Part shown: one piece after another, positions 1 through 64,000 of the stretch
How the letters are laid out: each line of letters opens with the position of its first letter
Numbering within the stretch: position 1 is the stretch's first letter
Source: Candidatus Latescibacterota bacterium
GTDB lineage: Bacteria > Latescibacterota > UBA2968 > UBA8231
Direction: 5' to 3'
Assembly: GCA_965200315.1 (NCBI GenBank)
Contig: OZ241362.1
Location: forward strand, 4,576,001-4,640,000
Length of the DNA stretch: 64,000 nucleotides
Program-made: the position numbers and the translations under genes
The notes under the pieces: generated by a model
Told to the model about the DNA's origin: nothing
The model's database searches: none
Seen by the model: only the letters and a program-made list of their open reading frames with translations

Positions 1-1458
1 GAACTCGACGTCATCCCAAATTGGCATACATCCTTGATAGCCAGCAGCGGAATCCACCGGATCGATTCTCGCGCAGGCATCATCAAAGAAGTTTATCCAT
101 CCAAGTACTGGCCTGGGGAGACACTGGGCGACCAGCTCGAATTTGCTCTCAAGTATGACGGAACGAACCTCGCCATTCTCGCCAGCTTGTTCCAGAAAGC
201 ATCAGAGGACGATTTCCTCGCCTATGTCCGCTCGAAACCGACCGGCAAGTACGTCAGGCGCTTGTGGTTTTTCTATGAGTTCCTGACTGGGAAGAGACTC
301 CCGTTGGATGACCTGAAGCGAGGGAACTACATCGATCTACTCGAACCAGATGCCTATTATACGATCGAACCGGGCCACCAAATCCGCCGTCAACGGGTCA
401 ATGACAACCTGCTTGGTGAAAGTCGATTCTGTCCAACAGTTCGTCGCACCGATATTCTGCGAAACTTTGAAACGGACGAGCTGCATACGAGATGCCGACA
501 AGTGGTGTCTCGTTATGCGCCAGAATTGTTACAGCGCGCGCTCAACTACCTGTACACCAAGGAAACAAAATCGTCTTTTGAAATCGAACACATCACCCCC
601 ACCTCGACCCGAACCGAACGCTTCGTAGCTCTGCTCCACCTAGCCGAGCGGAAAGACTTTTGTCGCAAACCGCGGTTAATTGACTTACAGAACCGCATCG
701 TTGACGCCCGGTTCTGCGATGCCGACTATCGAATGACCCAAAATTACGTCGGGCAGAGCGTGGCTTGGCAGCAAGAGCACATCCACTTTGTGGCCCCCAA
801 GCCCGATGATTTAGCTGGCCTGATGGAAGGCCTAGTAGCCACTCACAAACGCATGGAAGTCGGTGCTGTTCCGCCTGTTATTCAAGCTGCTGCCATCACC
901 TATGGATTCGTTTTTCTGCACCCCTTTGAGGACGGTAATGGTCGAATCCATCGCTTCTTAATCCACAATATTCTCGCTCGCCGTGGCTTTACACCCGAAA
1001 GCGTTATGTTTCCCATATCGGCAGTCATGCTAAAAAATCCAGCCGACTATGACGCCTCCCTAAATGCTTTCTCCCAACAGCTAATGCCCTTGGTGGAATA
1101 CACACTCGACCAAGATGGACGCTTGACTGTGCATAACGATACTGCTACATGGTACCGCTATATCGACATGACCCCCCAAGCAGAGACACTTTTTCGCTTC
1201 ATTGATCAGACCATAGATACCGAACTCGCCCGCGAACTGGCCTTCCTAGCCAACTACGATACGACCAAACAAGCCATCCAAGCCATCGTAGATATGCCCG
1301 ACCGACAGATTGACCTCTTCATTCGTTTTTGCCGCCAAAACAACGGCCAACTGTCCGCCCGAAAACGCGCAAGCCACTTTAACGATCTGGCAGATGAAGA
1401 AGTCGATTCTATGGAAGGTGTCGTGCAAGCCACTTATGGGAACGCCACCGTCCCGTAG
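1..1458 (+). CDS. Fic-domain protein (5' end probably outside window)
   Basis: Fic motif HPFEDGNGRIHR; frame is open from base 1. Confidence 0.9.
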   Translation, partial: ELDVIPNWHTSLIASSGIHRIDSRAGIIKEVYPSKYWPGETLGDQLEFALKYDGTNLAILASLFQKASEDDFLAYVRSKPTGKYVRRLWFFYEFLTGKRLPLDDLKRGNYIDLLEPDAYYTIEPGHQIRRQRVNDNLLGESRFCPTVRRTDILRNFETDELHTRCRQVVSRYAPELLQRALNYLYTKETKSSFEIEHITPTSTRTERFVALLHLAERKDFCRKPRLIDLQNRIVDARFCDADYRMTQNYVGQSVAWQQEHIHFVAPKPDDLAGLMEGLVATHKRMEVGAVPPVIQAAAITYGFVFLHPFEDGNGRIHRFLIHNILARRGFTPESVMFPISAVMLKNPADYDASLNAFSQQLMPLVEYTLDQDGRLTVHNDTATWYRYIDMTPQAETLFRFIDQTIDTELARELAFLANYDTTKQAIQAIVDMPDRQIDLFIRFCRQNNGQLSARKRASHFNDLADEEVDSMEGVVQATYGNATVP

Positions 1459-1475
1459 CCTCATTCTTTACACCC

Positions 1476-2219
1476 CTACCAATTCGTATAGGACCCATCA
1501 TCGCGCAGATAGCCGGTGGGTGGTCCGTAGTCCTGTGTTGATACGGTGGCGAGTGCTGCTTCGTCAAATTCAATGCCGAGGCCGGGAGCTGAGGGAGGCA
1601 AGAGGTAGCCCGATTCAAACGGCACCTGCACTGGAAACTCATCGGCAAGTGAAGACATCGGCGCACGAGGAAGTTCTTGGACACCGACGAGTGACGATGC
1701 CAAACAAAGATGCAGACAGGCTGCGGTAGAAACCGGCCCGAGCGGGGGTTCAAACGTCCCTTTGTCTGCACCATCAGCCAAACCCCAGCGGACGAATTTC
1801 CAACCGGCCTCATGGGTTTGGCGACAGCTCTCAACAAGGGCATCAATCGTGCCGCCGCCGTTGTGCGGATAGCAGACGACTTTGTCTCTCGTGCGCCCAC
1901 CCAAAAGTTCGTACACAGGCACATTGAGTGCTTTCCCTTTGATGTCCCAGAGTGCGATATCTACGGCACTTACTGCGGCGGATTGGACGACACCGCCGGG
2001 AAAGAAACCACCGCGAAACATCACTTGCCACAGATGTTCAATTTGGAACGGGTCCGCACCGATGAGAAACGGTTCAAAAGAGCGAATAACTTCGGCTAAA
2101 GCGAGGGCGCGCCGTCTCAATCCCCCTTCGCCGAGACCGTAGATGCCCGCATCGGTTTCTACCTTCACGAAGAAATAGCCGCTCGATCCAACAAAGGATT
2201 TGATCTTAGTGATTTTCAT
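1476..2219 (-). pseudogene. Mandelate racemase/galactonate dehydratase-family gene with ~130-aa in-frame internal deletion
   Basis: N-terminal capping domain (VKVETDAGIYGLGE, SAVDIALWDIKGKALNVPVYELLGG) joined directly FEP|PLGP; the paralog at 48529 has 130 extra residues here, including the metal ligands. Confidence 0.8.
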
Positions 2220-2248
2220 AAATTCCTTCATTAATGTTTGGCGTCAGC

Positions 2249-3142
2249 TCACTCCACCGGCCCGTAGTGCGGCCCCCATTGGCGGGCTATACCCCTCCCT
2301 AGGGCTAGGAGCGCCTGTTGTTCGCCTGCATCCAACGGTGCGTAGCGCCGCACCCATTCGATATTCTGCACTAGCTCTTCCTCGTTATAGACTCCAATGA
2401 CCGCCAGATTTACTCCCGGCAATCCCAAGGCGTAGCGCAACGCCCGCTCGTGATCGTCAAAGCCGCTGTTGGTCATCGCCGAGGGCCGGGGCGTGTCGTA
2501 TGCCATGTCGATGGCTCCGCCGTACACCTTCATCGCAGCGACGCCAGCGTTCTGAGCACGAGCCAAAGGCAGGACCACCTCCTCAAAGTTGTAAATGTGG
2601 CAGTCGGCGAAGCTGAAGGCGAACATACAGGCGTCGATTTCGACCTCGCGCAGAACCTTGGCAGACTTCCAAGGGGCGTGGTGAGCGGTGATGCCGATAT
2701 AGCGAGTCCAGCCGCGCCGCTGCGCTTCGCGCAAGCCAGCGAGAGCACCGTCTTTAGCCAGCACTTGTTCTAGGTCTAAGTGCCCTAGCGAATGAACGTA
2801 CATCAGGTCCAAGTGGTCAGTACCCAAAGCGTCCAAGTTCTTTTCGACGATGTCGAGTGCCTCTTGATAGTGGGCCGTGTGGGCCTTGCTGACCAAAAAC
2901 AATTCGCGCCGACAATGAGGGATAATCTGGGCGAGCTGGCTCTGGGCGAGCTCGTAGCCGGGGGCTGTGTCGATGTAGGTAACGCCGAGGTCAATGGCCC
3001 GTTCAAAAAGCGCGATGGCATCCGCGTCTGCTAGGCCCATGCCGCCGGGGGCCGTGCCCAAGCCGAGCATGGGGACGTGTTCGCCGGTCTTGCCGAAAGT
3101 GGCTTGCGGCAGGGGGGCTATGTCGATGGAGGCGGTAGTCAT
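2249..3142 (-). CDS. Aldo/keto reductase
   Basis: LGLGT, IDTAPGY, LVSK, DLMYVH motifs. Confidence 0.9.
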   Translation of the reverse strand: MTTASIDIAPLPQATFGKTGEHVPMLGLGTAPGGMGLADADAIALFERAIDLGVTYIDTAPGYELAQSQLAQIIPHCRRELFLVSKAHTAHYQEALDIVEKNLDALGTDHLDLMYVHSLGHLDLEQVLAKDGALAGLREAQRRGWTRYIGITAHHAPWKSAKVLREVEIDACMFAFSFADCHIYNFEEVVLPLARAQNAGVAAMKVYGGAIDMAYDTPRPSAMTNSGFDDHERALRYALGLPGVNLAVIGVYNEEELVQNIEWVRRYAPLDAGEQQALLALGRGIARQWGPHYGPVE

Positions 3143-3290
3143 AATAGCTGCTTCCTTGGTTGGGGGGACGAATACTTGCGGACAAATCTAACCAAACGGC
3201 ACGGCGGCAACAGGGCGCGTTTTGCCCACTGTCTGCGGTTTGGTATGTTAAGCCGACTAATTTCACTAGCTCGAATCAAAGGAGGACATT

Positions 3291-3656
3291 TTGGTCATTC
3301 GCAATTGGCGCAACGTCACGCCCGTCGTCGGGCATGAATCCAAACTGATCTGGTCGATTTTTCGCGCTCAGAGCGCCGAAGGACTAGACGAAAACGAAGC
3401 GGTACTCCTAGGATTTTCCGGCCTAACGCTACATCGCCTGCAAGGGGGACTAGAAGGCGATTATCACGAGCACGAGGCCACCGAACAGGTGTACTACTTC
3501 CTCAGCGGCCAAGGGCAGATGAAGATCGACGGGGAGATCTACGAAGTGCGCGAGGGCGATGCAGTACACATCCCACCGAAGGTCAAGCATCAGCTTTCCA
3601 ACACAGGAGACGATTGGGTCGAGCACTTGATCATCAGCTCACAAGTCGCAGGATAG
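3291..3656 (+). CDS. Cupin-domain protein
   Basis: HEHEATEQVYYFLSGQG and GDAVHIPPKVKH cupin motifs; GGAGG RBS before TTG. Confidence 0.85.
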   Translation: MVIRNWRNVTPVVGHESKLIWSIFRAQSAEGLDENEAVLLGFSGLTLHRLQGGLEGDYHEHEATEQVYYFLSGQGQMKIDGEIYEVREGDAVHIPPKVKHQLSNTGDDWVEHLIISSQVAG

Positions 3657-3659
3657 GCG

Positions 3660-4595
3660 GTGTCTGCAACTCCCCTGATTATGGACGTCGATACGGGCGT
3701 TGACGACGCCCTCGCCCTGCTTTTGGCCTTGGCCTCGCCCGAGGTCGAGTTGGTGGGCGTCTCTACGGTGGCTGGCAATGTGCCGCTGCATCGAACGACC
3801 GACAACACACTGCGCCTGTTGCAGTGGGCGGGTCGAGCCGACGTTCCGGTGTACGCTGGCGCAGAGCAGCCTTTGGTGCGAGACGCGGTCGCCGCCGCCG
3901 ACGTACACGGCGCAACCGGTCTAGGCGCGGCCCAGTTGCCCGCGGCGCACACCTCGCCAGCGGGCGACGGGGTGGAATTTCTGCTGAGCACTTTGCAGGC
4001 GCGCCCCGGAGAGGTAACGCTCGTCGCGACCGGGCCGTTGACTAACTTGGCGCAGGCTGAGGCGCGGGTGCCGGGCGTCATGCGACAGGCGCGTCAAGTG
4101 GTGATCATGGGTGGGGCCTTACAAGTGCCGGGCAATATCACGCCAACGGCCGAGTTCAATTTCTACGCCGACCCACACGCCGCACGTCAAGTCCTCGCGT
4201 CCGAAGCCGAGCTGGTATTGGTGGGGCTGGACGTCACCGAGCAGGTCTGGCTAGATCAGACCGCCTTGCAAGCTGGCACAGGGACGCGCGCGGGGTTTTG
4301 CCGTGCAGCGTGTGAGCCAGTGATCGCCTTTGAGGCCGCGCACTACGGCTCCGCTGGAATGCACGTGCATGATCCCATGGCCTTAGGAACGGCCCTGTGG
4401 CCGCAGCTCTTCCGCACGCAGCAACTGTGGGTGGATGTGGAGACGGTCGGCGAACTGACCGCCGGGCAGGTAGTAGTTGACCTGCGCGCCTTGGCGAGCG
4501 ACCAAGAGCGGCTGGGGCGGCCCGTAGCGTGTGCTATGGACGTGGAACAGGCGCGCTTTCTCGAGTTATTCACTGAGCGGGTATTGACGCCTTAG
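3660..4595 (+). CDS. Inosine/uridine-preferring nucleoside hydrolase
   Basis: DVDTGVDD, ATGPLTNLA, AEFNFYADP, HDP motifs. Confidence 0.93.
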   Translation: MSATPLIMDVDTGVDDALALLLALASPEVELVGVSTVAGNVPLHRTTDNTLRLLQWAGRADVPVYAGAEQPLVRDAVAAADVHGATGLGAAQLPAAHTSPAGDGVEFLLSTLQARPGEVTLVATGPLTNLAQAEARVPGVMRQARQVVIMGGALQVPGNITPTAEFNFYADPHAARQVLASEAELVLVGLDVTEQVWLDQTALQAGTGTRAGFCRAACEPVIAFEAAHYGSAGMHVHDPMALGTALWPQLFRTQQLWVDVETVGELTAGQVVVDLRALASDQERLGRPVACAMDVEQARFLELFTERVLTP

Positions 4596-4839
4596 CTCGC
4601 CTTCATCCCATTATACTGTTTGCGTTGTAGATTTGTGTTCATGGCGGAAGGGGGGATAAGTTGGTTTGTTGGGAAAGGATTGGTCTCGTTCCTAAAAGGT
4701 CTCATGGATGGGGCGTGTCCGATACAGTCTCACCCCGCATGGCTCTGTCCGCCCTGCTACACAGCCGCCGTGGTATAGGTCTTGCCAATATGCGGTGCAG
4801 AGATTTTTCGCGCTGTGTATTGTTTAGCAAACCGGAGGT

Positions 4840-5109
4840 TTGATAATGAGTGAGTCCCATCCGGCACCGAAGCGGCCTTATCCGCTAGATCACGAGGGCC
4901 GCACCCCCCGGCTAGAGGGCATCATCGAGCAAATTGACGTCCGGCTAGGCCGCATCGAAACCAAGCTCGACGCCAACGACGCCAAAATCGACGCGACTCG
5001 CGAGGCCCTTGACGGCAAAATTGACCGGCTCTACCGCTGAGTGATACCGCTGTAGATCACGACGATCTTAGCGATTGTAGGACTGGCGTTTGAGACATTT
5101 AGCGGCTAG
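4840..5109 (+). pseudogene. Small coiled-coil protein with C-terminal TM helix, two nonsense codons
   Basis: ...KIDRLYR-TGA-VIPL-TAG-ITTILAIVGLAFETFSG-TAG; the hydrophobic tail continues in frame past both stops. Confidence 0.55.
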
Positions 5110-5132
5110 CACCGAAGGTAGCAGCGCGACCC

Positions 5133-5282
5133 CTAGCCGCAGTGGCAGCCACCGCTGAGCAAGCTGGCCGCTGACAAATCCCGGGGCGGCGCTTTGCCAA
5201 AGGCGAGGTTGAGGACGTCGAGGGCCTCTTCAAAATCCGCGGCATGCAGCCGACTGATGGCAGTGGATGCGGCCGCTTTCAC
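5133..5282 (-). pseudogene. Fused gene fragments (GNAT-like N-terminus plus GFA-like LSGGCHCG start)
   Basis: ISRLHAADFEEALDVLNLAF followed by LSGGCHCG then stop. Confidence 0.35.
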
Positions 5283-5287
5283 CGCGC

Positions 5288-5830
5288 TTAGGCCGTCGGT
5301 TGGAGGCGGTCGGCAAACTTCTGGCGAAACGCCTGCATCTTGGGATCGATGACTAGCGCGCAGTAGGGCTGGTTGGGATTGAGCCGGTAGTAGTTTTGGT
5401 GGTACGCCTCGGCCGGCCAAAAGGCACTGGCGGGCGCGATCTCGGTCACGATCGGATCAGCCCAAAGGTCGCTCGTGTCCGCAGCGGCTCTGGCGGCGGC
5501 CGCCGCCGCTTGCTGCTCGGGGCGGTGGTAGAAAATCACCGACCGGTACTGAGTACCGCGATCCGCGCCTTGGCGGTTGAGCGTGGTGGGATCGTGCGTA
5601 CGCCAGAAGACGTAGAGCAAGTAGTCAAAGCTGATGACCTCGGGATCGAATTGCAGTTGCACGACCTCAGCGTGACCAGTCCGACCACTGCAAACGGCCT
5701 CGTACGTAGGTTTTTCCAACGCGCCGCCCATATAGCCAGAGACCGCGCTGGCAACGCCCCGCAGGTCTTGGTACACGGCTTCGACGCACCAGAAGCAACC
5801 CGCGCCCAGAGTGGTAGTTTCCAAACTCAT
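5288..5830 (-). CDS. msrA: Peptide-methionine (S)-S-oxide reductase
   Basis: GAGCFWC, GRTGHAEVV, HDPTTLNRQGADRGTQYRS, AEAYHQNY; true start MSLETTT overlaps the upstream stop. Confidence 0.96.
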   Translation of the reverse strand: MSLETTTLGAGCFWCVEAVYQDLRGVASAVSGYMGGALEKPTYEAVCSGRTGHAEVVQLQFDPEVISFDYLLYVFWRTHDPTTLNRQGADRGTQYRSVIFYHRPEQQAAAAAARAAADTSDLWADPIVTEIAPASAFWPAEAYHQNYYRLNPNQPYCALVIDPKMQAFRQKFADRLQPTA

Positions 5831-6027
5831 CCTCCATCCTCCATCCACTTCTTGTATTGCCGCCACGTGCCGCCCTTGGGGTGCTTCTCTAGGGTGTGAT
5901 GGACCCGCTCGTGGGCTCGATGGTTGTCCTCGACGAGACGGCCCACCCCGCGCCCTTGGGCCCGGTGGACGAACCAGAAAACTAGCGAGAAGAAGATCAG
6001 ATATAGCCCTTTGCCAAAGTATTCCAT
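5827..6027 (-). CDS. Small single-TM hypothetical protein, translationally coupled to msrA
   Basis: GGAGG RBS, hydrophobic N-terminal segment, ATGA overlap with msrA. Confidence 0.55.
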   Translation of the reverse strand: MEYFGKGLYLIFFSLVFWFVHRAQGRGVGRLVEDNHRAHERVHHTLEKHPKGGTWRQYKKWMEDGG

Positions 6028-6137
6028 AGCATCCTCCAAACGACTTTAAGGTAGGAACCTCAGCAGTCCCCGGCAACGCGCTCCGCTTGACCGGGGCAGG
6101 CGGTCGCTTACCTTGAAACGCAGAAAGGAGACTACCC

Positions 6138-7058
6138 ATGTTGTACAGAGCATTTGGCCGAACGGGCTGGCAGGTCTCGGCCATCGGTTTGGGAACCTGG
6201 AACATCGGCAACCAATGGGGGCCTATCGACGAGGCCACAGCTTGGGATACGGTGCGCACGGCTTTTGACTGCGGCGTCAATCTCTTCGACGCGGCCGAGT
6301 CCTACGGCACGCCCAACGGGCTGTCGGAAGAGCGGTTGGGACGCGCCTTGGCCGGCATCCGGCACCAAGTTTTTGTCGTCAGCAAAATCGGCAATTGGGG
6401 AGCGCGCACCGGGCAGGGCGTGCCCAAAACCACGGTCGATATGATCCGCCTGTGCGCCCACGCCTCCCTGCACAGGCTGCGCAGCGACTGGCACGACGTG
6501 CTGCTGTGCCACGAAGGCAACATCGACGATCCATCCATCTACTTGGATGCCTTTGCTGCGCTCGTTGAGGAAGGGCGGCTGCGGGCCTTTGGCATTTCGA
6601 CCGATAGCCTAGCAGTGCTAAAGCACTTCAACGCCCGAGGCGATTGCTCGGTGGTGGAGATAGACTATTCGCTGGTCAACCTCCAAGCCGAAGCCGAGCT
6701 TTTGCCCTATTGCCAAGAACACGGCATTGCCGTACTGGTGAGGGGGCCGCTGGCCAAGGGGCTTTTGTCTGGCCGCTACACGAAAGAGTCGGTTTTTACC
6801 GACGAAGTGCGGCAGCCCCTCAACGCCGGCGAGCCACAGCGCGCCGAATTCGAGGCCAAGCTGGCACACGTCAAGCGCCTCGCCGAGGTCGTCGCGCCCG
6901 GCGAGGCCATGGTGGAAAAATCCCTCCAGTACGTCATTTCCCATCCAGCCGCGCCAGTGGCTATCCCCGGTGCCAAGTCAGCCGCCCAAGCCCGCGCCAA
7001 CGCCGCCGGAGCGCAACTTTTGCCCGCTGACGAAATAGAAAGGTTGCGGGGAATATGA
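6138..7058 (+). CDS. Aldo/keto reductase
   Basis: IGLGTW, FDAAESYG, VVSK, PLAKGLLSG, IPGAKS motifs; AAGGAG RBS. Confidence 0.93.
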   Translation: MLYRAFGRTGWQVSAIGLGTWNIGNQWGPIDEATAWDTVRTAFDCGVNLFDAAESYGTPNGLSEERLGRALAGIRHQVFVVSKIGNWGARTGQGVPKTTVDMIRLCAHASLHRLRSDWHDVLLCHEGNIDDPSIYLDAFAALVEEGRLRAFGISTDSLAVLKHFNARGDCSVVEIDYSLVNLQAEAELLPYCQEHGIAVLVRGPLAKGLLSGRYTKESVFTDEVRQPLNAGEPQRAEFEAKLAHVKRLAEVVAPGEAMVEKSLQYVISHPAAPVAIPGAKSAAQARANAAGAQLLPADEIERLRGI

Positions 7059-7104
7059 ATTATCGCCACAAAAGTACGTATCCTATTGCAAAGAGGAGCA
7101 TCCC

Positions 7105-7965
7105 ATGACCTTAGTCGGCAGCGGAGCATTCACCTATGCAGTGCAGCAGGATTGGTTTGAATTGCCGGAAGGCTGGCGCTTTGGCTGGGTTCCAGCGGTC
7201 GCTTGCGATTCCGAAGATCGGGTCTATGTGTACAGCCGCAGCGAGCGTCCCATGGTCGTCTTCGACCGCGAGGGGTGCTTTGTCGCCTCGTGGGGCGAAG
7301 AGGTGCTAAAGGACGCCCACGGCATCTTTATCGACGACCGCGACCAAATCTGGTGCATCGAGCGCGAAACCCACTGCGTGCGCCAGTTCACCCGCGACGG
7401 CGAGCTGCTTTTGACCTTGGGAACGCCAGACCAAGAAGGCGCGGAGGGCCAGCCCTTCCGGCTGCCTACCGACTTAGCGCTCGACGCCGACGGCTATATC
7501 TACGTATCCGACGGCTACGGCAACGCCTGCATCCACAGGTATGCACCCGACGGCGAATTCATCAAGACGTGGGGCCGCCCGGGCAGCGGCCCGGGGGAAT
7601 TCGACCTGCCCCACTGCGTGCGCGTGGACCAACGCGGGCGGCTGCTGGTGGCCGACCGCGCCAACAACCGCATCCAGTTTTTCGACCTCGACGGCAACTA
7701 CCTAGAGGAATGGGGCGGCTTTCACCATCCCGATACCATTTTCCTCGACGGGGATACGGTCTATGTCGCGGAGCTCGACCAGCGGGTGAGCATTCTCAAC
7801 CTCGACGGCGAATGGCTCGCTCAATGGGGCTCGGGCGAGCGCATCGACGCACCGGGAGAATTCCTCGGCTGCCCCCACGGCATTTGGATGGATTCCCGCG
7901 GCGACCTCTACGTGGGGGAAGTGCAAACCGACCATCGCATTCAGAAGTTCGTGCGGCAACACTAA
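7105..7965 (+). CDS. NHL-repeat beta-propeller protein (PAL-like)
   Basis: Repeated F..P.D/HG/V..D..G.IYV.D motifs; YVSDGYGN; VADRANNRIQFF. Confidence 0.88.
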   Translation: MTLVGSGAFTYAVQQDWFELPEGWRFGWVPAVACDSEDRVYVYSRSERPMVVFDREGCFVASWGEEVLKDAHGIFIDDRDQIWCIERETHCVRQFTRDGELLLTLGTPDQEGAEGQPFRLPTDLALDADGYIYVSDGYGNACIHRYAPDGEFIKTWGRPGSGPGEFDLPHCVRVDQRGRLLVADRANNRIQFFDLDGNYLEEWGGFHHPDTIFLDGDTVYVAELDQRVSILNLDGEWLAQWGSGERIDAPGEFLGCPHGIWMDSRGDLYVGEVQTDHRIQKFVRQH

Positions 7966-7976
7966 GGAGGTTGGTG

Positions 7977-9116
7977 ATGAACAAATTTTTGTTGCATCTA
8001 ACGGCTTTAGCGGTGTTGGGAGCCTCTGCCCTAAACGCCCAATCCCCGCAAGTAGGCGATCCGGCCCCCGGTTTCGTCTTGGACCGGCTCGATGGCGGCC
8101 AAGCAGCCTTGAGCGACTTCGCGGGACAAGTGGTGCTGATTTTTTTCGCCGGCTATGGCTGAAGTGCCTGTCTCTCGCGTGCCGAGAGCTTTGAAGAAAT
8201 CTGGCAGGAATTTGCCGACGAGCGCTTTGCCGCCTTGGTTGTCGATGCTTGGGACGGCACTGCGGCACAAGTGCGGGCCCGCTGGCGCTTAGCCAAGGGG
8301 GTTACGATGCCCCTCTTGCTGAACGCCTCCCAGATGACAATCGAGTACGGGCAAACCTACCAGACCTTTGCCATCATCGACCACGAGGGCATCTTCCGCT
8401 TCAAGACTAATTTCCTGATACCCATGAACGACCTCCGCGACGAGGTGATGCTGGCTCTGGCCGATTTGCCTCCCATCGAGGAGGAAGCGGACGAAGTGGA
8501 GGAAGCAGAGGAAACGGTCGAAACGGAGGAAGTGGTCGAAGCGGTCGAAGCGGTCGAAGCGGACGAAGCGGACGAAGCGGACGAAGCGGACGAAGTGGAG
8601 GAAGCAGAGGAAGCGGACGAAGCGGAGGAAGCGGTCGAGGCTGAGGAAACGGAGGAAGCGGTCGAAGTGGTCGAAGTGGTCGAAGCGGTCGAAGCGGAGG
8701 AAACGGCCAACAGCTTCGACGACATGTTTGAACACCTCGATAGGCAAGCGGAGCAAGCGGAGCAAGCGGAGGAAACGGAGGAAACGGACGAAGTGGTGGA
8801 GACGGTGGTGGAGGCGTTTGATCAGGCGTCTGTCCCCCAAGCCTTTTCGCTAGCCCAGAACGCGCCCAATCCGTTCAACGGCGAGACTGTGATCCGCTTT
8901 GCGCTGCCGCAACCGAGCCAAGCCGAGCTGGCGATCTACAACCTGCTCGGCCAGCCAGTGGCTGTGCTCGTACAGGGGCCTAGCGCGGCCGGGACATTCT
9001 CGGTGCGCTGGGACGGCCGCGACCAAATGGGACGAGCGGTGACCAGCGGAGTGTATCTCTACCAGTTGCGAGCCGGCGAGTACACAGAAGTCCGCAAGCT
9101 GCTGCTGCTCCAGTAG
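7977..9116 (+). CDS. Putative exported selenoprotein: signal peptide + AhpC/TSA-type redoxin (UxxC, Sec62) + acidic repeat stalk + FlgD-Ig/T9SS-like C-terminal domain
   Basis: TAAGGAGG RBS; MNKFLLHLTALAVLGASALNA signal; VGDPAPGFVL..LDG...LSDFAGQVVLIFF then TGA(8160-62)-S-A-C, in frame with ORF 8235..9116; SECIS-like hairpin just downstream; C-terminal NPFN...IYNLLGQ...WDGRD...SGVYLYQL...KLLLLQ. Confidence 0.85.
8170..8189 (+). promoter_or_regulatory. Bacterial SECIS-like stem-loop
   Basis: CTCTCG(8172-77)/CGAGAG(8183-88) perfect stem, 5-nt loop CGTGC with G second followed by U, possible bulged U at 8171, loop starts ~16 nt after the UGA. Confidence 0.7.
8478..8816 (+). repeat. Coding minisatellite of degenerate 9-nt units (GAAGCGGAC/GAAGCGGTC/GAAACGGAG) encoding E-[AVT]-[EDV]
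   Basis: Directly visible tandem array; translates to EADEADEAD/EAVEAVE/ETEE. Confidence 0.9.
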
Positions 9117-9132
9117 AGGCACATCCAAGCAA

Positions 9133-9160
9133 CATCTGCGCTCATCGGCGTTCATCGGCG
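9133..9160. repeat. Short 10-nt-period intergenic repeat (CATC[T/G]GCG.T x3)
   Basis: catctgcgct catcggcgtt catcggcg between convergent genes. Confidence 0.6.
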
Positions 9161-9162
9161 GC

Positions 9163-10686
9163 TCAGAAGAAGCGGTTGAGCAGCCGGACTTCGACGCCGG
9201 TAAACCCTAGCACCTCATAGCAGATGCCAGCCGTGCAAGCTAGCCCCGAGCGGCGCTGGCCGGCGAAGACGTTGAGGATGTGGCCCTCGCCAATGTCGGC
9301 CCCAATGTTGAGGCCCCGCCACCACGTGATGCCAGAGGGATCGGCTCCGGTTTCCAACTCGTCGGAGGTGCGCTGGACCTGCACGGCGGCGGAGAGGCTG
9401 GGGGCGCGGTGGACCGCTAGGGCATAGTATTGGTTGGTGTAAGGAAGTGCTAGGTCGCCAAATCGCCGATCGACGTCTTGAAATTGCGCGTCGAACTCGA
9501 AGGTGTAGGACCCGTCTGGCAACCACTCCCAGTGCGTGCCCAAGAGGCGGCTTTTGTCGTCGAGGAGAATCTGGTTGTGGCTAAAGTCGGCAAAAAGCTG
9601 CACATCGGCACTTTGGCCCACGGGCGAATCCATCTGCACAAAGAATTCGCGCAGGACGTTGTCGTCGGCGGTGCCCGAATCGCGGCGGCGCGTGGCGCGG
9701 GTCGCATTGGCAATGAGGATTTGGCCGCTGGGTAGGACATAACTCAGTTCGGCTTGGTAGCCCTGCTCGTCGTCGGCGAGCACATCGTGCGTGATGCGAT
9801 TGAGGAGATAGGCCGAGTGTTCTCGGATTAAGGGCGGAGGGTCGTTGATGTGTTCGAGGGCAAAGTCCTCGTAGTCTTTGTATTCCAAGCTCAAGCCCCA
9901 CGGCCCGGATGCCCAAGTGGCCGCTAGGTACAGGGCGCGGCCCAAACTGCGGTCGAGCGAGAAGAAGCGGTCGAATGCCACATCGCGCTGAGCGTACTCG
10001 CCTTGGAGATCGGCATACACTCCGTTGAGGCCGAGGCGGGCCAGCAAAGGCGCGAGCCGCCAGCGTGCATTAAAGGCCGCGCTTGTTTCTTGCCGCCTGC
10101 CGGCTGGGTAGCGGATGGCGCTAACGCCAACGTCGAAATGCGGATGCGGCTTGAGCTGGAGCGATCCAGCGTGGAGCACGTCTGGACGTCGCTCAATCCC
10201 CTCCAAGCCGGGCGGCAGATTGCTGTTGATCGGCGCACCGCGCAACAGCAGCACTTCGGCCCGCTTGGCTCGGTAGCGCACCTGAACGCCGTCGAGATCG
10301 CGTACGATCTGGTAGCGACGGCGAGCACCCCGCTCCTCAGTGATGACGCCGGGCAGCTCAAAGGCGTGGAGGAGCAAGCCGCTGCCGATGATGGTGTAGA
10401 AATTGCCAACAGTAGCTTCAAAACCACTCCGGCGGTAGGAGGCAGAGCGCTGGAGGAGTTGGCCGTAGTTGCGATTGGTTGCACTAGAGCCAAAAGTCTC
10501 GCCGCGGACCCCGACTTGGAGGTCAGCGAGTGCATAGTCGAGGCTGAACTGGTGGTAGATCGTCCGCAGGTCGCTGGGCTTTGTGCCGGGCAGATTGCCG
10601 ACTTGGCCTTCGGTCAGAGCCGAAAGACGCAGCTCGGCTTGGAGAGGGGCGTCCAGCAGCAGTGTAAGTGCAAAAACGAAGCGCAT
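9163..10686 (-). CDS. DUF6029-like outer-membrane beta-barrel protein
   Basis: Signal peptide, alternating beta-strand pattern, GNFYTIIGSGLLL, LEYKDY, NDPPPL, C-terminal GQRRSGLACTAGIC and terminal Phe. Confidence 0.75.
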   Translation of the reverse strand: MRFVFALTLLLDAPLQAELRLSALTEGQVGNLPGTKPSDLRTIYHQFSLDYALADLQVGVRGETFGSSATNRNYGQLLQRSASYRRSGFEATVGNFYTIIGSGLLLHAFELPGVITEERGARRRYQIVRDLDGVQVRYRAKRAEVLLLRGAPINSNLPPGLEGIERRPDVLHAGSLQLKPHPHFDVGVSAIRYPAGRRQETSAAFNARWRLAPLLARLGLNGVYADLQGEYAQRDVAFDRFFSLDRSLGRALYLAATWASGPWGLSLEYKDYEDFALEHINDPPPLIREHSAYLLNRITHDVLADDEQGYQAELSYVLPSGQILIANATRATRRRDSGTADDNVLREFFVQMDSPVGQSADVQLFADFSHNQILLDDKSRLLGTHWEWLPDGSYTFEFDAQFQDVDRRFGDLALPYTNQYYALAVHRAPSLSAAVQVQRTSDELETGADPSGITWWRGLNIGADIGEGHILNVFAGQRRSGLACTAGICYEVLGFTGVEVRLLNRFF

Positions 10687-10692
10687 GGCTTG

Positions 10693-10731
10693 GGTCCTAG
10701 CTATAATGTGGTTAGTGGTGGTCCTAGCTAT
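10693..10731 (+). promoter_or_regulatory. 12-bp direct repeat GGTCCTAGCTAT overlapping a TATAAT -10 box in a divergent promoter region
   Basis: Copies at 10693-10704 and 10720-10731; TATAAT at 10702-10707. Confidence 0.5.
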
Positions 10732-10766
10732 CGGCTACTCAAATTTTAGCAGAACGGAGCTTAAAC

Positions 10767-11261
10767 ATGAAACCAATTTTCGCATGGGCAACCTGCTTGC
10801 TGCTCGTCGCCGCGGCTCGCGCCGAAAAAGCACCGCAACTCGTGTTGGAAAACCTCGATGGATCGACCTTTTTGCTGGTGGAGGCGCTCAAAAAAGGGCC
10901 GGTGGTCTTCGACTTCTGGGCGACTTGGTGCAAGCCCTGTATCAAGAGTCTGCCCAAGGTCCAAGCCCTATCCGAAAAATACGCCGAGCGCGGCGTCCAA
11001 GTGCTGACGATCAACGTCGATGGCCCGAGAAACCTGCCCAAAGTGCGGCCCTTTATGCAGCGCCACAAGCTCAAACTGCCGGTTTTGCTCGACAAGACCA
11101 ACGAGGTGCTCAAGCAATTTCACCTATCCGGCGTCCCGGCGACCCTGATTATTGCGGCTGACGGGACGGTGTGGTACAAGCATCAGGGGTATCGGCCCGG
11201 CGACGAGCAGAAGCTCAAGGCCAAACTAGACGAATTGCTCGGCCCCCCAGAGGACGAATAA
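10767..11261 (+). CDS. TlpA-family thiol-disulfide reductase (exported)
   Basis: Signal peptide, DFWATWCKPC, GVP cis-Pro loop. Confidence 0.92.
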   Translation: MKPIFAWATCLLLVAAARAEKAPQLVLENLDGSTFLLVEALKKGPVVFDFWATWCKPCIKSLPKVQALSEKYAERGVQVLTINVDGPRNLPKVRPFMQRHKLKLPVLLDKTNEVLKQFHLSGVPATLIIAADGTVWYKHQGYRPGDEQKLKAKLDELLGPPEDE

Positions 11262-11279
11262 GCGACTGCTCACACTTCC

Positions 11280-11471
11280 TTACCCGCGAACGTCTATCGC
11301 GTATTGTTTGATCTTCCGCTGCAAATTTCTCCGAGTCAATTTAATCGCTGCTGCGGCCCGACTTACGTTGCCGTTGGCCCTCTCTAGGGCCCGTCGGAGA
11401 AATAGCCGCTCAAACTGTTCGCGCGCCTCGTGGAAAAGCTGCGGAATGTCGTAGTTCCATCCCACCGGCAA
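11280..11471 (-). pseudogene. C-terminal Fis-type HTH remnant of a sigma-54 activator
   Basis: FERLFLRRALERANGNVSRAAAAIKLTRRNLQRKIKQY with no upstream AAA domain. Confidence 0.7.
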
Positions 11472-11494
11472 GGGAAGCAGGCAGATGTTTGAGT

Positions 11495-11640
11495 TCAGTG
11501 GATCATGGCAATCTGAATCAACGCCTCGCTATGTCGGGTCAACTCCTCATAATCGCGGGCATGACGACGAAAATTCATTAACCATGCCAACGTGCGCTCG
11601 CCGACCCAATGGCGTTTAAGGAGGGTAAACGCCGTCCGTA
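11495..11640 (-). mobile_element. IS5-family (IS1031/IS427-like) transposase C-terminal remnant
   Basis: RHWVGERTLAWLMNFRRHARDYE...HSEALIQIAMI matches the RWVVERTFAW..RRL..DYE signature. Confidence 0.8.
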
Positions 11641-11858
11641 CAGCGTGAACGCTGTCAGATGCACCTCGTCCGGCAATGCCTCTTTGAGCGAGAGGCGGAT
11701 ATCGCCCCCGCATGATTCCAGTCCGAAACGGCTATCTTCTACGATGTCTAGACCTGCTAGAGATAGTCACCTAATACACTATTTACAGGCATCAATCGGC
11801 AGGGCGTACAACGTGCAACGCGGTCCAATAGCAGCATTGTACGCCCTGCTATCTATCC

Positions 11859-12932
11859 CTAAAAAACTGGAATGAACTTGTGGCACACGGGCGAGGGGAC
11901 TTCGGCCTTGTGGCCGGTAGGCGTGAGCTTGCCGGTGTCTGGATCGACTCGGAAGGTGAAGATGTCGTTGGTGCTGTGGTTGCCGACGATTAGGTAGGTG
12001 CCCGTGGGGTCGAGGCCGAAGTTGCGCGGGTTGACACCACCGGTTGGCACGATCTCGACGAGTGCGAGCTGGCCGCTGTCTTGGTCGATGGCATAGACGG
12101 CAATGGAGTCGTGGCCGCGGTTGGACCCGTAGAGGAAGCGGCCGTTGGGGTGGACGTGGATGTCGGCGGTGTGGCTGACTTCCGCATAGCCGGCGGGCAG
12201 CGTCGAGATGGTCTGGATGGTGGTGAGTGTGCCGGCGTCAGCGTCGTAGTCGAAAGCCGTGATGGTGTTGCTCAACTCGTTGATGACGTAAGCCCTTTGG
12301 CTGTCGGGGTGGAAGGCGAGGTGGCGCGGGCCGCTACCGGGGGCGATTTCCGCAGGCTTCTGGGCGCTGAGCTTGCCATTTACGTGGTCAATCGCATAGA
12401 TGAGCACCTTGTCGATACCCAAGTCTGGGGCAAAGGCGTGTTTGTTGTTGGGGGCAACCATAATCGAGTGGGCATGCGGCCCCTCTTGGCGGCCCGGATT
12501 GACCGAGGACCCCTCGTGTTGGACAAAATCCGTGGCCGGGCCGAGCGAGCCATCTTCCCGAATCGGCAGGATTGCGACGCTGCCGCCGCCGTAATTGGCG
12601 ACCAGCGCGTACTGGCCAGCGCGGTCAATGCTGATGTGGCAGGGGCCGGGGCCAACGGTCGATTCGGTGTTGATGTGGGTGAGGGCACCGCTCTGCTGGT
12701 CAATGGCAAAGGCCGCAACCGCGCCGCCGGGCCGGCCGCCGACATCGCTAGTCTCGCCGATGGCGTAGAGGAAGCGGCGGTTGGGCTCGATGTCGAGGAA
12801 GGAAGGGTTGTCAATGCCGCCAATGCTGCTTTGATGCGCGAGCGCACCGGTGGCCATGTCGAGGCGATAGACGTGGATGCCGTCCTCGTCGCCGCTGGAA
12901 TAGGTGCCGACATAGACGAGATAATCGCTCAT
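11859..12932 (-). CDS. Lactonase (6-phosphogluconolactonase/Pgl family beta-propeller)
   Basis: YVGTY, NPSFL, ANYGGGSV, RQEGPHAH, GPRH, SNRGHDSI, PRNF. Confidence 0.93.
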   Translation of the reverse strand: MSDYLVYVGTYSSGDEDGIHVYRLDMATGALAHQSSIGGIDNPSFLDIEPNRRFLYAIGETSDVGGRPGGAVAAFAIDQQSGALTHINTESTVGPGPCHISIDRAGQYALVANYGGGSVAILPIREDGSLGPATDFVQHEGSSVNPGRQEGPHAHSIMVAPNNKHAFAPDLGIDKVLIYAIDHVNGKLSAQKPAEIAPGSGPRHLAFHPDSQRAYVINELSNTITAFDYDADAGTLTTIQTISTLPAGYAEVSHTADIHVHPNGRFLYGSNRGHDSIAVYAIDQDSGQLALVEIVPTGGVNPRNFGLDPTGTYLIVGNHSTNDIFTFRVDPDTGKLTPTGHKAEVPSPVCHKFIPVF

Positions 12933-13056
12933 GGAGGAACTCCTTTGGGTTGTGAAGGCGATGGAAGGGAGAAAGAGAAGCACAGATAACAAGGCATTCG
13001 TTACAAACCGCATCGTTTCACCAAAACACTGTTGAACTTTCGCAAGCGACAGACCT

Positions 13057-13092
13057 AATCCCATAAATCCTGCCAATCCCGTTAATTTCTGA
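13057..13092. repeat. Short 9-nt-period intergenic repeat (AATCC.... x4)
   Basis: aatcccata aatcctgcc aatcccgtt aatttctga. Confidence 0.55.
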
Positions 13093-13095
13093 TCT

Positions 13096-15441
13096 CTAAT
13101 AGACAACCGAAATCGCACCTGTGTGCGTCCCCGGCCCCGACTCGGCTCCCAGATCGAGGCGGTAGAGATACATGCCCGGCGCGACCACGGCTCCCGCCTC
13201 GTCGCGAGCCGTCCAAGTGAAGCGATGACCTGTTGAGGTCGGAGTGGATTCGACCACAGCGACTTGGCGGCCCGCTAGGTCGTAGAGCGCGAGCATAGGA
13301 GTTGCTGCGTCTAACTTAAAGACCACAAAGTGCATGTCGAGCGCGTCGTTGACCCCGTCGCCGTTGGGCGTGATCACGGGCGAGGCCAGTTCCAATGAGT
13401 CGATGAGTTGGCCGTGCTCGGCTAGCTCGGGTAGCATTACTACCTGAGAGCGGCGCTCGGCTGGCTCGACCGACTGCCAAAGACCGGGCCGCTCGCTCAA
13501 CCCGAGGTCGAGGGGAAAAACCGTGGCATTGTGCAAGACTCGCGTCGTGAAACCCACCCGAACCGAGTCCCCGGTCACGATGTGTGGCAAGGCGACCAAC
13601 AGCGAGTCGCCCCGCTGATCGACGCGGGCAGGTTCGACCGGCGCGGAGCCGATGTGTAGCTCGAGGTCCTCGGCGTCAATCCGGCCCGGCACTGTAAAGC
13701 GCAACAGGTCGAAACCCGAGTCCTCAGCCTCCATCTGCGGCCACAGTGTATAGGTGAAACGGGTGTCCTCGTTGGGGATGGCTTGGCGCGGCTCAATGCG
13801 GCCCACCGCACCCTGTAACAGCGCGTCCTCAAACTCGACCGAGAGCGAATGGACCACCGGTGCCACGTTGGGGGCATCGGTGGAGAGGATCATCTCCAGC
13901 AGGATGAAGCGGCGCGGGCTTTCCGATTGAAATGCCTCGCCCGGGAACGGATAGACATTGCTCCACTCACCCCAATCCTCGCCCACCACGAGCGTCGTAT
14001 CGACCGGGCCGCGCAGTACCTTGGGCGAACTCTTCCATTTCTCCTCGGTGACCTGTTCGCCGATCTTGTTGTAAAACGTATAGACCGGCTCTAGCGAGTT
14101 GCCCGAGCGCGAGCGCAGTTGCAGGCGGGTGCCCGCGGCCAACTCGGCATCCCAAGAGAGGCTTTTGATGACTTTTGGACGCCCGTCGCCCGAGGTTTGT
14201 CCTAAGTCGATGAAGTCCGAGTGCAATACTACTTCAGCGGGATAGCCCGGAGAGAAAAGCATGAACTCGGCCCATTTGACGATGCCCCAGCCGGTGTCCT
14301 TGATGCCGTGCCAGAAGAAGTAGCGCATCTTGCGCGGCTTGAACATATAGCGAATGTAGAGCAGGCGGTCGGCATTGGGATTGATGTGGGTCAGGAGCTC
14401 TGTGTAGTCAAACGCATCGGGCACGGGCAGATTGGAACTGAGGCTGTGGGTGCCATCTGAATAGAGTACGGTATGACCCGGGCCGGTGCCACTGATCGAG
14501 AAGCCCACCAAGCCCTCGTCGGGCCTAAAGGAATAGAGAAAGAATTCATCGACGAAGAACACCGCCCCCAAATCCACTCCGAACCACACCCCACCCTCCT
14601 TCCAGCCGAGGCTGCCATACGAAGAGCCGATGAGGTTGTTGGTGTTCATGTCGGCGTCGAAGAGGTTTTGCGGATCGACCGAATTGATCCCATTGACAAA
14701 ACGGCCCCGCTGCATGGTGCCGATGCTGATGTTGTCGCCGATGCCGCGGACCTCAATTTCGGCCAAGGCCGCGTCCGGCGTCTTCTCTTCGGCCTCAATG
14801 CGAATGCGCTGGATCACCCGATAGTTGTTTTTGGCCATCGGGTCGATACCCAAGCCCTCGTCGAGCTGAAATACACTGTCGCGAGCAGTGAATCCGAGGG
14901 GGATGACGATTTCGCTGGCCGCGTTGGGCCGGGTCGTGCGGAAAAGCGGATCCAGCAGCACCAAGTCGTCTTGGACCGAGATGCGGGTCCCCGTGCTGCC
15001 GTACACGGTAAACTGGTGGAAGGGACGCGCGCCCTCCTCGTCGGGAAAAACGAGGCGTATCTCCCGGGCCAACACGGCGCGGCCCAAGTCTATCTCAATG
15101 GCCCAGTCCTCGACGGCATCCGCTGGATCTGGACGCCAGAAGGTCTGGAGATTCCCGTCGATGATGAGGTCCGCATCGGCAGGGTTGGAGGTCGCCTCCC
15201 AGAGGCCGCCCGTAGTTCGCCCGCGGCTTTTGCTCTCATAGGAGAAGCGATGGGCATCGGCGACTGCGTTGATGTCCTTGCGGAACTTGACGAGCTGTAG
15301 CTGGCCGTTCTCGCCCACTTCAGTCAGGCCGAGAGGCACCTGCCAAGTCGCCCAAGCATCTTGCCCTTGGAAGGTCAGGGTTTCGCTGCTAACGGCCATG
15401 GCCACAACCGCGACGCAGACGAGCGGCAAAAGAAATCGCAT
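13096..15441 (-). CDS. Secreted protein with C-terminal TPNGDG.ND / FlgD-Ig-like domain
   Basis: Signal peptide; discoidin-like IDLGR/VDLGA segments; C-terminal VITPNGDGVND...YDLAGRQV...W...APGMYLY. Confidence 0.8.
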   Translation of the reverse strand: MRFLLPLVCVAVVAMAVSSETLTFQGQDAWATWQVPLGLTEVGENGQLQLVKFRKDINAVADAHRFSYESKSRGRTTGGLWEATSNPADADLIIDGNLQTFWRPDPADAVEDWAIEIDLGRAVLAREIRLVFPDEEGARPFHQFTVYGSTGTRISVQDDLVLLDPLFRTTRPNAASEIVIPLGFTARDSVFQLDEGLGIDPMAKNNYRVIQRIRIEAEEKTPDAALAEIEVRGIGDNISIGTMQRGRFVNGINSVDPQNLFDADMNTNNLIGSSYGSLGWKEGGVWFGVDLGAVFFVDEFFLYSFRPDEGLVGFSISGTGPGHTVLYSDGTHSLSSNLPVPDAFDYTELLTHINPNADRLLYIRYMFKPRKMRYFFWHGIKDTGWGIVKWAEFMLFSPGYPAEVVLHSDFIDLGQTSGDGRPKVIKSLSWDAELAAGTRLQLRSRSGNSLEPVYTFYNKIGEQVTEEKWKSSPKVLRGPVDTTLVVGEDWGEWSNVYPFPGEAFQSESPRRFILLEMILSTDAPNVAPVVHSLSVEFEDALLQGAVGRIEPRQAIPNEDTRFTYTLWPQMEAEDSGFDLLRFTVPGRIDAEDLELHIGSAPVEPARVDQRGDSLLVALPHIVTGDSVRVGFTTRVLHNATVFPLDLGLSERPGLWQSVEPAERRSQVVMLPELAEHGQLIDSLELASPVITPNGDGVNDALDMHFVVFKLDAATPMLALYDLAGRQVAVVESTPTSTGHRFTWTARDEAGAVVAPGMYLYRLDLGAESGPGTHTGAISVVY

Positions 15442-15454
15442 CGTTCCCCCGCCC

Positions 15455-17506
15455 TCAGTACGCTACGCCCACAGGTCGGAGCAAGGCGGCAGCGCGGTGC
15501 TCGGATTGCAGGACCACGGAGATTAGGTACACGCCCGGCGGCAGGGCATGGCCGGCTGAGTCGCGTCCGTCCCAGCGGGCCGTTTGCGGGCCGGCTGTTT
15601 GCAATCCTTGGGACACGGTCGCCACGTGGCGACCGTCGAGCGCATAGACCGCTAGTTCGACGGGCACTTGTTCCGGCAGGCCATAGAGGGAATAGGCCAT
15701 GCGAAGCTCGTCGTGAACGCCGTCGCCATTGGGCGTCAACACAGGCGTTGAAAAGCGCAAGTTTTGCACCAAAGCAGGTTGTTGATCCGAAACGCTAAGG
15801 ACGCGCAGACTGTTCGTGGAGAGCAGTTCGCTGGCGTCGCCAGAGACGATGGGTTGAGGCAAGGTCTCGAGCTCTGAGTCGGTGACGGTGCCCAAGAACG
15901 TGGTGGCTAGTTCAAACACTTCCGCGGCAAAGACGATGCGCAACGGCGCGTTGTTGGCGCGGGTAACGCGCTCTGGCAGGAGTACTGTCAGGCCGTCATT
16001 CTCTTCGCGGATGGCGGCCGGGTCGGTCGCTTGGCCGCCGACGAGCAACTCTTTGAACGCGGGCCGGGCACCCGTTTGGATATGCACTTGGTCGAAGCCG
16101 CGCTGATTCCCCCCTGAGAAGGAGGCCGACAGGTCGTACGCAAATTCGACCATTTCGCCCAAGGCCACCTCGCCGAACCCGTGCGCGGGCCGTGGGTTGG
16201 CGAGCGGGGCCACTTCGCCGAGGACGCGCGCCGCTAACAGCGGTGCCCGCTCGACCCACAGCGAATCCAAGCGCACAAAATCCGCAAAGCGAGTACTGTG
16301 CAACGTGATGAACACCTGTATGAAGGAGCCGCTGTCGAGATGGAGCGGCAGGCCCGACTGAGTGGTGGGCGTTGACCAGAAGGTCCAGTTGTCGCGGTCG
16401 TAGGTAATTGCGGCCCGCATTCCAGGACGGGGGCTGCGCTGGACAAAGTCACAGGAGGCGCACGTGCGGGCAAACCCGGTGCGGAGATCGTTCTCGTAGC
16501 GGGCGCGGGAGACAACCTTCTCCTTGCCGGTGACCGTGTACTCGTGATAGATGTTCGGGTCGTCGTCTCGACCTGTGCGAACCTCGACCTCGGCGAAAGC
16601 CCGTGCATCGGGAGCCGCGACGGCCTCGCCAGCGACAAAGCGCATCGGCGTGGCGGTAAAGAACAGCCGGCCAAAGTTTTGCTCGGCCCCGAGGTCGATG
16701 ATTTTGGAGCGGTACGTGGCCCTCTTGGGAAAGCCCTCGCCATAGACCTCGAACTCGCTGATGGTGCCCAAGAGCGAGCGAGCTTGATTGCCTTGGCCGC
16801 CGGACGTGCCGCTAACGCGGGTCAAGGCCGTCTCGTCGATGATGGAGAATTTGCGGGCCCAGCGAAAGAAGCGCACGTATTGCTGGTCGAAACCAATGCG
16901 CACGTCAGGCGCAAAATTTTGCGTCGGCTCGGCGACAATTCTTGCGAGGGGCAGCGGGCCTTTGATGGCGAAAATCTCGCTGTTTTTCTCTTGAATCGAG
17001 ATTTGGAAGGCCGGCGTCGAATCCGTGCGCAGCGGTGTGCCGTCGGAGCGGAAACCACCCGAAGGGGTGTGGAAGCCAAAGGTGTGTGCCGGCATGGGTA
17101 CGGCCAAGTCAATGGTGAAAAACTGCTTGCCAACGCCCTCGGCCTTGGAGGAATTGTAAGTGGTGCTGTCGGCATCTATGAGCGCGACGCCGTTTTCGGT
17201 TGGGTCGCCGTTGCCCTCGTTCCACTTCCAAATGCGCGGTCGCTCGCCGTCGATATAGCCCAGTTCTTTGGGCTGGCGAAAGGTCGTCCAGTTGCTGAGC
17301 AGGGAAATGATGTTGACGCCCGGCTCGACGTGCACTGGCTGAATGGCACCAAGGACGCGGTCAAAGTCAATCATAATGCTGGCCGTGTCTTGGCCAGCCC
17401 AAGGCTGGCTGCCGCCGAGTTGCCAAGTCGTCACCTCGGCTTTTAGGGCGGCCGGAGCCAGAAGCGCGATAGCGACGATGAGCGCGAAGCTGCGGATATT
17501 CAGCAT
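15455..17506 (-). CDS. Secreted protein, paralogous architecture, C-terminal TPNGDG.HD / FlgD-Ig-like domain
   Basis: Signal peptide MLNIRSFALIVAIALLAPAALKA; LTPNGDGVHD...WDGRD...PGVYL; GGAG RBS. Confidence 0.8.
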   Translation of the reverse strand: MLNIRSFALIVAIALLAPAALKAEVTTWQLGGSQPWAGQDTASIMIDFDRVLGAIQPVHVEPGVNIISLLSNWTTFRQPKELGYIDGERPRIWKWNEGNGDPTENGVALIDADSTTYNSSKAEGVGKQFFTIDLAVPMPAHTFGFHTPSGGFRSDGTPLRTDSTPAFQISIQEKNSEIFAIKGPLPLARIVAEPTQNFAPDVRIGFDQQYVRFFRWARKFSIIDETALTRVSGTSGGQGNQARSLLGTISEFEVYGEGFPKRATYRSKIIDLGAEQNFGRLFFTATPMRFVAGEAVAAPDARAFAEVEVRTGRDDDPNIYHEYTVTGKEKVVSRARYENDLRTGFARTCASCDFVQRSPRPGMRAAITYDRDNWTFWSTPTTQSGLPLHLDSGSFIQVFITLHSTRFADFVRLDSLWVERAPLLAARVLGEVAPLANPRPAHGFGEVALGEMVEFAYDLSASFSGGNQRGFDQVHIQTGARPAFKELLVGGQATDPAAIREENDGLTVLLPERVTRANNAPLRIVFAAEVFELATTFLGTVTDSELETLPQPIVSGDASELLSTNSLRVLSVSDQQPALVQNLRFSTPVLTPNGDGVHDELRMAYSLYGLPEQVPVELAVYALDGRHVATVSQGLQTAGPQTARWDGRDSAGHALPPGVYLISVVLQSEHRAAALLRPVGVAY

Positions 17507-17516
17507 ATTCTGACTC

Positions 17517-18257
17517 CTAGCGAAAATGCACATCGGCGGCATGCAGGGCACCCGGGCCGTTTTGCATCCTCATTAGCTGGCGCTGACGCAGGCTCAAGCT
17601 GTCCCACCACTCGGGCGGGAAGCCGTCGTGCGGATCGAGTTGGAAGACCAGCATGTGCTTTCTATAGTGGCCGAAGAGGGCGTGGCGGTTGCGGTCGCCG
17701 GTGTTGGCACCACCGCCGTGCCAGCACTGGCCGTTGAAGACGATCACCGAGCCGGCCGGGGCTGTCGGCTGCACCTCGTGCTGCACCGCGAATCCCTCCG
17801 GGGGCGCGGCGAGGCCGCTCTTGTGAGAGCCGGGCACCACGCGGGTGCCGCCGATTGCAGGGCTAAAGTCGTCGAGCATCCACACCGTATTCATCATCAC
17901 CGGCGTGTCCATGTTGAGCATATAGGCGGGGATGTCGCTGTGCAGGTGTTGGTAGCCGTCGCCGGGGCGGACGATGCGCGAGTTGAGGCTGCCCAAAATC
18001 AGCGAGGGCTCGAGAAAGTGTTCGAGGATGGGCAAGACGCGGGGGTGGTCGATGCACTGGTGGAAGATGCGATCCATGACCGGGAGATTGGCCACGTGGC
18101 GGGCCGAGCCGCGATGGGTGTGTTCGGTGCCGTGCTCTTGTTCGCAGCGGATCAGGGCTTGGCGCATGGCCGCGGCCGTGTCGGAATCGAGGACGCTTTC
18201 GAGCAGAGCGAAACCGTAGATTTCGATTTCTTGGATGGCTTGTTCGCGTTCGTTCAT
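17517..18257 (-). CDS. Phytanoyl-CoA dioxygenase (PhyH) family
   Basis: LHSD, GGTRVVPGSH, WHGGGAN...R motifs. Confidence 0.92.
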   Translation of the reverse strand: MNEREQAIQEIEIYGFALLESVLDSDTAAAMRQALIRCEQEHGTEHTHRGSARHVANLPVMDRIFHQCIDHPRVLPILEHFLEPSLILGSLNSRIVRPGDGYQHLHSDIPAYMLNMDTPVMMNTVWMLDDFSPAIGGTRVVPGSHKSGLAAPPEGFAVQHEVQPTAPAGSVIVFNGQCWHGGGANTGDRNRHALFGHYRKHMLVFQLDPHDGFPPEWWDSLSLRQRQLMRMQNGPGALHAADVHFR

Positions 18258-18433
18258 AATAAAAAGTCTCCTACAAGGGCTAATAAATAAACCCGCACAG
18301 TTCGCTTCGGCAACTGACTGCTTCCAATCTAACAGGAAACTCGTGCCATGTATTCAAACCTGTATCGTCTTGTGTATCTCGACAGATGTGACCATGGGGC
18401 ACAGACTGACCCTGCTACATTGACGGGAGGTAC

Positions 18434-18670
18434 TTAATCGTCAAATTCCGGTGGTGGATCAAATAGACTATATGAGTCAGTTGTCAAAAATAATTCTTTG
18501 AGATCGTCCTGTTGCAAAAATTCCAGTGCTTCATTTACGGATTCAAACTCGTAGACTTTCACTTCGCCTAAGTTAGATATTAATTCCACCAAGACTTTAT
18601 TGACTTCTCTCTCTATTGAGTCGTCAAGAATGTTCTCGATCAATACCTCGAGACATTTACTCCTTCTCAA
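18434..18670 (-). CDS. Low-GC hypothetical ORF or remnant downstream of the methyltransferase
   Basis: AT-rich open frame with uncertain start. Confidence 0.3.
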   Translation of the reverse strand: MRRSKCLEVLIENILDDSIEREVNKVLVELISNLGEVKVYEFESVNEALEFLQQDDLKELFLTTDSYSLFDPPPEFDD

Positions 18671-19588
18671 GTATTACAATGGATTCTTGTAAAGACACCC
18701 CATGTCGCTGAGGATTTACTTTCCATTTATCGCCTCTCTGTCGTAGCACTTCCAATGAATAAGATTTAAAGCCAATCGAGCAGCCTATTTCTCCTATTAG
18801 TCTATCAGTAGGGATATGAACACCATAAGGAGCAGAATCACCCAATACAAATAAAGCACTGGAATTAGGCTTTAGTACTCTATATACCTCCTTTATTACC
18901 TTGTAAATATCGTTAAAATATCCAATCACCATAAGATCATAGCTCTTCTTTCCTCCTTTGACTTTTCTAATTTTACTCAGCTTATTCGCTGCCGCTTGTA
19001 TGAATTGAGCTATTTCAGGACTGTTTGTTTTGATCTCTTCGTCTAGTAAGTACTTAGGGTCGCTCCTCGATATTTGGGTTGTAGCGGACGTCATCAATTT
19101 AGATCGTACTTTATCCGTAATATCCTTCCAGTTTTTTGCCAATCCCCAAAAGTAAAGTTCCAGTCGAGTTCTATCAGAGTAATCAAAATTGTTCAAATAT
19201 GGAGGAGAAGTGAATACATGGTCCACGCTCTCGTCAGATAGGTACGCCGATACATCTGTAGAGCTACCAAAAATCAAGCGGTGTTTTGATTTTAGATACT
19301 TTCTATCAGCTTGTCTTTTCATGTCGGTGAGATCGTCTAGCATGGACATTGCAAGTGCGTTAAATTCCAGTAGAGCATCTTTATCTTCAGAGGTTATTTT
19401 TTCTTTTTTGGGCGCAATATAGGGCCATCCTGTTGCAGCACTGGAAATTTCTCTAAGCAACGCCGTCAACACTACAAAGAGGAACATATTTTCCTTTTGA
19501 TGAGATTCATAATCATAGTATATTTTTTGCAAGGTGAAAAGTTTACTCAATGTCTCTTTTTTATAACACTTTAATACTAATTCTGGAA
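18657..19588 (-). pseudogene. DNA methyltransferase (N4-C/N6-A type), C-terminal part, interrupted by IS1595 element
   Basis: VFTSPPYLNNFDY catalytic motif IV, VYRVLKP, LGDS; low GC. Confidence 0.88.
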
Positions 19589-19644
19589 GGCAATTAGTAT
19601 TTAAGGGCTTGACTGTCCCTTGATTCTCTAGTACTTTCCTCTGT

Positions 19645-20155
19645 ATGAACAGAGTTAGACTTGGCGATATTTGTACCGTCCGCAAGGGGGCTGCTCCGAC
19701 CGCCTTTGATGGAGATATACCCTATCTGACGATGGAGTACCTTCGCGGGGAAAAAAACGAACCTCCGCTAGTCAAACCCGATTCTAATAGCCTTCTGGCG
19801 TCCGATGGAGACATCCTACTGCTATGGGATGGGGCAAACGCTGGGGACTTTATACGAGCCAAGAGAGGCGTAGTATCTTCGACGGTTGCCCTGCTTAATC
19901 CCAATACTCAAATCGTTGATCTTGACTTTTTCTACGCAGCCTGTAAGAGAAAAAGCAACAAGAACGGGTACTACGATCCCCCACGTACATGGGAAATCTC
20001 TTGCAACTATCCTCTTCGATCTACCCCCCCTCTCCGAACAACAAGTTATAGCGGAACTATTGGGGAAAGCCCGTCAAAGCGTTGAATTAGCCCAGCAGCT
20101 AACCGAAAAATACCGACTACAAGAAAAAGCACTAAGGAAACGTTTGATACCATGA
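19645..20155 (+). pseudogene. hsdS: Single-TRD (half) type I RM specificity subunit HsdS, frameshifted near 19945
   Basis: VRLGDICTVRKG...IPYL...GDILLLWDG, then in the +1 frame GTTIPHV...LPPLSEQQVIAELL. Confidence 0.75.
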
Positions 20156-20222
20156 GAAAGCCCGTAGAAGGTGCGAACTTCTACGGGCTAAGTACTACCC
20201 CTAACCAACAGAAAGGACGACG

Positions 20223-20474
20223 ATGGCGATTGTGCCAATTACGGGGAAAAATCTCTTGCATGTACTAGCCGAGATGGGGATAGAAAAACAATTTCAAATC
20301 TATAAGGCAGGAGAGATTCGCGTTTTGCCTGTTGAGCCGGACCCTGCTTCTCACTTTTTGCTGTCTTTCGATGAATGCCACTATTTGATTCCTCGAAATG
20401 AGGCTCTTGTACTGGCTGATTTTTTTGCAAATTACCACCAGAACCACCCTGCTGAGGAGCAGTCATTTGATTGA
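20223..20474 (+). CDS. Hypothetical passenger protein of the IS1595 element
   Basis: AAAGGA RBS, 83-aa ORF inside the IRs. Confidence 0.55.
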   Translation: MAIVPITGKNLLHVLAEMGIEKQFQIYKAGEIRVLPVEPDPASHFLLSFDECHYLIPRNEALVLADFFANYHQNHPAEEQSFD

Positions 20475-20484
20475 CTCCGTATGG

Positions 20485-21357
20485 CTACGCAAAGCAGGCC
20501 CGCAAGAAACCGTTGAAGGCGTCGGCGTCTTTGCGGTGGTTGTATTTCCAGACCGCTTCTGCTACGAACAAGGGCGACCAACCTTTCGTGTACTTATGAT
20601 GCGAGCCGTACCAAGCGCGTTTGAGCAACGACCAAAAGCCTTCAATGGTATTGGTGTGTAGGGTCTTGTTGCTGGCGTCAACGTATTCCTCGGTGCGGTG
20701 GTTGACGGTGCGGTGCGGCATCAGCTTGTGAGCGTTGAAATAAACCGTGTACTCGTCCGTAATCAACGACGATTCTTCTACCTCGACAGACTGCGCGATA
20801 AAGTCCAAGACGGTCGCGGCCTTAGTGTCGTCTGGTACAGCGGCTTTGACGCGCCCCCCGCGCTGGACGGCTCCAACGACGGGCGTTTTGCCAGTACCGC
20901 GCCCGCGCTTGTTGTTGTCGTTCTTGTAGCGAGGCTTACCGCCTACATACGTTTCGTCGGCCTCGATGATGCCGCGCAGTAGGGCCTTTTCGTCCGATGC
21001 CATAGCGGCGCGAATCCGCTGTTGCATGAACCACGCGCTTTTCTGGTTGAGTTCCAGATCGCGGGCTAGCTGGCAACTCGACAAGCTCTTTTTGGCGTTG
21101 GCCATTAGCGAGATGGCCAAGAACCACTTTTGCAGCGGGATTTTGGTCCCCTGAAAAATGGTTTGGGACAAGACATTAAAACTAGAATGGCAGCCGTGGC
21201 AGTTCCAGCGGCCTACACGCTCATTCTCCGCTTTGCGGGCAACGTCACAATCGCCGCACAACGGGCAATAGGGGGCATTATTCCAGCGGATTTGCTCTAG
21301 ATGAGCGATGCAAGCGGCTTGGTCGGGGTACTGATTGAAGATGCTTATTAGGTTCAT
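20485..21357 (-). CDS. IS1595-family (ISXO2-like DDE) transposase
   Basis: CPLCG...WNCHGC zinc ribbon, EADETYVGG, ITDEY, HTNTIEGFWSLLKR; GGAGG RBS. Confidence 0.95.
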   Translation of the reverse strand: MNLISIFNQYPDQAACIAHLEQIRWNNAPYCPLCGDCDVARKAENERVGRWNCHGCHSSFNVLSQTIFQGTKIPLQKWFLAISLMANAKKSLSSCQLARDLELNQKSAWFMQQRIRAAMASDEKALLRGIIEADETYVGGKPRYKNDNNKRGRGTGKTPVVGAVQRGGRVKAAVPDDTKAATVLDFIAQSVEVEESSLITDEYTVYFNAHKLMPHRTVNHRTEEYVDASNKTLHTNTIEGFWSLLKRAWYGSHHKYTKGWSPLFVAEAVWKYNHRKDADAFNGFLRACFA

Positions 21358-21431
21358 TTTCGTACCTCCTTTAACTACTATAAAGATAGGAAAATAAAGA
21401 AGATATGGCAAGCCCTTAAATACTAATTGCC

Positions 21432-21869
21432 TTACGGAAAGTAATTAGAGAGAGAAAAATTAGTAGCTTCAGTTAAAGCACTGTACCAGGATTCAAAATT
21501 TGTATTTAGGTGATGGATAAATTTTCTGATCTCCTTTTCGTCAACCTCCCATTCCATTTTTGCCTTTGCTATTTCGTACACAAAAGGATGAGCTTCAGTG
21601 CCTATGGAGTCGATACCCATTGACTTGGCAGTTACGTTCGTTGTTCCCGATCCCATGAAGGGATCGTAAACGACCATGCCTTTGGCAATTTTGAACCGCT
21701 CAAATGAATGCGCTACGGCCTTATATGAAAATCCGGCAGGATAGGTAAACCATCGATGAACAGGTGCTCTGAGGCTATCCTTAAACGTTCCCCAGCTTTT
21801 AACAGCGTCTTCCTTCACATCAGAAGTCTCATCTGCAAAAAGCGATAACTGGCTGACGTAAGTGCTCAA
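21432..21869 (-). pseudogene. DNA methyltransferase, N-terminal part
   Basis: HRWFTYPAGFS and VYDPFMGSGTT (SAM-binding motif I); ends at the IS boundary. Confidence 0.88.
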
Positions 21870-22096
21870 AATATCCCTCCATACCCCTTGGTATTGGGCC
21901 TTTTTTATGTTTCAATCCTCGGGATTACTTCATCCATTGTGTAGTGGACGAATTGACACTTAAGTTCGGTGAGCTCGTAAGGTTTAGTATCATCAAAAGC
22001 TGATGTCATGACTCTAGAAGAAGAGCGCGACCTACCAAGTGTAGAGTAGTTTATGAAAAACCTTCTGATGCGCAAGTATCTCATAAAAAGCGGAGA

Positions 22097-22816
22097 TTAC
22101 GCTGGATAAAGCGCATCTACGATCATGCGCAGCGACAAAAGCGTGATCACTATCCTGAAGCCCTTGCGAAAGAGGCTTTCGGAAACCCGGTCGCGCAAGC
22201 ACGTCCCACACCACGAGCCAAGCGCGGCCGCGCCAATCATCCCGGCGATAAGCGGCAAGTAGGGTGCGAAGGCAAAGCCGACAAAGCCGAAGACTAGGAT
22301 TTTGCACAGGTGGGTGACGGTCATTACCGTGCCGTGGGTAATGACCAACCGGTCCTTGGGCAAACCCGCGCTGGCTAAGAAGGCACCGGTCAGGGGCCCC
22401 GCGACGCCGACGAAGAGGGCGAGGAAGGTTTGGAGAGCACCGAAAATGGCAAAGTGGCCGGGGAGGCGAAAGGCGCGGCTGGGCACGGGGACCCAAATGA
22501 CGAGGAGGATGAAGACGCCCATGTACAGAGGCAGATCGTCGAAGCTAAAGCTGTCGACTACCTGCGCCCCCACCACAGCGCCGAGGAGTGCGCCGCCCGA
22601 GAAGGGCCAGAAGATGCGCCATTCGATGTGGCGCAGGCCAAAGAATACGCGGCTGGCGTTGGAGGCTAGCTGTACGGCACCGTGGACGGGGATGATGGCC
22701 GCGGTGGGCAGCAAGCCCGGCATGACCGAGATCAGCGCGATGCCACCGCCCACGCCGATGATGGCGGTAAAGGTGGAGGTTAGGAAAGAGACGCCGATCA
22801 GGAAAAAGGGATCCAT
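22097..22816 (-). CDS. TSUP (TauE/SafE) family membrane transporter
   Basis: GVGGG motif, ~8 TM helices, FVGVAGP. Confidence 0.88.
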   Translation of the reverse strand: MDPFFLIGVSFLTSTFTAIIGVGGGIALISVMPGLLPTAAIIPVHGAVQLASNASRVFFGLRHIEWRIFWPFSGGALLGAVVGAQVVDSFSFDDLPLYMGVFILLVIWVPVPSRAFRLPGHFAIFGALQTFLALFVGVAGPLTGAFLASAGLPKDRLVITHGTVMTVTHLCKILVFGFVGFAFAPYLPLIAGMIGAAALGSWCGTCLRDRVSESLFRKGFRIVITLLSLRMIVDALYPA

Positions 22817-23842
22817 TTAGTCGGAGAGAACCTCTTGGGCATAGGCGAACAGAGCCGGGTTGCCGCCAGTGTGCAGGAAGATCGCCTCGCCGTCGAGCCG
22901 GCCGTCGCGTACGTGGGCAAAAAGGCCGGCGAGGGCCTTGCTGGTGTACACGGGATCGAGGAGAATGCCCTCCTTGCGTGCTAAAGTGCGCAGGGCATCC
23001 AAGCCGGCGGGGGTGGGGATGCCGTACCCCTCGCCGACGAAGGAATCGTCGTTGTCAAAGTCGGCGGCGCTCATGGCAACGCCGAGGCCGAGGCGGCGAG
23101 CGGCTTGGTTGGCAATGGCAGCCATGTCCTCGCGGCGGTTCTCGACGTTGGCGATTGGGCAGAAGCCGCGCACTTGGATCGGCGATTCGATACAGGCCAA
23201 GCCCAAGGCCACGCCGGCTTGGGTGGTGTCGAGGGCGGAGAGGTAGAGGTAGGATGGGTTGATGCCTTGCTCTTGGCATTGGCGGGCAATCTCTACGCCC
23301 ACCTCGGCATAGGCGATGGCGTCGAGGTCGACCGCATCTTCGCGGCGCGGCCAGTACGCGTTTTTCCCCTGTGAGGAAAGCTCCTCGACTTTGGCTTGTA
23401 GCGCGTCTTGTTGGCGGTGCCGATGGCCTTCCGCTAGGACGGTGATCTGTGCGCCGAGTAGGTGCTGTAGCAGGTTGTTGCCTTGCGATTCAGTGTGGTC
23501 GATTGTGCGCACCGGCCGGAGGATCAGGTGCAGTTCCAAGTCTAGCTTGGCGCAGGCCGCGGCGAGTTGGCGGCAGTAGTTGGACTGTACCGCCGCGCCG
23601 GAAACGATGGTGTCGGCCCCCTTGGCCAAAGCGTCGGCCAAGGCAAACTCGAACATCCGCGTCTTGTTGCCGCCAAACGCCAGACCGGTCAGGTCATCGC
23701 GCTTGATGTAGAGCGCCGGGCTGTCGAGGTGATCAGTCAGGCGCGGGAGCGGCTCCAGCGGGGTCGGGCGGATGGAGGCTAGTCGGACGCGAGGTAGCTC
23801 GGCAATGGCTGCGGTAAGGGCGTTCGCTTTTGCAGCGTTCAT
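22817..23842 (-). CDS. D-cysteine desulfhydrase/ACC deaminase family PLP enzyme
   Basis: KRDDLTGLAFGGNKTR, QSN, LLDPVYTSK, FLHTGG. Confidence 0.9.
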   Translation of the reverse strand: MNAAKANALTAAIAELPRVRLASIRPTPLEPLPRLTDHLDSPALYIKRDDLTGLAFGGNKTRMFEFALADALAKGADTIVSGAAVQSNYCRQLAAACAKLDLELHLILRPVRTIDHTESQGNNLLQHLLGAQITVLAEGHRHRQQDALQAKVEELSSQGKNAYWPRREDAVDLDAIAYAEVGVEIARQCQEQGINPSYLYLSALDTTQAGVALGLACIESPIQVRGFCPIANVENRREDMAAIANQAARRLGLGVAMSAADFDNDDSFVGEGYGIPTPAGLDALRTLARKEGILLDPVYTSKALAGLFAHVRDGRLDGEAIFLHTGGNPALFAYAQEVLSD

Positions 23843-23859
23843 GTGGTGCATTCCTTTGG

Positions 23860-24969
23860 TCAATCTTCGGCGAGCTCAGCCGAGCCGTCGAAGCCTTGGG
23901 GCGGCAGTTGGGAGAGGGGGTTCTGGCGGTGACACTCTTCGATGACGGCGATCTGGACGCGCACCTGTTGCGGCGTGATCTCGGGTTGGGCTGCTTCCCG
24001 CAATGCGGCGAATACACAGTCGTAATAGGCGTTGGACATATAGGCAAATGCGTTTTGTTCGGCCTTATTCGGGGTCCAAGACTGCTCGATCATTTTTAGC
24101 TCTTCTCGGCAATAGCTCGGGCCGGGCAGTGGGCTGCGGATGAGCGTTTGCTCGGGTGCCGTTTGCGGATCGTAGTAGCGCCAAGTCAGCTCCGCCGGGC
24201 CGCCGGAGAGGCCGCCGCGCTCGCCGTGGACGGTGTACATGGGCTGCGGGAAGGCGGTGCAGGAAGAAATTTCCACGTCGATGACTGGTTGGTCTGTGGT
24301 GCGCAGCAGAATTTTGACGTAGTCCTCGGCGTCGCCGAAGGTGTTGGCGCGATCCATGGCACAGAGAATGTGGTCCGGCATGTTAAAATCGAGCAGGCGC
24401 ATGGCTTGATCCATGGGGTGCGGGCCGGTGTTGAGCAGGTTGCCGCCCCGGTATTCCTGCAAGGTCTGCCAGTCCCAGCGGCGGGCAAAACCGCTGAAGG
24501 AGATCGAGACTTGGACGATGCGGCCGAGGACGCCCGAAGCAATGACTTGGAGCATCTTTTGGAATGCGGGAGCGTTGCGCGACTGCTGGAAGGGCAGCAG
24601 CAGGCGATCGGCCTTGTGAGCAGCGGCGATCATGGTGTCGAGTTCGGCCACGCTCGCGGCGAGAGGTTTTTCGCATACGGTGTGGTGGCCGTTGTTGAGG
24701 GAATCGATAGTGGCTTGAGGATGGAGGTGGCTGGGCAGGGCGTTGACGATTAGGTCGATATCGCCGCGGCCAAGGAGGTCTCGGTAGTCGGCGTAGGTGT
24801 CGCAGCCCATTTCGCTTTGGGCGCGCTGACAGCGGTCGTCAAGGAGGTCGGCGACGGCGACTATTTGGTATTTGTGCGGGGCGGTCTTGAAGTAGCGGCA
24901 GTGGATGTCGAGGCCGGAACGACCTTGGCCGAGAACGGCGACGCGGATGGGGTCTTTTTGTGTAGGCAA
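23860..24969 (-). CDS. Gfo/Idh/MocA oxidoreductase
   Basis: VAVLGQGRSG, CEKP, GGNLLNTGPH; start probably TTG at 24969. Confidence 0.9.
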   Translation of the reverse strand: MPTQKDPIRVAVLGQGRSGLDIHCRYFKTAPHKYQIVAVADLLDDRCQRAQSEMGCDTYADYRDLLGRGDIDLIVNALPSHLHPQATIDSLNNGHHTVCEKPLAASVAELDTMIAAAHKADRLLLPFQQSRNAPAFQKMLQVIASGVLGRIVQVSISFSGFARRWDWQTLQEYRGGNLLNTGPHPMDQAMRLLDFNMPDHILCAMDRANTFGDAEDYVKILLRTTDQPVIDVEISSCTAFPQPMYTVHGERGGLSGGPAELTWRYYDPQTAPEQTLIRSPLPGPSYCREELKMIEQSWTPNKAEQNAFAYMSNAYYDCVFAALREAAQPEITPQQVRVQIAVIEECHRQNPLSQLPPQGFDGSAELAED

Positions 24970-25096
24970 TTTGGGTGGCTCCGTGTAGAGATGGGCGTTT
25001 ATGTTGGGGGTTGAGCGGAAGGGTGTCAAGAGTTTGTTAAGGGGAGTTGGGATGCGTAGTTTACGTGGCGGCAGAGGATGATAGCGAAAGAAAAAC

Positions 25097-25855
25097 ATGA
25101 AGCACGTCCGTCTCGATGAGTTAGACCAAGAAGGGTGCCCGGTCTTTGCCGGGTTGCGGCCAGAGACGCCGTGGTCGGCATTCGACTACTGGGTATTGGC
25201 ACCGGGGGAAATGCGCCCGGTCGCCGGTGCAGGAATAGCTTGTGAACAGGGCTATGTGTTTACAGGCGGGCCGGTGGAATTGACCGTGGGGCAGCAGCGA
25301 GTAGAAAGCGGAGAAGGGGCCGGGTTTTTCGTCGAACCTACCAGATGCGCTCACGAGTTGAAAAATTTGACCGACCTGTTTGTGAGTGTGCTACGAGTGC
25401 GCGTCGCAATGGACGTAGATTCAGAGGCGAAGCAAGGCGTGCAGCCCAAGATCGGCACCTTTGACGAGCAAGCGCTAAAGTGGCGCGACGCAATCCACGG
25501 CGGCTGCGGGCAAATCGCCACCCGGCACGTGCTCTCGCCCGATGACTTCAATAGCGATTGGACTTTTCTCGATCACGCTATCCTCGACGCGGGGGGATCG
25601 GTGGGGTATCACTATCACGATTTTCTCGAAGAGAGCTTTGTGGTGCTGAGGGGACAGGGGCTGATGACGATTGCCGACGAGACCTTTGCGGTGGGGCCGG
25701 GGTCGGTTACTTGGCAGGGAATTGGGCAGGGGCACGGCATCTACAATCTCGGTTCAGAAAAGCTGGAGTTTGTACGCATCGCCGTGAAACAAACATACGA
25801 AGAGTACACGACCATTGACTTGCACGACGATTTGTCGGCGCGGCGACCACGGTGA
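25097..25855 (+). CDS. Bicupin protein
   Basis: Two cupin-like modules; HYHDFLEESFVVLRG...GHGIYN. Confidence 0.8.
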   Translation: MKHVRLDELDQEGCPVFAGLRPETPWSAFDYWVLAPGEMRPVAGAGIACEQGYVFTGGPVELTVGQQRVESGEGAGFFVEPTRCAHELKNLTDLFVSVLRVRVAMDVDSEAKQGVQPKIGTFDEQALKWRDAIHGGCGQIATRHVLSPDDFNSDWTFLDHAILDAGGSVGYHYHDFLEESFVVLRGQGLMTIADETFAVGPGSVTWQGIGQGHGIYNLGSEKLEFVRIAVKQTYEEYTTIDLHDDLSARRPR

Positions 25856-25978
25856 GCAATACTTCAAGAACGATCTGTTTCTGGCTCAGGATAGGGATTG
25901 AAAATAATAACCTTAAGGTCATAAATTACGCGCCAGCGGGGCCAGATTAGCCCTTTCTCGATAAAGGAGCCGTTTGCA

Positions 25979-26962
25979 ATGGCAGCAAAAACCACAAACC
26001 ACGCCGATACAGTACAGCGCATGGCCGAGGCCGCCGGCAATTTGCTCGCATCACTCGATGAAGCGGCGCGGCAGAAGGCGGTGATCAGCTTTGCCGACAG
26101 CACAGAGCGCGAAAACTGGCACTATGTGCCAAGGGAGCGCGCCGGATTGCCGCTAAAGGAAATGGACGAGCGCCAGCGCGAGCTAGCGCACTCGCTAGTA
26201 GCGACCGGGGTCAGCGCGTCGGGGTACGAAAAAGTCTCGACGATCATTGCGCTGGAGCCCATACTGGCCGAATTGGAGGGGGCCGGGCGGCGTTTCCAGC
26301 GCGATCCCGAGCTGTACTACGTGAGCATTTTCGGCGAGCCGGGTGGAGACGCACCTTGGGGCTGGCGCTTTGAAGGGCACCACGTCTCGCTCAACCACAC
26401 GGTAGTGGAAGGCCGGCTGGGATCGACGCCGTTGTTTTTTGGCTCCAATCCCGCCGAGGTGCGCCACGGCGAGCAAACTGGGCTGCGGGCTTTGCGGGCG
26501 GAGGAAGATCTGGGACGCCAGCTTTTACACGAGTTAGACGGCGAGCAGAAAGCAGTGGCCATCATCAGTGCCGAAGCACCAAGGGATATCCTCACGACCA
26601 ACGTGCCCCACGTGCGCGGCGAAGTCGAACCGGAGGGCTTGGGCAGTGCGGACATGAGCACTGCGCAGCGTCAGATATTGGACGCCTTACTTGAAGTGTA
26701 CGTACGACGCTTGCCCGAAGCAGTGGCCGAAGCCGAATGGGCGCGGCTCGGAGCAGCATACTTTCGGGCGGCGCACTTTGCTTGGGCTGGCGCAGCAGAA
26801 CGGGGTGGGCCGCACTACTACCGAGTACAGGGGCCGAGTTTCCTCGCCGAGTACGACAACACCCAAAACGACGCCAACCACATCCACGCGGTCTGGCGCA
26901 ACCTAAACAACGATTTCGGCGAGGATCTGCTCAGGCGACACTATCGGCAGAACCATCGGTGA
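25979..26962 (+). CDS. DUF3500 family protein
   Basis: WHYVP, WGWRFEGHHVSLN, YYRVQGP...EYDN...NHIH.VWR..NDFG. Confidence 0.9.
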   Translation: MAAKTTNHADTVQRMAEAAGNLLASLDEAARQKAVISFADSTERENWHYVPRERAGLPLKEMDERQRELAHSLVATGVSASGYEKVSTIIALEPILAELEGAGRRFQRDPELYYVSIFGEPGGDAPWGWRFEGHHVSLNHTVVEGRLGSTPLFFGSNPAEVRHGEQTGLRALRAEEDLGRQLLHELDGEQKAVAIISAEAPRDILTTNVPHVRGEVEPEGLGSADMSTAQRQILDALLEVYVRRLPEAVAEAEWARLGAAYFRAAHFAWAGAAERGGPHYYRVQGPSFLAEYDNTQNDANHIHAVWRNLNNDFGEDLLRRHYRQNHR

Positions 26963-26978
26963 ACTTGGAGAGAATTCC

Positions 26979-29093
26979 TTGACCGTTACGGCCGTCTGCG
27001 GTTTACGCGCCGCGTTCTACGAACAATTGCACTGCCGCTACCAGCGCCGCGAGTTCGATAACTGGCAGGTCTGGGGTGGCAACGCGACCATTGAAATCGA
27101 CGGTCGGGTTTGCGGGCCGCCCCTCGCTAGGGCCTATATCGAACCCGGCAAGACAGCGGCTCGCGCTCAGGTGCGCTGCGAACTTTTCGTCGCGGCGATT
27201 GATCTGCACCAAGTCCAGCCGGGAGATGTGGATGCGCGGCTGTGGACCGATGCTAGCGGAGCCAATGATTACGTGGAGATGCGGCTGCTTGTCGATGAAG
27301 AAGGCGTTCCCGTCCTCGCCGGCAACAATCTCGTCTTTGAGTCGGAGGCTTTCGCGTTTGAGCGCACCGGCACCTTTAGCTGCGCAGTGGAGTTTTCCGC
27401 CGATAGCTACGCCGAGGCCGGGCGCAAGGAGTGGATCAGCCTCAACGATCTGGCCGAAAACCGCGACGAGGTCGTCGTCGTTAGCCCGGAGTGGGTGCGC
27501 AAGGGGCCGACGATCGTCGAGGTGTGCGCTCGCAAGGTCGGTGCCGAAGTCAAGGGAGGCCGCTTCTGTTCGGGCCGGCTCGTCGAACTGACGCGGCGCT
27601 TAGAGGACATGCCGGCCGACGTGATCTATCTGCTGCCCTTCTTCCGCCCGGGTTTTGCCGATCTGCACACCGGCGCGGATGTGCGCAAGGGTGCGCTCGG
27701 CAGCGTCTATGCGGTACAGGATTTTTTCCAAGTTGATCCCGAACTGGTTTCGCCGACCGAGGAAGTGGATTGGGAGGCGCTGGTAGCGGAAGGTTTCGTG
27801 CTCCCAAGCGAGATGAAAGGTCTCGCCGGATTGTCGGCGGCTCAAGTGGAAAAGGCACTCGGCCGAGACGCCTTCGTCCAGCTCGTCGGTCGCGCTGAGT
27901 TGCGCTCTCTCACCCGGCGGGCGCACGCCCTCGGCAAGAAGGTCATCTTCGACTTGGTCCTGATGCAGAGCAGCCGCGACTGTCCGCTGATCGCCGAGCA
28001 TCCCGAGTGGTATCTGCGCGACGAGCGCGGGGTGCCGCAAATCCATCAGATCGCCTGGCTGGTCTATTCGGACGTGGCGCTCTTCGACTTGGTTTACAAT
28101 CGGCCGTTACAAGAGTACTTACTGGAGATTGCCCCATATTGGATCGAGCAATGCGGGTTCGACGGAGTGCGGATCGACGCCAGCCAGACCATCGACCGCC
28201 CCTTCCTCAAAAAGCTCAAGAACCGCATTCAAGCTGCCGCGCCCGAGGCGTTGGTGTTGGGCGAGACGCTGTGCCCGCTGACCGAAGCAGTGGATGTCCC
28301 GGCAGATATGATCTACGCGCTCTTAGTTGACTATCACCGCGACGGCGAGCACGCCCAACCCCTCATCGATTTCCTAGAGGAGATGCATCGCACTTTCGCG
28401 CCCGGTACCGTGGCCATGGCCTACTTTGAAAACCACGACAGCCCACGCGCCACCCAAGTGTGGCACGAACGGTTTCGGGAGCTCTTGCAGTGCGACGAGC
28501 AGGCGCGGGACTACTGGCAGGGTCTCACCTGTCCCATCCAGCGAGGAGACCGGGCGTTGCTGATGGCATTGCTCAAGAACCTACAAGCCGCCTTGATCGA
28601 CTGTTCGGCTGGCTCGGCCTCTAAGTGCAATTTGACGCGGGGCTTGGAACTGGGCAGCGAGTGGGGCGAGGAAACGCGCACTGACTTTGAAAACGAAACC
28701 CTCTTGCACTCCGACTGGGCCGAGCGGGAGCCGCACGCCAGCCTAGCGAGGGCTTACGAGCGTCTCTTCGCCCGGCAAAAGGAATGGCCGGAATTTTGCG
28801 ACGGAGAGGTGTACTTCCATCGCAACGAATTCGCCGGCGGCGACCCGGACGACCGCATTCTGGCGTACGTGCGCTATGCTGAGCGGAGTGCGCTTTTAGT
28901 GATACACAACTTCGATCCGCTCACCGTGCGGCGAGCCTCCTACCGCTTCGATTACCTGTCGCAGCCGCCCACATCCCGCCAAAAGTGCTTCGACACGTAC
29001 GAAGCCTTTGCTATTGAGGCCATACCCGCCAACGGCGAGAGCTCGGAGGTCATCCTCATGCCGTTGCAGACGCAGGTGTGGCGACTTTACTGA
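26979..29093 (+). CDS. GH13 alpha-amylase-family glycoside hydrolase
   Basis: GSVYAVQDF, FDGVRIDAS (nucleophile), GETL (acid/base), FENHDSPR. Confidence 0.82.
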   Translation: MTVTAVCGLRAAFYEQLHCRYQRREFDNWQVWGGNATIEIDGRVCGPPLARAYIEPGKTAARAQVRCELFVAAIDLHQVQPGDVDARLWTDASGANDYVEMRLLVDEEGVPVLAGNNLVFESEAFAFERTGTFSCAVEFSADSYAEAGRKEWISLNDLAENRDEVVVVSPEWVRKGPTIVEVCARKVGAEVKGGRFCSGRLVELTRRLEDMPADVIYLLPFFRPGFADLHTGADVRKGALGSVYAVQDFFQVDPELVSPTEEVDWEALVAEGFVLPSEMKGLAGLSAAQVEKALGRDAFVQLVGRAELRSLTRRAHALGKKVIFDLVLMQSSRDCPLIAEHPEWYLRDERGVPQIHQIAWLVYSDVALFDLVYNRPLQEYLLEIAPYWIEQCGFDGVRIDASQTIDRPFLKKLKNRIQAAAPEALVLGETLCPLTEAVDVPADMIYALLVDYHRDGEHAQPLIDFLEEMHRTFAPGTVAMAYFENHDSPRATQVWHERFRELLQCDEQARDYWQGLTCPIQRGDRALLMALLKNLQAALIDCSAGSASKCNLTRGLELGSEWGEETRTDFENETLLHSDWAEREPHASLARAYERLFARQKEWPEFCDGEVYFHRNEFAGGDPDDRILAYVRYAERSALLVIHNFDPLTVRRASYRFDYLSQPPTSRQKCFDTYEAFAIEAIPANGESSEVILMPLQTQVWRLY

Positions 29094-29116
29094 ACCTAAA
29101 CAAGAGGAGTACGAAC

Positions 29117-29923
29117 ATGGCAAAAATAGGCGCAATTCACTACAACTGGCCCGGCTGCGACTTAGAGGGCTTCGCTCGGCGGGCCAGCGAAATCGGCTAT
29201 CGGTACTGCGAGTTGCAGATCCGCGATATCTGGGATGGCGAGTCTAAAAACGGCGAGCAGACAGCCGAAGCCACACGCGAGTTATTGGCCAAATACGGAA
29301 TGCAAGCCTCGGCGGTAGCGGCTGGCAACGACTTCCTGCAAGCCGACCGCCGCGACTTGGACGCGCAAATCGAGCGCTACCGCTACGTCTGCCAGATCAT
29401 CCCCATAACCGGCACGGACATCGTGCGCTCGGACGGCGGCTGGAACCGCAACGACGTCGTCCCAGAAGACCAGTGGGACGCCATGATGTTAGAGGCCTTC
29501 AAGCGCTGCGCCGATTTTCTCGAAGAGTACGAAGTGCGAATCGCCCTCGACAATCACGGGGTTTCCACCAACGACGGCGACTGGCAGTTAAGCCTGATCG
29601 AGCGCGTTGGCTCGGGCCGACTCGGCGTCAACTTAGATACCATGAACTACCGCTGGTTCGGACACGAACTAGACCGAATCGACCACTTCTATGAAATACT
29701 GGCTCCGCACGTTTTTCATACCCACATAAAGGACGGAACCGGCTCGCGGCAAAACTACAAGGGGGCGGCCTTGGGCGAGGGAGAAATCCATCTCGACCAC
29801 GCGGTTAAGTGCCTCAAAGCGGCTGGCTACGACGGGGCTTGGACGGCTGAATACGAGGGGCCGGAGACCGAGGGGCAGGTGGGATACGAAAAGTGCTATC
29901 AGTGGCTGGTAGCGAACGTCTGA
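29117..29923 (+). CDS. Sugar phosphate isomerase/epimerase (xylose isomerase-like TIM barrel)
   Basis: LDNHG, NLDTMN, HTHIKD, GEGEI, AEYEG; AGGAG RBS. Confidence 0.88.
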   Translation: MAKIGAIHYNWPGCDLEGFARRASEIGYRYCELQIRDIWDGESKNGEQTAEATRELLAKYGMQASAVAAGNDFLQADRRDLDAQIERYRYVCQIIPITGTDIVRSDGGWNRNDVVPEDQWDAMMLEAFKRCADFLEEYEVRIALDNHGVSTNDGDWQLSLIERVGSGRLGVNLDTMNYRWFGHELDRIDHFYEILAPHVFHTHIKDGTGSRQNYKGAALGEGEIHLDHAVKCLKAAGYDGAWTAEYEGPETEGQVGYEKCYQWLVANV

Positions 29924-29973
29924 TCCTCGTTCTACACGAGGCCCGACTCATTGGCAGGATGGGTCCTTCAAAA

Positions 29974-30600
29974 TCATGTCGGTGATTCTCTTCCTGCCAA
30001 TTTTTGCCATGCGGTTCGCACCGCTCGATAGCTTTCCCGCGTATCCACATCCACGAAGATGCCCTCGTCTTCGACAGGTACTTCAATGACATTGGCTGCG
30101 TTTTTTGCCAAGACCGATCGCGCTCCCCGATCGCCAGTCAACGCGAGCAAGGCATTTCGATGAGTGCTGCCGATAGCTACCGGATGGCCGCGTCGCCCGT
30201 TGCTCACTGGCACGGCGATGGTCTCGCTGCTTTGCAACGCCTCGGCGACCTTTAGCATCGTCTCACTTGCCATCTGCGGCATATCCCCTAGCGCAAAGAG
30301 ATATCCTTGCTCGCCGACTGCCGCTTCCACACCCACTCTGATAGAGGCGGCCATTCCCTCGGCAAAATCGGGGTTGTGTACCAGCCGCACGGGATAGTGG
30401 CTCAACGCTTCCTCTACCTCTGCCCGCTGATACCCTGTCACTACGATTACCTCCCCCAAACCCACCTCGCATATTCGCTCTACCACAACTTGGAGGACGC
30501 ATTGCTGCTGCCAAGGCAGCAGCAACTTATTGGCACCCTCCATCCTAGAGGAACTTCCCGCCGCTAGTAAGATTCCGCTAAGGTTTGCGAATCTGGTCAT
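29974..30600 (-). CDS. mocA: Molybdenum cofactor cytidylyltransferase-like nucleotidyltransferase
   Basis: LAAGSSSRM..NKLLL, LGDMP, GHPV, GDRGA, DVDT; divergent from cox genes. Confidence 0.85.
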   Translation of the reverse strand: MTRFANLSGILLAAGSSSRMEGANKLLLPWQQQCVLQVVVERICEVGLGEVIVVTGYQRAEVEEALSHYPVRLVHNPDFAEGMAASIRVGVEAAVGEQGYLFALGDMPQMASETMLKVAEALQSSETIAVPVSNGRRGHPVAIGSTHRNALLALTGDRGARSVLAKNAANVIEVPVEDEGIFVDVDTRESYRAVRTAWQKLAGRESPT

Positions 30601-30635
30601 CTCAATCCGTTGCTCCGCCGCGTTGGCTTATTTGA

Positions 30636-30665
30636 TTGACAAAGACAGGCAAAATTTTTTAATAT
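30636..30665 (+). promoter_or_regulatory. Probable sigma70 promoter of the cox operon
   Basis: TTGACA (30636-41), 18-bp spacer, TAATAT (30660-65). Confidence 0.45.
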
Positions 30666-30712
30666 CCACCTCCGCGCCACTCGCTTCTGGCCTTTAACAA
30701 AAGCATCGGCCC

Positions 30713-31147
30713 ATGCAGCTTTCAGGCTCTCATACCTTTAGCGCTCCGCGGCAAGTCATGTGGGACTTGCTCAACGACCCCGAGGTCTTGGCGCGCATCA
30801 CCCCCGGCGTCGATACCTTGGAGCAGACCGGCCCCGGCCAGTACCAAGCCGTGCTGCACATCAAAATGGGGCCGATCAACAGTACCTTCAACGGTGCGCT
30901 CCAAGTCGTCGATAGCAAGGAGCCGGAAAGCTATCGCCTGCTCATCAATGTCGATGGCAAGATCGGCCAGATCGCGGCCGAGGGCCGCGTCCAGCTCGCC
31001 GAGCAAGGCGATGAGACCACGGTGGCCGTCGAAGGTGGCTCGCAGTTGACGGGCCGCTTGGCGAGCATGGGCCAGCGCCTGCTGTCGGGTGTGGCGCGGA
31101 TGTTTACCAATCAGTTTTTCAAGGCGCTGGAACGCGAGATACCTTAA
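30713..31147 (+). CDS. coxG: CoxG (SRPBCC) protein
   Basis: WDLLNDPEVLARITPG, GRLASMGQRLL...F. Confidence 0.88.
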   Translation: MQLSGSHTFSAPRQVMWDLLNDPEVLARITPGVDTLEQTGPGQYQAVLHIKMGPINSTFNGALQVVDSKEPESYRLLINVDGKIGQIAAEGRVQLAEQGDETTVAVEGGSQLTGRLASMGQRLLSGVARMFTNQFFKALEREIP

Positions 31148-31155
31148 TTCCATTA

Positions 31156-31227
31156 TCAGCGGTCAGTGGTCTATCTCTTCCCTGCCGACCCGAGAGACTG
31201 AACACTGGCCACTGGCCACTAACCACT
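31156..31227. repeat. Inverted arrangement of 7-nt tandem repeats
   Basis: TCAGCGG TCAGTGG on the left; ACTGAAC ACTGGCC ACTGGCC ACTAACC on the right. Confidence 0.55.
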
Positions 31228-31242
31228 CGAGAGGAGGCGACT

Positions 31243-31707
31243 ATGGCAGTAGCGATTAAGGTCACGGTCAACGGCCAGACCCACGAGCACGAGGTGGAGC
31301 CGCGCCAGATGCTCGTCAGCTATTTGCGCGAAGAGTTGGGGCTGACGGGTACGCACATCGGCTGCGACACCAGCAACTGCGGTGCCTGTACCGCTATCGT
31401 TGATGGCCAAGCCGTCAAGGTCTGCACCATGCTCGCGGCTCAAGCTGACGGCGCGGAGATAACGACCATCGAAGGGCTTGCGCCCAACGATGCACTGCAC
31501 CCGTTGCAGGAAGCCTTCCGCGAGACCCACGGCTTGCAGTGCGGTTTTTGCACGCCCGGCATGATTATGGCCGCTTGGCAGTTGCTAGAGCGCAACGCAA
31601 GCCCCAGCGACTCGGAGGTTCGCCACGCGCTCGAAGGCAACTTTTGCCGCTGCACGGGCTACGACAACATCATCAAGGCGGTCCAACGCGCCGCCGAGAG
31701 CGCCTAG
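31243..31707 (+). CDS. coxS: Molybdenum hydroxylase 2Fe-2S subunit
   Basis: [25 protein letters not shown]. Confidence 0.95.
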
Positions 31708-31716
31708 GAGGCCGCT

Positions 31717-34089
31717 ATGGGAGTCATAGGACAATCCGTCAAGCGCGTCGAAGACCAGCGCTTTATCACCGGCAAGGGCCGCTACACCGATGACATTGCC
31801 CTGCCCAACACGACTTTTGCGGCACTCGTGCGCAGCCCGCATGCCCACGCCGCGATCAAAGCGGTGGACACCGCAGAGGCCGCCTCGGCCCCTGGGGTGG
31901 TCGCCGTCTTTACGGGTGCCGACCTCGAAGCCGCGGGCGTCGGTGGCCTGCCTTGCGGCTGGCAGGTGGATTTCAAAAACGGCGACACCATGAAGGAGCC
32001 GGCCCATCCGGTGCTAGCTGCGGCTAAGGTACGCCACGTCGGCGACCCGGTCGCCATCGTCTTGGCCGACAGCCGCGAGCAAGCCGCTGACGCGGCCGAG
32101 TTGGTGGCCGTGGAGTACGAGGTTTTGGACGCGGTCGTCGCGGCAACCCAAGCGATAGAAGAGGGCGCGCCGCAGCTATTCGACGACGTGCCCAACAACA
32201 CGCCTTTCGACTGGGCACTCGGCGATCAAGCGGCGACGGATGCCGCCTTGGCCAGTGCCGCGCACGTCACCACCTTGGAGTTCGATAATCAACGGCTCAT
32301 CCCCAACGCGATTGAGCCGCGCTGCGCCATTGGCGATTACGACGGCGCACGCGACCACTACACGCTCTACACCTCGTCGCAGAACCCCCACGTCATTCGC
32401 CTGCTGCTGACGGCGTTTGTCCTGAATCTGCCCGAGCACAAGGTGCGCGTGGTGTCGCCGGATGTGGGCGGTGGTTTTGGCTCTAAAATTTTTCACTATG
32501 CCGAAGAAGTCCTCGTCACGTGGTGTTCGCGCCAGATTGGCCGCCCGGTCAAGTGGACCGCCAGCCGCAGCGAGGCTTTCCTCACCGACGCCCACGGCCG
32601 CGATCACCACACCAAGGTCGAGCTCGGGCTCGACGCCGACGGCCATTTCGTCGGCCTGCGGGTCCAAACCGTCGCCAACTTAGGCGCGTACCTATCGACC
32701 TTTGCACCCTGTGTGCCCACCTATCTCTACGGTACGCTCTTGCAGGGGCTGTACACGACCCCGGCGGTCCACGTCGATGTCACCGGCGTCTTCACCAACA
32801 CCACGCCAGTTGACGCCCTGCGCGGTGCGGGCCGCCCCGAGGCCACGTACGTCCTCGAGCGCACTATCGAGCAGGCCGCCTTGGAGACGGGCCGCGACCC
32901 AGCCGCGCTGCGGCGCCAAAACTTCATCCTGCCCTTTGACGGCGTCGAGCAGGAAGGCTATCAGACCCAAGTAGCCCTGCAATACGACAGCGGTAACTAC
33001 GGGGCCGTGCTCGAAAAAGCCCTCGCGGCTGCCGGCTACGACGAACTGCGCGCCGAGCAGGCCGAGGCCCGCGCCGCCGGCAACGGCCGCTATGTAGGCA
33101 TTGGCTTTTCGACGTACATCGAAGCCTGCGGCATTGCGCCCTCGGCTGTGGTTGGCGCATTGGGTGCGCGCGCTGGTCTGTTTGAGAGCGCGGGTGTCCG
33201 CGTCCAGCCCACCGGCAAGGTAACGGTCTTCACCGGCAGCCACTCGCACGGGCAGGGCCACGAGACGACGTTTGCCCAGGTGGTGGCCGACGGGTTGGGC
33301 GTGGCCATAGAAGATGTGGACATCATCCACGGCGACACCGAGTCCGTGCCCTTTGGCATGGGCACCTACGGCTCGCGCTCGCTGGCCGTGGGCGGCACAG
33401 CCATCGTCAAGAGCATGGACAAGATCAAGGAGAAGGGGGCCAAAATTGCGGCCCACTTGCTCGAAGCCGCCGAGGAGGACCTCGAATTCGCCGAGGGCAA
33501 TTGGACAGTCAAGGGCACCGACCAGTCGATCTCCTTTGGCGAGGTCTCGCTGGCCGCGTACGTGCCGCACAATTTTCCCGAGGGGCTGGAGCCGGGGCTG
33601 GAGTTTACCAGCTTCTACGACCCGGCCAATTTTACCTTTCCCTTCGGTGCCCACATAGCGGTCGTGGAGGTAGATGCCGAGACCGGCGTAGTCGCGGTGC
33701 GGCGCTACGTCGCCGTCGACGACGTGGGCAATATCGTCAATCCCATGATCGTCGAAGGCCAAGTCCACGGCGGCATTACGCACGGCATTGGCCAAGCCCT
33801 GTTTGAGGAGGCTGTGTACGACGACAGCGGCCAGCTCATTTCTGGCTCGTATATGGACTACGTCCTGCCGCGCGCCGACGACCTGCCTTCCTTTGAAACC
33901 GACCACACTGTCACGCCCTGCCCGCACAATCCCCTCGGCGTCAAGGGTGCTGGCGAGACCGGCACGATTGGCTCGACGCCAGCTATTGTCAACGCCGTGC
34001 TCGACGCCCTGTGGCCTGTGGGCGTGCGCGACCTGACGATGCCGCTGACGCCGCAGAAGGTGTGGCAGGCCATCCAGCAAGTTAGCTAA
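31717..34089 (+). CDS. coxL: Molybdenum hydroxylase large subunit, form II CoxL-like
   Basis: GGGFGSK, DALRGAGRPEA, GQGHET, GTYGSRS, KGAGE; S-L-M gene order. Confidence 0.92.
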   Translation: MGVIGQSVKRVEDQRFITGKGRYTDDIALPNTTFAALVRSPHAHAAIKAVDTAEAASAPGVVAVFTGADLEAAGVGGLPCGWQVDFKNGDTMKEPAHPVLAAAKVRHVGDPVAIVLADSREQAADAAELVAVEYEVLDAVVAATQAIEEGAPQLFDDVPNNTPFDWALGDQAATDAALASAAHVTTLEFDNQRLIPNAIEPRCAIGDYDGARDHYTLYTSSQNPHVIRLLLTAFVLNLPEHKVRVVSPDVGGGFGSKIFHYAEEVLVTWCSRQIGRPVKWTASRSEAFLTDAHGRDHHTKVELGLDADGHFVGLRVQTVANLGAYLSTFAPCVPTYLYGTLLQGLYTTPAVHVDVTGVFTNTTPVDALRGAGRPEATYVLERTIEQAALETGRDPAALRRQNFILPFDGVEQEGYQTQVALQYDSGNYGAVLEKALAAAGYDELRAEQAEARAAGNGRYVGIGFSTYIEACGIAPSAVVGALGARAGLFESAGVRVQPTGKVTVFTGSHSHGQGHETTFAQVVADGLGVAIEDVDIIHGDTESVPFGMGTYGSRSLAVGGTAIVKSMDKIKEKGAKIAAHLLEAAEEDLEFAEGNWTVKGTDQSISFGEVSLAAYVPHNFPEGLEPGLEFTSFYDPANFTFPFGAHIAVVEVDAETGVVAVRRYVAVDDVGNIVNPMIVEGQVHGGITHGIGQALFEEAVYDDSGQLISGSYMDYVLPRADDLPSFETDHTVTPCPHNPLGVKGAGETGTIGSTPAIVNAVLDALWPVGVRDLTMPLTPQKVWQAIQQVS

Positions 34090-34102
34090 GGAGAAGACGA
34101 CC

Positions 34103-34918
34103 ATGATACCTGTCGCGTTTGACTATCATCGTCCCTCTTCAGTAGATGAGGCGATTGAGCTCCTCGCGGACGACGCCAAGCTCTTAGCTGGCGGCCACAG
34201 CCTGTTGCCGGCCATGAAGCTGCGCCTGTCGGAACCGGGTGCGCTGATCGACATTGGTCGGATCGCCGAGCTCAACTACATCAGAGAGGATGGCGGCACC
34301 AGCGCTATTGGTGCGACCACTACCCACCACCAGATCGAGTCCTCGGATTTGGTCGGTGCCAACGCCTCGGCCTTGGCCCAAGCTGCCTCAGTCATCGGCG
34401 ATCCCCAAGTGCGCAACAAGGGCACCATTGGCGGCTCGCTGGCCCACGCCGATCCGGCGGCCGACTACCCGGCCGCGATTTTGGCGCTGGGGGCTGAGAT
34501 CGTCGTCAGGGGACCCGACGGCGGGCGTTCGATCCCGGCTGACGAGTTTTTCGTCGATCTATTTTTGACCGCGCTCGCGCCGGACGAGATCATCACCGAG
34601 GTGCGCGTTCCGGCTGCTGATAGGTCGGCGTATGTCAAGTTTCCGCATCCGGCCTCGCGCTTTGCCGTGGTGGGCTGCGCTGCTGCCTCGGCCGGAGGTG
34701 CAGTCAAGGTCGCCTTTACGGGCGTGGCCAATGCGGCCTTCCGCGATAGTGGAGTTGAAGAAGCCCTCAGCGGCGGTTTGAGCGAGGAGTCCATCGCCGC
34801 TGCCGCTGCGCGGGCGACCGATGGACAGGAGGTGCTCGCCGACCACTTTGCTGGCGAAGAGTACCGCCGCCACTTGGCCAAGGTCTTCGCCCGCAAGGCA
34901 CTTGCGGCCATCGCCTGA
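34103..34918 (+). CDS. coxM: Molybdenum hydroxylase FAD subunit
   Basis: LAGGHSLLPAMKLR, QVRNKGTIGGSLAHADPAAD. Confidence 0.93.
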   Translation: MIPVAFDYHRPSSVDEAIELLADDAKLLAGGHSLLPAMKLRLSEPGALIDIGRIAELNYIREDGGTSAIGATTTHHQIESSDLVGANASALAQAASVIGDPQVRNKGTIGGSLAHADPAADYPAAILALGAEIVVRGPDGGRSIPADEFFVDLFLTALAPDEIITEVRVPAADRSAYVKFPHPASRFAVVGCAAASAGGAVKVAFTGVANAAFRDSGVEEALSGGLSEESIAAAAARATDGQEVLADHFAGEEYRRHLAKVFARKALAAIA

Positions 34919-34938
34919 GTGCCGTCGCATTTAACAGT

Positions 34939-34975
34939 AATAGCCCCCGGTGCTCAACCTGCATCGGGGGCTATT
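34939..34975 (+). terminator. Stem-loop (likely intrinsic terminator) after coxM
   Basis: AATAGCCCCCGGTGC...GCATCGGGGGCTATT followed by T. Confidence 0.7.
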
Positions 34976-35058
34976 TCTAGGTAGTGAGTCGCTCAGCAAC
35001 GACTAGATTTCAAAGGAGCCCACTACCGGCATTATTTGTCTTAGAGCCTATACGAAAA

Positions 35059-35800
35059 TCACGTCAACCGTCCGACGATACGAAAAATGATAAGCACCGA
35101 CTCTCCCTTTGTATATGGGGGATGCGACCCATACCCCGCCGGCTTTAGTAGGCTATAGAAGCCCTCAAGGGTATGGGTGTGTAAAATCGGGTCATCTGAA
35201 TCAAGGTATCCCTCACCGGGATGGACGACCCGATGGGGCATCATGGGATAGGCTTTGTAGGCATCGGTGATTAGTGTGAATTCCTCCCCCTCAACAGGCT
35301 GCTCAATAAAGCCCAAGACGGTCGCGCCTTTGGTATCGTCGGTTACATCAGCCCTAATTTTTCACCTGCTCGCTGACCTACTCCAACCACCCGATCCGCG
35401 CCCACGCTTGTTGTTCTTATTCTGGTAGTGCGGCTTGCCACTAGGGTAGGTTTCATCGGCTTTGAGGATGCCTTGCAATAGTTCGGCATCCGCTGCGGCC
35501 TTGGCCGCACGAAGGCGCTGCATATACCACGCCGTCTGTTGAGTCAATTCTAAGGTCACGAGCCAGTTGATAACTCGACAAACTCTTTTTAGCATTAGCC
35601 ATCAACCCTAGTGCCAGAAACCACTTCTGCAAAGGAACCCGGGTCCCTTGAAAGGACGTTAAAACTCGATGTGCAATGATGGCAATTCCAGCGGCCTACC
35701 TTCTGACCTTCGGCCTTGCGGGCTACTCGGTCGCTTTGACACAAGGGACAAAGGGCTTGCGTCGGCCAACGGATAGCCTCCAACGAGCGATGCAAGAGGC
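35059..35800 (-). mobile_element. Decayed IS1595-family transposase, relative of 20485..21357
   Basis: CPLCQSDRVARKAE..VGRWNCHHC..SFNVLS, KADETY, HTHTLEGFYSLLK spread over several frames. Confidence 0.88.
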
Positions 35801-35982
35801 TTGATCCGGGAATTGAGTAACCCAGCCGCCGCCCCGGGCGAATCGTTGACTTGTTGCGGGTGGATGCCAAGTGCTTAGCCCGAAGGAATTCCTGTAGATG
35901 TACTTTTCGCCTCCAGCGGCATGAGGCGCGTGGAATTGAACGAAGAAAGACGCAGATCAAACGATTCGTTGGAGTACTCCCC

Positions 35983-37197
35983 ATGCCCGCACTCGACGGC
36001 ATCCGCGTCCTCGACTTTACCCAAGTGATTTTCGGCCCAGCCGCCACCCAAGTTTTGGCCGATCACGGTGCCGAAGTCATCAAGATAGAGCGACCAGGCG
36101 GCGACCTAGCCCGCGCCTTTGGGCCGTGGGTAAAGGAGCAAAGCCTGCCTTTTGCCAGCTTCAACCGCTCCAAGAAAAGCCTAATCGTCGATCTCAAGAA
36201 GTCCGCTGGGCGTCAGATCGTCCAGCGCCTGCTAAAAAACGCGGACGTGCTGGTACACAACTTTCGCTCCGGTGCCGTCATGGCCAAACTGGGGCTGGAT
36301 TACGCGGCGCTGCGGGAGCCATATCCTCGGCTCATCTACGCCGTTGGCTCGGGCTATGGCTCGCAAGGCCCGTACAGCGAGCGCAACAAGGGCGGCCACG
36401 AGTCCATGGCCCAAGCGCTGAGCGGCGTGGCGGCGCGCTTCGTCGGCCCCCACGGTACGCCCCAGCGCCTGCCCTATACGGTCGCCGACTTCAACGGCGG
36501 CATGTTGCTGGCGCAGGGCATTCTCCTCGCGCTGTTGGCCCGCGAGCGCACCGGCACCGGGCAATACGTGGAAACCTCGCTTCTCGACGGCATGATGAGT
36601 ATGCAGGCTTGGGCGACGACCAAAATTCTCAACTTGGGCGACGACGGGGAAGACGATGGCTCGGGCGGGGCGACGCATCCGCGCGGCAACCCGCTCGACG
36701 GAGCCGTGTTCAAGACGGCCGATGGCTTCTTGATGGTCACCGCGCTTTTCCGTCCCTTTGACCAACTATTGAGCGATTTGCAGGAAGCCCTAGCGATTGA
36801 AGGGCTGGTCGGGGATCCGCGCTTTGCCACGCTCGCCGCGGCCGTAGATAACCGCGAGGCCCTGCGAGAACGGATCGCGCCGATCTTCGCAGAGAAAACG
36901 AATGCCGAGTGGATTCCACTGCTAGAGGCCAAGGACATCCTCGTCGCACCGGTGCGCTCGACAGCCGCGGCTCTAGCAGACCCGCAGCTCGCAGTCAACG
37001 AGCTGCTCGTCGAAGTCCAACATCCGCAGGTGGGTGCCATGCGCCACGTCGGCACGCCCCTGCGACTAGCCGGGACGCCAGCTCCAACACCGGCACCCGC
37101 CCCCCTAGCCGGGGAACACACCGAGGCTGTGCTGCGCGAGGCTGGGTACGCGGACGACGAGATCGCCGCGTTGCGCGCACAGGACGTCATTCTCTGA
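35983..37197 (+). CDS. Family III CoA-transferase (CaiB/BaiF)
   Basis: LDGIRVLDF, GAEVIKIE, NRSKKS, VHNFR, catalytic D in TVADFNGG, LAGEHT. Confidence 0.93.
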   Translation: MPALDGIRVLDFTQVIFGPAATQVLADHGAEVIKIERPGGDLARAFGPWVKEQSLPFASFNRSKKSLIVDLKKSAGRQIVQRLLKNADVLVHNFRSGAVMAKLGLDYAALREPYPRLIYAVGSGYGSQGPYSERNKGGHESMAQALSGVAARFVGPHGTPQRLPYTVADFNGGMLLAQGILLALLARERTGTGQYVETSLLDGMMSMQAWATTKILNLGDDGEDDGSGGATHPRGNPLDGAVFKTADGFLMVTALFRPFDQLLSDLQEALAIEGLVGDPRFATLAAAVDNREALRERIAPIFAEKTNAEWIPLLEAKDILVAPVRSTAAALADPQLAVNELLVEVQHPQVGAMRHVGTPLRLAGTPAPTPAPAPLAGEHTEAVLREAGYADDEIAALRAQDVIL

Positions 37198-37213
37198 TTG
37201 TACAGGAGTCCTC

Positions 37214-38197
37214 ATGCCTGATATTGTGCGCTATGGAGTTTTGAGTACCGCCCAGATCGCCCTCAACCGTCACCTGCCGGCCGCGCAGGCCATAGGCACT
37301 GCCGAGATCGCGGCCATATCGAGTAGGGACCAAGCCAAGGCCGAAGCAAGTGCGGCCCAATACGGCATTGCCAAGGCGTATGGCTCGTACCAAGCCGTGT
37401 TGGACGATCCCGACATCGACGCGATCATCAACCCCTTGCCCAATAGCATGCACTGCGAGTGGACGGTCAAGGCGGCACAGGCGGGTAAGCACATCCTCTG
37501 CGAAAAGCCGCTCGCCGTGACCGTGGCACAGGCGCGGCAGATGATCGACGCAGCCCGAGCCAACGGGGTGCTCTTAGTCGAGGCCTTCACCCACCGCCTC
37601 AACCCGCAATTGCAGTGCGCCCGCCGACTGGTGCAGCAAGGAGAGATCGGCGAAGTGAAATTAGCGCGGGCCGAGCTGACCTTCGGCATCCGCGATTGGG
37701 CCACTGACGTCCGGGCCAATCGCGAATTGGGCGGGGGTGCCCTCTTGGACGCCGGGTGCTACTGCGTCAGTGCCGTGCGCTTTGTGCTCAATGCCGAGCC
37801 GGTGGTCGCGCAGGCTTTTCAGCACGTGCGCAGCGGCGTGGATGCGACCTTGGCCGGGCTATTGCGCTTCCTTGGCGACCACGTCGCCTATATCGCGGCT
37901 GGCATGGAAGAACCGTTCCGCTGCGTGTTGGAGGTCGTCGGTAGCCACGGCGCGATCCGCGTACCCAACATGTTTGACGAGCAGGCCGCGGTCCATATCG
38001 CCATCGGCAACGACGAGCGCGTAGAGCCCTTCTCCGGGCCGGATCGCTTTCAGGTGCAGCTAGAGCGCTTCTCTAGCTGCATTCTCCAAGGCAGAGCTCC
38101 CGAATTCCCCCCCGCAGACGGCCTCAAGAACGTGGCCGCGCTACAGGCGTTGAAGCAGGCCGCCGAATCCGGGAGCCTAGTCGAAGTTCCGTCTTGA
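37214..38197 (+). CDS. Gfo/Idh/MocA oxidoreductase
   Basis: GVLSTAQIA, HILCEKP, GGGALLDAGCY. Confidence 0.92.
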   Translation: MPDIVRYGVLSTAQIALNRHLPAAQAIGTAEIAAISSRDQAKAEASAAQYGIAKAYGSYQAVLDDPDIDAIINPLPNSMHCEWTVKAAQAGKHILCEKPLAVTVAQARQMIDAARANGVLLVEAFTHRLNPQLQCARRLVQQGEIGEVKLARAELTFGIRDWATDVRANRELGGGALLDAGCYCVSAVRFVLNAEPVVAQAFQHVRSGVDATLAGLLRFLGDHVAYIAAGMEEPFRCVLEVVGSHGAIRVPNMFDEQAAVHIAIGNDERVEPFSGPDRFQVQLERFSSCILQGRAPEFPPADGLKNVAALQALKQAAESGSLVEVPS

Positions 38198-38200
38198 GCC

Positions 38201-38995
38201 ATGGCCGACTACGAGTTCATCTGCTATGAACAGCGCGACCACGTCGCCAAGGTCACCCTCAACCGCCCCGAGGTTCTCAACGCCATACACCCGCCCATGG
38301 CCGAAGAACTGGCCGACGCCTGGGAGCGGATCCGCGACGATGACAGCGTCTGGGGCGGGGTTTTGACCGGCAGCGGCGCACGGGCGTTCTGCGCTGGCGC
38401 AGACCTGAAGTGGCGAGCTGAAGCAGGTGAGGAAGCGCGCAGCCACAACCGCGCCGAGGCCAGTGGGGCCGCGCGGGGTTTCCAGCGGGGCCGCGACTGC
38501 TATAAGCCGCTGTTGGCCGTGGTCAATGGCTATGCAGTGGGCGGCGGGTTGGAGCTGGTCTTAGGGTGCGATTTGGTGGTGGCGGCCGCACACGCGCAAT
38601 TGGGGTTGCCCGAGGCGCGGCGCGGGTTGCTGGCCGACGCCGGGGGCATCCACAAGCTGGTTCGGCGGCTGCCGTGGAGCGCTGCCATGCAACTCATCCT
38701 GACTGGAGAACTCATCTCGGCGGAGGAAGCGCGGCGGATTGGGTTGGTCAACCAAGTGGTGCCAGCCGAGGGCCTGCAAGCGGCCGCAGAGCAGTGGGTG
38801 GAGGCGATTTTGGCGTGTGCGCCGCTGGCCTTGCAGGCGGGGAAAGAGGCGGCTATGCGGGGGTTGGAACTGCCTTTGTGGGAGGCGGTCAATACGCGCT
38901 TTCCGCTGGCCGAGCGCATGTATGAGTCAGAGGACTTTATCGAAGGACCAAAGGCATTCGCCGAGAAGCGGAAGCCGGTGTGGAAGGGAAAGTAG
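38201..38995 (+). CDS. Enoyl-CoA hydratase/crotonase (CaiD-like)
   Basis: LNRPEVLNA, AFCAGADLK, AVGGGLE, GLPE, AFAEKRKPVWKG. Confidence 0.93.
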   Translation: MADYEFICYEQRDHVAKVTLNRPEVLNAIHPPMAEELADAWERIRDDDSVWGGVLTGSGARAFCAGADLKWRAEAGEEARSHNRAEASGAARGFQRGRDCYKPLLAVVNGYAVGGGLELVLGCDLVVAAAHAQLGLPEARRGLLADAGGIHKLVRRLPWSAAMQLILTGELISAEEARRIGLVNQVVPAEGLQAAAEQWVEAILACAPLALQAGKEAAMRGLELPLWEAVNTRFPLAERMYESEDFIEGPKAFAEKRKPVWKGK

Positions 38996-39036
38996 GAAAG
39001 GATCCGCGCAAACTTCAACGACGAGAAAGCACTGCT

Positions 39037-39918
39037 ATGGAAAAATTTGCTCCCTTGAACATGTCGCCAGAAGAGCTAATCGAGTACACCCCGGAGTGGG
39101 CGGGCGAGCGCTTTGCCGACGGCCGCCCCAAGGTGCCCGACGACATCCTCGACCGCATGCACAACGTCAGCATTACCCAAGCCTGGGGAGTCATACGCGG
39201 CCCCGGCTACAACTGGCAGTACGAAGACGGCTGGATTTGTACGCATCCCGGCCAAGTGCTGGTGGGCCGCGCCCTGACGGCTATGTACATGCCGCGGCGA
39301 CCCGTCATGCGTCAGGTCATGGAAGAAAAAGGGGAGCGGGCCGGCTGCATTGGCGACCAGATCTCGTGGCCCATTGATATGCTGGTGCCCGGAGACGTGT
39401 ATGTGGCCGACGTATTCGGCAAAATCGACCAAGGCGCGGTCATTGGCGACAACCTCGCCACCGCCATCTACGCCAATTCGGGCAACGGGGTGGTACACGA
39501 CGCGGCCGTCCGCGATATCGACGGCATCCAAGAACTGCCCAATTTCACCAGTTTCGTGCGCGGCTTTCACCCCACCTTTGCCTCCCCCACCATCATGCTG
39601 GCCGGGGTCAACTGTCCGGTGCGCATCGGCGGTGCCACGGTCATGCCCGGCGACGTAGTTCTCGGCCGCGACGATGGCGTCGTCTTCATACCGCCTCATC
39701 TAGCCGAACAGGTGGTCAAAACCTCCGAGCTAATCGCGCTCCGCGACCGCTTTGGCAAACAGCGTCTAGCCGAGGGCAAATACACGCCCGGCCAGATCGA
39801 CACCCGCTGGTCCGATCCCATTGAAGAGGACTTTTCGCGCTGGCTAGAGAGCCATATCGACGAGCTGCCCGTGCCGCGCGCCGCCATCCAAGAGCTGCTC
39901 AAGGAGCGGACTTGGTGA
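39037..39918 (+). CDS. RraA/HMG-aldolase-like protein
   Basis: GRALTA, IGDNL, AVRD, VMPGDVVLG..DGVVFIP. Confidence 0.85.
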   Translation: MEKFAPLNMSPEELIEYTPEWAGERFADGRPKVPDDILDRMHNVSITQAWGVIRGPGYNWQYEDGWICTHPGQVLVGRALTAMYMPRRPVMRQVMEEKGERAGCIGDQISWPIDMLVPGDVYVADVFGKIDQGAVIGDNLATAIYANSGNGVVHDAAVRDIDGIQELPNFTSFVRGFHPTFASPTIMLAGVNCPVRIGGATVMPGDVVLGRDDGVVFIPPHLAEQVVKTSELIALRDRFGKQRLAEGKYTPGQIDTRWSDPIEEDFSRWLESHIDELPVPRAAIQELLKERTW

Positions 39919-40675
39919 GCTCGGGCGGCGGCTCGGCTAATTTACCTGCCTTGAGAAAAGGCTCGGCATTCCCCCAGAGCTTGCTTCCGTCGGCCGAGGT
40001 CAGCGGCTCGCAGGAGTACTGGGCCAAATACACGCGGCGCATCTGGTCGGTGGTGTTGGTGCCGCTGGAGTGGAAGTTGTAGCTGGTGAAAACGGCAATG
40101 CTGCCAGCCGGAGCGACGACCGAAACGCCGGGGTCGCTGCCGAAATAGCCGATCAAATCGTTGCTCCCCTCCTCGCGGACGTGCTTGACCCACGTGCGAA
40201 TACCCGAGCGCGAAAAAGGCAGCAAGTGGACGGTACCATTGGCCTCGGACATGTCGTCGAGGGCGCACCAACAGGTTAGATACGGCTTGTGATCCGGGTA
40301 GCCGACATAGCCCGAGTCTTGGTGCCAAGAGAACTTCATGCCGGCCTCGGCACCTTTGACCACGTATTGCTCCCAGAACAAGTAGGCGTCGTCGCCTAAG
40401 GTGGCTTGGCAGATTGCGGCCATTAGGGGGCTGAAGAGGAACTCGCGCAGGCGCGGCTGCGCGCGGAAACAGTTGGAGACAAAGTAGCGGCTGTTGCGGT
40501 GATTGAGGCCCAAGGTATCCGTGCCCTCGGCGTCCATCCGGGCGTTGGCTTTGTCGATGAAGGCTTGGCATTCACCGCGCAGGAGGTCGAGATGATGGGC
40601 GGGGATGGCGTTTTCGAGGATGAAGTAGCCTTCTTCTTTGAATTGCTGCTTTTGGGCGTCGGTGATCTGGTGCAT
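39899..40675 (-). CDS. Phytanoyl-CoA dioxygenase (PhyH) family
   Basis: WHQDSGY, ALDD....NG, HSSGTNTT...RR. Confidence 0.92.
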   Translation of the reverse strand: MHQITDAQKQQFKEEGYFILENAIPAHHLDLLRGECQAFIDKANARMDAEGTDTLGLNHRNSRYFVSNCFRAQPRLREFLFSPLMAAICQATLGDDAYLFWEQYVVKGAEAGMKFSWHQDSGYVGYPDHKPYLTCWCALDDMSEANGTVHLLPFSRSGIRTWVKHVREEGSNDLIGYFGSDPGVSVVAPAGSIAVFTSYNFHSSGTNTTDQMRRVYLAQYSCEPLTSADGSKLWGNAEPFLKAGKLAEPPPELTKSAP

Positions 40676-40834
40676 GAATTGCTCCCGGTTGATTGCAATT
40701 TGATGTAAGCTGAGGCGATATACTGATAGGCAGAACCCACGAGGCGTGCAAGCCTTGTAAGCACAACCGCGCAATAGGAAATAACATGCTCGCCGAACTG
40801 CACAACGGGCCAAGCGAACGCTGGTGCATCTGAA

Positions 40835-41467
40835 ATGGAAACCCCTGCAATACTCCAAACGCTCGAACTCACCTCTTGGTGGGAGGTGCCGGCCGTCGTC
40901 TTGGCCATTCTCTACTTGGTATTGGCGGCGCGGGAAAATATCTGGTGTTGGGGAGCGGCTTTTGTCAGCACTGCTCTGTATATCTACGTCTTCTTCGATG
41001 TCAACCTGTTCCTAGAGTCGGCCCTACAGATCTACTACTTGGCCATGGCGGTTTATGGCTGGTCCCAATGGCGACAGCCCACCGATCAATCCGCAACGCT
41101 GCCCATCTCTACTTGGCCGCTCAAAAAGCACGTTGAGGTCATTGCTGCGACGGGGGCCATTGTGGTGACGTCCGGGTACCTTTTGCGCGAAAACACAGAG
41201 GCGGCATTACCTTATGTCGATGCCTTCACCACTTGGTATGCGGTGGTGACGACCTATATGGTGACAAGGAAAATTTTGGAGAACTGGGCGTACTGGTTTG
41301 TCATCGACAGCGTCTCGGTTTACCTCTTCTACAGCCGCGGGCTTTACCTGACCGCTTTGTTGTTTATCGCGTATCTGGTTATCATCGTCTTTGGCTATGT
41401 GAAATGGAAAAAGGAGTACGACCAACAAATGTCTAAACCAGCCCGTGAAGAAGAATTGAGCACGTGA
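40835..41467 (+). CDS. pnuC: Pnu-family vitamin transporter (PnuC-like)
   Basis: ARENIWCW, YGWSQW, PYVDAFTT, KILENWAYWFVID. Confidence 0.9.
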   Translation: METPAILQTLELTSWWEVPAVVLAILYLVLAARENIWCWGAAFVSTALYIYVFFDVNLFLESALQIYYLAMAVYGWSQWRQPTDQSATLPISTWPLKKHVEVIAATGAIVVTSGYLLRENTEAALPYVDAFTTWYAVVTTYMVTRKILENWAYWFVIDSVSVYLFYSRGLYLTALLFIAYLVIIVFGYVKWKKEYDQQMSKPAREEELST

Positions 41468-41471
41468 ACCC

Positions 41472-42329
41472 ATGAAGCGAGCAGAGACATGCGGACCGGT
41501 CGCTATCCAAGGGTACGCCGGGTCGTTCAGCGAAGCAGCGGCGCGGGCCTATTTTTCTCCAGAGACGCAACTGGCACCACAACCCGATTTCAAGATGCTT
41601 TTCGCCGCGGTAGAAGACGGGTCTTGTGCTTGCGGGGTCGTGCCCATCGAAAACTCGCTGATGGGCAGCATTCACGAGAACTACGACCTGCTGCTACAGA
41701 GCAATGTACACATCGTCGGCGAAATCAAGCTGCGCATCGTCCACAACCTCATCGTCAACCGAGGCGTCCGGCTAGCGGACATCCGCTACGTTGCGTCGCA
41801 GCCGCCCGCCTTGGCCCAATGCACTCGCTTCATCCGCTCGCTGGCCGGCGCTCAGACGATAGCGGCGGATGATACGGCTGGAGCGGTCAAAGAACTGGCC
41901 GCTAGCGGCGCACGCGACCGAGGAGCTATAGCCGGCGCACGCGCGGCCGCCGCGTACGGGCTGGAGGTCCTCGTCTCCGGCATCGAGGACGCCACCCACA
42001 ATTTTACCCGCTTCTTGATGGTAAGTCGCTGCGCTGCGCCAGCACCGACCGAGCTAGCTAAAGCCACGCTCGTCTTTGGGTTGAAGCACGTGCCCGGTGC
42101 GCTGTGCCGGAGCCTCGCGGCCTTTGCCGAGCGCGGCATCAACCTGCTCAAAATCGAATCGCGGCCCATGACCGAGCGGCCTTGGGAATACGTCTTCTAT
42201 CTCGATTTGGCGGGCCACTTGGGGCAGGTGGCTTGTGCCCAAGCCTTAGAACAACTTCAGGAGACCACCGAATTCGTCCGCGTCTTGGGCTCGTACCGGC
42301 AGGGCGATACGGTCGAGGACCCAAGGTAA
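41472..42329 (+). CDS. pheA: Prephenate dehydratase
   Basis: QG..GSFSE, VPIENS, NFTRF, INLLKIESRP ACT domain. Confidence 0.93.
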   Translation: MKRAETCGPVAIQGYAGSFSEAAARAYFSPETQLAPQPDFKMLFAAVEDGSCACGVVPIENSLMGSIHENYDLLLQSNVHIVGEIKLRIVHNLIVNRGVRLADIRYVASQPPALAQCTRFIRSLAGAQTIAADDTAGAVKELAASGARDRGAIAGARAAAAYGLEVLVSGIEDATHNFTRFLMVSRCAAPAPTELAKATLVFGLKHVPGALCRSLAAFAERGINLLKIESRPMTERPWEYVFYLDLAGHLGQVACAQALEQLQETTEFVRVLGSYRQGDTVEDPR

Positions 42330-42335
42330 TCCCGC

Positions 42336-43289
42336 TCAAGCACCTGCGGCGCGGGTGCGAACTTGGTCGAGTCCGACGGCCAACAGGAGCACCGCGCCGC
42401 GCGTTACATCCTGCCAGAAGCTAGACACATCCATCAGTGTCAATCCGTTGTTGAGGGTGCCAAGCAAGAGCACCGCCAACAGGGTGCCCCAGACCGTGCC
42501 GCGCCCTCCGAAGAGACTCGTGCCACCCAAGATGACGGCGGCGATCACCGTCAACAAATGCTGCCCGGCCGCGTCGGGTGCTGCCGCGTAGAGCATGGCC
42601 GCGAGGATGAGGCCGCTGATCGCGCCGCTGAGGCCGGAGAGGACGTAGAGGATCATCAGGGTGCGGGCGACGGGGACGCCGACTAGCCGGCTGGCTTCGG
42701 CATTGCTGCCGGCGGCATAGACGAAGCGGCCGAAGCGAGTCCGCGCCAAGACCCAGCCGAGCGCGATATAAACCAACAGCATCAGCACCAGCGGCACCGG
42801 CAATCGCAAAAGCTGACCGCTGCCGATCCAGTTGAAACCGGGTTCCATCAGCGGTTTGGTCAGCCCGCCGGTCAGAACTAGAGCTAGCCCGCCGATGACG
42901 CTCATCGTGCCCATGGTGGCGATCAGCGGGTTGAGTCCGAGGCGCACGGCCAACAAGCCGTTGAGCAGCCCGATGCCTCCGCCCAGTGCCAGCGCGATGA
43001 GACAGGCCGCGACAATGCCGACGCCCGCGGCGTGAAGCAGCGCGACGACGACCCCAGCCAGCCCGGCGACTGCCGCCACCGACAGATCGAGGCCTCCGGC
43101 GATGATCAGCGGCGTTTGCAACGCGCACATCAAGCCGATAAAGGCCATATTGGCGCCGATGCTCACCATATTGTCGAAGGACAAAAACCAAGGGGAGAGG
43201 ACGCTGAAGAGCACGGCGACCCAGAGGTAGAACATCAATAACAAGGCGACGCCCGCGCCGGGACGGTTCAATAAGGCGGCGATGTGCAT
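42336..43289 (-). CDS. Sugar ABC transporter permease (RbsC-like)
   Basis: GGLDLSV, TRFGR...GSN.EASRL.GV, IAAVILGGTSLFGGRG. Confidence 0.93.
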   Translation of the reverse strand: MHIAALLNRPGAGVALLLMFYLWVAVLFSVLSPWFLSFDNMVSIGANMAFIGLMCALQTPLIIAGGLDLSVAAVAGLAGVVVALLHAAGVGIVAACLIALALGGGIGLLNGLLAVRLGLNPLIATMGTMSVIGGLALVLTGGLTKPLMEPGFNWIGSGQLLRLPVPLVLMLLVYIALGWVLARTRFGRFVYAAGSNAEASRLVGVPVARTLMILYVLSGLSGAISGLILAAMLYAAAPDAAGQHLLTVIAAVILGGTSLFGGRGTVWGTLLAVLLLGTLNNGLTLMDVSSFWQDVTRGAVLLLAVGLDQVRTRAAGA

Positions 43290-44797
43290 GGATGCTCTTT
43301 CTCAGTAGGGGTGTGGAGCAGGTCGGCCGGGGCCGCGGGGCCGGAAAAGCGGCTGGACACCCGACCGCGGTCGAGCACGATGGAACGGTCGCAGATCCCG
43401 GCGACTTCTTCGGCGTCGGAGGAAATCAAGAGTACCGCGAGCCCCTGTTGGGTCCACTGCCGCAGTGCCAAGTAGAGCTCGTGGCGAGCACCCACGTCCA
43501 CGCCTCGGGTCGGTTCTTCGAGGATGAGCACCTTGAGGCCCTCGACCAGCCAGCGGGCCAAGCAGGCCTTTTGCTGATTGCCGCCCGAGAGCAAGCGCAG
43601 CGGTTGGTCGAGGTGAGCGGCGCGGATCCCGAGGCGGTCGATCCAGCTTTGCGCGTGGCTTGTTTCGCGGGGCTTGGATACTGAGAGCAAGCGCACGAAG
43701 CGGTCGATAAAGGGCAAGGTGATATTGGCACGGACGCCGAGGTCGGGGACGATGCCCTCGCGCTGGCGTTCGGCAGCCACGAAACCGATGCCAGCGTCGC
43801 GGCCTTGGCGCGGATCGGTCGGGATATAGGGCGCACCCCCGAGCGCAAGGTGTGCGCCGGGCAGCGGACCCCGTGCTCCGTAGATAGCCCGGCCAAGTTG
43901 GTCGATCCCCGAGCCGAGCAGGCCGAAGACGCCGAGAATCTCACCTCGGTGGACTGCAAAGGACACGCTGTCGAGCGCGCCGGGCAAACTCAGGTTTTCG
44001 ACCTCTAGGGCAACCTCGCCGATACTTGTGCTTCGCGGCGGATAGAGTTCGTCAACGGTGGTGCCGAGCATGGCGTCGAGGACTACACGCCGCGAAGCAG
44101 AGGCCGTGGCAAAGTCGCCGGCGTTTAGCCCGTCGCGGAGCACGGTGATGCGGTCGGCGATCTCAAAGACCTCGTCGAGGTAGTGGGAGATGTAGATGAT
44201 GCCGATCTGCTGCGCTTTGAGCCGCTCGACGGCGGCGAAGAGTGCCCTCACCTCGCGGTCGGCCAGGGCGGCGGTCGGCTCGTCCATGACGATGATCCGC
44301 GCTTGGCCGGCGAGCGCGCGGGCGATTTCCACCAAGCGCTTGTGGGGTGCGGAGAGTTGGTGTACCGGCGCGTCGGGATCGAGGTCGCAGCCGAGCCGGT
44401 CCAGCAGTGCCCGCGCTTTGGTTCGCAGTGCTGGGCGATCCACCTGCTTGCCGAGCCAAGAGCGTTTGAGCGGCAGGTCGGCGATGAGGATGTTTTCGGC
44501 GACCGTGAGGTCGGGCAAGACCGATACTTCCTGCGGCAAAAAGCGGACGCCGTGGGCTATGGCCTCTTCGGGCCGGTCGTAGCGCACCGCTTGGTCGTCG
44601 AGGCGGACGGTGCCAGCGTCGCGGCTGTACACGCCGCAGAGAATTTTCACTAAAGTGGATTTGCCCGCCCCGTTGGCGCCTAGCAGTGCTAAGACCTCTC
44701 CGGCGTCCAAGCGGAGATTGACCTCGCGCAAGACTTGGGCACTGCCGAAGGATTTGCAGATGCCCTCCAGTTGCAACAGAGATGCGGTATGGCTCAT
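43268..44797 (-). CDS. Sugar ABC transporter ATP-binding protein (RbsA-like)
   Basis: GANGAGKST, MDEPT, LSGGNQQK, EPTRGVDVG. Confidence 0.95.
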   Translation of the reverse strand: MSHTASLLQLEGICKSFGSAQVLREVNLRLDAGEVLALLGANGAGKSTLVKILCGVYSRDAGTVRLDDQAVRYDRPEEAIAHGVRFLPQEVSVLPDLTVAENILIADLPLKRSWLGKQVDRPALRTKARALLDRLGCDLDPDAPVHQLSAPHKRLVEIARALAGQARIIVMDEPTAALADREVRALFAAVERLKAQQIGIIYISHYLDEVFEIADRITVLRDGLNAGDFATASASRRVVLDAMLGTTVDELYPPRSTSIGEVALEVENLSLPGALDSVSFAVHRGEILGVFGLLGSGIDQLGRAIYGARGPLPGAHLALGGAPYIPTDPRQGRDAGIGFVAAERQREGIVPDLGVRANITLPFIDRFVRLLSVSKPRETSHAQSWIDRLGIRAAHLDQPLRLLSGGNQQKACLARWLVEGLKVLILEEPTRGVDVGARHELYLALRQWTQQGLAVLLISSDAEEVAGICDRSIVLDRGRVSSRFSGPAAPADLLHTPTEKEHPCTSPPY

Positions 44798-44798
44798 G

Positions 44799-45971
44799 CT
44801 AGTGATCGGGGATTAGCTGCTCGTAGCCGGCGAGTTCGGGCTGGTCCTTCAGAGTCGCCAAGTGTTCGACAAAGGCTTCCTGTGGGAAGACGTAGGCGAA
44901 GCCCGGCGCGCCCTCGCATTCGTATTCGGGGTAGAATTGACAGATGTTGGCCGGGCTGATCATCACGTGGGTGACGGCGACCGCCGGCGGCACGTCGTGG
45001 CCAGCTATACTCATCAGGCTCAGCGGGATGAGATAGTTGCCGTAGCGCTCGGGGAAATAGGCGACCGAGGCGATGAAGCGCTCCTCGGCGACCATCGTCT
45101 CCAACTCGTCAGCACCCTTGCCGACGACCAGCGCGTCTGCGCCGCGCCCCTGCTGCTGCACGGCGCGCAACATGCCGGAGACCGATTGATCGTTGATCGC
45201 GGTGATCAGGATCGGCGCACCTTGGGGGATGCGGCCGAGCGCGTTGCTCATCTGTTGGAAGGAGTACTGCAGAGTGTTTTTGGTGTCGATGCGGATGATG
45301 CGCTCGGGCGGGAAACCGGGCAGCGAGGCGAGGAAGCCGGCGATCTGGCCTTCGGTGCGCATAGCGGGGATCGCGCCCGACTGCGGCAGTTCGCCAACGA
45401 CGAAGTATCCCTCTGTGAGCACCCGGTCGCCAAAGCGCACTTTGGCCGCCTGCGCCAGATAGGAGCCGCCCATAAAGCCCGAGCGAGGGTTGTTGGCACC
45501 GAAGTAGGTGGCACCCGGCATGGGGATGTCGATGGCGACCACGCCGATCTGCTTGCGGTTGAAGTGCTGCATGATCGCCGGGCCGAAGTTGACGTCGGTT
45601 TGGAACTCAATGCAGAAGTCAACTTGACGCCGAGCAAAGCTCTCGGCGTTGGCCAAAGCAGTCGGCCCATCGAGCCGGTTGTCAGCGATCAGCAGCTCGA
45701 TGCCAGCGGCCTCGGCGTTGCGCTCAATGCTCTTTTCGACCTTGATGCCGAAGCTGATGTCGCGCTGCAGATTGGCAAAGCCAAAGACTAGGTTTTTGCC
45801 GTTTTTTGGGGGCGCTTGTTGCGCGGCTTCGGCAGCCATTGCTTGGAGTGCTGTCGGCGGGAGCATCAGCCCGTCGTAAGTCGCCGGATCGAAGCCGTGG
45901 AAATTTTCGCTTAATGCTGGAATCGGGGCGAGGAACAGACAGGAGGCCAGAAGGAGTCGGAGCGGAATCAT
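44799..45971 (-). CDS. Sugar ABC transporter substrate-binding protein
   Basis: Signal peptide; VVAIDIP...YFGANN; adjacent to ATPase and permease. Confidence 0.88.
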   Translation of the reverse strand: MIPLRLLLASCLFLAPIPALSENFHGFDPATYDGLMLPPTALQAMAAEAAQQAPPKNGKNLVFGFANLQRDISFGIKVEKSIERNAEAAGIELLIADNRLDGPTALANAESFARRQVDFCIEFQTDVNFGPAIMQHFNRKQIGVVAIDIPMPGATYFGANNPRSGFMGGSYLAQAAKVRFGDRVLTEGYFVVGELPQSGAIPAMRTEGQIAGFLASLPGFPPERIIRIDTKNTLQYSFQQMSNALGRIPQGAPILITAINDQSVSGMLRAVQQQGRGADALVVGKGADELETMVAEERFIASVAYFPERYGNYLIPLSLMSIAGHDVPPAVAVTHVMISPANICQFYPEYECEGAPGFAYVFPQEAFVEHLATLKDQPELAGYEQLIPDH

Positions 45972-46143
45972 AGATAAACTTTCGTTTGGCAATGGGCTGA
46001 GAATATACGGAGCGGCTAGCGGGTAGCTCAAGGCGTGGGGTGGATGCCACCGCGCCCAGTCCAAGGCCGCGATTACTTTTCAGGAGCGATGCGGTTGGCT
46101 ACTATTGGGTACTGAACACTGGTAAGCGATACAAGTAAAGGAA

Positions 46144-46412
46144 ATGGCAATGGAGCTTCTTCTACTCTGGCTTCTATTTGGGATTGTGAGTGCGGTGGTT
46201 GCGACAAACAAAGGACGAAGCGGTTGTGGTTGGTTTGCGCTTGGCGTGTTAATTGGTCCCTTTGGTTTCATTTTGGCTTTAGTCGTTCCTAAAAATCAGG
46301 AAGAGGTTGAAAAAAATCTGTTCAAATTGGTGACATGAAAAAGTGTCCATACTGTGCCGAACTGATAAAAGCGGAAGCAGTCAAGTGCCGTTGCTGTAGG
46401 GAAGAGATTTAA
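46144..46412 (+). pseudogene. Two-TM protein with C-terminal zinc ribbon, split by a frameshift in an A7 run
   Basis: One extra A at 46310-46316 gives ...VEKKSVQIGDMKKCPYCAELIKAEAVKCRCC; lower GC than neighbours. Confidence 0.7.
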
Positions 46413-46450
46413 CAGGAAAGATAGCGACCAATAACTAACAGGAGAGAATT

Positions 46451-47587
46451 ATGCTCACCAAAGAAGGATGCCACACTCGGCAGCAACGCCTGTGTGTGCG
46501 GCTGGCCGAACTCAACATCGATGCGGCCGTGATCAACCACCCGAAGGAAATCTACTACTTCACCGGGATCATTATCCCCGAGGAATTCCCCGGCCCGCCG
46601 GCGATCTTTTGGCTGGGGGCCGATGGGCGATCCTTGCTGATCGCGCATACCGACGAAGGCGAGCCGTGCGCCGACGAGTGTTTCACCTTTTCCTTTGACG
46701 TCGGCGGCACGATAACGCCCGATTTGCGCGAGGTGATAAGCGGGCTAATCGTCGATACACTGCGCGACAAAAAGCCGGCGGCTGGACGCCTAGGCTGGCA
46801 AAGCGAATTCTTGCCGCGTCGCTTGGGACAGGCGGTCGAAGAAGGGCTAGGCAAAACGCCCATATATGTCGCAGTCGACGACCTGCTCGCCGACATGCAG
46901 GAGGTCAAGGACCCCGACGAGATCGAGCTGTTGCGCAAGGTCGTGCAAGTTGATCTGGCCGCTTATGCCGCGGCGGAAGCAGCGATGGCGCCGGGCGTCA
47001 ACGAGTTGGCGGTGCTAGCGGCGGCGCAACGGGCAGCGCATCTTGCGGCCGGTGAGAAGGTTTTCCACGACGGCGACTACCAGTGTGGCGAGTTGGGCGG
47101 TTTTGCGCGCAATCGTCCGATCGAGGCCGGGGAAATCTACGTCATCGACGCTTGGTCCGTGTACCGCGGCTATTGGGCGGACTTGTGCCGCAGCTTTGCA
47201 GTGGGCGAGCCGACCGAGGTGCAGCACTCCGTCTTTGAGCACGTCAAGGGCTTTCACGACCGCGTCGGCGAGTACTTGCGGCCGGGCAAGGACGGCCGCG
47301 AATGCGCGGTGGCCATGGACGCCTATATCCGCGAGCATCCCAAGCTGGCCGACGTCGGCCTGATTCACCACGCCGGGCACAACATCGGTCTGCGGGCGCA
47401 CCAAATGCCCGATCTCAACAAGGAGCGCGGCGGCACCTTGCGCGTGGGCAATGTGGTCTCGGTCGAGCCGGGGGCCTATATCCCCGAGGCGCGGGCCGGG
47501 GTGCGGCTGGAAAACATGTACCTGATTACCGAGGACGGCTTGGAGAATCTGTCGCCGTATCCGATGGAATTGGGGGCGCACTGTTGA
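46451..47587 (+). CDS. Xaa-Pro peptidase (M24) family
   Basis: VKDPDEI, IDAW....GYWADLCRSF, HHAGHNIG, VEPG, VRLEN. Confidence 0.9.
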   Translation: MLTKEGCHTRQQRLCVRLAELNIDAAVINHPKEIYYFTGIIIPEEFPGPPAIFWLGADGRSLLIAHTDEGEPCADECFTFSFDVGGTITPDLREVISGLIVDTLRDKKPAAGRLGWQSEFLPRRLGQAVEEGLGKTPIYVAVDDLLADMQEVKDPDEIELLRKVVQVDLAAYAAAEAAMAPGVNELAVLAAAQRAAHLAAGEKVFHDGDYQCGELGGFARNRPIEAGEIYVIDAWSVYRGYWADLCRSFAVGEPTEVQHSVFEHVKGFHDRVGEYLRPGKDGRECAVAMDAYIREHPKLADVGLIHHAGHNIGLRAHQMPDLNKERGGTLRVGNVVSVEPGAYIPEARAGVRLENMYLITEDGLENLSPYPMELGAHC

Positions 47588-48384
47588 GCGAGGTGCTCGA
47601 ATTTGCCGAAGACCTCGCCCGGCGCGCCGGAGTGCTAATCGCCCAAGCACGGGCGGACCAAGCATTAAATCTGAGCTACAAGGAAGGGATTGAGCTGTTG
47701 ACGTCGTCCGATTTGCAGGCCGACCAACTCATCCGCAACGAGATCGAAAAGACCTTCCCCGACCACTACATACTCTCCGAAGAGTCTTCGCCCCACCTTA
47801 CAGACTCGGCGCAACTGCGCGGCCCCTTGTGGGTCATCGACCCGATTGACGGCACCGTCAACTACGCCTATAACCAGCAGCAAGTAGCCGTGTCCATTGC
47901 CTTTGCCGAAAGCGGCCAAGTGCAGGTCGGCGTGGTGCGCTGCCCGTTTGTGGACGAGACCTTTACCGCCCGGCGCGGTGCAGGTGCTTGGCTCAACGGC
48001 CGCGCCATCCGGGCCAGCGAGTGCAATCAGCTATCCCGCGCCCTGATCGGCACGGGCTTCCCCTACGCCGCCGAGGGCAGAGTGGCGCTGGTGGATCGCC
48101 TGCGCCGCGTCCTCGGACACTGCCGCGACATCCGCCGCGTAGGCTCGGCCGCCATTGATCTCTGCTGGGTGGCGATGGGCCGGCTCGACGGCTTTTACGA
48201 GGCGCTCAAGCCCTGGGACTTGGCGGCAGCGGCCCTGATTGCGCGGGAGGCGGGAGCTTGCGTCGGTCACTTGCAGCCCGTGGAGGGCGAGCTACCGGAA
48301 GAATTGGACGGCCGCGACCTAGTCGCAGCCACGCCGGGAATCTACGAACAATTGGTCGCGCTTTTGCGCGGCACCCCGTCGTAG
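47584..48384 (+). CDS. Inositol monophosphatase family (SuhB-like)
   Basis: SEE, WVIDPIDGTVNY, GSAAIDLC, PWDLAAA. Confidence 0.92.
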   Translation: MSEVLEFAEDLARRAGVLIAQARADQALNLSYKEGIELLTSSDLQADQLIRNEIEKTFPDHYILSEESSPHLTDSAQLRGPLWVIDPIDGTVNYAYNQQQVAVSIAFAESGQVQVGVVRCPFVDETFTARRGAGAWLNGRAIRASECNQLSRALIGTGFPYAAEGRVALVDRLRRVLGHCRDIRRVGSAAIDLCWVAMGRLDGFYEALKPWDLAAAALIAREAGACVGHLQPVEGELPEELDGRDLVAATPGIYEQLVALLRGTPS

Positions 48385-48528
48385 GGGCGACCCCTGTAGT
48401 CGAACATCCCGATGGCATTGGCAACCGTGCGCACTTCGGCAAGCTCAGTGCGCTGAGTGCTGTCTAAGCGCATCCCCCGAATCGACGAGTCTGTAGGAAC
48501 AACTCTATAACATAAGGAGATACAATCC

Positions 48529-49689
48529 ATGAAAATCAGCGACATCAAAGCCTACCCAACTTGGGTCGGCCACCGCAATCAGCTCATCGTCAAGGTCGAG
48601 ACCGACGAAGGCATCCACGGCTGGGGCGAGTCCGGGTTATCGGGACGCGAACTGGCCGTAGTAGGAGCGGTGCGGCACTACCGGGAGTTTTTGCTCGGCC
48701 GCGACCCGCGCGAAATCGGGCGGCTCTGGCAGGAGATGTACCGCGGCCAGTACTTTGAAGGCGGGCGGGTGTTGACCGCGGCCATTTCGGCCATCGACAT
48801 CGCCTTGCACGACGTGGTAGGCAAGGCTCTCGGCGTACCGGTGTACCAGCTTTTGGGCGGCAAGCAGCGCGAGTGGGTGCCCTGCTTTGCGACGGCTGGG
48901 GCACCGGACCTAGAGACCTTGGTCAGCAACTGCAAGCTGCTATTGGACAAGGGGTGGGACGTGATTCGCACGGGAATGGCCCAGCGCCAACAGTACGACG
49001 ACGAGCTGCTGTTCGAGCCGCGTGAGACCATCGGCATCACGGCAGCTTGGCTGACGGAAGTGCGCCAAGAGGTTGGTCCCGACCCGATCTTGGGCATTGA
49101 CTATCACCACCGGCTGACGGTCGCCGAGAGCGCGTCGTTCTGCCAGAAGATGCCGCCGGGGACGCTCGACTTCCTCGAAGAACCCATCCGCGACGAGTGC
49201 CCCGAAGCGTACGAATCGCTCAGGACGATGACTGACGTGCCGTTTGCCATCGGCGAGGAATTTGCCAGCAAGTGGCAGTTTTTGCCCTATCTCGAACGGG
49301 GCCTTACGCAGTTTGCGCGCATCGACGTGTGCAATGTCGGCGGGCTGACCGAGGCGATGAAGGTGGCCAGCTTGGCCGAATCCCACTACATCGACCTGAT
49401 GCCCCACAACCCGCTGGGGCCGATATGTACCGCCGCGACGGTCCATCTGGCGGCGGCCGTGCCCAACTTCGCGTGGCTCGAACACCGCGTGACGCCGACG
49501 GAAGCAGGCAAGTTCATGGACGAAGATTTGTTTCCGGTGCAGTGCGAATTGGTGGGGTCGATGTTGAAGGCGCCCGAGGGACCGGGGCTGGGCGTGGAGT
49601 TCAACGAAGAGCTAGCCAAGGAGCAGGAGTTCAAGTTTTGGGAAGCGCCGCATTTGCGGCGGCGGGATGGGTCGCATACGAACTGGTGA
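48529..49689 (+). CDS. Mandelate racemase/galactonate dehydratase family enzyme (intact)
   Basis: VKVETDEG, IDYH, LEEP, GEE, PHNPLGP; TAAGGAG RBS. Confidence 0.93.
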   Translation: MKISDIKAYPTWVGHRNQLIVKVETDEGIHGWGESGLSGRELAVVGAVRHYREFLLGRDPREIGRLWQEMYRGQYFEGGRVLTAAISAIDIALHDVVGKALGVPVYQLLGGKQREWVPCFATAGAPDLETLVSNCKLLLDKGWDVIRTGMAQRQQYDDELLFEPRETIGITAAWLTEVRQEVGPDPILGIDYHHRLTVAESASFCQKMPPGTLDFLEEPIRDECPEAYESLRTMTDVPFAIGEEFASKWQFLPYLERGLTQFARIDVCNVGGLTEAMKVASLAESHYIDLMPHNPLGPICTAATVHLAAAVPNFAWLEHRVTPTEAGKFMDEDLFPVQCELVGSMLKAPEGPGLGVEFNEELAKEQEFKFWEAPHLRRRDGSHTNW

Positions 49690-49716
49690 TGACTCCGAGT
49701 TGCTGCCAGCAAGCCG

Positions 49717-50883
49717 TCAGGAAATTATCTCACCAGCCCATAGCGACTGCAAAAAAACTTTCCAAGGCAAAATGCGAATTGGACCGACGACGCGCTCCGC
49801 CGGTTCATTGCAAACAACTAGCGCTTTTTGGGGTGCGTATTCATCGATGAATGTACGTAGCGGTCGCAGGGCCTTGTCTTCTACCCGGCTCGTACCCTTT
49901 ATCTCAATGGCCACCTCGCCGTTGCCCAACACAAAGTCAACCTCCAACCCCGACTTGGTGCGCCAAAAATGGACATCGTAATGTAATGCGCTATAAGAAG
50001 CGTATGCCCTCAATTCGCAAAAAATGAAATGCTCAAACGCCTTGCCAAACATTGCACCTTGAGCATCCTGTAAATGTCGTTTCTCAAGGATTCCGGCTAC
50101 ACCCACATCGAATAAGTAGAACTTGGATGCCCGCGAAATGACTTGGCGACTTTGCGGAGTCTTGAACGGTGGGACCATACTGCCCAAAAGCGTATCGACG
50201 AGAATCTGATAATACTCTTTTACGGTCTTGGAACTGACCCCGCACTCGCGGGCGATATTGGAAAAGTTGGTCAATTCGCCGTGTGAGTATCCCAGCGCTG
50301 CAAAGAATCTGGAAAACGCTGGAATATCGCGCGTCAACCCCTCGGCAAAGACTTCTTCCTTTAGGTAATCTTGTAGGTACGCGTTTAGAGAACGGCGATA
50401 TTGCGTACTGGCAAAGTGATCGGGAATCAGGCCGCGATTCAAAATCGTCAAAATATCCATATCGCCGTCATTCAATTCATCGGTCACCAATGGAAACATT
50501 TCGTAGCGCCAAGCGCGTCCTCCGAGCAAGTTGGCCCGTCCCCGCTTGAGCTTGCGCGCACTGGAACCACACAAAATAAAACGCAGCCCCTTGTTTTCAA
50601 TGAGCCAATGCACTTCATCCAACAAGAGTGGCACGCGCTGCACTTCGTCCAAGATGATCGGATGCGCCAGTAGTGCTTCGGATTGTGCGAGCAGTTGCTC
50701 GCGCAGCAGGGCCGGCCGGCGGTTGAAGTCCAGCATCAAATCCGTCTTGAGAAAATCATAGACTAGGCTGTTGGGAAATGCCTGTTTGAGATAGGTGGAT
50801 TTACCCGTCTTTCGCGGCCCCCACAAAAAAGCCGACTGCCGCTTGGGCAAGTCCATTTCTAATCGCCGCAGATACTGAACCAT
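49717..50883 (-). CDS. AAA_14 ATPase with DUF4143 domain
   Basis: GPRKTGKS, LDEVQ, CGSS, LLGGRA, KFYLFDVG, FWRT..G.EVDF...IEIK. Confidence 0.9.
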   Translation of the reverse strand: MVQYLRRLEMDLPKRQSAFLWGPRKTGKSTYLKQAFPNSLVYDFLKTDLMLDFNRRPALLREQLLAQSEALLAHPIILDEVQRVPLLLDEVHWLIENKGLRFILCGSSARKLKRGRANLLGGRAWRYEMFPLVTDELNDGDMDILTILNRGLIPDHFASTQYRRSLNAYLQDYLKEEVFAEGLTRDIPAFSRFFAALGYSHGELTNFSNIARECGVSSKTVKEYYQILVDTLLGSMVPPFKTPQSRQVISRASKFYLFDVGVAGILEKRHLQDAQGAMFGKAFEHFIFCELRAYASYSALHYDVHFWRTKSGLEVDFVLGNGEVAIEIKGTSRVEDKALRPLRTFIDEYAPQKALVVCNEPAERVVGPIRILPWKVFLQSLWAGEIIS

Positions 50884-51204
50884 TTTGAATCTTCTTCCAA
50901 ATTAGTCGAACTATTTTAGAGTTTACTCCAAAATGGTCAAGCCATCAAGCACTGTCGATGAGGCTCGACGTGTGCAGTTTGACATGCAACTAAATGTAGT
51001 TGCTGCTCTATGAAGAGCGGCATATATTCTTTTTGGGGAACGGCTCGACCGAACCGGGTGCGCTCCTGCGCGCCGCGCCCGGCGTGTCGGATGGGGCTAT
51101 ATAGCAGTCCTATACCATTCACGAGATAATCCGCAGAGGGACGCAGCATAATAGAAACAAGACGATCCGAACCTCGAATCGTTCAAGTCATTCAGGGTTG
51201 CTAT

Positions 51205-51687
51205 ATGAAAGATATGATGACTCATAGGGGCTACACCGGCTCGGCGCACTACGACGACGGCGACCGGATTTTCTACGGTAAGCTCGAGTTTATCCGCGAG
51301 CTCGTCCGTTACGAAGGGACGGATGTGGACTCACTGCGCTCCGCTTTTGAAGAAGCAGTGGACGACTATCTCGACCTATGCCGGCGGGAAGGACGACAAC
51401 CCGAACAGCCATTCAAAGGCAGTTTTAACGTGCGGATGGGCAGCGAACTACATCGGCGCGCAGCCCTATGCGCCAAGGAGAAAGGTGCCAACCTCAACCA
51501 AGTGGTCAAAGAGGCGTTGGAGCAGTACTTAGCTGGCGTAGCCTCTCCTTCGCCAGGTGCCTCGCGTTCCTATCGGGAGCTAATGGCAGATATACGCGCT
51601 CGACAGCAGGTGCGTGGCCATAAATCCCCAACTCGGGAAGAGGTTGATGCTGCCCTACACAGTGAACGGGAAAGCTGGGAGCAGTAA
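51205..51687 (+). CDS. hicB: HicB-family antitoxin with VapB-like C-terminal extension
   Basis: GYTGS, AFEEAVDDYL, PFKGSFNVR...LHR...LNQ (RHH), then ~50-aa tail ending ERESWEQ. Confidence 0.85.
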   Translation: MKDMMTHRGYTGSAHYDDGDRIFYGKLEFIRELVRYEGTDVDSLRSAFEEAVDDYLDLCRREGRQPEQPFKGSFNVRMGSELHRRAALCAKEKGANLNQVVKEALEQYLAGVASPSPGASRSYRELMADIRARQQVRGHKSPTREEVDAALHSERESWEQ

Positions 51688-51690
51688 TCT

Positions 51691-52113
51691 ATGCGGCTTT
51701 ACTTAGACTCAGCACCTGTTATCTATACGGTTGAACAAGTCGAGGGCTTTGCTACAGCCGTTGACGAGCGGATTGGATCGTCAGCGGTGACGCTGATCAC
51801 CAGTGACCTGACGAGAATGGAATGTCGCGTCAAACCTCTCGGAGCAGGTAACACCGAACTGCTCAAAGACTTCGATGAGTTTTTTAATGGGGCGATATCG
51901 GAAGTGGTCGTTCTATCGCGGCCAATTATGGAGCGGGCGACCGAGATTCGAGCGCAGCATGGCTTTAGAACACCTGATGCGATTCATCTTGCTGCCGCTG
52001 TGGAGTCGAGTTGCGATGTATTTCTAACCAACGATCATCGTCTGGATCGCTTTAGCGACATTAGATACGAATTGGTAACAGACGGGCCAAGGACAACTCC
52101 CAAGCCTGAATGA
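51691..52113 (+). CDS. vapC: PIN-domain (VapC) toxin
   Basis: YLDSAPVIY, E, RTPDAIHLAAA, FLTND. Confidence 0.9.
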   Translation: MRLYLDSAPVIYTVEQVEGFATAVDERIGSSAVTLITSDLTRMECRVKPLGAGNTELLKDFDEFFNGAISEVVVLSRPIMERATEIRAQHGFRTPDAIHLAAAVESSCDVFLTNDHRLDRFSDIRYELVTDGPRTTPKPE

Positions 52114-52217
52114 CGTGGTATGGAGTGATCTTGTCGTTTCGGGCAAAGTAGCGGGAGTCGATCCTGCCGAGGGTTAGAGAAAATGCGTCAGAACTGTCGC
52201 AGTGCGTCAGAATCGGC

Positions 52218-52251
52218 TAGGTAGGGGCGGTTGGCGAACCGCTCCTACCTA
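52218..52251. repeat. GTAG-type REP-like palindrome / bidirectional terminator
   Basis: TAGGTAGGGGCGGTT-GGCG-AACCGCTCCTACCTA; a partial relative GTAGGGGCGACCCCTG at 48381. Confidence 0.65.
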
Positions 52252-52264
52252 TTTCTCAACCGCT

Positions 52265-53275
52265 CTACCGTTTGACGAAGGTGATCCACAGCGGGCTAGC
52301 ACCCACGTCATGTTGCTCTAGAGGCGTCAACGCACCCGTGGCCGCGTCAATGCGGTACGAACGAAGCCGGCCCGACACTTGGCCAGCCGAATAGACGAAG
52401 CGGCCGCTCGGGTCCAACTCGAAAAAGCGAGGCGTGGCCTCAGTGGGATAGTGGCCTTGGGCCGTCAGCCGCCCATCGTCGCCAATCGCGAAAAGTGCTA
52501 GGGAATCGTGGCCGCGATTGGACCCGTAGAGAAACTGGCCGTTGGGTGTGATCTTTATTTCGGCTGTGGTGTTGTCCGTGCGATCAAACCCCTCCGGCAA
52601 GGTCGAGATGACCTGAAACGACGACAGCGTCCCGGCCTCCGGGTCGAAGTGGTGAGCCGACACCGTGCTGCCGTTTTCGTTGACCGAATAGACAAAGTCG
52701 CGGGTCGGATGGAAGGCAAAGTGGCGCGGGCCTTCGGGCGTGGCTGGCTCTATCTTGGGCGGATTGTTGGGCGTCAATCGTCCGGTTTGCTCGTCAAAGC
52801 AAAACTGAAATATCGCATTGGCCGGGTTGGTGTGCGGCACAAAGGCAAAGCGGTTTGAACGGTCGGTCTGGATGCTGTGGGCGTGTACTGCGGTGGGGAT
52901 CATTTGCAGCGGCTCGGCCGAGAGTGTGCCGTCCGCGGCCACGCCGTGAACGCCGACCTGACCCGATCCATAGTAAGACGACAGCAAAAAGGCCCCGCTG
53001 TTGTCCAAATACAGATAGGGCGGGCCTTCTTCTAGGCTCGTCTCCGCGAGCTTGAATAGCGTCCCCTTTTCCCGATCTATCTCATAGCTAGCCAGTTTTT
53101 GGGCCGAGCGCAGGGCTACGAACATCAGGGTCTCATCCGGGCGCACAGTCACCGCCCCGGGCGAGTCCTCCAACTCTATATTGGGCTGCGGCTCTAACGC
53201 GCCACTATCTTCGTCCATCAGGAAATGCGAAAAAAAGTTGCTGCCCGAATTTGAAATATACACGTGATAGGCCAT
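52265..53275 (-). CDS. Lactonase (Pgl family)
   Basis: HAHS, GPRHF, SNRGHDS, PRFF; GGAGG RBS. Confidence 0.9.
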   Translation of the reverse strand: MAYHVYISNSGSNFFSHFLMDEDSGALEPQPNIELEDSPGAVTVRPDETLMFVALRSAQKLASYEIDREKGTLFKLAETSLEEGPPYLYLDNSGAFLLSSYYGSGQVGVHGVAADGTLSAEPLQMIPTAVHAHSIQTDRSNRFAFVPHTNPANAIFQFCFDEQTGRLTPNNPPKIEPATPEGPRHFAFHPTRDFVYSVNENGSTVSAHHFDPEAGTLSSFQVISTLPEGFDRTDNTTAEIKITPNGQFLYGSNRGHDSLALFAIGDDGRLTAQGHYPTEATPRFFELDPSGRFVYSAGQVSGRLRSYRIDAATGALTPLEQHDVGASPLWITFVKR

Positions 53276-53296
53276 GAAAATCTCCTCCAAAAGGGG

Positions 53297-53869
53297 TTAG
53301 TGTGTTGCTTCTCGCAAGGCGTGCAAAAAAACGGCTGGATCGACCGGGCCGAGCAAGAGGGCATGGGAACCGCGCGTTGGAATATACGCAGCGCACGGTG
53401 CGCTCGTGCAGAAAACGTGCGCCTTCTCCCCGCTGTGCAGGTAAAACGCCCCTCCGCGAAAAAAGAACGCGCTGATGGCGAAAATTTTGCCTCTGGGCCG
53501 GTATTGGGGTTCGGCTGGCAAATTGACGACGCGGGCCTCTTCCACCTTTAGCTCTTTGTAGGTGAAGTGCTTGCCGTGGGCGCTGTTGCGGATGAGCAGA
53601 TAGCCCTCCAGCAAGACGAAATCCGTGCGGCGTGCGCTCAAATAAAACCAAGTAAATACCGAAAAAAAGATGATCAACATTAGCACGTAAGACGAGCCCA
53701 AGGCCACGGGCGCGGCGATGCGGGCAACTGGGCCATCCGGGTCAATGGCCGCGTAGAGTGCGAGGGTCAGCACGGCAAAAAAGACAGTGATCACGGCAAA
53801 AGACGCGGCCAGCACTTTGCCGAACAGGGCGGCGGACGGTGGGTGGATGGGAAAAATACGCGGTTCCAT
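53297..53869 (-). CDS. Two-TM membrane protein with probable bacterial PH domain
   Basis: Two hydrophobic helices then G.F.L.SGEKA.VF.T...LLGP.DP..FL. Confidence 0.6.
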   Translation of the reverse strand: MEPRIFPIHPPSAALFGKVLAASFAVITVFFAVLTLALYAAIDPDGPVARIAAPVALGSSYVLMLIIFFSVFTWFYLSARRTDFVLLEGYLLIRNSAHGKHFTYKELKVEEARVVNLPAEPQYRPRGKIFAISAFFFRGGAFYLHSGEKAHVFCTSAPCAAYIPTRGSHALLLGPVDPAVFLHALREATH

Positions 53870-53870
53870 G

Positions 53871-54719
53871 TCAGCCCGCCCTGAGCAGCATCAAACCCCC
53901 GGCAATGGCGAGGATGCCAATGGCCTTAACGGCCGTGAGCTGTTCCTTGAGGAAAATCCAGCCCAGCAGCGCGCCGATTACTACCGACGACTCGCGCGCG
54001 GCAATGATATAGCTGACCGGCCCTTGGGTATAGGCGTACAGTATCAGCAGATAGGTCACCAGCGAGCCCGCGCCAATCAAGATGATATACCCGTAGAAGG
54101 CGCGGGCCGTCGCCAGCAATTCTGTGCCGTGTCGGCGCACCACAAAGGGCAGGCGCAGGAGGGCGGCGATGATCCACATGCCGCAGATGTAGTAAATCGG
54201 TTGCACGTATCCTACGCCTATTTTGTCGATCAGCGAGTAACAGACAATCGTCAGCCCCACGCTCAGGGCCAGTTGCAAGCCCCGCGCTTGGAGCTTGAGG
54301 GCCGGGGCACCAACGCAAAAAATCCCCGCGAAAACTAGGGCAATCCCGCCCGCGCCCAACAGCGAAATGGCCTCGCCCAAGCTGAGATAAGCCACAAAGG
54401 CCGTCAGCCCCACGCCCGAGCCGCGCGCGATCGGGTACACCGTAGAAATTTCGCCGTGCTCGTACGCCCGCGCCAGCAGCGCGAAGTATAGCGCGTGAAA
54501 AACGCCCGTAGCCAGCAAGCAGAGGCCGGCCGGCCACGACAGGGCCAGCGGCGTACCCTGCCACCAGATATAAACGCACAGCGGCATGATGAACAGGATA
54601 CCAGAAGCAAAGGAGAGCCAGAGCACGGCCACATTGCCAGCGACCTTGTAGGCAGCGAAATTCCACAAGGCGTGGCCGATGGCCGCCGCCAATACGAGCC
54701 CCCAGACATCGGCGTTCAT
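53871..54719 (-). CDS. DMT/EamA transporter
   Basis: HALWN, AYEHGEISTVYPIARG, ARESSVV...LKE. Confidence 0.9.
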   Translation of the reverse strand: MNADVWGLVLAAAIGHALWNFAAYKVAGNVAVLWLSFASGILFIMPLCVYIWWQGTPLALSWPAGLCLLATGVFHALYFALLARAYEHGEISTVYPIARGSGVGLTAFVAYLSLGEAISLLGAGGIALVFAGIFCVGAPALKLQARGLQLALSVGLTIVCYSLIDKIGVGYVQPIYYICGMWIIAALLRLPFVVRRHGTELLATARAFYGYIILIGAGSLVTYLLILYAYTQGPVSYIIAARESSVVIGALLGWIFLKEQLTAVKAIGILAIAGGLMLLRAG

Positions 54720-54802
54720 TATTTTATAAAGGCAATTCGGGTGAGTTGGGCCGGTTGACCATAGCCAGATTGAACCATCGCGTCAAATGATGAATATTCT
54801 AA

Positions 54803-54947
54803 GAGGCGGTCTGAAAACTCCCGTTGGGTTGGTTGACGAGGAGGTTGCGTGGTCTTAGCCGCCGGCATTTTTCGAGGGCGAGACGCCCTCGATCCCAGAC
54901 GCTTGGAGCCGACAGCGAGGCCGAAACCCTAGTTTTAAGACCGCTTC
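54803..54947. mobile_element. 145-bp MITE, IS5/IS1031-type ends
   Basis: IRs GAGGCGGTCTGAAAACT / AGTTTTAAGACCGCTTC (15/17 match), TAA on both flanks, no ORF. Confidence 0.8.
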
Positions 54948-55045
54948 TAAGGGATGGCACACCCGAGCTGGACGGGCTCGCAGCGACGCCGACTTCCTGC
55001 GCGGCGTCTCAAGCTAGCGCAAAACTCAAAGGGACTCACTACCTA

Positions 55046-56017
55046 ATGACTACAGACACACCTACTTTCGCGGCGGTGGAAGAGGCCGCAGCGTTTATCG
55101 GTGCATATCTCGCTCCCACGCCGCTCGTCCACTGCTACAAGCTCTCGCAAATGCTGGGCTGCTCCTACTACGCCAAGTGCGAGAACTTGCAGCCCGTGGG
55201 GGCCTTTAAGGTGCGCGGCGGCGTCAACCTCATCGGGCGTTTATCCCCTGCCGAGCGGCAGCGGGGCGTCATCAGCGCAAGCACCGGCAATCACGGCCAG
55301 TCGCTGGCGTACGCCGGCCAGCTTTTTGACACGCCGGTGACCATCTACGGGCCAGAGCGTGCCAGCAATCCGGCCAAAGTCGCGGCCATGCGCACGCTCG
55401 GTGCCGAAGTCCGCCTCGTTGGCCGCGACTTCGACGAGGCGCGCGAAGAAGTCGAGCGCGAGGCACGCCGCACGGGCTGCCGCTACGTGCATTCGGCCAA
55501 CGAGCCGTTGCTGATCGCCGGCGTGGGCACCATGGGCTTGGGGATTTTTGCCGCCCTGCCCGAAGTGGAAACGCTGATAGTGCCCGTAGGCGGCGGCAGC
55601 GGCATCTGCGGCATCTCGCTCGTTGCCCGCCACTTGAACCCGGCCGTCGAGATCATCGGTGTGCAGAGCGCGAGCGCACCCGTCTGCTACCGGGCTTGGC
55701 AACAGCGGCGGCTCGACGTGGAGGCCCCCATGGCCACGCGGCACGAAGGGCTAGCCACGCGCGTGCCCTTTGCCATGACCGCGCACATGATGTGGGAACT
55801 CGTCGATCGCTTTGAGCTGGTCACCGACGAGGAGATCGACGCGGCCATGGGCCTATTGGCGCGGGAGGCCAAGCTAGTGGCCGAAGGAGCCGGAGCCGCA
55901 TCGTTAGCCGCGGCCCTAAAAATCCGCGAGTCCTTGGCCGGCAAAAAAGTAGTAGGCATCCTCAGCGGTGGGAACGCGCCCGCCGACCACTTAGCGCGGA
56001 TTTTGCAAAATGGCTAA
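55046..56017 (+). CDS. Threonine/serine dehydratase family PLP enzyme
   Basis: KCENLQPVGAFKVRGG, ASTGNHG, PVGGGSG, EGAGA, LSGGN. Confidence 0.92.
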   Translation: MTTDTPTFAAVEEAAAFIGAYLAPTPLVHCYKLSQMLGCSYYAKCENLQPVGAFKVRGGVNLIGRLSPAERQRGVISASTGNHGQSLAYAGQLFDTPVTIYGPERASNPAKVAAMRTLGAEVRLVGRDFDEAREEVEREARRTGCRYVHSANEPLLIAGVGTMGLGIFAALPEVETLIVPVGGGSGICGISLVARHLNPAVEIIGVQSASAPVCYRAWQQRRLDVEAPMATRHEGLATRVPFAMTAHMMWELVDRFELVTDEEIDAAMGLLAREAKLVAEGAGAASLAAALKIRESLAGKKVVGILSGGNAPADHLARILQNG

Positions 56018-57701
56018 ACAGCCCAAGCGCAAAAAGGGGCGTCGCCGGGGTGCCACCGCACGCGCCAATGCCGAGTTGGGTGCGCACATGGCATCGCTGG
56101 GCCTAGCGGCCATTGAAGCCTATAAGGTCTGGTGCCGCCAGCACGGATTTAGCGCGGCCCTGAGCAAGACTTGGCAGGAGCGGCGGCAAGAGCGCGCCGC
56201 ACACCAGCGCGACCAACAGGCTGCCCAAGCTGAAGACGCCCTGCGGCAACACGTCGCGCAACTGGGGCTCGGCGGGGTAGCCGCCTACCAAGCATGGTGT
56301 CGTCAACAGGGGCTCGGCGACGCCATCCACAAAAGCACAGCCCAGCGCAACAAGGAACTCAAGCTCCACCAGCACATTCAGAGTACCCAAGCCCTGCACA
56401 AGGGCCGCCAGCACAGCCGGCGCACCAAAGACATCATTCACCAACTGTGGGCCGGAACCATTGCCGAGGAAGCGCTGCGCACCGAGGTCTTGCGCCTGAT
56501 CCATCGGGCCTTTGTCGGCTTGGTCGGCGACCAGCGGACACAACTACGGGATTTGCTTTTACACGTAGAAAAGCGCGCGTCTAGTCTGCTCGACGCGCGG
56601 CCAGCCTTCCAGCGCTTGGGGCGAGTGGAGGGCAATACCTTCGTCGAGGCCCTCGGCGCGTTGGCGCGACACAGCCGCGCTTGGCAGCAGTCCCCGACCG
56701 AGTGGAAGCCAGACAGCCGCAATCCCCGGCGGCAATTCGCCGCGCTGGCCCGCTTCCTATTGGCCCGCTACGACGTGCCATCCTGCTTGGATTCGGTGTG
56801 GTTTGGCGGTTGGGAGCTAGAAGCCCAACGCCAGCAGGGGTGGTTCGTCCACGTGGGCAGCGGGCAGAACATCCGCACGGCCGACCTGCCGCTGGTGCTC
56901 TCCAAGCGCATGGCACACGTCTTTACCGAGGCCCCAAGCGAACTGACGGCGACCGAGGCGCTGCGCTGGGCGCAAGTGGTGGGTCAAGGAGGCAGCGAGG
57001 CCCTCGTGCAGGCCGTGATAGCCACGGAACTCGGTCGCAGCTTCGCCGACGAATTCTTCTGGAGCACAGGCGTGCTCTTCCTCGTCGAAAACCCCATGCT
57101 CGACCCGGACATGGTTGGGCCAATCGTCGATTATATAAATCATCAGAAGTACGTCCCCACAGAGGAGGGCGAGCCGCCGCAGCCCAGCTACACCATGAAG
57201 GGGCGCAGCGCGGTCAAGCTCCTGCGCCAAGTCGAGGAATGGCACGAGCGCCTAGCACGCGATAACCGCCAGCCTGGAGGGAGTTGGGAGGCGTCGGACA
57301 TTGCGGGCTTTGAGTGGATGGACGATAAAGAAGAAGGGCTGCGTTGGACCATCCGCGAGCTGACTTCCAAGAGAGAACTCACGCTCGAAGGAAGGGCGAT
57401 GAACCACTGCGTCGCCTCCTATGTGTCCAACTGCCGGCGGGGCAGCAAGTCGGTGTGGTCCATGCAGGTGGCCGATCCAGAGGGCTACAGCGCGCGAGTA
57501 CTGACGATTGCCGTGCACAATCCGAGCCGCAACATCGTCGAGGCGCGGGGGCGGTTCAACGCCGTACCACGGCAGTCGGGAAAAAACCCAAGGAACAAGA
57601 CATTGGAGCGGCCTTATCGAGAGCTGCTGGCACGCTCTGGTGCCGTGTTGCGCAAGTGGATTGAGGCCGAAGATTTGGGGCGGACGACGCGGGCGTATTA
57701 G
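56010..57701 (+). CDS. PcfJ-like domain protein with duplicated N-terminal motif
   Basis: VEEWH, ELTSKRELTLEGRAMNHCVASY, LTIAV, EARGRFN. Confidence 0.8.
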   Translation: MAKQPKRKKGRRRGATARANAELGAHMASLGLAAIEAYKVWCRQHGFSAALSKTWQERRQERAAHQRDQQAAQAEDALRQHVAQLGLGGVAAYQAWCRQQGLGDAIHKSTAQRNKELKLHQHIQSTQALHKGRQHSRRTKDIIHQLWAGTIAEEALRTEVLRLIHRAFVGLVGDQRTQLRDLLLHVEKRASSLLDARPAFQRLGRVEGNTFVEALGALARHSRAWQQSPTEWKPDSRNPRRQFAALARFLLARYDVPSCLDSVWFGGWELEAQRQQGWFVHVGSGQNIRTADLPLVLSKRMAHVFTEAPSELTATEALRWAQVVGQGGSEALVQAVIATELGRSFADEFFWSTGVLFLVENPMLDPDMVGPIVDYINHQKYVPTEEGEPPQPSYTMKGRSAVKLLRQVEEWHERLARDNRQPGGSWEASDIAGFEWMDDKEEGLRWTIRELTSKRELTLEGRAMNHCVASYVSNCRRGSKSVWSMQVADPEGYSARVLTIAVHNPSRNIVEARGRFNAVPRQSGKNPRNKTLERPYRELLARSGAVLRKWIEAEDLGRTTRAY

Positions 57702-57789
57702 GCGGGAGCACGTTGTCTAGAAGGGCATTCGTTATTTTTGTCTAGCTGTGTATCCCGTCCAATTCGGGTAAGAGTTTAACGCTTTCCTG

Positions 57790-58092
57790 TTAGTTGGGGG
57801 CCGTCCGGGCGATCACCGCAGGGCAGGTTTCCGTCTCGCTGGGATTGTAGGGAAGGTGAGGGATGCCGGCGGGGACGGGAAATTCTACCAGCGCTTGGTA
57901 GAGCCTGACCAGTGCCTGACGGCGACTTCGCTCCGGGCCAAACGGCTCGGCCTCCACCACTATATCCACGTCCGAATTTTCCCGTGCGTCGCCCCAGGCG
58001 CGAGAGCCGAAGAGGATCACCTACTCGGGATCGACCTCGGCAACGATAGCTTGGACCATCTGATCGAGGAGTTTATCGGTGCCGGGTGCCAT
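57790..58092 (-). pseudogene. Chimeric remnant: MNT nucleotidyltransferase (internal TAG) fused to a cupin C-terminal fragment
   Basis: DPE*VILFGSRAWGDARENSDVD...then PAGIPHLPYNPS...AVIART. Confidence 0.7.
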
Positions 58093-58118
58093 TCCTCGGA
58101 GTTTTTGTTCATCGAGCG

Positions 58119-58553
58119 TCAAGCGAGAGGATCTTGTACATCAAGGAAATCGAATCTCCGGTAGTCGCGGTCGTGCGTGTATAGCCGACGCACTCCGTGG
58201 AAGCGAAGCAGCGCGGCAAGGTGTGCATCCGGCACCAGGTTGCCACGCACAGATGTCCCACCAGTCACGGATCGCCACATCTCCCAGAATCCGTCTTCCT
58301 CGGCGAGACAGCGAGAATTGGGCAGATTGAGCAGCGTCTCCACGTTGGCCATGGCCTCTTCAGGCGTCAGCGGCTCATCGAATATGGATGGATGTGTAGC
58401 AATGCGCAGGTAACTCATTATCGTTGGCCAACTCAGATAAAGCACGTCGCTCCGACTCATGCAGGATTCTAGAAAGCTCTTGGCTTTCGCGTGGAACGGA
58501 CTGGAGGCGTCCGACGAATAGAGAAGGATATTGACGTCCAAGGAGTAGCTCAT
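58119..58553 (-). CDS. vapC: PIN-domain (VapC) toxin
   Basis: LDVNILLY, LRIATHP, GNLVPDAHLAAL, THDRDY. Confidence 0.9.
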   Translation of the reverse strand: MSYSLDVNILLYSSDASSPFHAKAKSFLESCMSRSDVLYLSWPTIMSYLRIATHPSIFDEPLTPEEAMANVETLLNLPNSRCLAEEDGFWEMWRSVTGGTSVRGNLVPDAHLAALLRFHGVRRLYTHDRDYRRFDFLDVQDPLA

Positions 58554-58559
58554 GGGGGA

Positions 58560-58787
58560 TCATCGGTCTAAGGAGCGATGCACGGCTTCCTTGTCGGAGA
58601 GATTGACGCGTGCGCCCATCGGCTTTGCGATCCAGACCGGAGGCGCAGTGGGGGTGGGGGCAGCGTCCTCCTTCAGCGCACGCGCCAGCAGGTCGGATGC
58701 GAGCCGGCCCAAGGACTTGCCTTCCTTGGTTTGGAGCCGCTTCAACTCCCGGAGGACTGGATCGTCGATATCGAGTGTCGTTCTCAT
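58560..58787 (-). CDS. vapB: VapB-type RHH antitoxin
   Basis: MRTTLDIDDPVL...KSLG..ASDLL; directly upstream of vapC; AGGAG RBS. Confidence 0.88.
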   Translation of the reverse strand: MRTTLDIDDPVLRELKRLQTKEGKSLGRLASDLLARALKEDAAPTPTAPPVWIAKPMGARVNLSDKEAVHRSLDR

Positions 58788-58858
58788 GGGATGCTCCTGT
58801 TATATACATCAAATGATAATATATTTGATGCGGTGATGCAAAGAACGGCACGACTGCA

Positions 58859-59212
58859 TCACTCTACCTCTTTGAGCAGGGGGCCGTCCGAGTCGCTGGG
58901 ATTGTAGGGAAAGTGAGGGACGCCGGCGGGAATACAAATAAAGTCGCCGCTGTTGATGGCTACATGCTCCTCCAGTTGCTCGCCATACCACATTCCAGCT
59001 TGGCCGCTAATGACATAAATAGCGGTTTCGTGGTTTTCGTGCAGGTGGGCCTTGGCCCGTTTTTTAGGAGGCATGTTCAGCAGGTGTAGGCAAATCCCCT
59101 GCGAGCCGGTAGTCTCGGCGGCGATCCCTGAGACATAGGTGAGAGCCTGTTTGCCTTCGTAGGTTCCGCGGCGGCGAATCACTTTGCAGGTTGGCTTGGG
59201 GTGCTCTGACAT
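58859..59212 (-). CDS. Cupin protein, apparently C-terminally truncated
   Basis: AHLHENHETAIYVISG, GDFICIPAGVPHFPYNPS. Confidence 0.75.
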   Translation of the reverse strand: MSEHPKPTCKVIRRRGTYEGKQALTYVSGIAAETTGSQGICLHLLNMPPKKRAKAHLHENHETAIYVISGQAGMWYGEQLEEHVAINSGDFICIPAGVPHFPYNPSDSDGPLLKEVE

Positions 59213-59382
59213 TGTTTTCCTCTGTGAGCTTGGAGTAAAAGGGTACGGGCCAGATCGACATCCGAATCTTCCCGCGCATCGCCGCGAGCGCGAGAGCCGA
59301 AGAGGATCACCTGCTCGGGATCAACCTCGGTGACGATGGCTTGGATCATCTGGTCGAGAAGATCGTCGGTAACTTGTGGCAT
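59179..59382 (-). pseudogene. Truncated MNT nucleotidyltransferase
   Basis: VDPEQVILFGSRARGDAREDSDVDL then loses similarity. Confidence 0.72.
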
Positions 59383-59432
59383 TCCTCTACCTCGCGGATC
59401 ATATCTGCCGGGTCCTAGCGCCAACTCTCCAC

Positions 59433-62030
59433 TCAAGACGCCAACCCGTCGAGCAGGTACTGCTGTATCCGCTCGAGTTCCTCGCGGTTGGCAATTTTTT
59501 GCCCCTCGGCATTGACGATGTAGAAGGCGTCTTGCGCCCGCGCCGCCACCGTATTGATAATGGCGCGGTGGATGTCGAGTTCCAACTCGTCGAGCAGGTA
59601 CGCGATTCTGTACAGCAGGCCCACGGTATCTTGGGCTTCGATATCGACGACCGTGTAGCGGGCTGAAATGTGATTGTCGAACGCAATGCGCGGCGGCTGA
59701 TCGTACTGCCGCTGCCGACGGCGGCGGTCCCAACTGCTGCTGTAGCGCGCTATCAAGTCGCGGGCCTTCAGCCGCAGCGAAATAACCTCGGCTACTCGCT
59801 CGTGCATGCGCTCCTTCTTCCAGTCGGGCAGCACCGGACTGCCGTCGATGTTGGTCACCTGAAAAATGTCGAGCACCACATCGTCGGCGCGGGTATTTAC
59901 ATCCGCGCGGAGAATGTTGATGTCGTTGACGGCCAAGGCACCGCAGATTTTGGCCATGATCTGGCGCTGGTCGCGGGTGCAGATGACGATCTCAGTGTGC
60001 CCTTCGTGCTCGATGAATTCCAAGACAAAAGGCTGCTCCCGGCTCAGGCGGGCGATCATCTCCAGATGTACCTTGATCTGTGTGCGATTGTAGGCCACCA
60101 AATAGCTGGGGGATAGCTGATCGATGTGCTCTTGGAACTGGACGACGCGCTGGGCCGGCCAGTGGCCTTCGATGTGATCGAGGTGCTCGTCGAGTTTCTG
60201 GCGTACGCGCTGTTTGGCCTCTAGGGCCTCCCGGTCCGAGTGTAGTTGCTCGGCCGTCTTGTAGTACAATTCCCACAGCAAGGCTCCTTGCCAGTCGGTC
60301 CATGCGTCGGGCGCAACCGCCGACAGGTCGGCGTATGAAACCAAGTAGAGAGCACGCAGCCATTCCGCGTTGGCGAAGAGCCTGGCGAACTCGGCGATCA
60401 TCTCGTAGTCGTCGAGATTGCGCCGCCTAGAGATCAGGACCATGTCTTGGTGGTGCTCCACGAGGAAGCGCAGCATGGCCCGCTCCTCTGGAGACAGCCC
60501 CATCCGCTCGCTCAGCTCCTCGGTCATCTCAATGCCGCGCGTGATGTGGTCGTCGCGCTTCCACTTGCCCACGTCATGCAAGAGCACGGCGAAGAACAAC
60601 AGGTCGCGGCGCGTGCATTGGGCGAGGATCGCCGACATGGCCCCTTCCTGCTGACCAAGAGTTTCCAAATTTTCCAGCGCGACCAGCGTGTGCTCATCGA
60701 CCGTGTAAATGTGGTAAATGTCGTATTGGACCAAACAGGTCAGCCGCCCGAACTCAGGCAAGTACGCGCCCAAGACGCCTAGGTCGTGCATGCGCCGGAG
60801 GGTGCGCGCTGTGTGGTATTTGCGCTTGAGTATCTTGAGGAACAAGTCGCGGGCCGCTGGCCGGCGTCTGAATGCGTCGTCGATCAACGGCAGACTAGCG
60901 CGCACCGCGCACTGGGCTTGATCGCTCAACTCCAAGTTCTTGGTCTGAGCCGTGAGGAAAATTTTTAGCAGGCGCAGGGGATCGGCGGCAAAGTACGCTT
61001 CATCGTTAGCGAGGACGATCTCCCCTTCCACCGCAGCTACGCCGCGCTCTAGATACATGCTGCGGCTGCTGTTGCGCGGCTTGTGAGTCAGCCGCTCGAA
61101 GGCCCGTTCTACTAGGTGGTACACGGTGCGCGCATGGAGGTAGTAATCGCGCATAAAGCACTCAGCCGCCAGCTCGTGTCCCTCGTCATAGCCCAAGGCC
61201 GCCGCGATCTGCGGCTTGAGGTCGTGCTCTAGCACGTCGCGCTTGCGGCCCACGGCAAAGTGGAGCGCGTGTCGCACCCGCCAGAGAAAGGCGCGGCTGC
61301 GGGCGAGACTGTCCCTACCGCCATCGAGATACTGGGCATACAAATCGCCGCAGTCAGCCGTTTTGACCTTGGCCTTGAGTGCCCATTCAAACATCTGTAT
61401 CTCGCGCAGACCCCCGGGACTTTCCTTGACATTCGGCTCTAAAAGCTGAACCGATTGCCGCGCTTCGTGCTGCTGCTGGCGCAGCCGATTCAGCTCGGCG
61501 ACCGTGCGCTTGGGCACGCGCTTGTAGAGCCGATTTTGGAACTGGGCGAAAAGCGCGGCGTCGCCGGCCAGCAGGCGGCCGTCCATCATCGCGGTGCGCG
61601 ATTCCAGATCTTCGCGCACTGCCCGAACCACATCGTCTAGCGTGCGACTGCTGTGCCCCACCTCAAACCCCAAGTCCCACAGCGGATTGAACACACCAGC
61701 GACGACTGCGGGCACTTTGTCTTGGCTCTTGGCGAACAGGAACAGCAAGTCAACGTCAGAGTGCGGTGCCATTTCGCAGCGGCCGTACCCGCCTAGCGCC
61801 ACCAGCGCGTGCGGACCGGCCGTCTGGGGCATGGCGCTCTGGTAGATAGACAGCACCACCGCGTCCATAGCCTCGGCGATCCGCCGGGCTACTACCTGCC
61901 CATCGGCCCCGGCTTGGTGCTCGGCTTCAATGCTTGCAAGGGCCTCGCTCCACAGCGGTCGCAGGGCTTCTCCCATCGGTGCGCGAGGCATCTCTTTCAG
62001 CGATTCGGCAAATGTTTCTACAAATCCCAT
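59433..62030 (-). CDS. glnD: [Protein-PII] uridylyltransferase/uridylyl-removing enzyme
   Basis: ALGGYGR..PHSDVD, EPNVKESPGGLR, YHIYTVDEHT, LLHDVGK, two ACT domains. Confidence 0.96.
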   Translation of the reverse strand: MGFVETFAESLKEMPRAPMGEALRPLWSEALASIEAEHQAGADGQVVARRIAEAMDAVVLSIYQSAMPQTAGPHALVALGGYGRCEMAPHSDVDLLFLFAKSQDKVPAVVAGVFNPLWDLGFEVGHSSRTLDDVVRAVREDLESRTAMMDGRLLAGDAALFAQFQNRLYKRVPKRTVAELNRLRQQQHEARQSVQLLEPNVKESPGGLREIQMFEWALKAKVKTADCGDLYAQYLDGGRDSLARSRAFLWRVRHALHFAVGRKRDVLEHDLKPQIAAALGYDEGHELAAECFMRDYYLHARTVYHLVERAFERLTHKPRNSSRSMYLERGVAAVEGEIVLANDEAYFAADPLRLLKIFLTAQTKNLELSDQAQCAVRASLPLIDDAFRRRPAARDLFLKILKRKYHTARTLRRMHDLGVLGAYLPEFGRLTCLVQYDIYHIYTVDEHTLVALENLETLGQQEGAMSAILAQCTRRDLLFFAVLLHDVGKWKRDDHITRGIEMTEELSERMGLSPEERAMLRFLVEHHQDMVLISRRRNLDDYEMIAEFARLFANAEWLRALYLVSYADLSAVAPDAWTDWQGALLWELYYKTAEQLHSDREALEAKQRVRQKLDEHLDHIEGHWPAQRVVQFQEHIDQLSPSYLVAYNRTQIKVHLEMIARLSREQPFVLEFIEHEGHTEIVICTRDQRQIMAKICGALAVNDINILRADVNTRADDVVLDIFQVTNIDGSPVLPDWKKERMHERVAEVISLRLKARDLIARYSSSWDRRRRQRQYDQPPRIAFDNHISARYTVVDIEAQDTVGLLYRIAYLLDELELDIHRAIINTVAARAQDAFYIVNAEGQKIANREELERIQQYLLDGLAS

Positions 62031-62106
62031 AGCTTTTCCAAATCCACTAAATATACGGCGAAGTCGAGCGCAAAAAAGCCCTCTGCGTTGAGCAACTTAA
62101 ATTGTC

Positions 62107-62157
62107 TTGACAGATGGAAATACTGCTTATACTTTTGTTTGGTATATAGAACAAAAG
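62107..62157 (+). promoter_or_regulatory. Sigma70 promoter with overlapping palindromic operator
   Basis: TTGACA (62107-12), 17 bp, TACTTT (62130-35); palindrome CTTTTGTT-N10-AACAAAAG (62132-57). Confidence 0.65.
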
Positions 62158-62229
62158 ATTATAAAAGAAAACTTTGGTTCTATTAACAGAAAATATGTAA
62201 TGGTGATACAACGGCCTTCCACCCAATCC

Positions 62230-63486
62230 ATGCGACGCGCACCTAATAGACTCTATCTTCATATTTTTCAGCTAGTTATCCTTCTTATCTTTCTTTCCTT
62301 ACAAGGCGCAGTCGCCTCCACAAGGCCGTCCTTGCATCTAGAAGGGTACGGCGAGATGCTCTATTCCCACTTTGATTTCGGCCCCGACCAGAAAAGCGGG
62401 CCTCACGGTTCTCCCCCGGACAGCCGCGCCATCATCGACATCACTCGCCTCGCGCTCGAACTAGAAGTCGAGTTGCTCAAAAATATCGAGCTGGAAGCCG
62501 AGGTGGAATTTGAGCACGGCGGCACTGGTGCGGCGCTGGCATTGGAGTTTGAGGAATTCGGCGAGTTTGAGCAGGAAATCGAAAAAGGCGGCGAAGTCGT
62601 CGTCGAAGAGCTGGCTGTCGAGCGAACCTTCAGCGATGCCTTCCGCGTCCGCTTGGGGCATTTCTACGTCGCCGTGGGCCACTTGAGCCATCGCTTCCAT
62701 CCCGCGGATTTCTTCGGCTCCCGGCGCTCGGAAGCCGAGACTTCTATCATCCCGGCTCTCTGGCACGAGACCGGTGTGGAAGTCGCCGGAGCCCATCGGG
62801 GCTGGCGCTACCAGCTACAGCTAGTCAACGGCTTGGATGCGACCGGTTTCAGCTCGCAAAACTGGATTGTCGGCGGCCACCAAAAGCGCTTTGAGACGAT
62901 TCAGGCGACCAATATGGCTTGGGTCGCTCGCCTCGATTATGAGTTCGCTCCGCACTGTGTGCTGGGTATTTCCGGCTATCGCGGCGATAGCGCCGACAAC
63001 CGCCCCAAGCCCGATATGGAAGGCATTGACGCGCACGTCTCCCTCGTCGATGTACACGGCAGCTTCGATCGGGGGCGGGTCCGCATGCGAGGGCTATATC
63101 TCTATGGACATCTGCAAAATGCCGCCCTCGTCAGCGCCCGCAACCGCACCCTATCGAACAACCTCGACGTCTTGCGCTCGCCGGTAGCCCGAAAGGCGTA
63201 TGCGGCCTTCGCCGAAGTCGGCTACGACGTCCTGCCTTGGCTGGCCGCTTCCTCGCCCGACCGCTTGGACTTGTTCATCCGCTTGGACGCATACGACAGC
63301 ATGGCCGCGGTCCCGGACGAGACGTTTGACAATCCGCGCTTTGCGCGCCGGGTCTATACCTTGGGCGCAAACTACAACATGGAAGAAACCGTAGTGCTCA
63401 AAGCCGATTACGCCATGCGGCGGCTAGGTGCCGCTCGCTTTAACCCTGAAAACACCCTGAGCTTGGGGCTGGGATTTCAGTTCTAG
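62230..63486 (+). CDS. Outer-membrane porin-like beta-barrel of imelysin-associated metal-uptake loci
   Basis: GYGE, EVEFEHGG, GGEVVVE, IIPALWHETG, C-terminal LGFQF; start uncertain. Confidence 0.8.
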   Translation: MRRAPNRLYLHIFQLVILLIFLSLQGAVASTRPSLHLEGYGEMLYSHFDFGPDQKSGPHGSPPDSRAIIDITRLALELEVELLKNIELEAEVEFEHGGTGAALALEFEEFGEFEQEIEKGGEVVVEELAVERTFSDAFRVRLGHFYVAVGHLSHRFHPADFFGSRRSEAETSIIPALWHETGVEVAGAHRGWRYQLQLVNGLDATGFSSQNWIVGGHQKRFETIQATNMAWVARLDYEFAPHCVLGISGYRGDSADNRPKPDMEGIDAHVSLVDVHGSFDRGRVRMRGLYLYGHLQNAALVSARNRTLSNNLDVLRSPVARKAYAAFAEVGYDVLPWLAASSPDRLDLFIRLDAYDSMAAVPDETFDNPRFARRVYTLGANYNMEETVVLKADYAMRRLGAARFNPENTLSLGLGFQF

Positions 63487-63566
63487 AAAACATTCACAGT
63501 GAAACCGGGCACTGGTGGAAGTCGCCTGTGCGCTCGCTTTCAATTTTGACTAAAGGAGCTGACCTT

Positions 63567-64000
63567 ATGAAAGCCACACTCTTGCGACTGAGGAGCGGAC
63601 TAGCCGCTTGCAGCTTGCTGCTAGTTGCCGGCTGCGGCGACGACAGCGACGCGCCCACCGGGCCAGCCGCGGCCGGGTTCGACTTTGGCCCCATCTTGAG
63701 CAACTTCACCGACCAAGTCATCATTGCCACGTACGCGGACTTGGACGAGCGGGCCGGCGAACTGCTTGCCGCAGTCGAAGCCCTGAGCAGCGATTCTACG
63801 CCCGAAAACCTCAGTGCTGCCCGCAACGCTTGGGTGGCCACGCGCATCCCCTGGGAAGCCAGCGAGGGATTTCTCTTCGGGCCGGTGGATTTCAACGGCT
63901 ACGATCCAGCGCTCGACAGTTGGCCGGTCAACCGCACGGACTTGGACGGAGTATTGGCCAGCGACAACGACTTGACGACCGCGTACGTGAACAGTCTGGA
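63567..64000 (+). CDS. Imelysin-family (peptidase M75-like) lipoprotein, partial
   Basis: AAAGGAG RBS; lipobox LVAGC; ARNAW...R.PWEASEGFLFGPV...DPALDSWP; runs off window end. Confidence 0.88.
   Translation, partial: MKATLLRLRSGLAACSLLLVAGCGDDSDAPTGPAAAGFDFGPILSNFTDQVIIATYADLDERAGELLAAVEALSSDSTPENLSAARNAWVATRIPWEASEGFLFGPVDFNGYDPALDSWPVNRTDLDGVLASDNDLTTAYVNSL

Follow-up and report, generated by a model that had tools for sequence, protein, structure and literature searches.

A conserved trio of TlpA, DUF6029 barrel and (seleno)redoxin genes as a possible thiol/selenol conduit across the bacterial outer membrane

Results

We found that three genes for exported proteins with redox-type motifs, encoding a UxxC redoxin, a DUF6029 outer-membrane barrel with a CTAGIC motif and a TlpA-like periplasmic protein with WCKPC, lie side by side in a Latescibacterota genome, and that this trio is conserved across genomes. 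All three genes are present as originally predicted, at 7977-11261 of the window, by which we mean the whole 64-kb stretch of DNA that was analysed (Table 1). We tentatively read the trio as the first thiol/selenol-based path for electrons through a bacterial outer membrane, in which TlpA, seated in the DUF6029 barrel, would pass reducing equivalents through the barrel's cysteine pair to a surface (seleno)redoxin, a reading that we consider possible but somewhat doubtful.

Table 1. Positions in the window of the genes of the trio, their main sequence features and msrA.
Feature	Position	Strand	Basis
Redoxin gene, 379 aa	7977..9116	+	Translation with TGA = U; Pfam, TIGR04183
In-frame TGA = U62, first residue of UxxC	8160..8162	+	Alignment with relatives
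SECIS-like hairpin, CUCUCG/CGAGAG, loop CGUGC	8173..8187	+	RNAalifold, 42 sequences
Redoxin C-terminal sorting domain, residues 297-379	8865..9113	+	FlgD_ig, TIGR04183
DUF6029 outer-membrane barrel, 507 aa	9163..10686	-	Pfam PF19494; AF2; Foldseek
Codons of C484-T-A-G-I-C489	9220..9237	-	Barrel's only two cysteines
TlpA-like thiol:disulfide oxidoreductase, 164 aa	10767..11261	+	Pfam; PDB sequence matches
WCKPC active site, precursor 54-58 = mature 35-39	10926..10940	+	Motif in sequence
msrA, beyond the trio	5291-5860	-	

Conservation of the gene trio

In the window, the barrel gene lies on the minus strand and is therefore convergent with the redoxin gene and divergent from tlpA, both of which are on the plus strand, so that the three genes do not form one operon here. 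When surveying 79 related genome loci, we observe a TlpA gene adjoining the barrel gene in 75, the remaining four (L046, L048, L049 and L078) all lying at contig ends, and a redoxin gene adjoining it in 61, with selenocysteine in 49 and cysteine in 12. Lack of co-occurrence in other genomes had been set beforehand as one outcome that would refute the original prediction, and the neighbourhood survey did not refute it. The trio occurs in five arrangements (in 22, 13, 11, 11 and 2 loci) across several FCB phyla; in loci of Calditrichota and Bacteroidota, the tlpA, barrel and redoxin genes follow one another in this order and direction as an operon, only a few bases apart. The barrels are 31-93% identical across loci. 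The redoxin is missing beside the barrel in 18 of the 79 loci. At sixteen loci, tlpA accompanies the barrel gene with no redoxin adjacent, a contig end cutting only one of them (L001), indicating that the redoxin is not obligatory in cis; in one Latescibacterota paralogue group, tilS and ftsH follow in its place.

Besides the trio, no neighbour is kept beyond close relatives in the 79 loci. This also applies to msrA, whose predicted presence upstream is correct for the window but whose linkage is limited to close relatives, being syntenic in 24 of the 79 loci and in none of the 29 distant ones. The 'Omp28-like' partner that had been suggested alongside TlpA is not supported, as the Pfam Omp28 profile at E <= 0.01 matched none of the eight redoxins scanned, namely the window redoxin and 7 distant ones. 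Genes for CcdA/DsbD, T9SS parts and selenocysteine machinery were found neither in the 64-kb window nor among the conserved neighbours, and the scan of the window returned no tRNA and, among the ORFs scanned, no sel genes (selA, selB, selD, tRNA-Sec). The searchable literature yielded no description of such a module.

A surface-routed redoxin with selenocysteine

The redoxin consists, in order, of a signal peptide, a ResA/TlpA-like thioredoxin-fold domain (U62-x-x-C65), an acidic linker rich in Glu, Ala and Val, and a T9SS-type C-terminal domain. It matches the Pfam families AhpC-TSA (1.8e-12) and FlgD_ig (6.8e-10) as well as Redoxin, and U62 and C65 are its only selenocysteine and cysteine residues. 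Residues 23-160 were modelled by AF2 at a pLDDT of 96.9, and the modelled fold spans the selenocysteine codon; in Foldseek searches with this domain, ResA and related proteins were the best matches (TM 0.84-0.89), with peroxiredoxins lower. The signature of peroxiredoxins is a peroxidatic Cys in PxxxTxxC together with a conserved Arg. Assignment of the redoxin to the peroxiredoxins (AhpC/TSA sensu stricto) was rejected, its active site G-x-x-[U/C]-x-x-C being at the ResA/TlpA position and the invariant Arg being absent. The alignment also reveals no cis-proline, a residue that is usual in protein-disulfide reductases.

The redoxin scores 39.4 bits against the NCBIfam T9SS sorting domain TIGR04183 (cut-off 23), and its tail scores 39.2 bits against Pfam FlgD_ig (cut-off 27) and 21 bits against Por_Secre_tail, under the cut-off of 27. 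Across the redoxins, the surface-routing signal is mostly a T9SS-type C-terminal domain, and in three loci (L056, L076 and L079) a lipoprotein signal. The redoxin would thus probably sit on the cell surface, and we assume that a T9SS operates in Latescibacterota; our literature search returned no paper connecting Latescibacter* with type IX secretion. The same C-terminal tail is also carried by two further proteins of the window, at 13099-15441 and 15458-17551.

The in-frame TGA is a selenocysteine codon rather than a chance stop. It lies in the context GYGUSAC, and across the 61 redoxin loci the catalytic position is U in 49, in all of which the TGA is kept with an open frame on both sides, and Cys in 12. 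A hairpin located 14-28 nt beyond the U of UGA, with five conserved pairs, is kept in 42 distinct sequences, with pairing in 97.1% of cells versus 86.3% in shuffles, and at pair 16:26 of the hairpin, 21 sequences have GC and 19 have UA. Judged from these alignments, the hairpin is a probable SECIS element, and the GC/UA swap amounts essentially to a single compensatory change that separates two clades. Folded alone, the 66 nt that follow the TGA are no more stable than their shuffles (z = 0.05), and Rfam gave no match. In public protein sets, only the post-TGA part of the redoxin is on record, as 'T9SS type A sorting domain-containing protein'.

The DUF6029 barrel and the TlpA-like protein

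Upon the HMM check that had been proposed for it, the barrel matched DUF6029 (Pfam PF19494) at 1.4e-17 and 64 bits against a cut-off of 27, the match covering only profile positions 61-338 of 538. The same family is precomputed on 95 of 96 relatives, and the Atlas clusters nearest to the barrel are DUF6029. Its AF2 model (pLDDT 82.4) has 24 long strands, and a signal peptide at the start and ...NRFF at the C-terminal end complete the features of an outer-membrane beta-barrel, namely a signal peptide, an even strand number and a C-terminal aromatic residue. The Foldseek matches are outer-membrane barrels only, the best being FimD and PapC, usher pores with 24 strands (E 5.6e-11, TMq about 0.5, identity 10%), and TonB-dependent transporters and AlgE are also among them; the barrel model has no periplasmic targeting domains.

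The cysteine pair lies on a small beta-hairpin (481-485 / 488-492) that leads from strand 23 to the last strand; by this topology, in a barrel predicted to have about 24 strands, it would form the last surface loop. CxxxxC is kept in 77 of the 79 loci, both exceptions lacking the C-terminus, and in all 16 complete barrels that were recovered without a Cys-containing search pattern, and of 28 barrels that were aligned, 27 have it as their sole Cys pair. In the model of the lone barrel, pLDDT falls below 50 at hairpin residues 485-488, and pLDDT is lowest in the most conserved loops (97-130, 274-306, 479-494), as would be anticipated for segments that require a binding partner.

The TlpA-like protein matches Pfam AhpC-TSA (5.1e-23), Redoxin and Thioredoxin and, in the PDB, the sequences of ResA, DsbE and TlpA. 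It has a short, cleavable-looking signal peptide (ending in ARA, before EKAP), with the thioredoxin domain directly after it, as supported by orthologue N-termini, and with its thioredoxin fold, WCKPC and V-P-A-T cis-proline loop it belongs to the TlpA/ResA/CcmG family. Its only cysteines are C10, C55 and C58; the W, C, P and C of the active site are invariant in 28 orthologues, and WCxPC is intact in the TlpA of all 75 loci. Identity with a named orthologue was rejected on the NCBIfam scores in bits versus cut-offs (ResA, 102 versus 170; rhizobial TlpA, 53.3 versus 230; DsbE, 41.1 versus 123). The barrel-linked TlpA proteins form a conserved subgroup of their own, with invariant D66, R69, K73, D90, G122 and G126 in addition to the active site.

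Predicted complex of TlpA and the barrel

Complex prediction places TlpA in the barrel lumen, and does so at high confidence. Against 0.12 for the best control, it gave in all three runs an ipSAE of 0.89, a mark that was reached by 116 of 157 solved complexes and by 2 of 215 mismatched pairs, counts that are only roughly valid here because the prediction used custom alignments. The runs share at least 96% of contacts, with a partner pLDDT of at least 86. In the model, TlpA occupies the periplasmic half of the lumen with its active-site face first, touching the tip of the cysteine hairpin. The roughly 155 predicted contacts involve nearly every periplasmic turn and loops 97-113, 282-291 and 486-487 of the barrel, and on the TlpA side they include 34-37 (T-W-C-K), 67-76, 100-103 and 124-127; low-error pairs join the invariant barrel residues E313, S266 and E268 with the invariant TlpA residues K73 and P76. 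Conservation of the predicted interface as a whole does not exceed that of the remaining residues in either protein (barrel, 0.559 vs 0.548 elsewhere, permutation p 0.35; TlpA, 0.613 vs 0.611, p 0.49). Regarding the accessibility of the cysteine pair, the hairpin is modelled in the last surface loop, and its tip (486-487) and TlpA 34-37 both fall within the predicted interface, a placement that fits a relay.

Discussion

We put forward, as a serious though tentative possibility, that the trio forms a 'porin-thioredoxin' conduit, similar to MtrCAB but operating with thiols, that feeds the surface redoxin. TlpA, as a soluble reductase of the periplasm, would presumably be recharged at the inner membrane by a protein of the CcdA/DsbD type whose gene lies elsewhere. 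It would dock into the periplasmic half of the 24-stranded barrel with its active-site face leading, and would there meet conserved loops that reach down from the surface side of the barrel, the CxxxxC hairpin among them. Thiol-disulfide exchange would move reducing equivalents from TlpA to the hairpin and on to the surface-tethered redoxin (UxxC here, CPxC elsewhere), which in turn may reduce a target outside the cell, such as peroxides, surface proteins that have become oxidised, or disulfides or metalloids in the surroundings. What we infer is the surface location of the redoxin, its contact with the barrel, the flow of electrons and its direction, their source and the substrate.

The conserved trio would also fit a redox-assisted uptake channel, in which matter and not only electrons crosses the membrane. 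Here the redoxin would capture an external thiol-reactive substrate as a mixed (seleno)sulfide, the barrel would admit it, and TlpA at the periplasmic mouth would resolve or reduce it; candidate substrates are disulfide, polysulfide, selenium or metal species, with the cysteine hairpin as gate or hand-over point. The large barrel, with a fold like transport pores, agrees with this, and the absence of the cis-proline from the redoxin could point to a small-molecule substrate. We consider such a channel unlikely, since TlpA is predicted to touch almost all of the periplasmic rim as well as the lumen loops, so that passage would be blocked unless TlpA leaves, no transporter for the next step is among the conserved neighbours, and the recycling of the surface redoxin is left without explanation.

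That the universal pair is TlpA and barrel, with the redoxin missing in 18 loci, favours instead a plug and barrel in the manner of LptD/LptE, where TlpA would be a plug, chaperone or isomerase that folds, seals or activates the barrel. Hairpins are commonly stapled by cysteines in CxxxxC spacing, and C484-C489 would here staple the last loop of a barrel with another job, for example polysaccharide export, the redoxin being a separate, indirectly linked cargo. The predicted complex is plug-like, and a plug that fills the lumen could equally be purely structural; moreover, Wzi-barrel-only proteins are reported to resemble DUF6029 by HHpred, and a role with polysaccharides is suggested (PMC9603273). 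This explanation too is improbable in our judgement, as it accounts neither for the persistence, in five gene orders and in different phyla, of a surface-routed U/CxxC redoxin beside the pair, nor for the intact TlpA active site at all 75 loci, nor for the predicted orientation of that site towards the barrel loops, and no polysaccharide export genes are found among the conserved neighbours.

With ushers, which pass folded domains, as its best fold matches and TlpA predicted within its lumen, the barrel could also be an export pore that carries the folded TlpA or redoxin domain outward, the complex then representing cargo in transit. This is quite unlikely, considering that the redoxin has its own export signal (T9SS-type domain or lipobox), that the barrel is devoid of periplasmic targeting domains, that the likeness to ushers is limited to the low TM and identity given above, and that an external reductase with no electron supply would make little sense. 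Finally, a chance neighbourhood of three unrelated exported proteins, with the TGA as a normal stop codon that interrupts a gene in decay, would agree with the mixed strands of the window genes and the unremarkable stability of the 66 nt after the TGA, but is highly improbable, being already contradicted by the co-occurrence in the survey and its five arrangements, by the open frames around the TGA in 49 loci and the Cys in 12, by the hairpin conserved with a compensatory change and by the well-folded read-through domain, while the wide range of barrel identities and the varied gene orders argue against one recent mobile element.

How a diderm cell keeps a thiol enzyme on its outer surface reduced is an open problem; to our knowledge, the known thiol relays end in the periplasm and the known electron paths across the outer membrane are haem-based. 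If the porin-thioredoxin conduit is real, FCB-group bacteria have an enzymatically recharged reductase outside the cell, DUF6029 acquires its first function, a dedicated TlpA subfamily is defined, and public annotation proves to truncate a widespread selenoprotein systematically. The question is testable because a cultured isolate, Aliifodinibius sp. (L079), carries the Cys form. Under the rival readings too, the plugging of an outer-membrane barrel by a thioredoxin-fold protein would represent a complex of a new type.

Comparison with known systems

The redoxin domain, like the TlpA-like protein, is by sequence and fold a member of the TlpA/ResA/CcmG family, from which the redoxin differs by its missing cis-proline and its surface-sorting signals. 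HBP35 of Porphyromonas gingivalis, reportedly a T9SS cargo with a thioredoxin motif, is a precedent for the routing of a thioredoxin-type protein to the cell surface through a C-terminal sorting domain; it lacks selenocysteine, and we know of no TlpA or DUF6029 partners for it. In Streptococcus pneumoniae, the surface thioredoxin lipoproteins Etrx1 and Etrx2, with CcdA and MsrAB2, are supplied with electrons and serve resistance to external oxidative stress (PMC3914529), and Etrx2 (2yp6) is among both the fold matches (TMq 0.83) and the sequence matches of the redoxin. That system has neither a barrel partner nor selenocysteine, and as its Gram-positive host lacks an outer membrane, CcdA can supply Etrx directly.

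DsbD/CcdA perform stepwise thiol-disulfide exchange across the inner membrane, ending in periplasmic reductases of the TlpA/CcmG type. The original comparison of the trio with DsbD holds for this stepwise exchange but is weaker than an analogy with MtrCAB or with a protein inside a barrel as in LptDE, since DsbD has its Cys pair in alpha-helical membrane segments of one inner-membrane protein, whereas the trio has a beta-barrel with a Cys pair in a loop and a separate docked thioredoxin fold, with no homology between them. LptD-LptE places a small soluble or lipid-anchored protein within an outer-membrane barrel of very large size, and the disulfides of this barrel are important for its maturation. 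However, it has no sequence relation or detected fold relation to the trio, the best Foldseek matches of our barrel being ushers and TonB-dependent transporters; LptE has no redox function, and the substrate that LptDE transports is lipopolysaccharide.

The porin-cytochrome conduits MtrCAB of Shewanella and Pcc of Geobacter, as outlined in PMC5971433, PMC4282303 and PMC4245776, resemble the trio in having a barrel sheath, an inserted periplasmic redox protein and a surface redox protein that are encoded together. The trio's barrel is DUF6029, with 24 predicted strands, and not MtrB, to which it has no homology. Membership in MtrCAB/Pcc was rejected, as TlpA and the redoxin have no CxxCH or cytochrome domains; the trio would work like these systems while not belonging to them. 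Instead of electron hopping through haems, it would rely on two-electron thiol/selenol exchange via thioredoxin folds, which requires physical contact between cysteines. By analogy, the porin-cytochrome conduit appears to be, of the known systems, the best-fitting model for the predicted TlpA-in-barrel complex.

Conservation of the trio across genomes

Scanning genomes with the barrel alignment gave 229 pattern matches and confirmed 208 of them; the 80 best of these 208 yielded 79 loci, labelled as Latescibacterota, Gemmatimonadota-labelled MAGs, Calditrichota, Bacteroidota (Balneolaceae, Rhodothermales, Bacteroidales and the isolate Aliifodinibius sp.) and, in one case, Planctomycetota. The closest relatives of the window barrel are in Latescibacterota genomes. 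We observed a TlpA orthologue adjoining the barrel in 75 of the 79 loci, and the four loci without one (L046, L048, L049 and L078) are each truncated by a contig end on the side concerned. The redoxin adjoins the barrel in 61/79 loci; among the 18 misses, three (L001, L046 and L049) are truncated by contig ends, and 13 consist of tlpA followed by the barrel only (L055, L058, L062-L071 and L074), with tilS and ftsH coming next in L065. In two Latescibacterota loci, L033 (9013-10764, minus strand) and L034, the redoxin's place beside tlpA is taken by a cohesin-domain protein that bears a sorting tail. Full trios fall into five arrangements (22, 13, 11, 11 and 2 loci), and the co-occurrence of the three genes elsewhere, the absence of which was to refute the original prediction of a redox relay across the outer membrane, is borne out by these counts. 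Additionally, the Balneolaceae locus L056 carries two tandem redoxins after the barrel (8488-9823), the lipoprotein form and then the sorting-tail form, and the OZ244870.1 genome carries the whole trio twice (L051 and L052).

The window's redoxin and barrel genes are convergent and its barrel and tlpA genes divergent, and the trio is therefore not a single operon there; in distant loci tlpA, barrel and redoxin follow one another in that order as a co-directional operon, separated by a few bases. The direct repeat in the window's barrel/tlpA gap is absent from the closest related loci, in which the two start codons are only ~40 bases apart, and looks like a window-specific duplication of GGTCCTAGCTAT in the shared promoter region.

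Clustering of all nearby ORFs revealed no further neighbour kept beyond close relatives, and no ccdA/dsbD. Genes for msrA, the NHL protein and an aldo-keto reductase are found in 24 loci each and in 0, 0 and 3, respectively, of the 29 distant loci. The msrA gene mentioned in the original prediction as context is thus syntenic in only 24 of the 79 loci, all of them close relatives, and we rejected it as a part of the system given this restricted synteny, a domain that begins at the N-terminus and no signal peptide seen. The NHL-repeat gene was rejected as a core part on the same distribution. The expected Omp28-like character was not supported either: none of the 8 redoxins scanned, that of the window and 7 distant ones, matched Pfam Omp28 at E <= 0.01.

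Features of the window and residues of the predicted barrel-TlpA complex
Feature	Position	Strand	Remarks
Fic/DOC-domain protein	34-1455	+	start of the window
NHL-repeat beta-propeller gene	7105-7965	+	ends 11 bases upstream of the redoxin; no evident signal peptide
Redoxin	7977-9116	+	379 residues; frame open only with TGA 8160-8162 read through
DUF6029 barrel	9163-10686	-	507 residues; Pfam score 64 bits (cut-off 27), over positions 61-338 of the 538-position profile
Barrel/tlpA gap	10687-10766		80 bases; direct repeat of GGTCCTAGCTAT
TlpA-like protein	10767-11261	+	164 residues; WCKPC
Sorting-tail protein	13099-15441	-	like C-terminal sorting tail (CHU_C / FlgD_ig); F5/8 type C domain
Sorting-tail protein	15458-17551	-	like C-terminal sorting tail (CHU_C / FlgD_ig)
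Low-G+C island	18000-22000		G+C 0.435-0.484 against ~0.6
DNA-methylase fragments	18660-19685, 21435-21869		in low-G+C island
Type I R-M specificity-subunit fragment	19645-20082		in low-G+C island
IS1595-family transposase	20488-21411		between the DNA-methylase fragments
MobA-like gene	29977-30600
CO-dehydrogenase/xanthine-dehydrogenase-type cluster	30713-34915	+	consecutive CoxG-like gene and 2Fe-2S, molybdopterin and FAD subunits
HicB-family gene, then PIN-domain gene	51205-52110	+	likely toxin-antitoxin pair
Barrel contact residues	18-24, 48-57, 85-90, 139, 179-185, 210-228		predicted complex
Barrel contact residues	255-268, 313-325, 385-395, 426-432, 468-470, 503-505		predicted complex

The redoxin and its selenocysteine

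The redoxin consists of a signal peptide, a thioredoxin-fold domain with the motif G-Y-G-U-S-A-C, an acidic linker of ~130 residues and a C-terminal sorting domain. Its Pfam matches are AhpC-TSA (1.8e-12), Redoxin (3.1e-09) and FlgD_ig (6.8e-10), while NCBIfam names for the redoxin domain were reached only below threshold. The selenocysteine (U62) is real, and the TGA is not a plain stop. Of the 61 loci with a redoxin, 49 have TGA at the aligned position and 12 have a Cys codon there, and the frame is open on both sides of the TGA in the related loci. Furthermore, a hairpin located 14-28 nt downstream of the UGA's first base is kept in 42 distinct sequences, with 97.1% of cells pairing versus 86.3% when shuffled and 21-60% when the partner is slid. 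At its pair 16:26, 21 sequences have G-C and 19 have U-A, a swap that amounts in essence to a single compensatory change between two clades. Taken alone, the 66-nt stretch after the TGA is of ordinary stability (z = 0.05), and an Rfam scan of the whole window matched nothing.

The model of the read-through domain has a pLDDT of 96.9, and its fold most resembles those of ResA and further TlpA-like proteins (TM 0.84-0.89), with the pneumococcal surface protein Etrx2 also matched. The only invariant positions are A8, F11, G37, U/C40 and C43 (domain numbering), and the cis-proline of classical thioredoxins is absent. Public protein sets contain just the portion after the TGA (12 matches, P0097-P0108, none covering more than 62% of the queried domain, two of them named 'T9SS type A sorting domain-containing protein'), and the domain is therefore invisible in current annotation. 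Cys-form relatives are numerous in the library-wide search, with 4060 and 220 representatives at E <= 1e-3 and E <= 1e-10, respectively; many are of 255-275 residues with FFG[YN]xCPxC, and the commonest motifs are CPYC (17), CPFC (16), CPHC (16) and CPSC (13). Some relatives of the redoxin (P0229, P0230, P0232 and P0235; 334-730 residues) have two redoxin domains and two CxxC motifs per chain. A Sco-like copper site, prompted by FFGYxCPxC, was dropped, with no Pfam Sco match at E <= 0.01 and no conserved His.

Signals for outward export of the redoxin

Judging by sequence signals, the redoxin appears to be sent outward in every lineage, and we infer its exposure at the surface. A T9SS-type tail is present in most redoxins; those of L072, L075 and L077 exceed the Por_Secre_tail cut-off, and that of L054 the FlgD_ig cut-off. 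In the window redoxin the tail scores 39.4 bits with NCBIfam TIGR04183 (cut-off 23), and Por_Secre_tail reaches 21 bits, under its Pfam cut-off of 27. The redoxins of L056, L076 and L079 have a lipoprotein signal in place of the sorting tail, which in L076 reads C-S-K-D-D-D and is similar to the surface-export signal of Bacteroidota. Two further, large proteins with such a tail follow shortly after the locus in the window, suggesting that the organism has many cargoes of this secretion type. T9SS parts, ccdA/dsbD and Sec genes were not found within the window, and no paper linking Latescibacter* to type IX secretion was found among Creative-Commons PubMed Central papers and bioRxiv.

The barrel and its predicted complex with TlpA

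The family assignment of the original prediction stands, with the DUF6029 profile well above its cut-off; NCBIfam gave no match and no curated name. The barrel model (pLDDT 82.4, pTM 0.79) has 24 long strands, and the best fold matches are the 24-strand ushers FimD and PapC (E 5.6e-11, TMq ~0.5, ~10% identity), followed by TonB-dependent transporters and AlgE. C484 and C489 are the sole cysteines of the window barrel. The CxxxxC motif is present in 77 of the 79 loci, both exceptions being without the C-terminus, and its cysteines are the only ones in 27 of 28 aligned barrels. As one of the two search patterns included CxxxxC, the fair sample is the 18 loci not matching that pattern, in which the motif is found in 16/16 complete barrels. 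Taking both termini and the short turns as periplasmic, the model would place the hairpin with the two cysteines (strands 481-485 and 488-492) in the final surface loop. Conservation is highest in the loops 97-130, 274-306 (…NDPPPLIREH…LLNR.TH…) and 479-494, which are modelled with the least confidence when the barrel is folded alone.

TlpA is probably soluble in the periplasm, since in its orthologues the domain is immediately preceded by a short signal peptide and its AxA-type site. We predicted the complex of mature barrel (alignment of 27) and mature TlpA (alignment of 45) in three runs, all of which scored 0.89 (ipSAE) versus 0.12 for the best control, with at least 96% of contacts agreeing and a partner pLDDT of at least 86. 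Among solved complexes 116 of 157 attain this mark, as do 2 of 215 mismatched pairs; these counts are only a rough guide here because custom alignments were used. We know of no similar solved complex, and memorisation therefore seems an unlikely source of the score.

In the predicted complex, ~155 contacts set TlpA against nearly all periplasmic turns, and it further touches the down-folded barrel loops 97-113 and 282-291 and the hairpin tip 486-487, which together would put TlpA inside the periplasmic half of the lumen. The predicted TlpA interface comprises T34-W35-C36-K37, the G67-P76 loop and helix, residues 100-103 beside the cis-proline, and R124-D127 (mature numbering), the same motifs that distinguish the barrel-linked TlpA subgroup. 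Low-error pairs join invariant barrel S266, E268 and E313 with invariant TlpA K73 and P76. Interface residues are not enriched in conservation relative to the rest of either protein (p 0.35 for the barrel, 0.49 for TlpA), and conservation was rejected as independent support for the interface.

Other features of the window

The window has a G+C content of ~60%. Its low-G+C island looks like a restriction-modification gene disrupted by an insertion sequence. Metabolic, toxin-antitoxin and Fic/DOC genes are listed in the table.

Proposed mechanism and comparison with known systems

The simplest account of all three parts, which we advance tentatively, is a conduit for reducing equivalents. TlpA would be recharged at the inner membrane and dock in the barrel, reducing the lumen-facing Cys hairpin; the hairpin would then reduce the tethered surface redoxin, which would act upon an external target. 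A redox-assisted uptake channel is a rather unlikely alternative to such a conduit. We are similarly doubtful that TlpA is a structural plug and the disulfide a staple, with the barrel serving an unrelated function such as polysaccharide export (PMC9603273). That the barrel is an export pore is quite improbable, and that the trio are chance neighbours is scarcely credible.

Neither the trio nor a thioredoxin-in-barrel complex was found described among Creative-Commons PubMed Central papers and bioRxiv. The proposed conduit for reducing equivalents can be likened to the MtrCAB/Pcc haem conduits (PMC5971433, PMC4282303 and PMC4245776). The two would be alike as conduits, whereas in the trio the proposed thiol exchange would replace the haems. 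Finally, the plug-and-barrel build of LptD/LptE resembles the predicted placement of TlpA in the barrel.

Follow-up and report, generated by a model that had tools for sequence, protein, structure and literature searches.

A gene that standard annotation breaks into two pieces most probably specifies a single redox enzyme that is exported, has an active-site selenocysteine, and ends in a type IX secretion system (T9SS) tail, a combination that recurs across one uncultured bacterial phylum and has escaped public annotation. It occupies positions 7977 to 9116 of the window, the 64,000-nucleotide stretch of DNA from a Latescibacterota bacterium that was analyzed; all coordinates given here refer to the window and to its forward strand unless stated otherwise. 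The reading that we favor, and consider probable as a whole, is that of a single 379-residue, selenocysteine-containing redoxin of the TlpA/ResA type that is exported and routed through the T9SS. An earlier note on this DNA had proposed a hidden, exported UxxC selenoprotein with a T9SS-type sorting domain, and these core claims are supported by the sequence-based analysis described below.

The complete gene consists of 379 codons, running from an ATG at 7977-7979 to the stop codon TAG at 9114-9116, with selenocysteine at codon 62, and its orthologs share this layout. On direct reading of the window, the TGA at 8160-8162 is the sole interruption of the frame. Gene calling with table 11 yields an upstream ORF that ends at 8162 and a 293-amino-acid ORF at 8235-9116, both in one frame, so the gene is split just as the earlier note described. 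The strong ribosome binding site it mentioned is also there. The Shine-Dalgarno sequence AAGGAGG (7964-7970) is located 6 nt 5' of the ATG and shares bases with the stop codon of the NHL-repeat gene lying upstream; by reading, AAGGAGG or a near variant precedes the start in 14 of the 16 other orthologs (the exceptions are L038 and L042). The predicted signal peptide, residues 1 to 21 (7977-8039), ends in ALNA/Q and has no lipobox. The N terminus, MNKFLLHLTALAVLGASALNA/Q, looks like a Sec-type signal peptide, as judged by inspection alone, and the AF2 model places a helix at residues 3 to 19, within this putative signal. What do the databases make of such genes? The 22 close database proteins are, without exception, truncated calls: they start 3' of the TGA and lack both the signal peptide and the active site, and three of them carry only the name "T9SS type A sorting domain-containing protein."

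The TGA at 8160-8162 is, from its sequence context, almost certainly a selenocysteine codon (U62). It stands in the motif FFAGYG-U-SAC, at the first position of a UxxC, and is followed by the TGT codon of Cys65 (8169-8171), the putative resolving partner of U62, whose column is invariant in a 43-sequence alignment. In a phmmer search against solved structures, U62 shares its column with the leading Cys of the CxxC in 3kcm, 2ls5, and 4hqs, which agrees with the position in the thioredoxin fold that had been assigned to the TGA. How well is the codon conserved? Exactly one in-frame TGA is found in 17 of 17 orthologs from the same genus (73 to 81% identity), and the codon occupies one column, G[YFWH]xUxxC, in all 40 loci inspected (42 genes, down to 26% identity), so the split of the gene is not due to chance. 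Across a sample of 151 genomes from the phylum, 94 have matches at an E value of ≤1e-10. Among the 141 homologous matches listed for this sample, 128 retain the TGA, which is single in 127 and accompanied by a TAG in 1; the others comprise 1 with a TAA and 12 with none. The check that had been proposed, whether homologs carry TGA or TGT/TGC at this site, therefore shows that relatives keep TGA. In a search of 1.84 billion representatives, the U column of the best 150 matches holds Cys in 140, Ala in 3, and Tyr in 1, the remaining 6 being fragments that start or end at the TGA. Cysteine in the homologs at a selenocysteine site is the standard pairing of the two residues.

Decoding a UGA as selenocysteine takes dedicated machinery, and the genome encodes it. 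The genes selA (562 bits), selB (345 bits), and selD (371 bits) and the tRNA-Sec gene selC (71.9 bits) are all present, above curated cutoffs. ARAGORN classifies the tRNA as SeC, with the anticodon tca, and the selD gene itself has an in-frame TGA (GGUASK). Absence of this machinery and TGT or TGC in the relatives, the two findings that the earlier note had named as speaking against a selenoprotein, were both looked for, and the outcome favors the selenoprotein reading.

A candidate bacterial SECIS hairpin lies at 8172-8188, 9 nt after the UGA, with the stem CUCUCG/CGAGAG and the loop CGUGC. In all 18 group-A genes it is invariant at the nucleotide level save for one loop base. Its six pairs are formed in 95.2% of the alignment cells, compared with 22 to 50% when the pairing partner is slid, and two pairs have changed on both sides, giving a covariation score of 0.21 versus 0.07 for shuffled alignments (0 of 500 as high). 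One of these changes, a compensatory substitution of U-A by G-C, occurs in seven sequences and distinguishes paralogs from orthologs; the compensatory changes amount to essentially one event. Seven of the nine codons after the TGA have no synonymous variant, compared with 10 of 39 upstream (Fisher P = 0.006). Folding energy was rejected as SECIS evidence: at -7.2 kcal/mol the hairpin is ordinary for a G+C-rich gene (40 of 131 other windows are equal or better; z-score, -0.30), and the energy is unexceptional in 38 of 42 genes, only 4 of which rank 0 or 1 among 131 windows. Rfam returned no match in the whole window at its gathering thresholds. When the hairpin region of the distant families is aligned without gaps, the consensus keeps only three pairs because the stems slide by 1 to 3 nt, and the GGGUCC conserved there could be explained equally by a conserved Gly-Pro.

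Could the TGA be something else? That it arose by nonsense mutation or through faulty assembly, and that the locus is a pseudogene or two genes, is scarcely credible and is already contradicted. Gene callers do split the locus, and the 22 close database proteins do begin after the TGA, but the codon sits at the catalytic column in the 17 orthologs and in 128 of the 141 phylum matches listed, with frames intact, and the split would sever a thioredoxin fold at its active site. Moreover, the assembled contigs of three RNA libraries and one DNA run, four independent run assemblies, cover 7700-8584 and have the same base at every position, the TGA included, with zero differences, although contigs do not prove transcription. 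One sequencing run that contains this stretch bears the label sponge metagenome. It is very improbable, too, that a reassigned code or leaky termination places a standard amino acid (Trp, Gly, or Cys) at the TGA. For one codon, in silico data cannot distinguish the insertion of selenocysteine from read-through of another kind, but TGA remains a stop codon in the genus: of 16 complete ortholog genes, 5 have it as the terminator at the conserved C terminus and 11 end in TAG. Furthermore, selA, selB, selC, and selD form a complete set, SelD itself has a classic selenocysteine codon, and the residue aligned with U62 in homologs is Cys.

What kind of enzyme does the selenocysteine serve? Residues ~25 to 160 (8049-8456) form a predicted redoxin domain with a TlpA/ResA-like thioredoxin fold, an assignment that draws on Pfam, PDB matches, AF2, and Foldseek. 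The Pfam models AhpC-TSA (PF00578, 47.7 bits; cutoff, 26) and Redoxin (PF08534, 37.2 bits; cutoff, 26.6) both match, and by sequence the PDB matches of the domain are 3kcm and ResA. AF2 models the domain at a pLDDT of >90, as it does the sorting domain, and begins a helix at residue 63, directly after U62, as expected for the CxxC position of a thioredoxin fold. Foldseek TM-scores, normalized to the target, are 0.85 to 0.90 for ResA-type thiol-disulfide oxidoreductases (4nmu, 0.90; 1st9, 0.89; 3kcm, 0.85), 0.81 for the pneumococcal surface thioredoxin Etrx2, and 0.74 to 0.77 for the peroxiredoxins Bcp and AhpE. The more specific NCBIfam models are less receptive: ResA (NF002854) reaches 32.2 bits against a cutoff of 170, and the TlpA and DsbE models give no match to the protein at an E value of ≤0.1. 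A typical peroxiredoxin was considered and rejected, as PxxxTxxC(U) is absent and the sequence IFFAGYGU has G at -3 and I at -7 from U62. The description of the domain as AhpC/TSA-like therefore holds at the level of the Pfam match, whereas the fold is TlpA/ResA-like rather than that of a peroxiredoxin.

Between the redoxin and sorting domains lies an acidic, low-complexity linker, residues ~163 to 294 (8463-8858), delimited by TRF, AF2, and ortholog lengths. TRF finds arrays of 9-bp tandem repeats in it at 8480-8706 (25.2 copies) and 8744-8788 (5 copies), and AF2 confidence falls to a pLDDT of <50 at residues 185 to 239, next to a short conserved helix motif at residues 239 to 265. The long acidic stalk noted earlier is thus present here, but as a tandem-repeat linker of variable length, and since 11 of the 17 complete orthologs have only a short one, the stalk is no defining feature and no conserved design.

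The last 85 residues (8859-9113), from NAPNPFN onward, constitute a predicted T9SS type A sorting domain, and the tail is 85 residues long in all orthologs. In the protein scan, NCBIfam TIGR04183 matches residues 297 to 376 with 39.4 bits (cutoff, 23), ending 3 residues before the stop. In the genome scan, where 50 matches exceed the cutoff, this tail is the second best of 56 (42.3 bits). PF13860 also matches the C-terminal domain (39.2 bits), which AF2 models as a beta-sandwich (pLDDT, >90). The proposal that the C terminus resembles a type A sorting signal is accordingly borne out, with TIGR04183 above its cutoff at the extreme C terminus. Does the genome encode a secretion system to match? 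The gene search that had been suggested gave a mixed answer. SprA is found (497 bits, or 622 with a neighboring match in frame; cutoff, 200), as is PorU (615 bits; cutoff, 420), and directly adjoining porU is a PorV-like gene that falls below its cutoff (150 versus 250 bits). The best match to GldK in the genome, 68 bits, is far below the cutoff of 350, and GldM has no match with TIGR03517 or PF12081, though the TIGR model is silent in every control genome, too. By the models used, then, the predicted T9SS set is incomplete. However, the Gld models derive from Bacteroidota and perform weakly in the controls, and the missing GldK and GldM matches therefore do not establish absence.

Convergent with the selenoprotein gene, on the reverse strand at 9163-10686, is a DUF6029 gene (507 amino acids; PF19494, 64 bits) whose product is predicted to be an outer membrane beta-barrel; a beta-barrel nature is given for DUF6029 in the accessible part of PMC9603273. 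The pair is syntenic: the two genes are neighbors in 16 of 17 ortholog loci, in 5 of the 8 paralog loci, and at one locus of a distant family. Next, at 10767-11261, comes a Cys-type, TlpA/ResA-like periplasmic redoxin, which reads FWATWCKPC, as it did in the earlier comparison with the selenoprotein. A TlpA-type redoxin is found directly upstream of the selenocysteine redoxin in five paralog loci, and it is possible that the TlpA at 10767-11261 is the redox partner of the selenoprotein.

Two aspects of the favored reading, the destination of the enzyme and its chemistry, have alternatives of some weight. One is that the protein is a true selenoprotein but not a T9SS cargo, its tail serving as an anchor, in binding, or in a divergent form of export, and the enzyme remaining periplasmic, like TlpA and ResA. 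This we consider unlikely. The shortfalls of GldM, GldK, and PorV would fit it, as would the conserved neighbors, a periplasmic TlpA and an outer membrane barrel. So would the sister families, in which the T9SS tail is replaced by choice-of-anchor-D (Ig-like) repeats with a dockerin-like end; the redoxin is therefore not dependent on the T9SS as such. Against it stand the TIGR04183 match above cutoff at the extreme C terminus of an invariant 85-residue tail, the clear presence of PorU and SprA, and the ~50 other proteins with the same tail, while the models that failed were built from Bacteroidota and one is silent in every control genome. The other alternative, which we rate as doubtful yet worth keeping in mind, is that the enzyme works chiefly as a peroxidase and not as a disulfide reductase, its selenol detoxifying extracellular peroxides in the manner of glutathione peroxidase or a peroxiredoxin. 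Selenocysteine is typical of peroxide-reducing enzymes, AhpC/TSA is the best Pfam match, and Foldseek does list Bcp and AhpE. In the accessible text of two reviews, the same domain and motif are filed under "Prx-like thiol:disulfide oxidoreductase" (PMC9312934, PMC13188914). The missing PxxxTxxC, with G and I at -3 and -7, argues against this alternative, and the nearest structures and profiles are of the ResA, TlpA, and DsbE types, with the CxxC at the start of a helix.

How new is such a protein? UxxC selenoproteins of the AhpC/TSA kind do exist, as the earlier note held. The accessible parts of PMC9312934 and PMC13188914 tabulate two predicted bacterial families, the "Prx-like thiol:disulfide oxidoreductase" (PF00578, UxxC/UxxU) and the "Thiol-disulfide isomerase-like protein" (TlpA-like cd02966, UxxC). 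Both resemble the present protein in their Pfam domain, their active-site UxxC, and the Cys homologs at the selenocysteine column. As described there, however, they consist of redox domains only, and the signal peptide and T9SS tail set the present protein apart; the terms "secret..." and "signal peptide" have no occurrence in the accessible text of the two reviews. Conversely, Cys-type redoxins with a T9SS tail (~260 amino acids; Bacteroidota, Rhodothermales, and Calditrichota) share the architecture, with 30 to 43% identity in the redox domain, but have Cys at the first active-site position and lack the long acidic repeat linker. TIGR04183 matches 28 of the 30 that were scanned, and they go by names such as "T9SS C-terminal target domain-containing protein," "redoxin family protein," or "peroxiredoxin." In a quick tree of 42 selenocysteine and 86 Cys domains, the selenocysteine/cysteine state needs only three changes; with 135 columns, many unresolved forks, and Cys sequences outside 240 to 300 amino acids omitted, the tree shows clustering and not direction. 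The closest solved folds, ResA/TlpA/DsbE and Etrx2, have a CxxC in the same place but are Cys enzymes anchored by membrane or lipid, without a sorting tail. A further parallel is HBP35 of Porphyromonas gingivalis, which, in the accessible text, is active as a thioredoxin in vitro and has a modified form that is located at the surface (PMC2907840; see also PMC3120885). On that description, HBP35 belongs to a different phylum, uses Cys instead of selenocysteine, and binds hemin, so the likeness is one of how it works and not of membership. Among the papers retrieved on selenoproteins or selenocysteine together with the T9SS, no such cargo was found in the text available, though supplements to selenoproteome studies may list members with tails; a search on selenoproteins and dockerin found nothing on the topic in such text, and in a paper with both Latescibacter* and selenocysteine, the accessible text has the phylum merely among its bins. 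The earlier note had not recognized the architecture as described. This needs qualification, in that redoxins with a T9SS tail are common and annotated in their Cys form, while the selenocysteine version does appear to be undescribed. The new part, it appears, is that a selenocysteine redoxin is joined to a tail for secretion (or, in sister families, to a dockerin-like one), both kinds being known apart.

How might the protein work? In the reading that we prefer, SelB and Sec-tRNA(Sec), brought in by the hairpin at 8172-8188, would insert selenocysteine at UGA-62. The signal peptide would direct passage through the Sec translocon, and residues 25 to 160 would fold in the periplasm into the TlpA/ResA-type thioredoxin fold, the acidic tandem-repeat linker serving as a flexible spacer of variable length. 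The 85-residue type A sorting domain would then pass the protein to SprA, the translocon of the type IX system, and PorU would cleave the tail, leaving the enzyme tethered at the cell surface or released. Its redox centre would be the selenol/thiol pair of U62-S-A-C65, cycling via a selenenylsulfide. Most likely the enzyme would reduce disulfides, sulfenic acids, or peroxides of envelope or environmental substrates, outside the cytoplasm, with selenium presumably bringing higher reactivity and resistance to irreversible overoxidation. We know of no electron donor for a surface-exposed redoxin.

To our knowledge, characterized bacterial selenoproteins are overwhelmingly redox enzymes of the cytoplasm or periplasm. 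A broader idea, which we put forward tentatively and as speculation, is that extracellular selenocysteine enzymes are routine in the Latescibacterota: a redoxin that nearly always has selenocysteine, carrying either a T9SS tail or Ig-like repeats with a dockerin-like anchor, and repeatedly encoded beside a DUF6029 barrel and a periplasmic TlpA. Together these might form a selenium redox module at the surface, which might receive its electrons across the envelope, and the redoxin might be the first selenoprotein cargo of the T9SS. If this is true, delivery by the T9SS, or by a dockerin-like end in sister lineages, would carry selenium biochemistry outside the cell in a phylum that is uncultured. 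In 94 of the 151 genomes sampled, annotation has likely gone wrong in the same way for one to four such genes each, which a family model would correct. Finally, the occurrence of selenocysteine and Cys in otherwise identical architectures would offer a natural experiment on what selenium brings to an exported redoxin.

The gene at 7977-9116 of the window (+ strand) has a Shine-Dalgarno sequence, AAGGAGG (7964-7970, +), upstream of its ATG at 7977 and closes with a TAG (9114-9116). In between, the reading frame is broken once, by a TGA at codon 62 (8160-8162, +). The table 11 ORF list splits the gene here: the upstream ORF stops at the TGA, and a same-frame ORF of 293 aa begins at an internal TTG (8235). 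Translation across the TGA gives a product of 379 residues, the first 21 of which form a hydrophobic stretch ending in ALNA/Q, a predicted signal peptide by inspection only. The earlier note described the sequence in these same terms (ribosome-binding site, one frame, a split at the TGA) and proposed a hidden UxxC selenoprotein.

Is the TGA read as selenocysteine? Conservation of the codon and the presence of Sec machinery support the proposal, and the gene very probably encodes a selenoprotein. The source genome, a single 5.36-Mb contig, carries the full set of selA, selB, selC, and selD, each over its curated cut-off: selA at 562 bits, selB at 345, selD at 371, and a tRNA-Sec at 71.9, typed by ARAGORN as SeC with anticodon tca. 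In the genomes of 40 relatives, exactly one in-frame TGA was found in all 17 same-genus orthologs (73-81% identity), and one also in the paralogs (40-49%) and in homologs of three other families (26-40%). It falls in the column G[YFWH]xUxxC in every gene extracted (42 genes, 40 loci). Of 151 genomes sampled evenly across the phylum, 94 had a match at E<=1e-10; among the 141 matches listed, 127 had exactly one TGA, one had TGA plus TAG, one had TAA, and 12 had none. Outside the phylum, Cys is the rule in the U column: of the 150 best matches among 1.84 billion representatives, 140 have Cys, three Ala, and one Tyr, the remaining six being fragments that start or end at the TGA. Relatives within the phylum mostly keep TGA. 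One same-genus genome, G005, yielded no full ortholog; what it has is a 45-residue match (G005:C1:4576017-4576151) that lies in an open frame of 91 aa and is 67% identical to residues 8-56, possibly a degenerate copy.

Two other readings of the TGA bear consideration. If the codon were reassigned, it should not end genes, but the 16 complete ortholog genes listed close with TGA in 5 cases and with TAG in 11, always right at the conserved C-terminus; judging from these gene ends, TGA is not reassigned in the orthologs. An assembly slip is ruled out because contigs from three RNA libraries and one DNA run cover 7700-8584 with zero differences; these contigs share one study code, and such contigs do not prove transcription.

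Decoding as selenocysteine would call on a SECIS element, for which the candidate is a hairpin, CUCUCG-CGUGC-CGAGAG (8172-8188, +), starting nine bases 3' of the UGA. Its folding energy, -7.2 kcal/mol, is ordinary within its gene (40 of 131 other windows fold equally well or better) and was dropped as evidence; the 76-nt region holding it has a z-score of -0.30. Rfam, run on the whole window at gathering thresholds, gave zero matches. What speaks for the hairpin is its conservation: apart from one loop base, all 18 genes of group A (the window gene and its same-genus orthologs) have the same 17 nt, and synonymous variants are missing from 7 of the 9 codons that follow the TGA but from 10 of the 39 that precede it (Fisher p=0.006). 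Paralogs have UCGCGG-AGG-CCGCGA in the same register, with one pair changed from U-A to G-C (7 sequences) and two pairs changed to G-U. Across 21 distinct sequences, 95.2% of cells are paired, versus 22-50% with the partner slid, and the covariation score is 0.21 versus 0.07 in shuffles (0 of 500 as high). Because these compensatory changes count as roughly a single evolutionary event, the hairpin is a likely, though not a demonstrated, SECIS. In distant families the hairpins are longer and lie a few bases more to the 3' side, around a GGGUCC core whose conservation could be explained by a conserved Gly-Pro.

Two other Sec codons of the source genome, both outside the window, are each followed by a hairpin with GU in its loop. 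selD (L001, G000:C1:2481770-2482693, +) is itself a selenoprotein gene, with one in-frame TGA in GGUASK and a GGUC-loop hairpin about 35 nt downstream. The other is a second hidden selenoprotein (L047:1279-1812, -; G000:C1:1453458-1453991), a 178-aa lipoprotein-type redoxin with lipobox LVGC, motif FFUGSC, and a 7-bp hairpin with loop AGGUG after the TGA; its best NCBIfam matches (thiol peroxidase, ResA, SelL-related) are all under cut-off.

What kind of redoxin is it? Pfam AhpC-TSA (47.7 bits, cut-off 26) and Redoxin (37.2 bits, cut-off 26.6) both match residues 25-141, and phmmer alignments to the solved structures 3kcm, 2ls5, and 4hqs place the U column at the first Cys of CxxC. An AlphaFold2 model built from a 43-sequence alignment has a mean pLDDT of 80.6, with values above 90 for the redoxin (about residues 21-170) and a C-terminal beta-sandwich (about 290-379) and below 50 for residues 185-239. 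By Foldseek TM-score normalised to target length, the redoxin is closest to ResA/TlpA-type oxidoreductases (4nmu 0.90, 1st9 0.89, 3kcm 0.85), followed by the surface thioredoxin Etrx2 (0.81); the peroxiredoxins Bcp and AhpE score lower (0.74-0.77), and the peroxiredoxin signature PxxxTxxC is absent. Since the curated ResA, TlpA, and DsbE models score it far under their cut-offs, the domain is best described, from sequence and model, as a TlpA-like redoxin outside these named subfamilies.

Two 9-bp tandem arrays (8480-8706, +, 25.2 copies; 8744-8788, +) encode the acidic "stalk." An acidic linker is indeed present, as the earlier note had it, but it is variable: the 17 complete group-A genes encode 351-381 residues in six cases and 273-283 in eleven, the entire insert being missing from the latter. 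The tail after NAPNPFN stays at 85 residues in all 17, and the long linker is therefore a variable insert. A short hydrophobic motif of the type F-G/D-N-M/L-F-D-L/I-F/L-D, common to all six long-linker orthologs, sits amid the repeats (8691-8771, residues 239-265) and is modelled as a helix with middling AlphaFold2 confidence.

The proposed C-terminal sorting-type domain is borne out by TIGR04183 (NCBIfam, T9SS type A sorting domain; 39.4 bits, cut-off 23, residues 297-376). The source genome has 56 such matches, 50 over cut-off, and this tail ranks second. Can the organism use it? PorU (615 bits, cut-off 420) and SprA (497 bits, 622 with a neighbouring match in frame, cut-off 200) are present, and a PorV-like gene, under its cut-off (150 bits versus 250), spans positions 28-352 of 367. 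It adjoins porU (G000:C1:1598517-1602835, -, outside the window), the same arrangement as in Bacteroidota. In the source genome two models for GldM returned no match, and the GldK search yielded weak partial matches only; these models are Bacteroidota-derived with weak controls, making the motor "not found" rather than "absent." The whole mechanism, a selenoprotein exported by T9SS, is probable, with less assurance than the selenoprotein itself.

The gene lies 11 nt 3' of an NHL-repeat gene and faces a DUF6029 gene, and 16 of the 17 ortholog loci keep this order. Among the eight paralog loci, five have the Sec-redoxin after the TlpA gene instead, on DUF6029's other side. DUF6029, likened in one account to polysaccharide-porin beta-barrels (PMC9603273), also adjoins the Sec-redoxin in one distant-family locus (33% identity). 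In the window (9163-11261) the DUF6029 product is a predicted outer-membrane barrel that ends ...NRFF; its gene and the divergent TlpA gene, of Cys type, form a pair that stays beside the Sec-redoxin as the latter switches side. Two genes upstream of the Sec-redoxin is a methionine sulfoxide reductase A gene (5288-6280, -; PMSR domain, 215 bits). Its ORF as listed, 330 aa, starts at a TTG, which gives it a long Arg/Pro-rich N-terminal extension that is unlikely to be real.

The T9SS tail is replaced in other families of the class. Sec-redoxins there (loci L056-L068) range from 330 to > 660 aa, carry one to five choice-of-anchor-D/OS_HP2-like Ig repeats, and end in a dockerin-like pair of DxDxDG repeats; some are tandem gene pairs. 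In a quick tree built from 42 Sec and 86 Cys domains, with Cys rows outside 240-300 aa dropped, the Sec/Cys state requires three changes, weak evidence that indicates clustering only.

How new is all this? A UxxC TlpA/Prx-like selenoprotein is an already known kind, since the tables of two selenoproteome reviews include a "Prx-like thiol:disulfide oxidoreductase" (PF00578, UxxC/UxxU), a "Thiol-disulfide isomerase-like protein" (TlpA-like cd02966, UxxC), and a UGC-type TlpA family (PMC9312934, PMC13188914). In both reviews, "secret..." and "signal peptide" have zero occurrences. The architecture, which the earlier note did not recognise, is common and annotated in Cys form: of 30 homologs of roughly 260 aa that were scanned, 28 carry TIGR04183, under names such as "T9SS C-terminal target domain-containing protein," "redoxin family protein," and "peroxiredoxin." HBP35 of P. 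gingivalis, a T9SS cargo with a thioredoxin motif, has been studied experimentally and shows thioredoxin activity (PMC2907840). For the Sec form, a search joining selenoprotein or selenocysteine to type IX secretion, T9SS, dockerin, or Latescibacter* returned nothing apparently relevant, judged mostly by titles and abstract starts. Each of the 22 close database proteins (E<=1e-20) has a length of 209-258 aa, starts at the equivalent of residue 75 or later, and lacks signal peptide and active site; three are named solely as T9SS sorting-domain proteins. The gene at 7977-9116 is genuine and mis-annotated, and very probably encodes a selenoprotein in which the "redoxin + T9SS tail" family takes its Sec form. 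This Sec form appears to be undescribed; the redoxin with T9SS tail in Cys form and the UxxC redoxin were already known.
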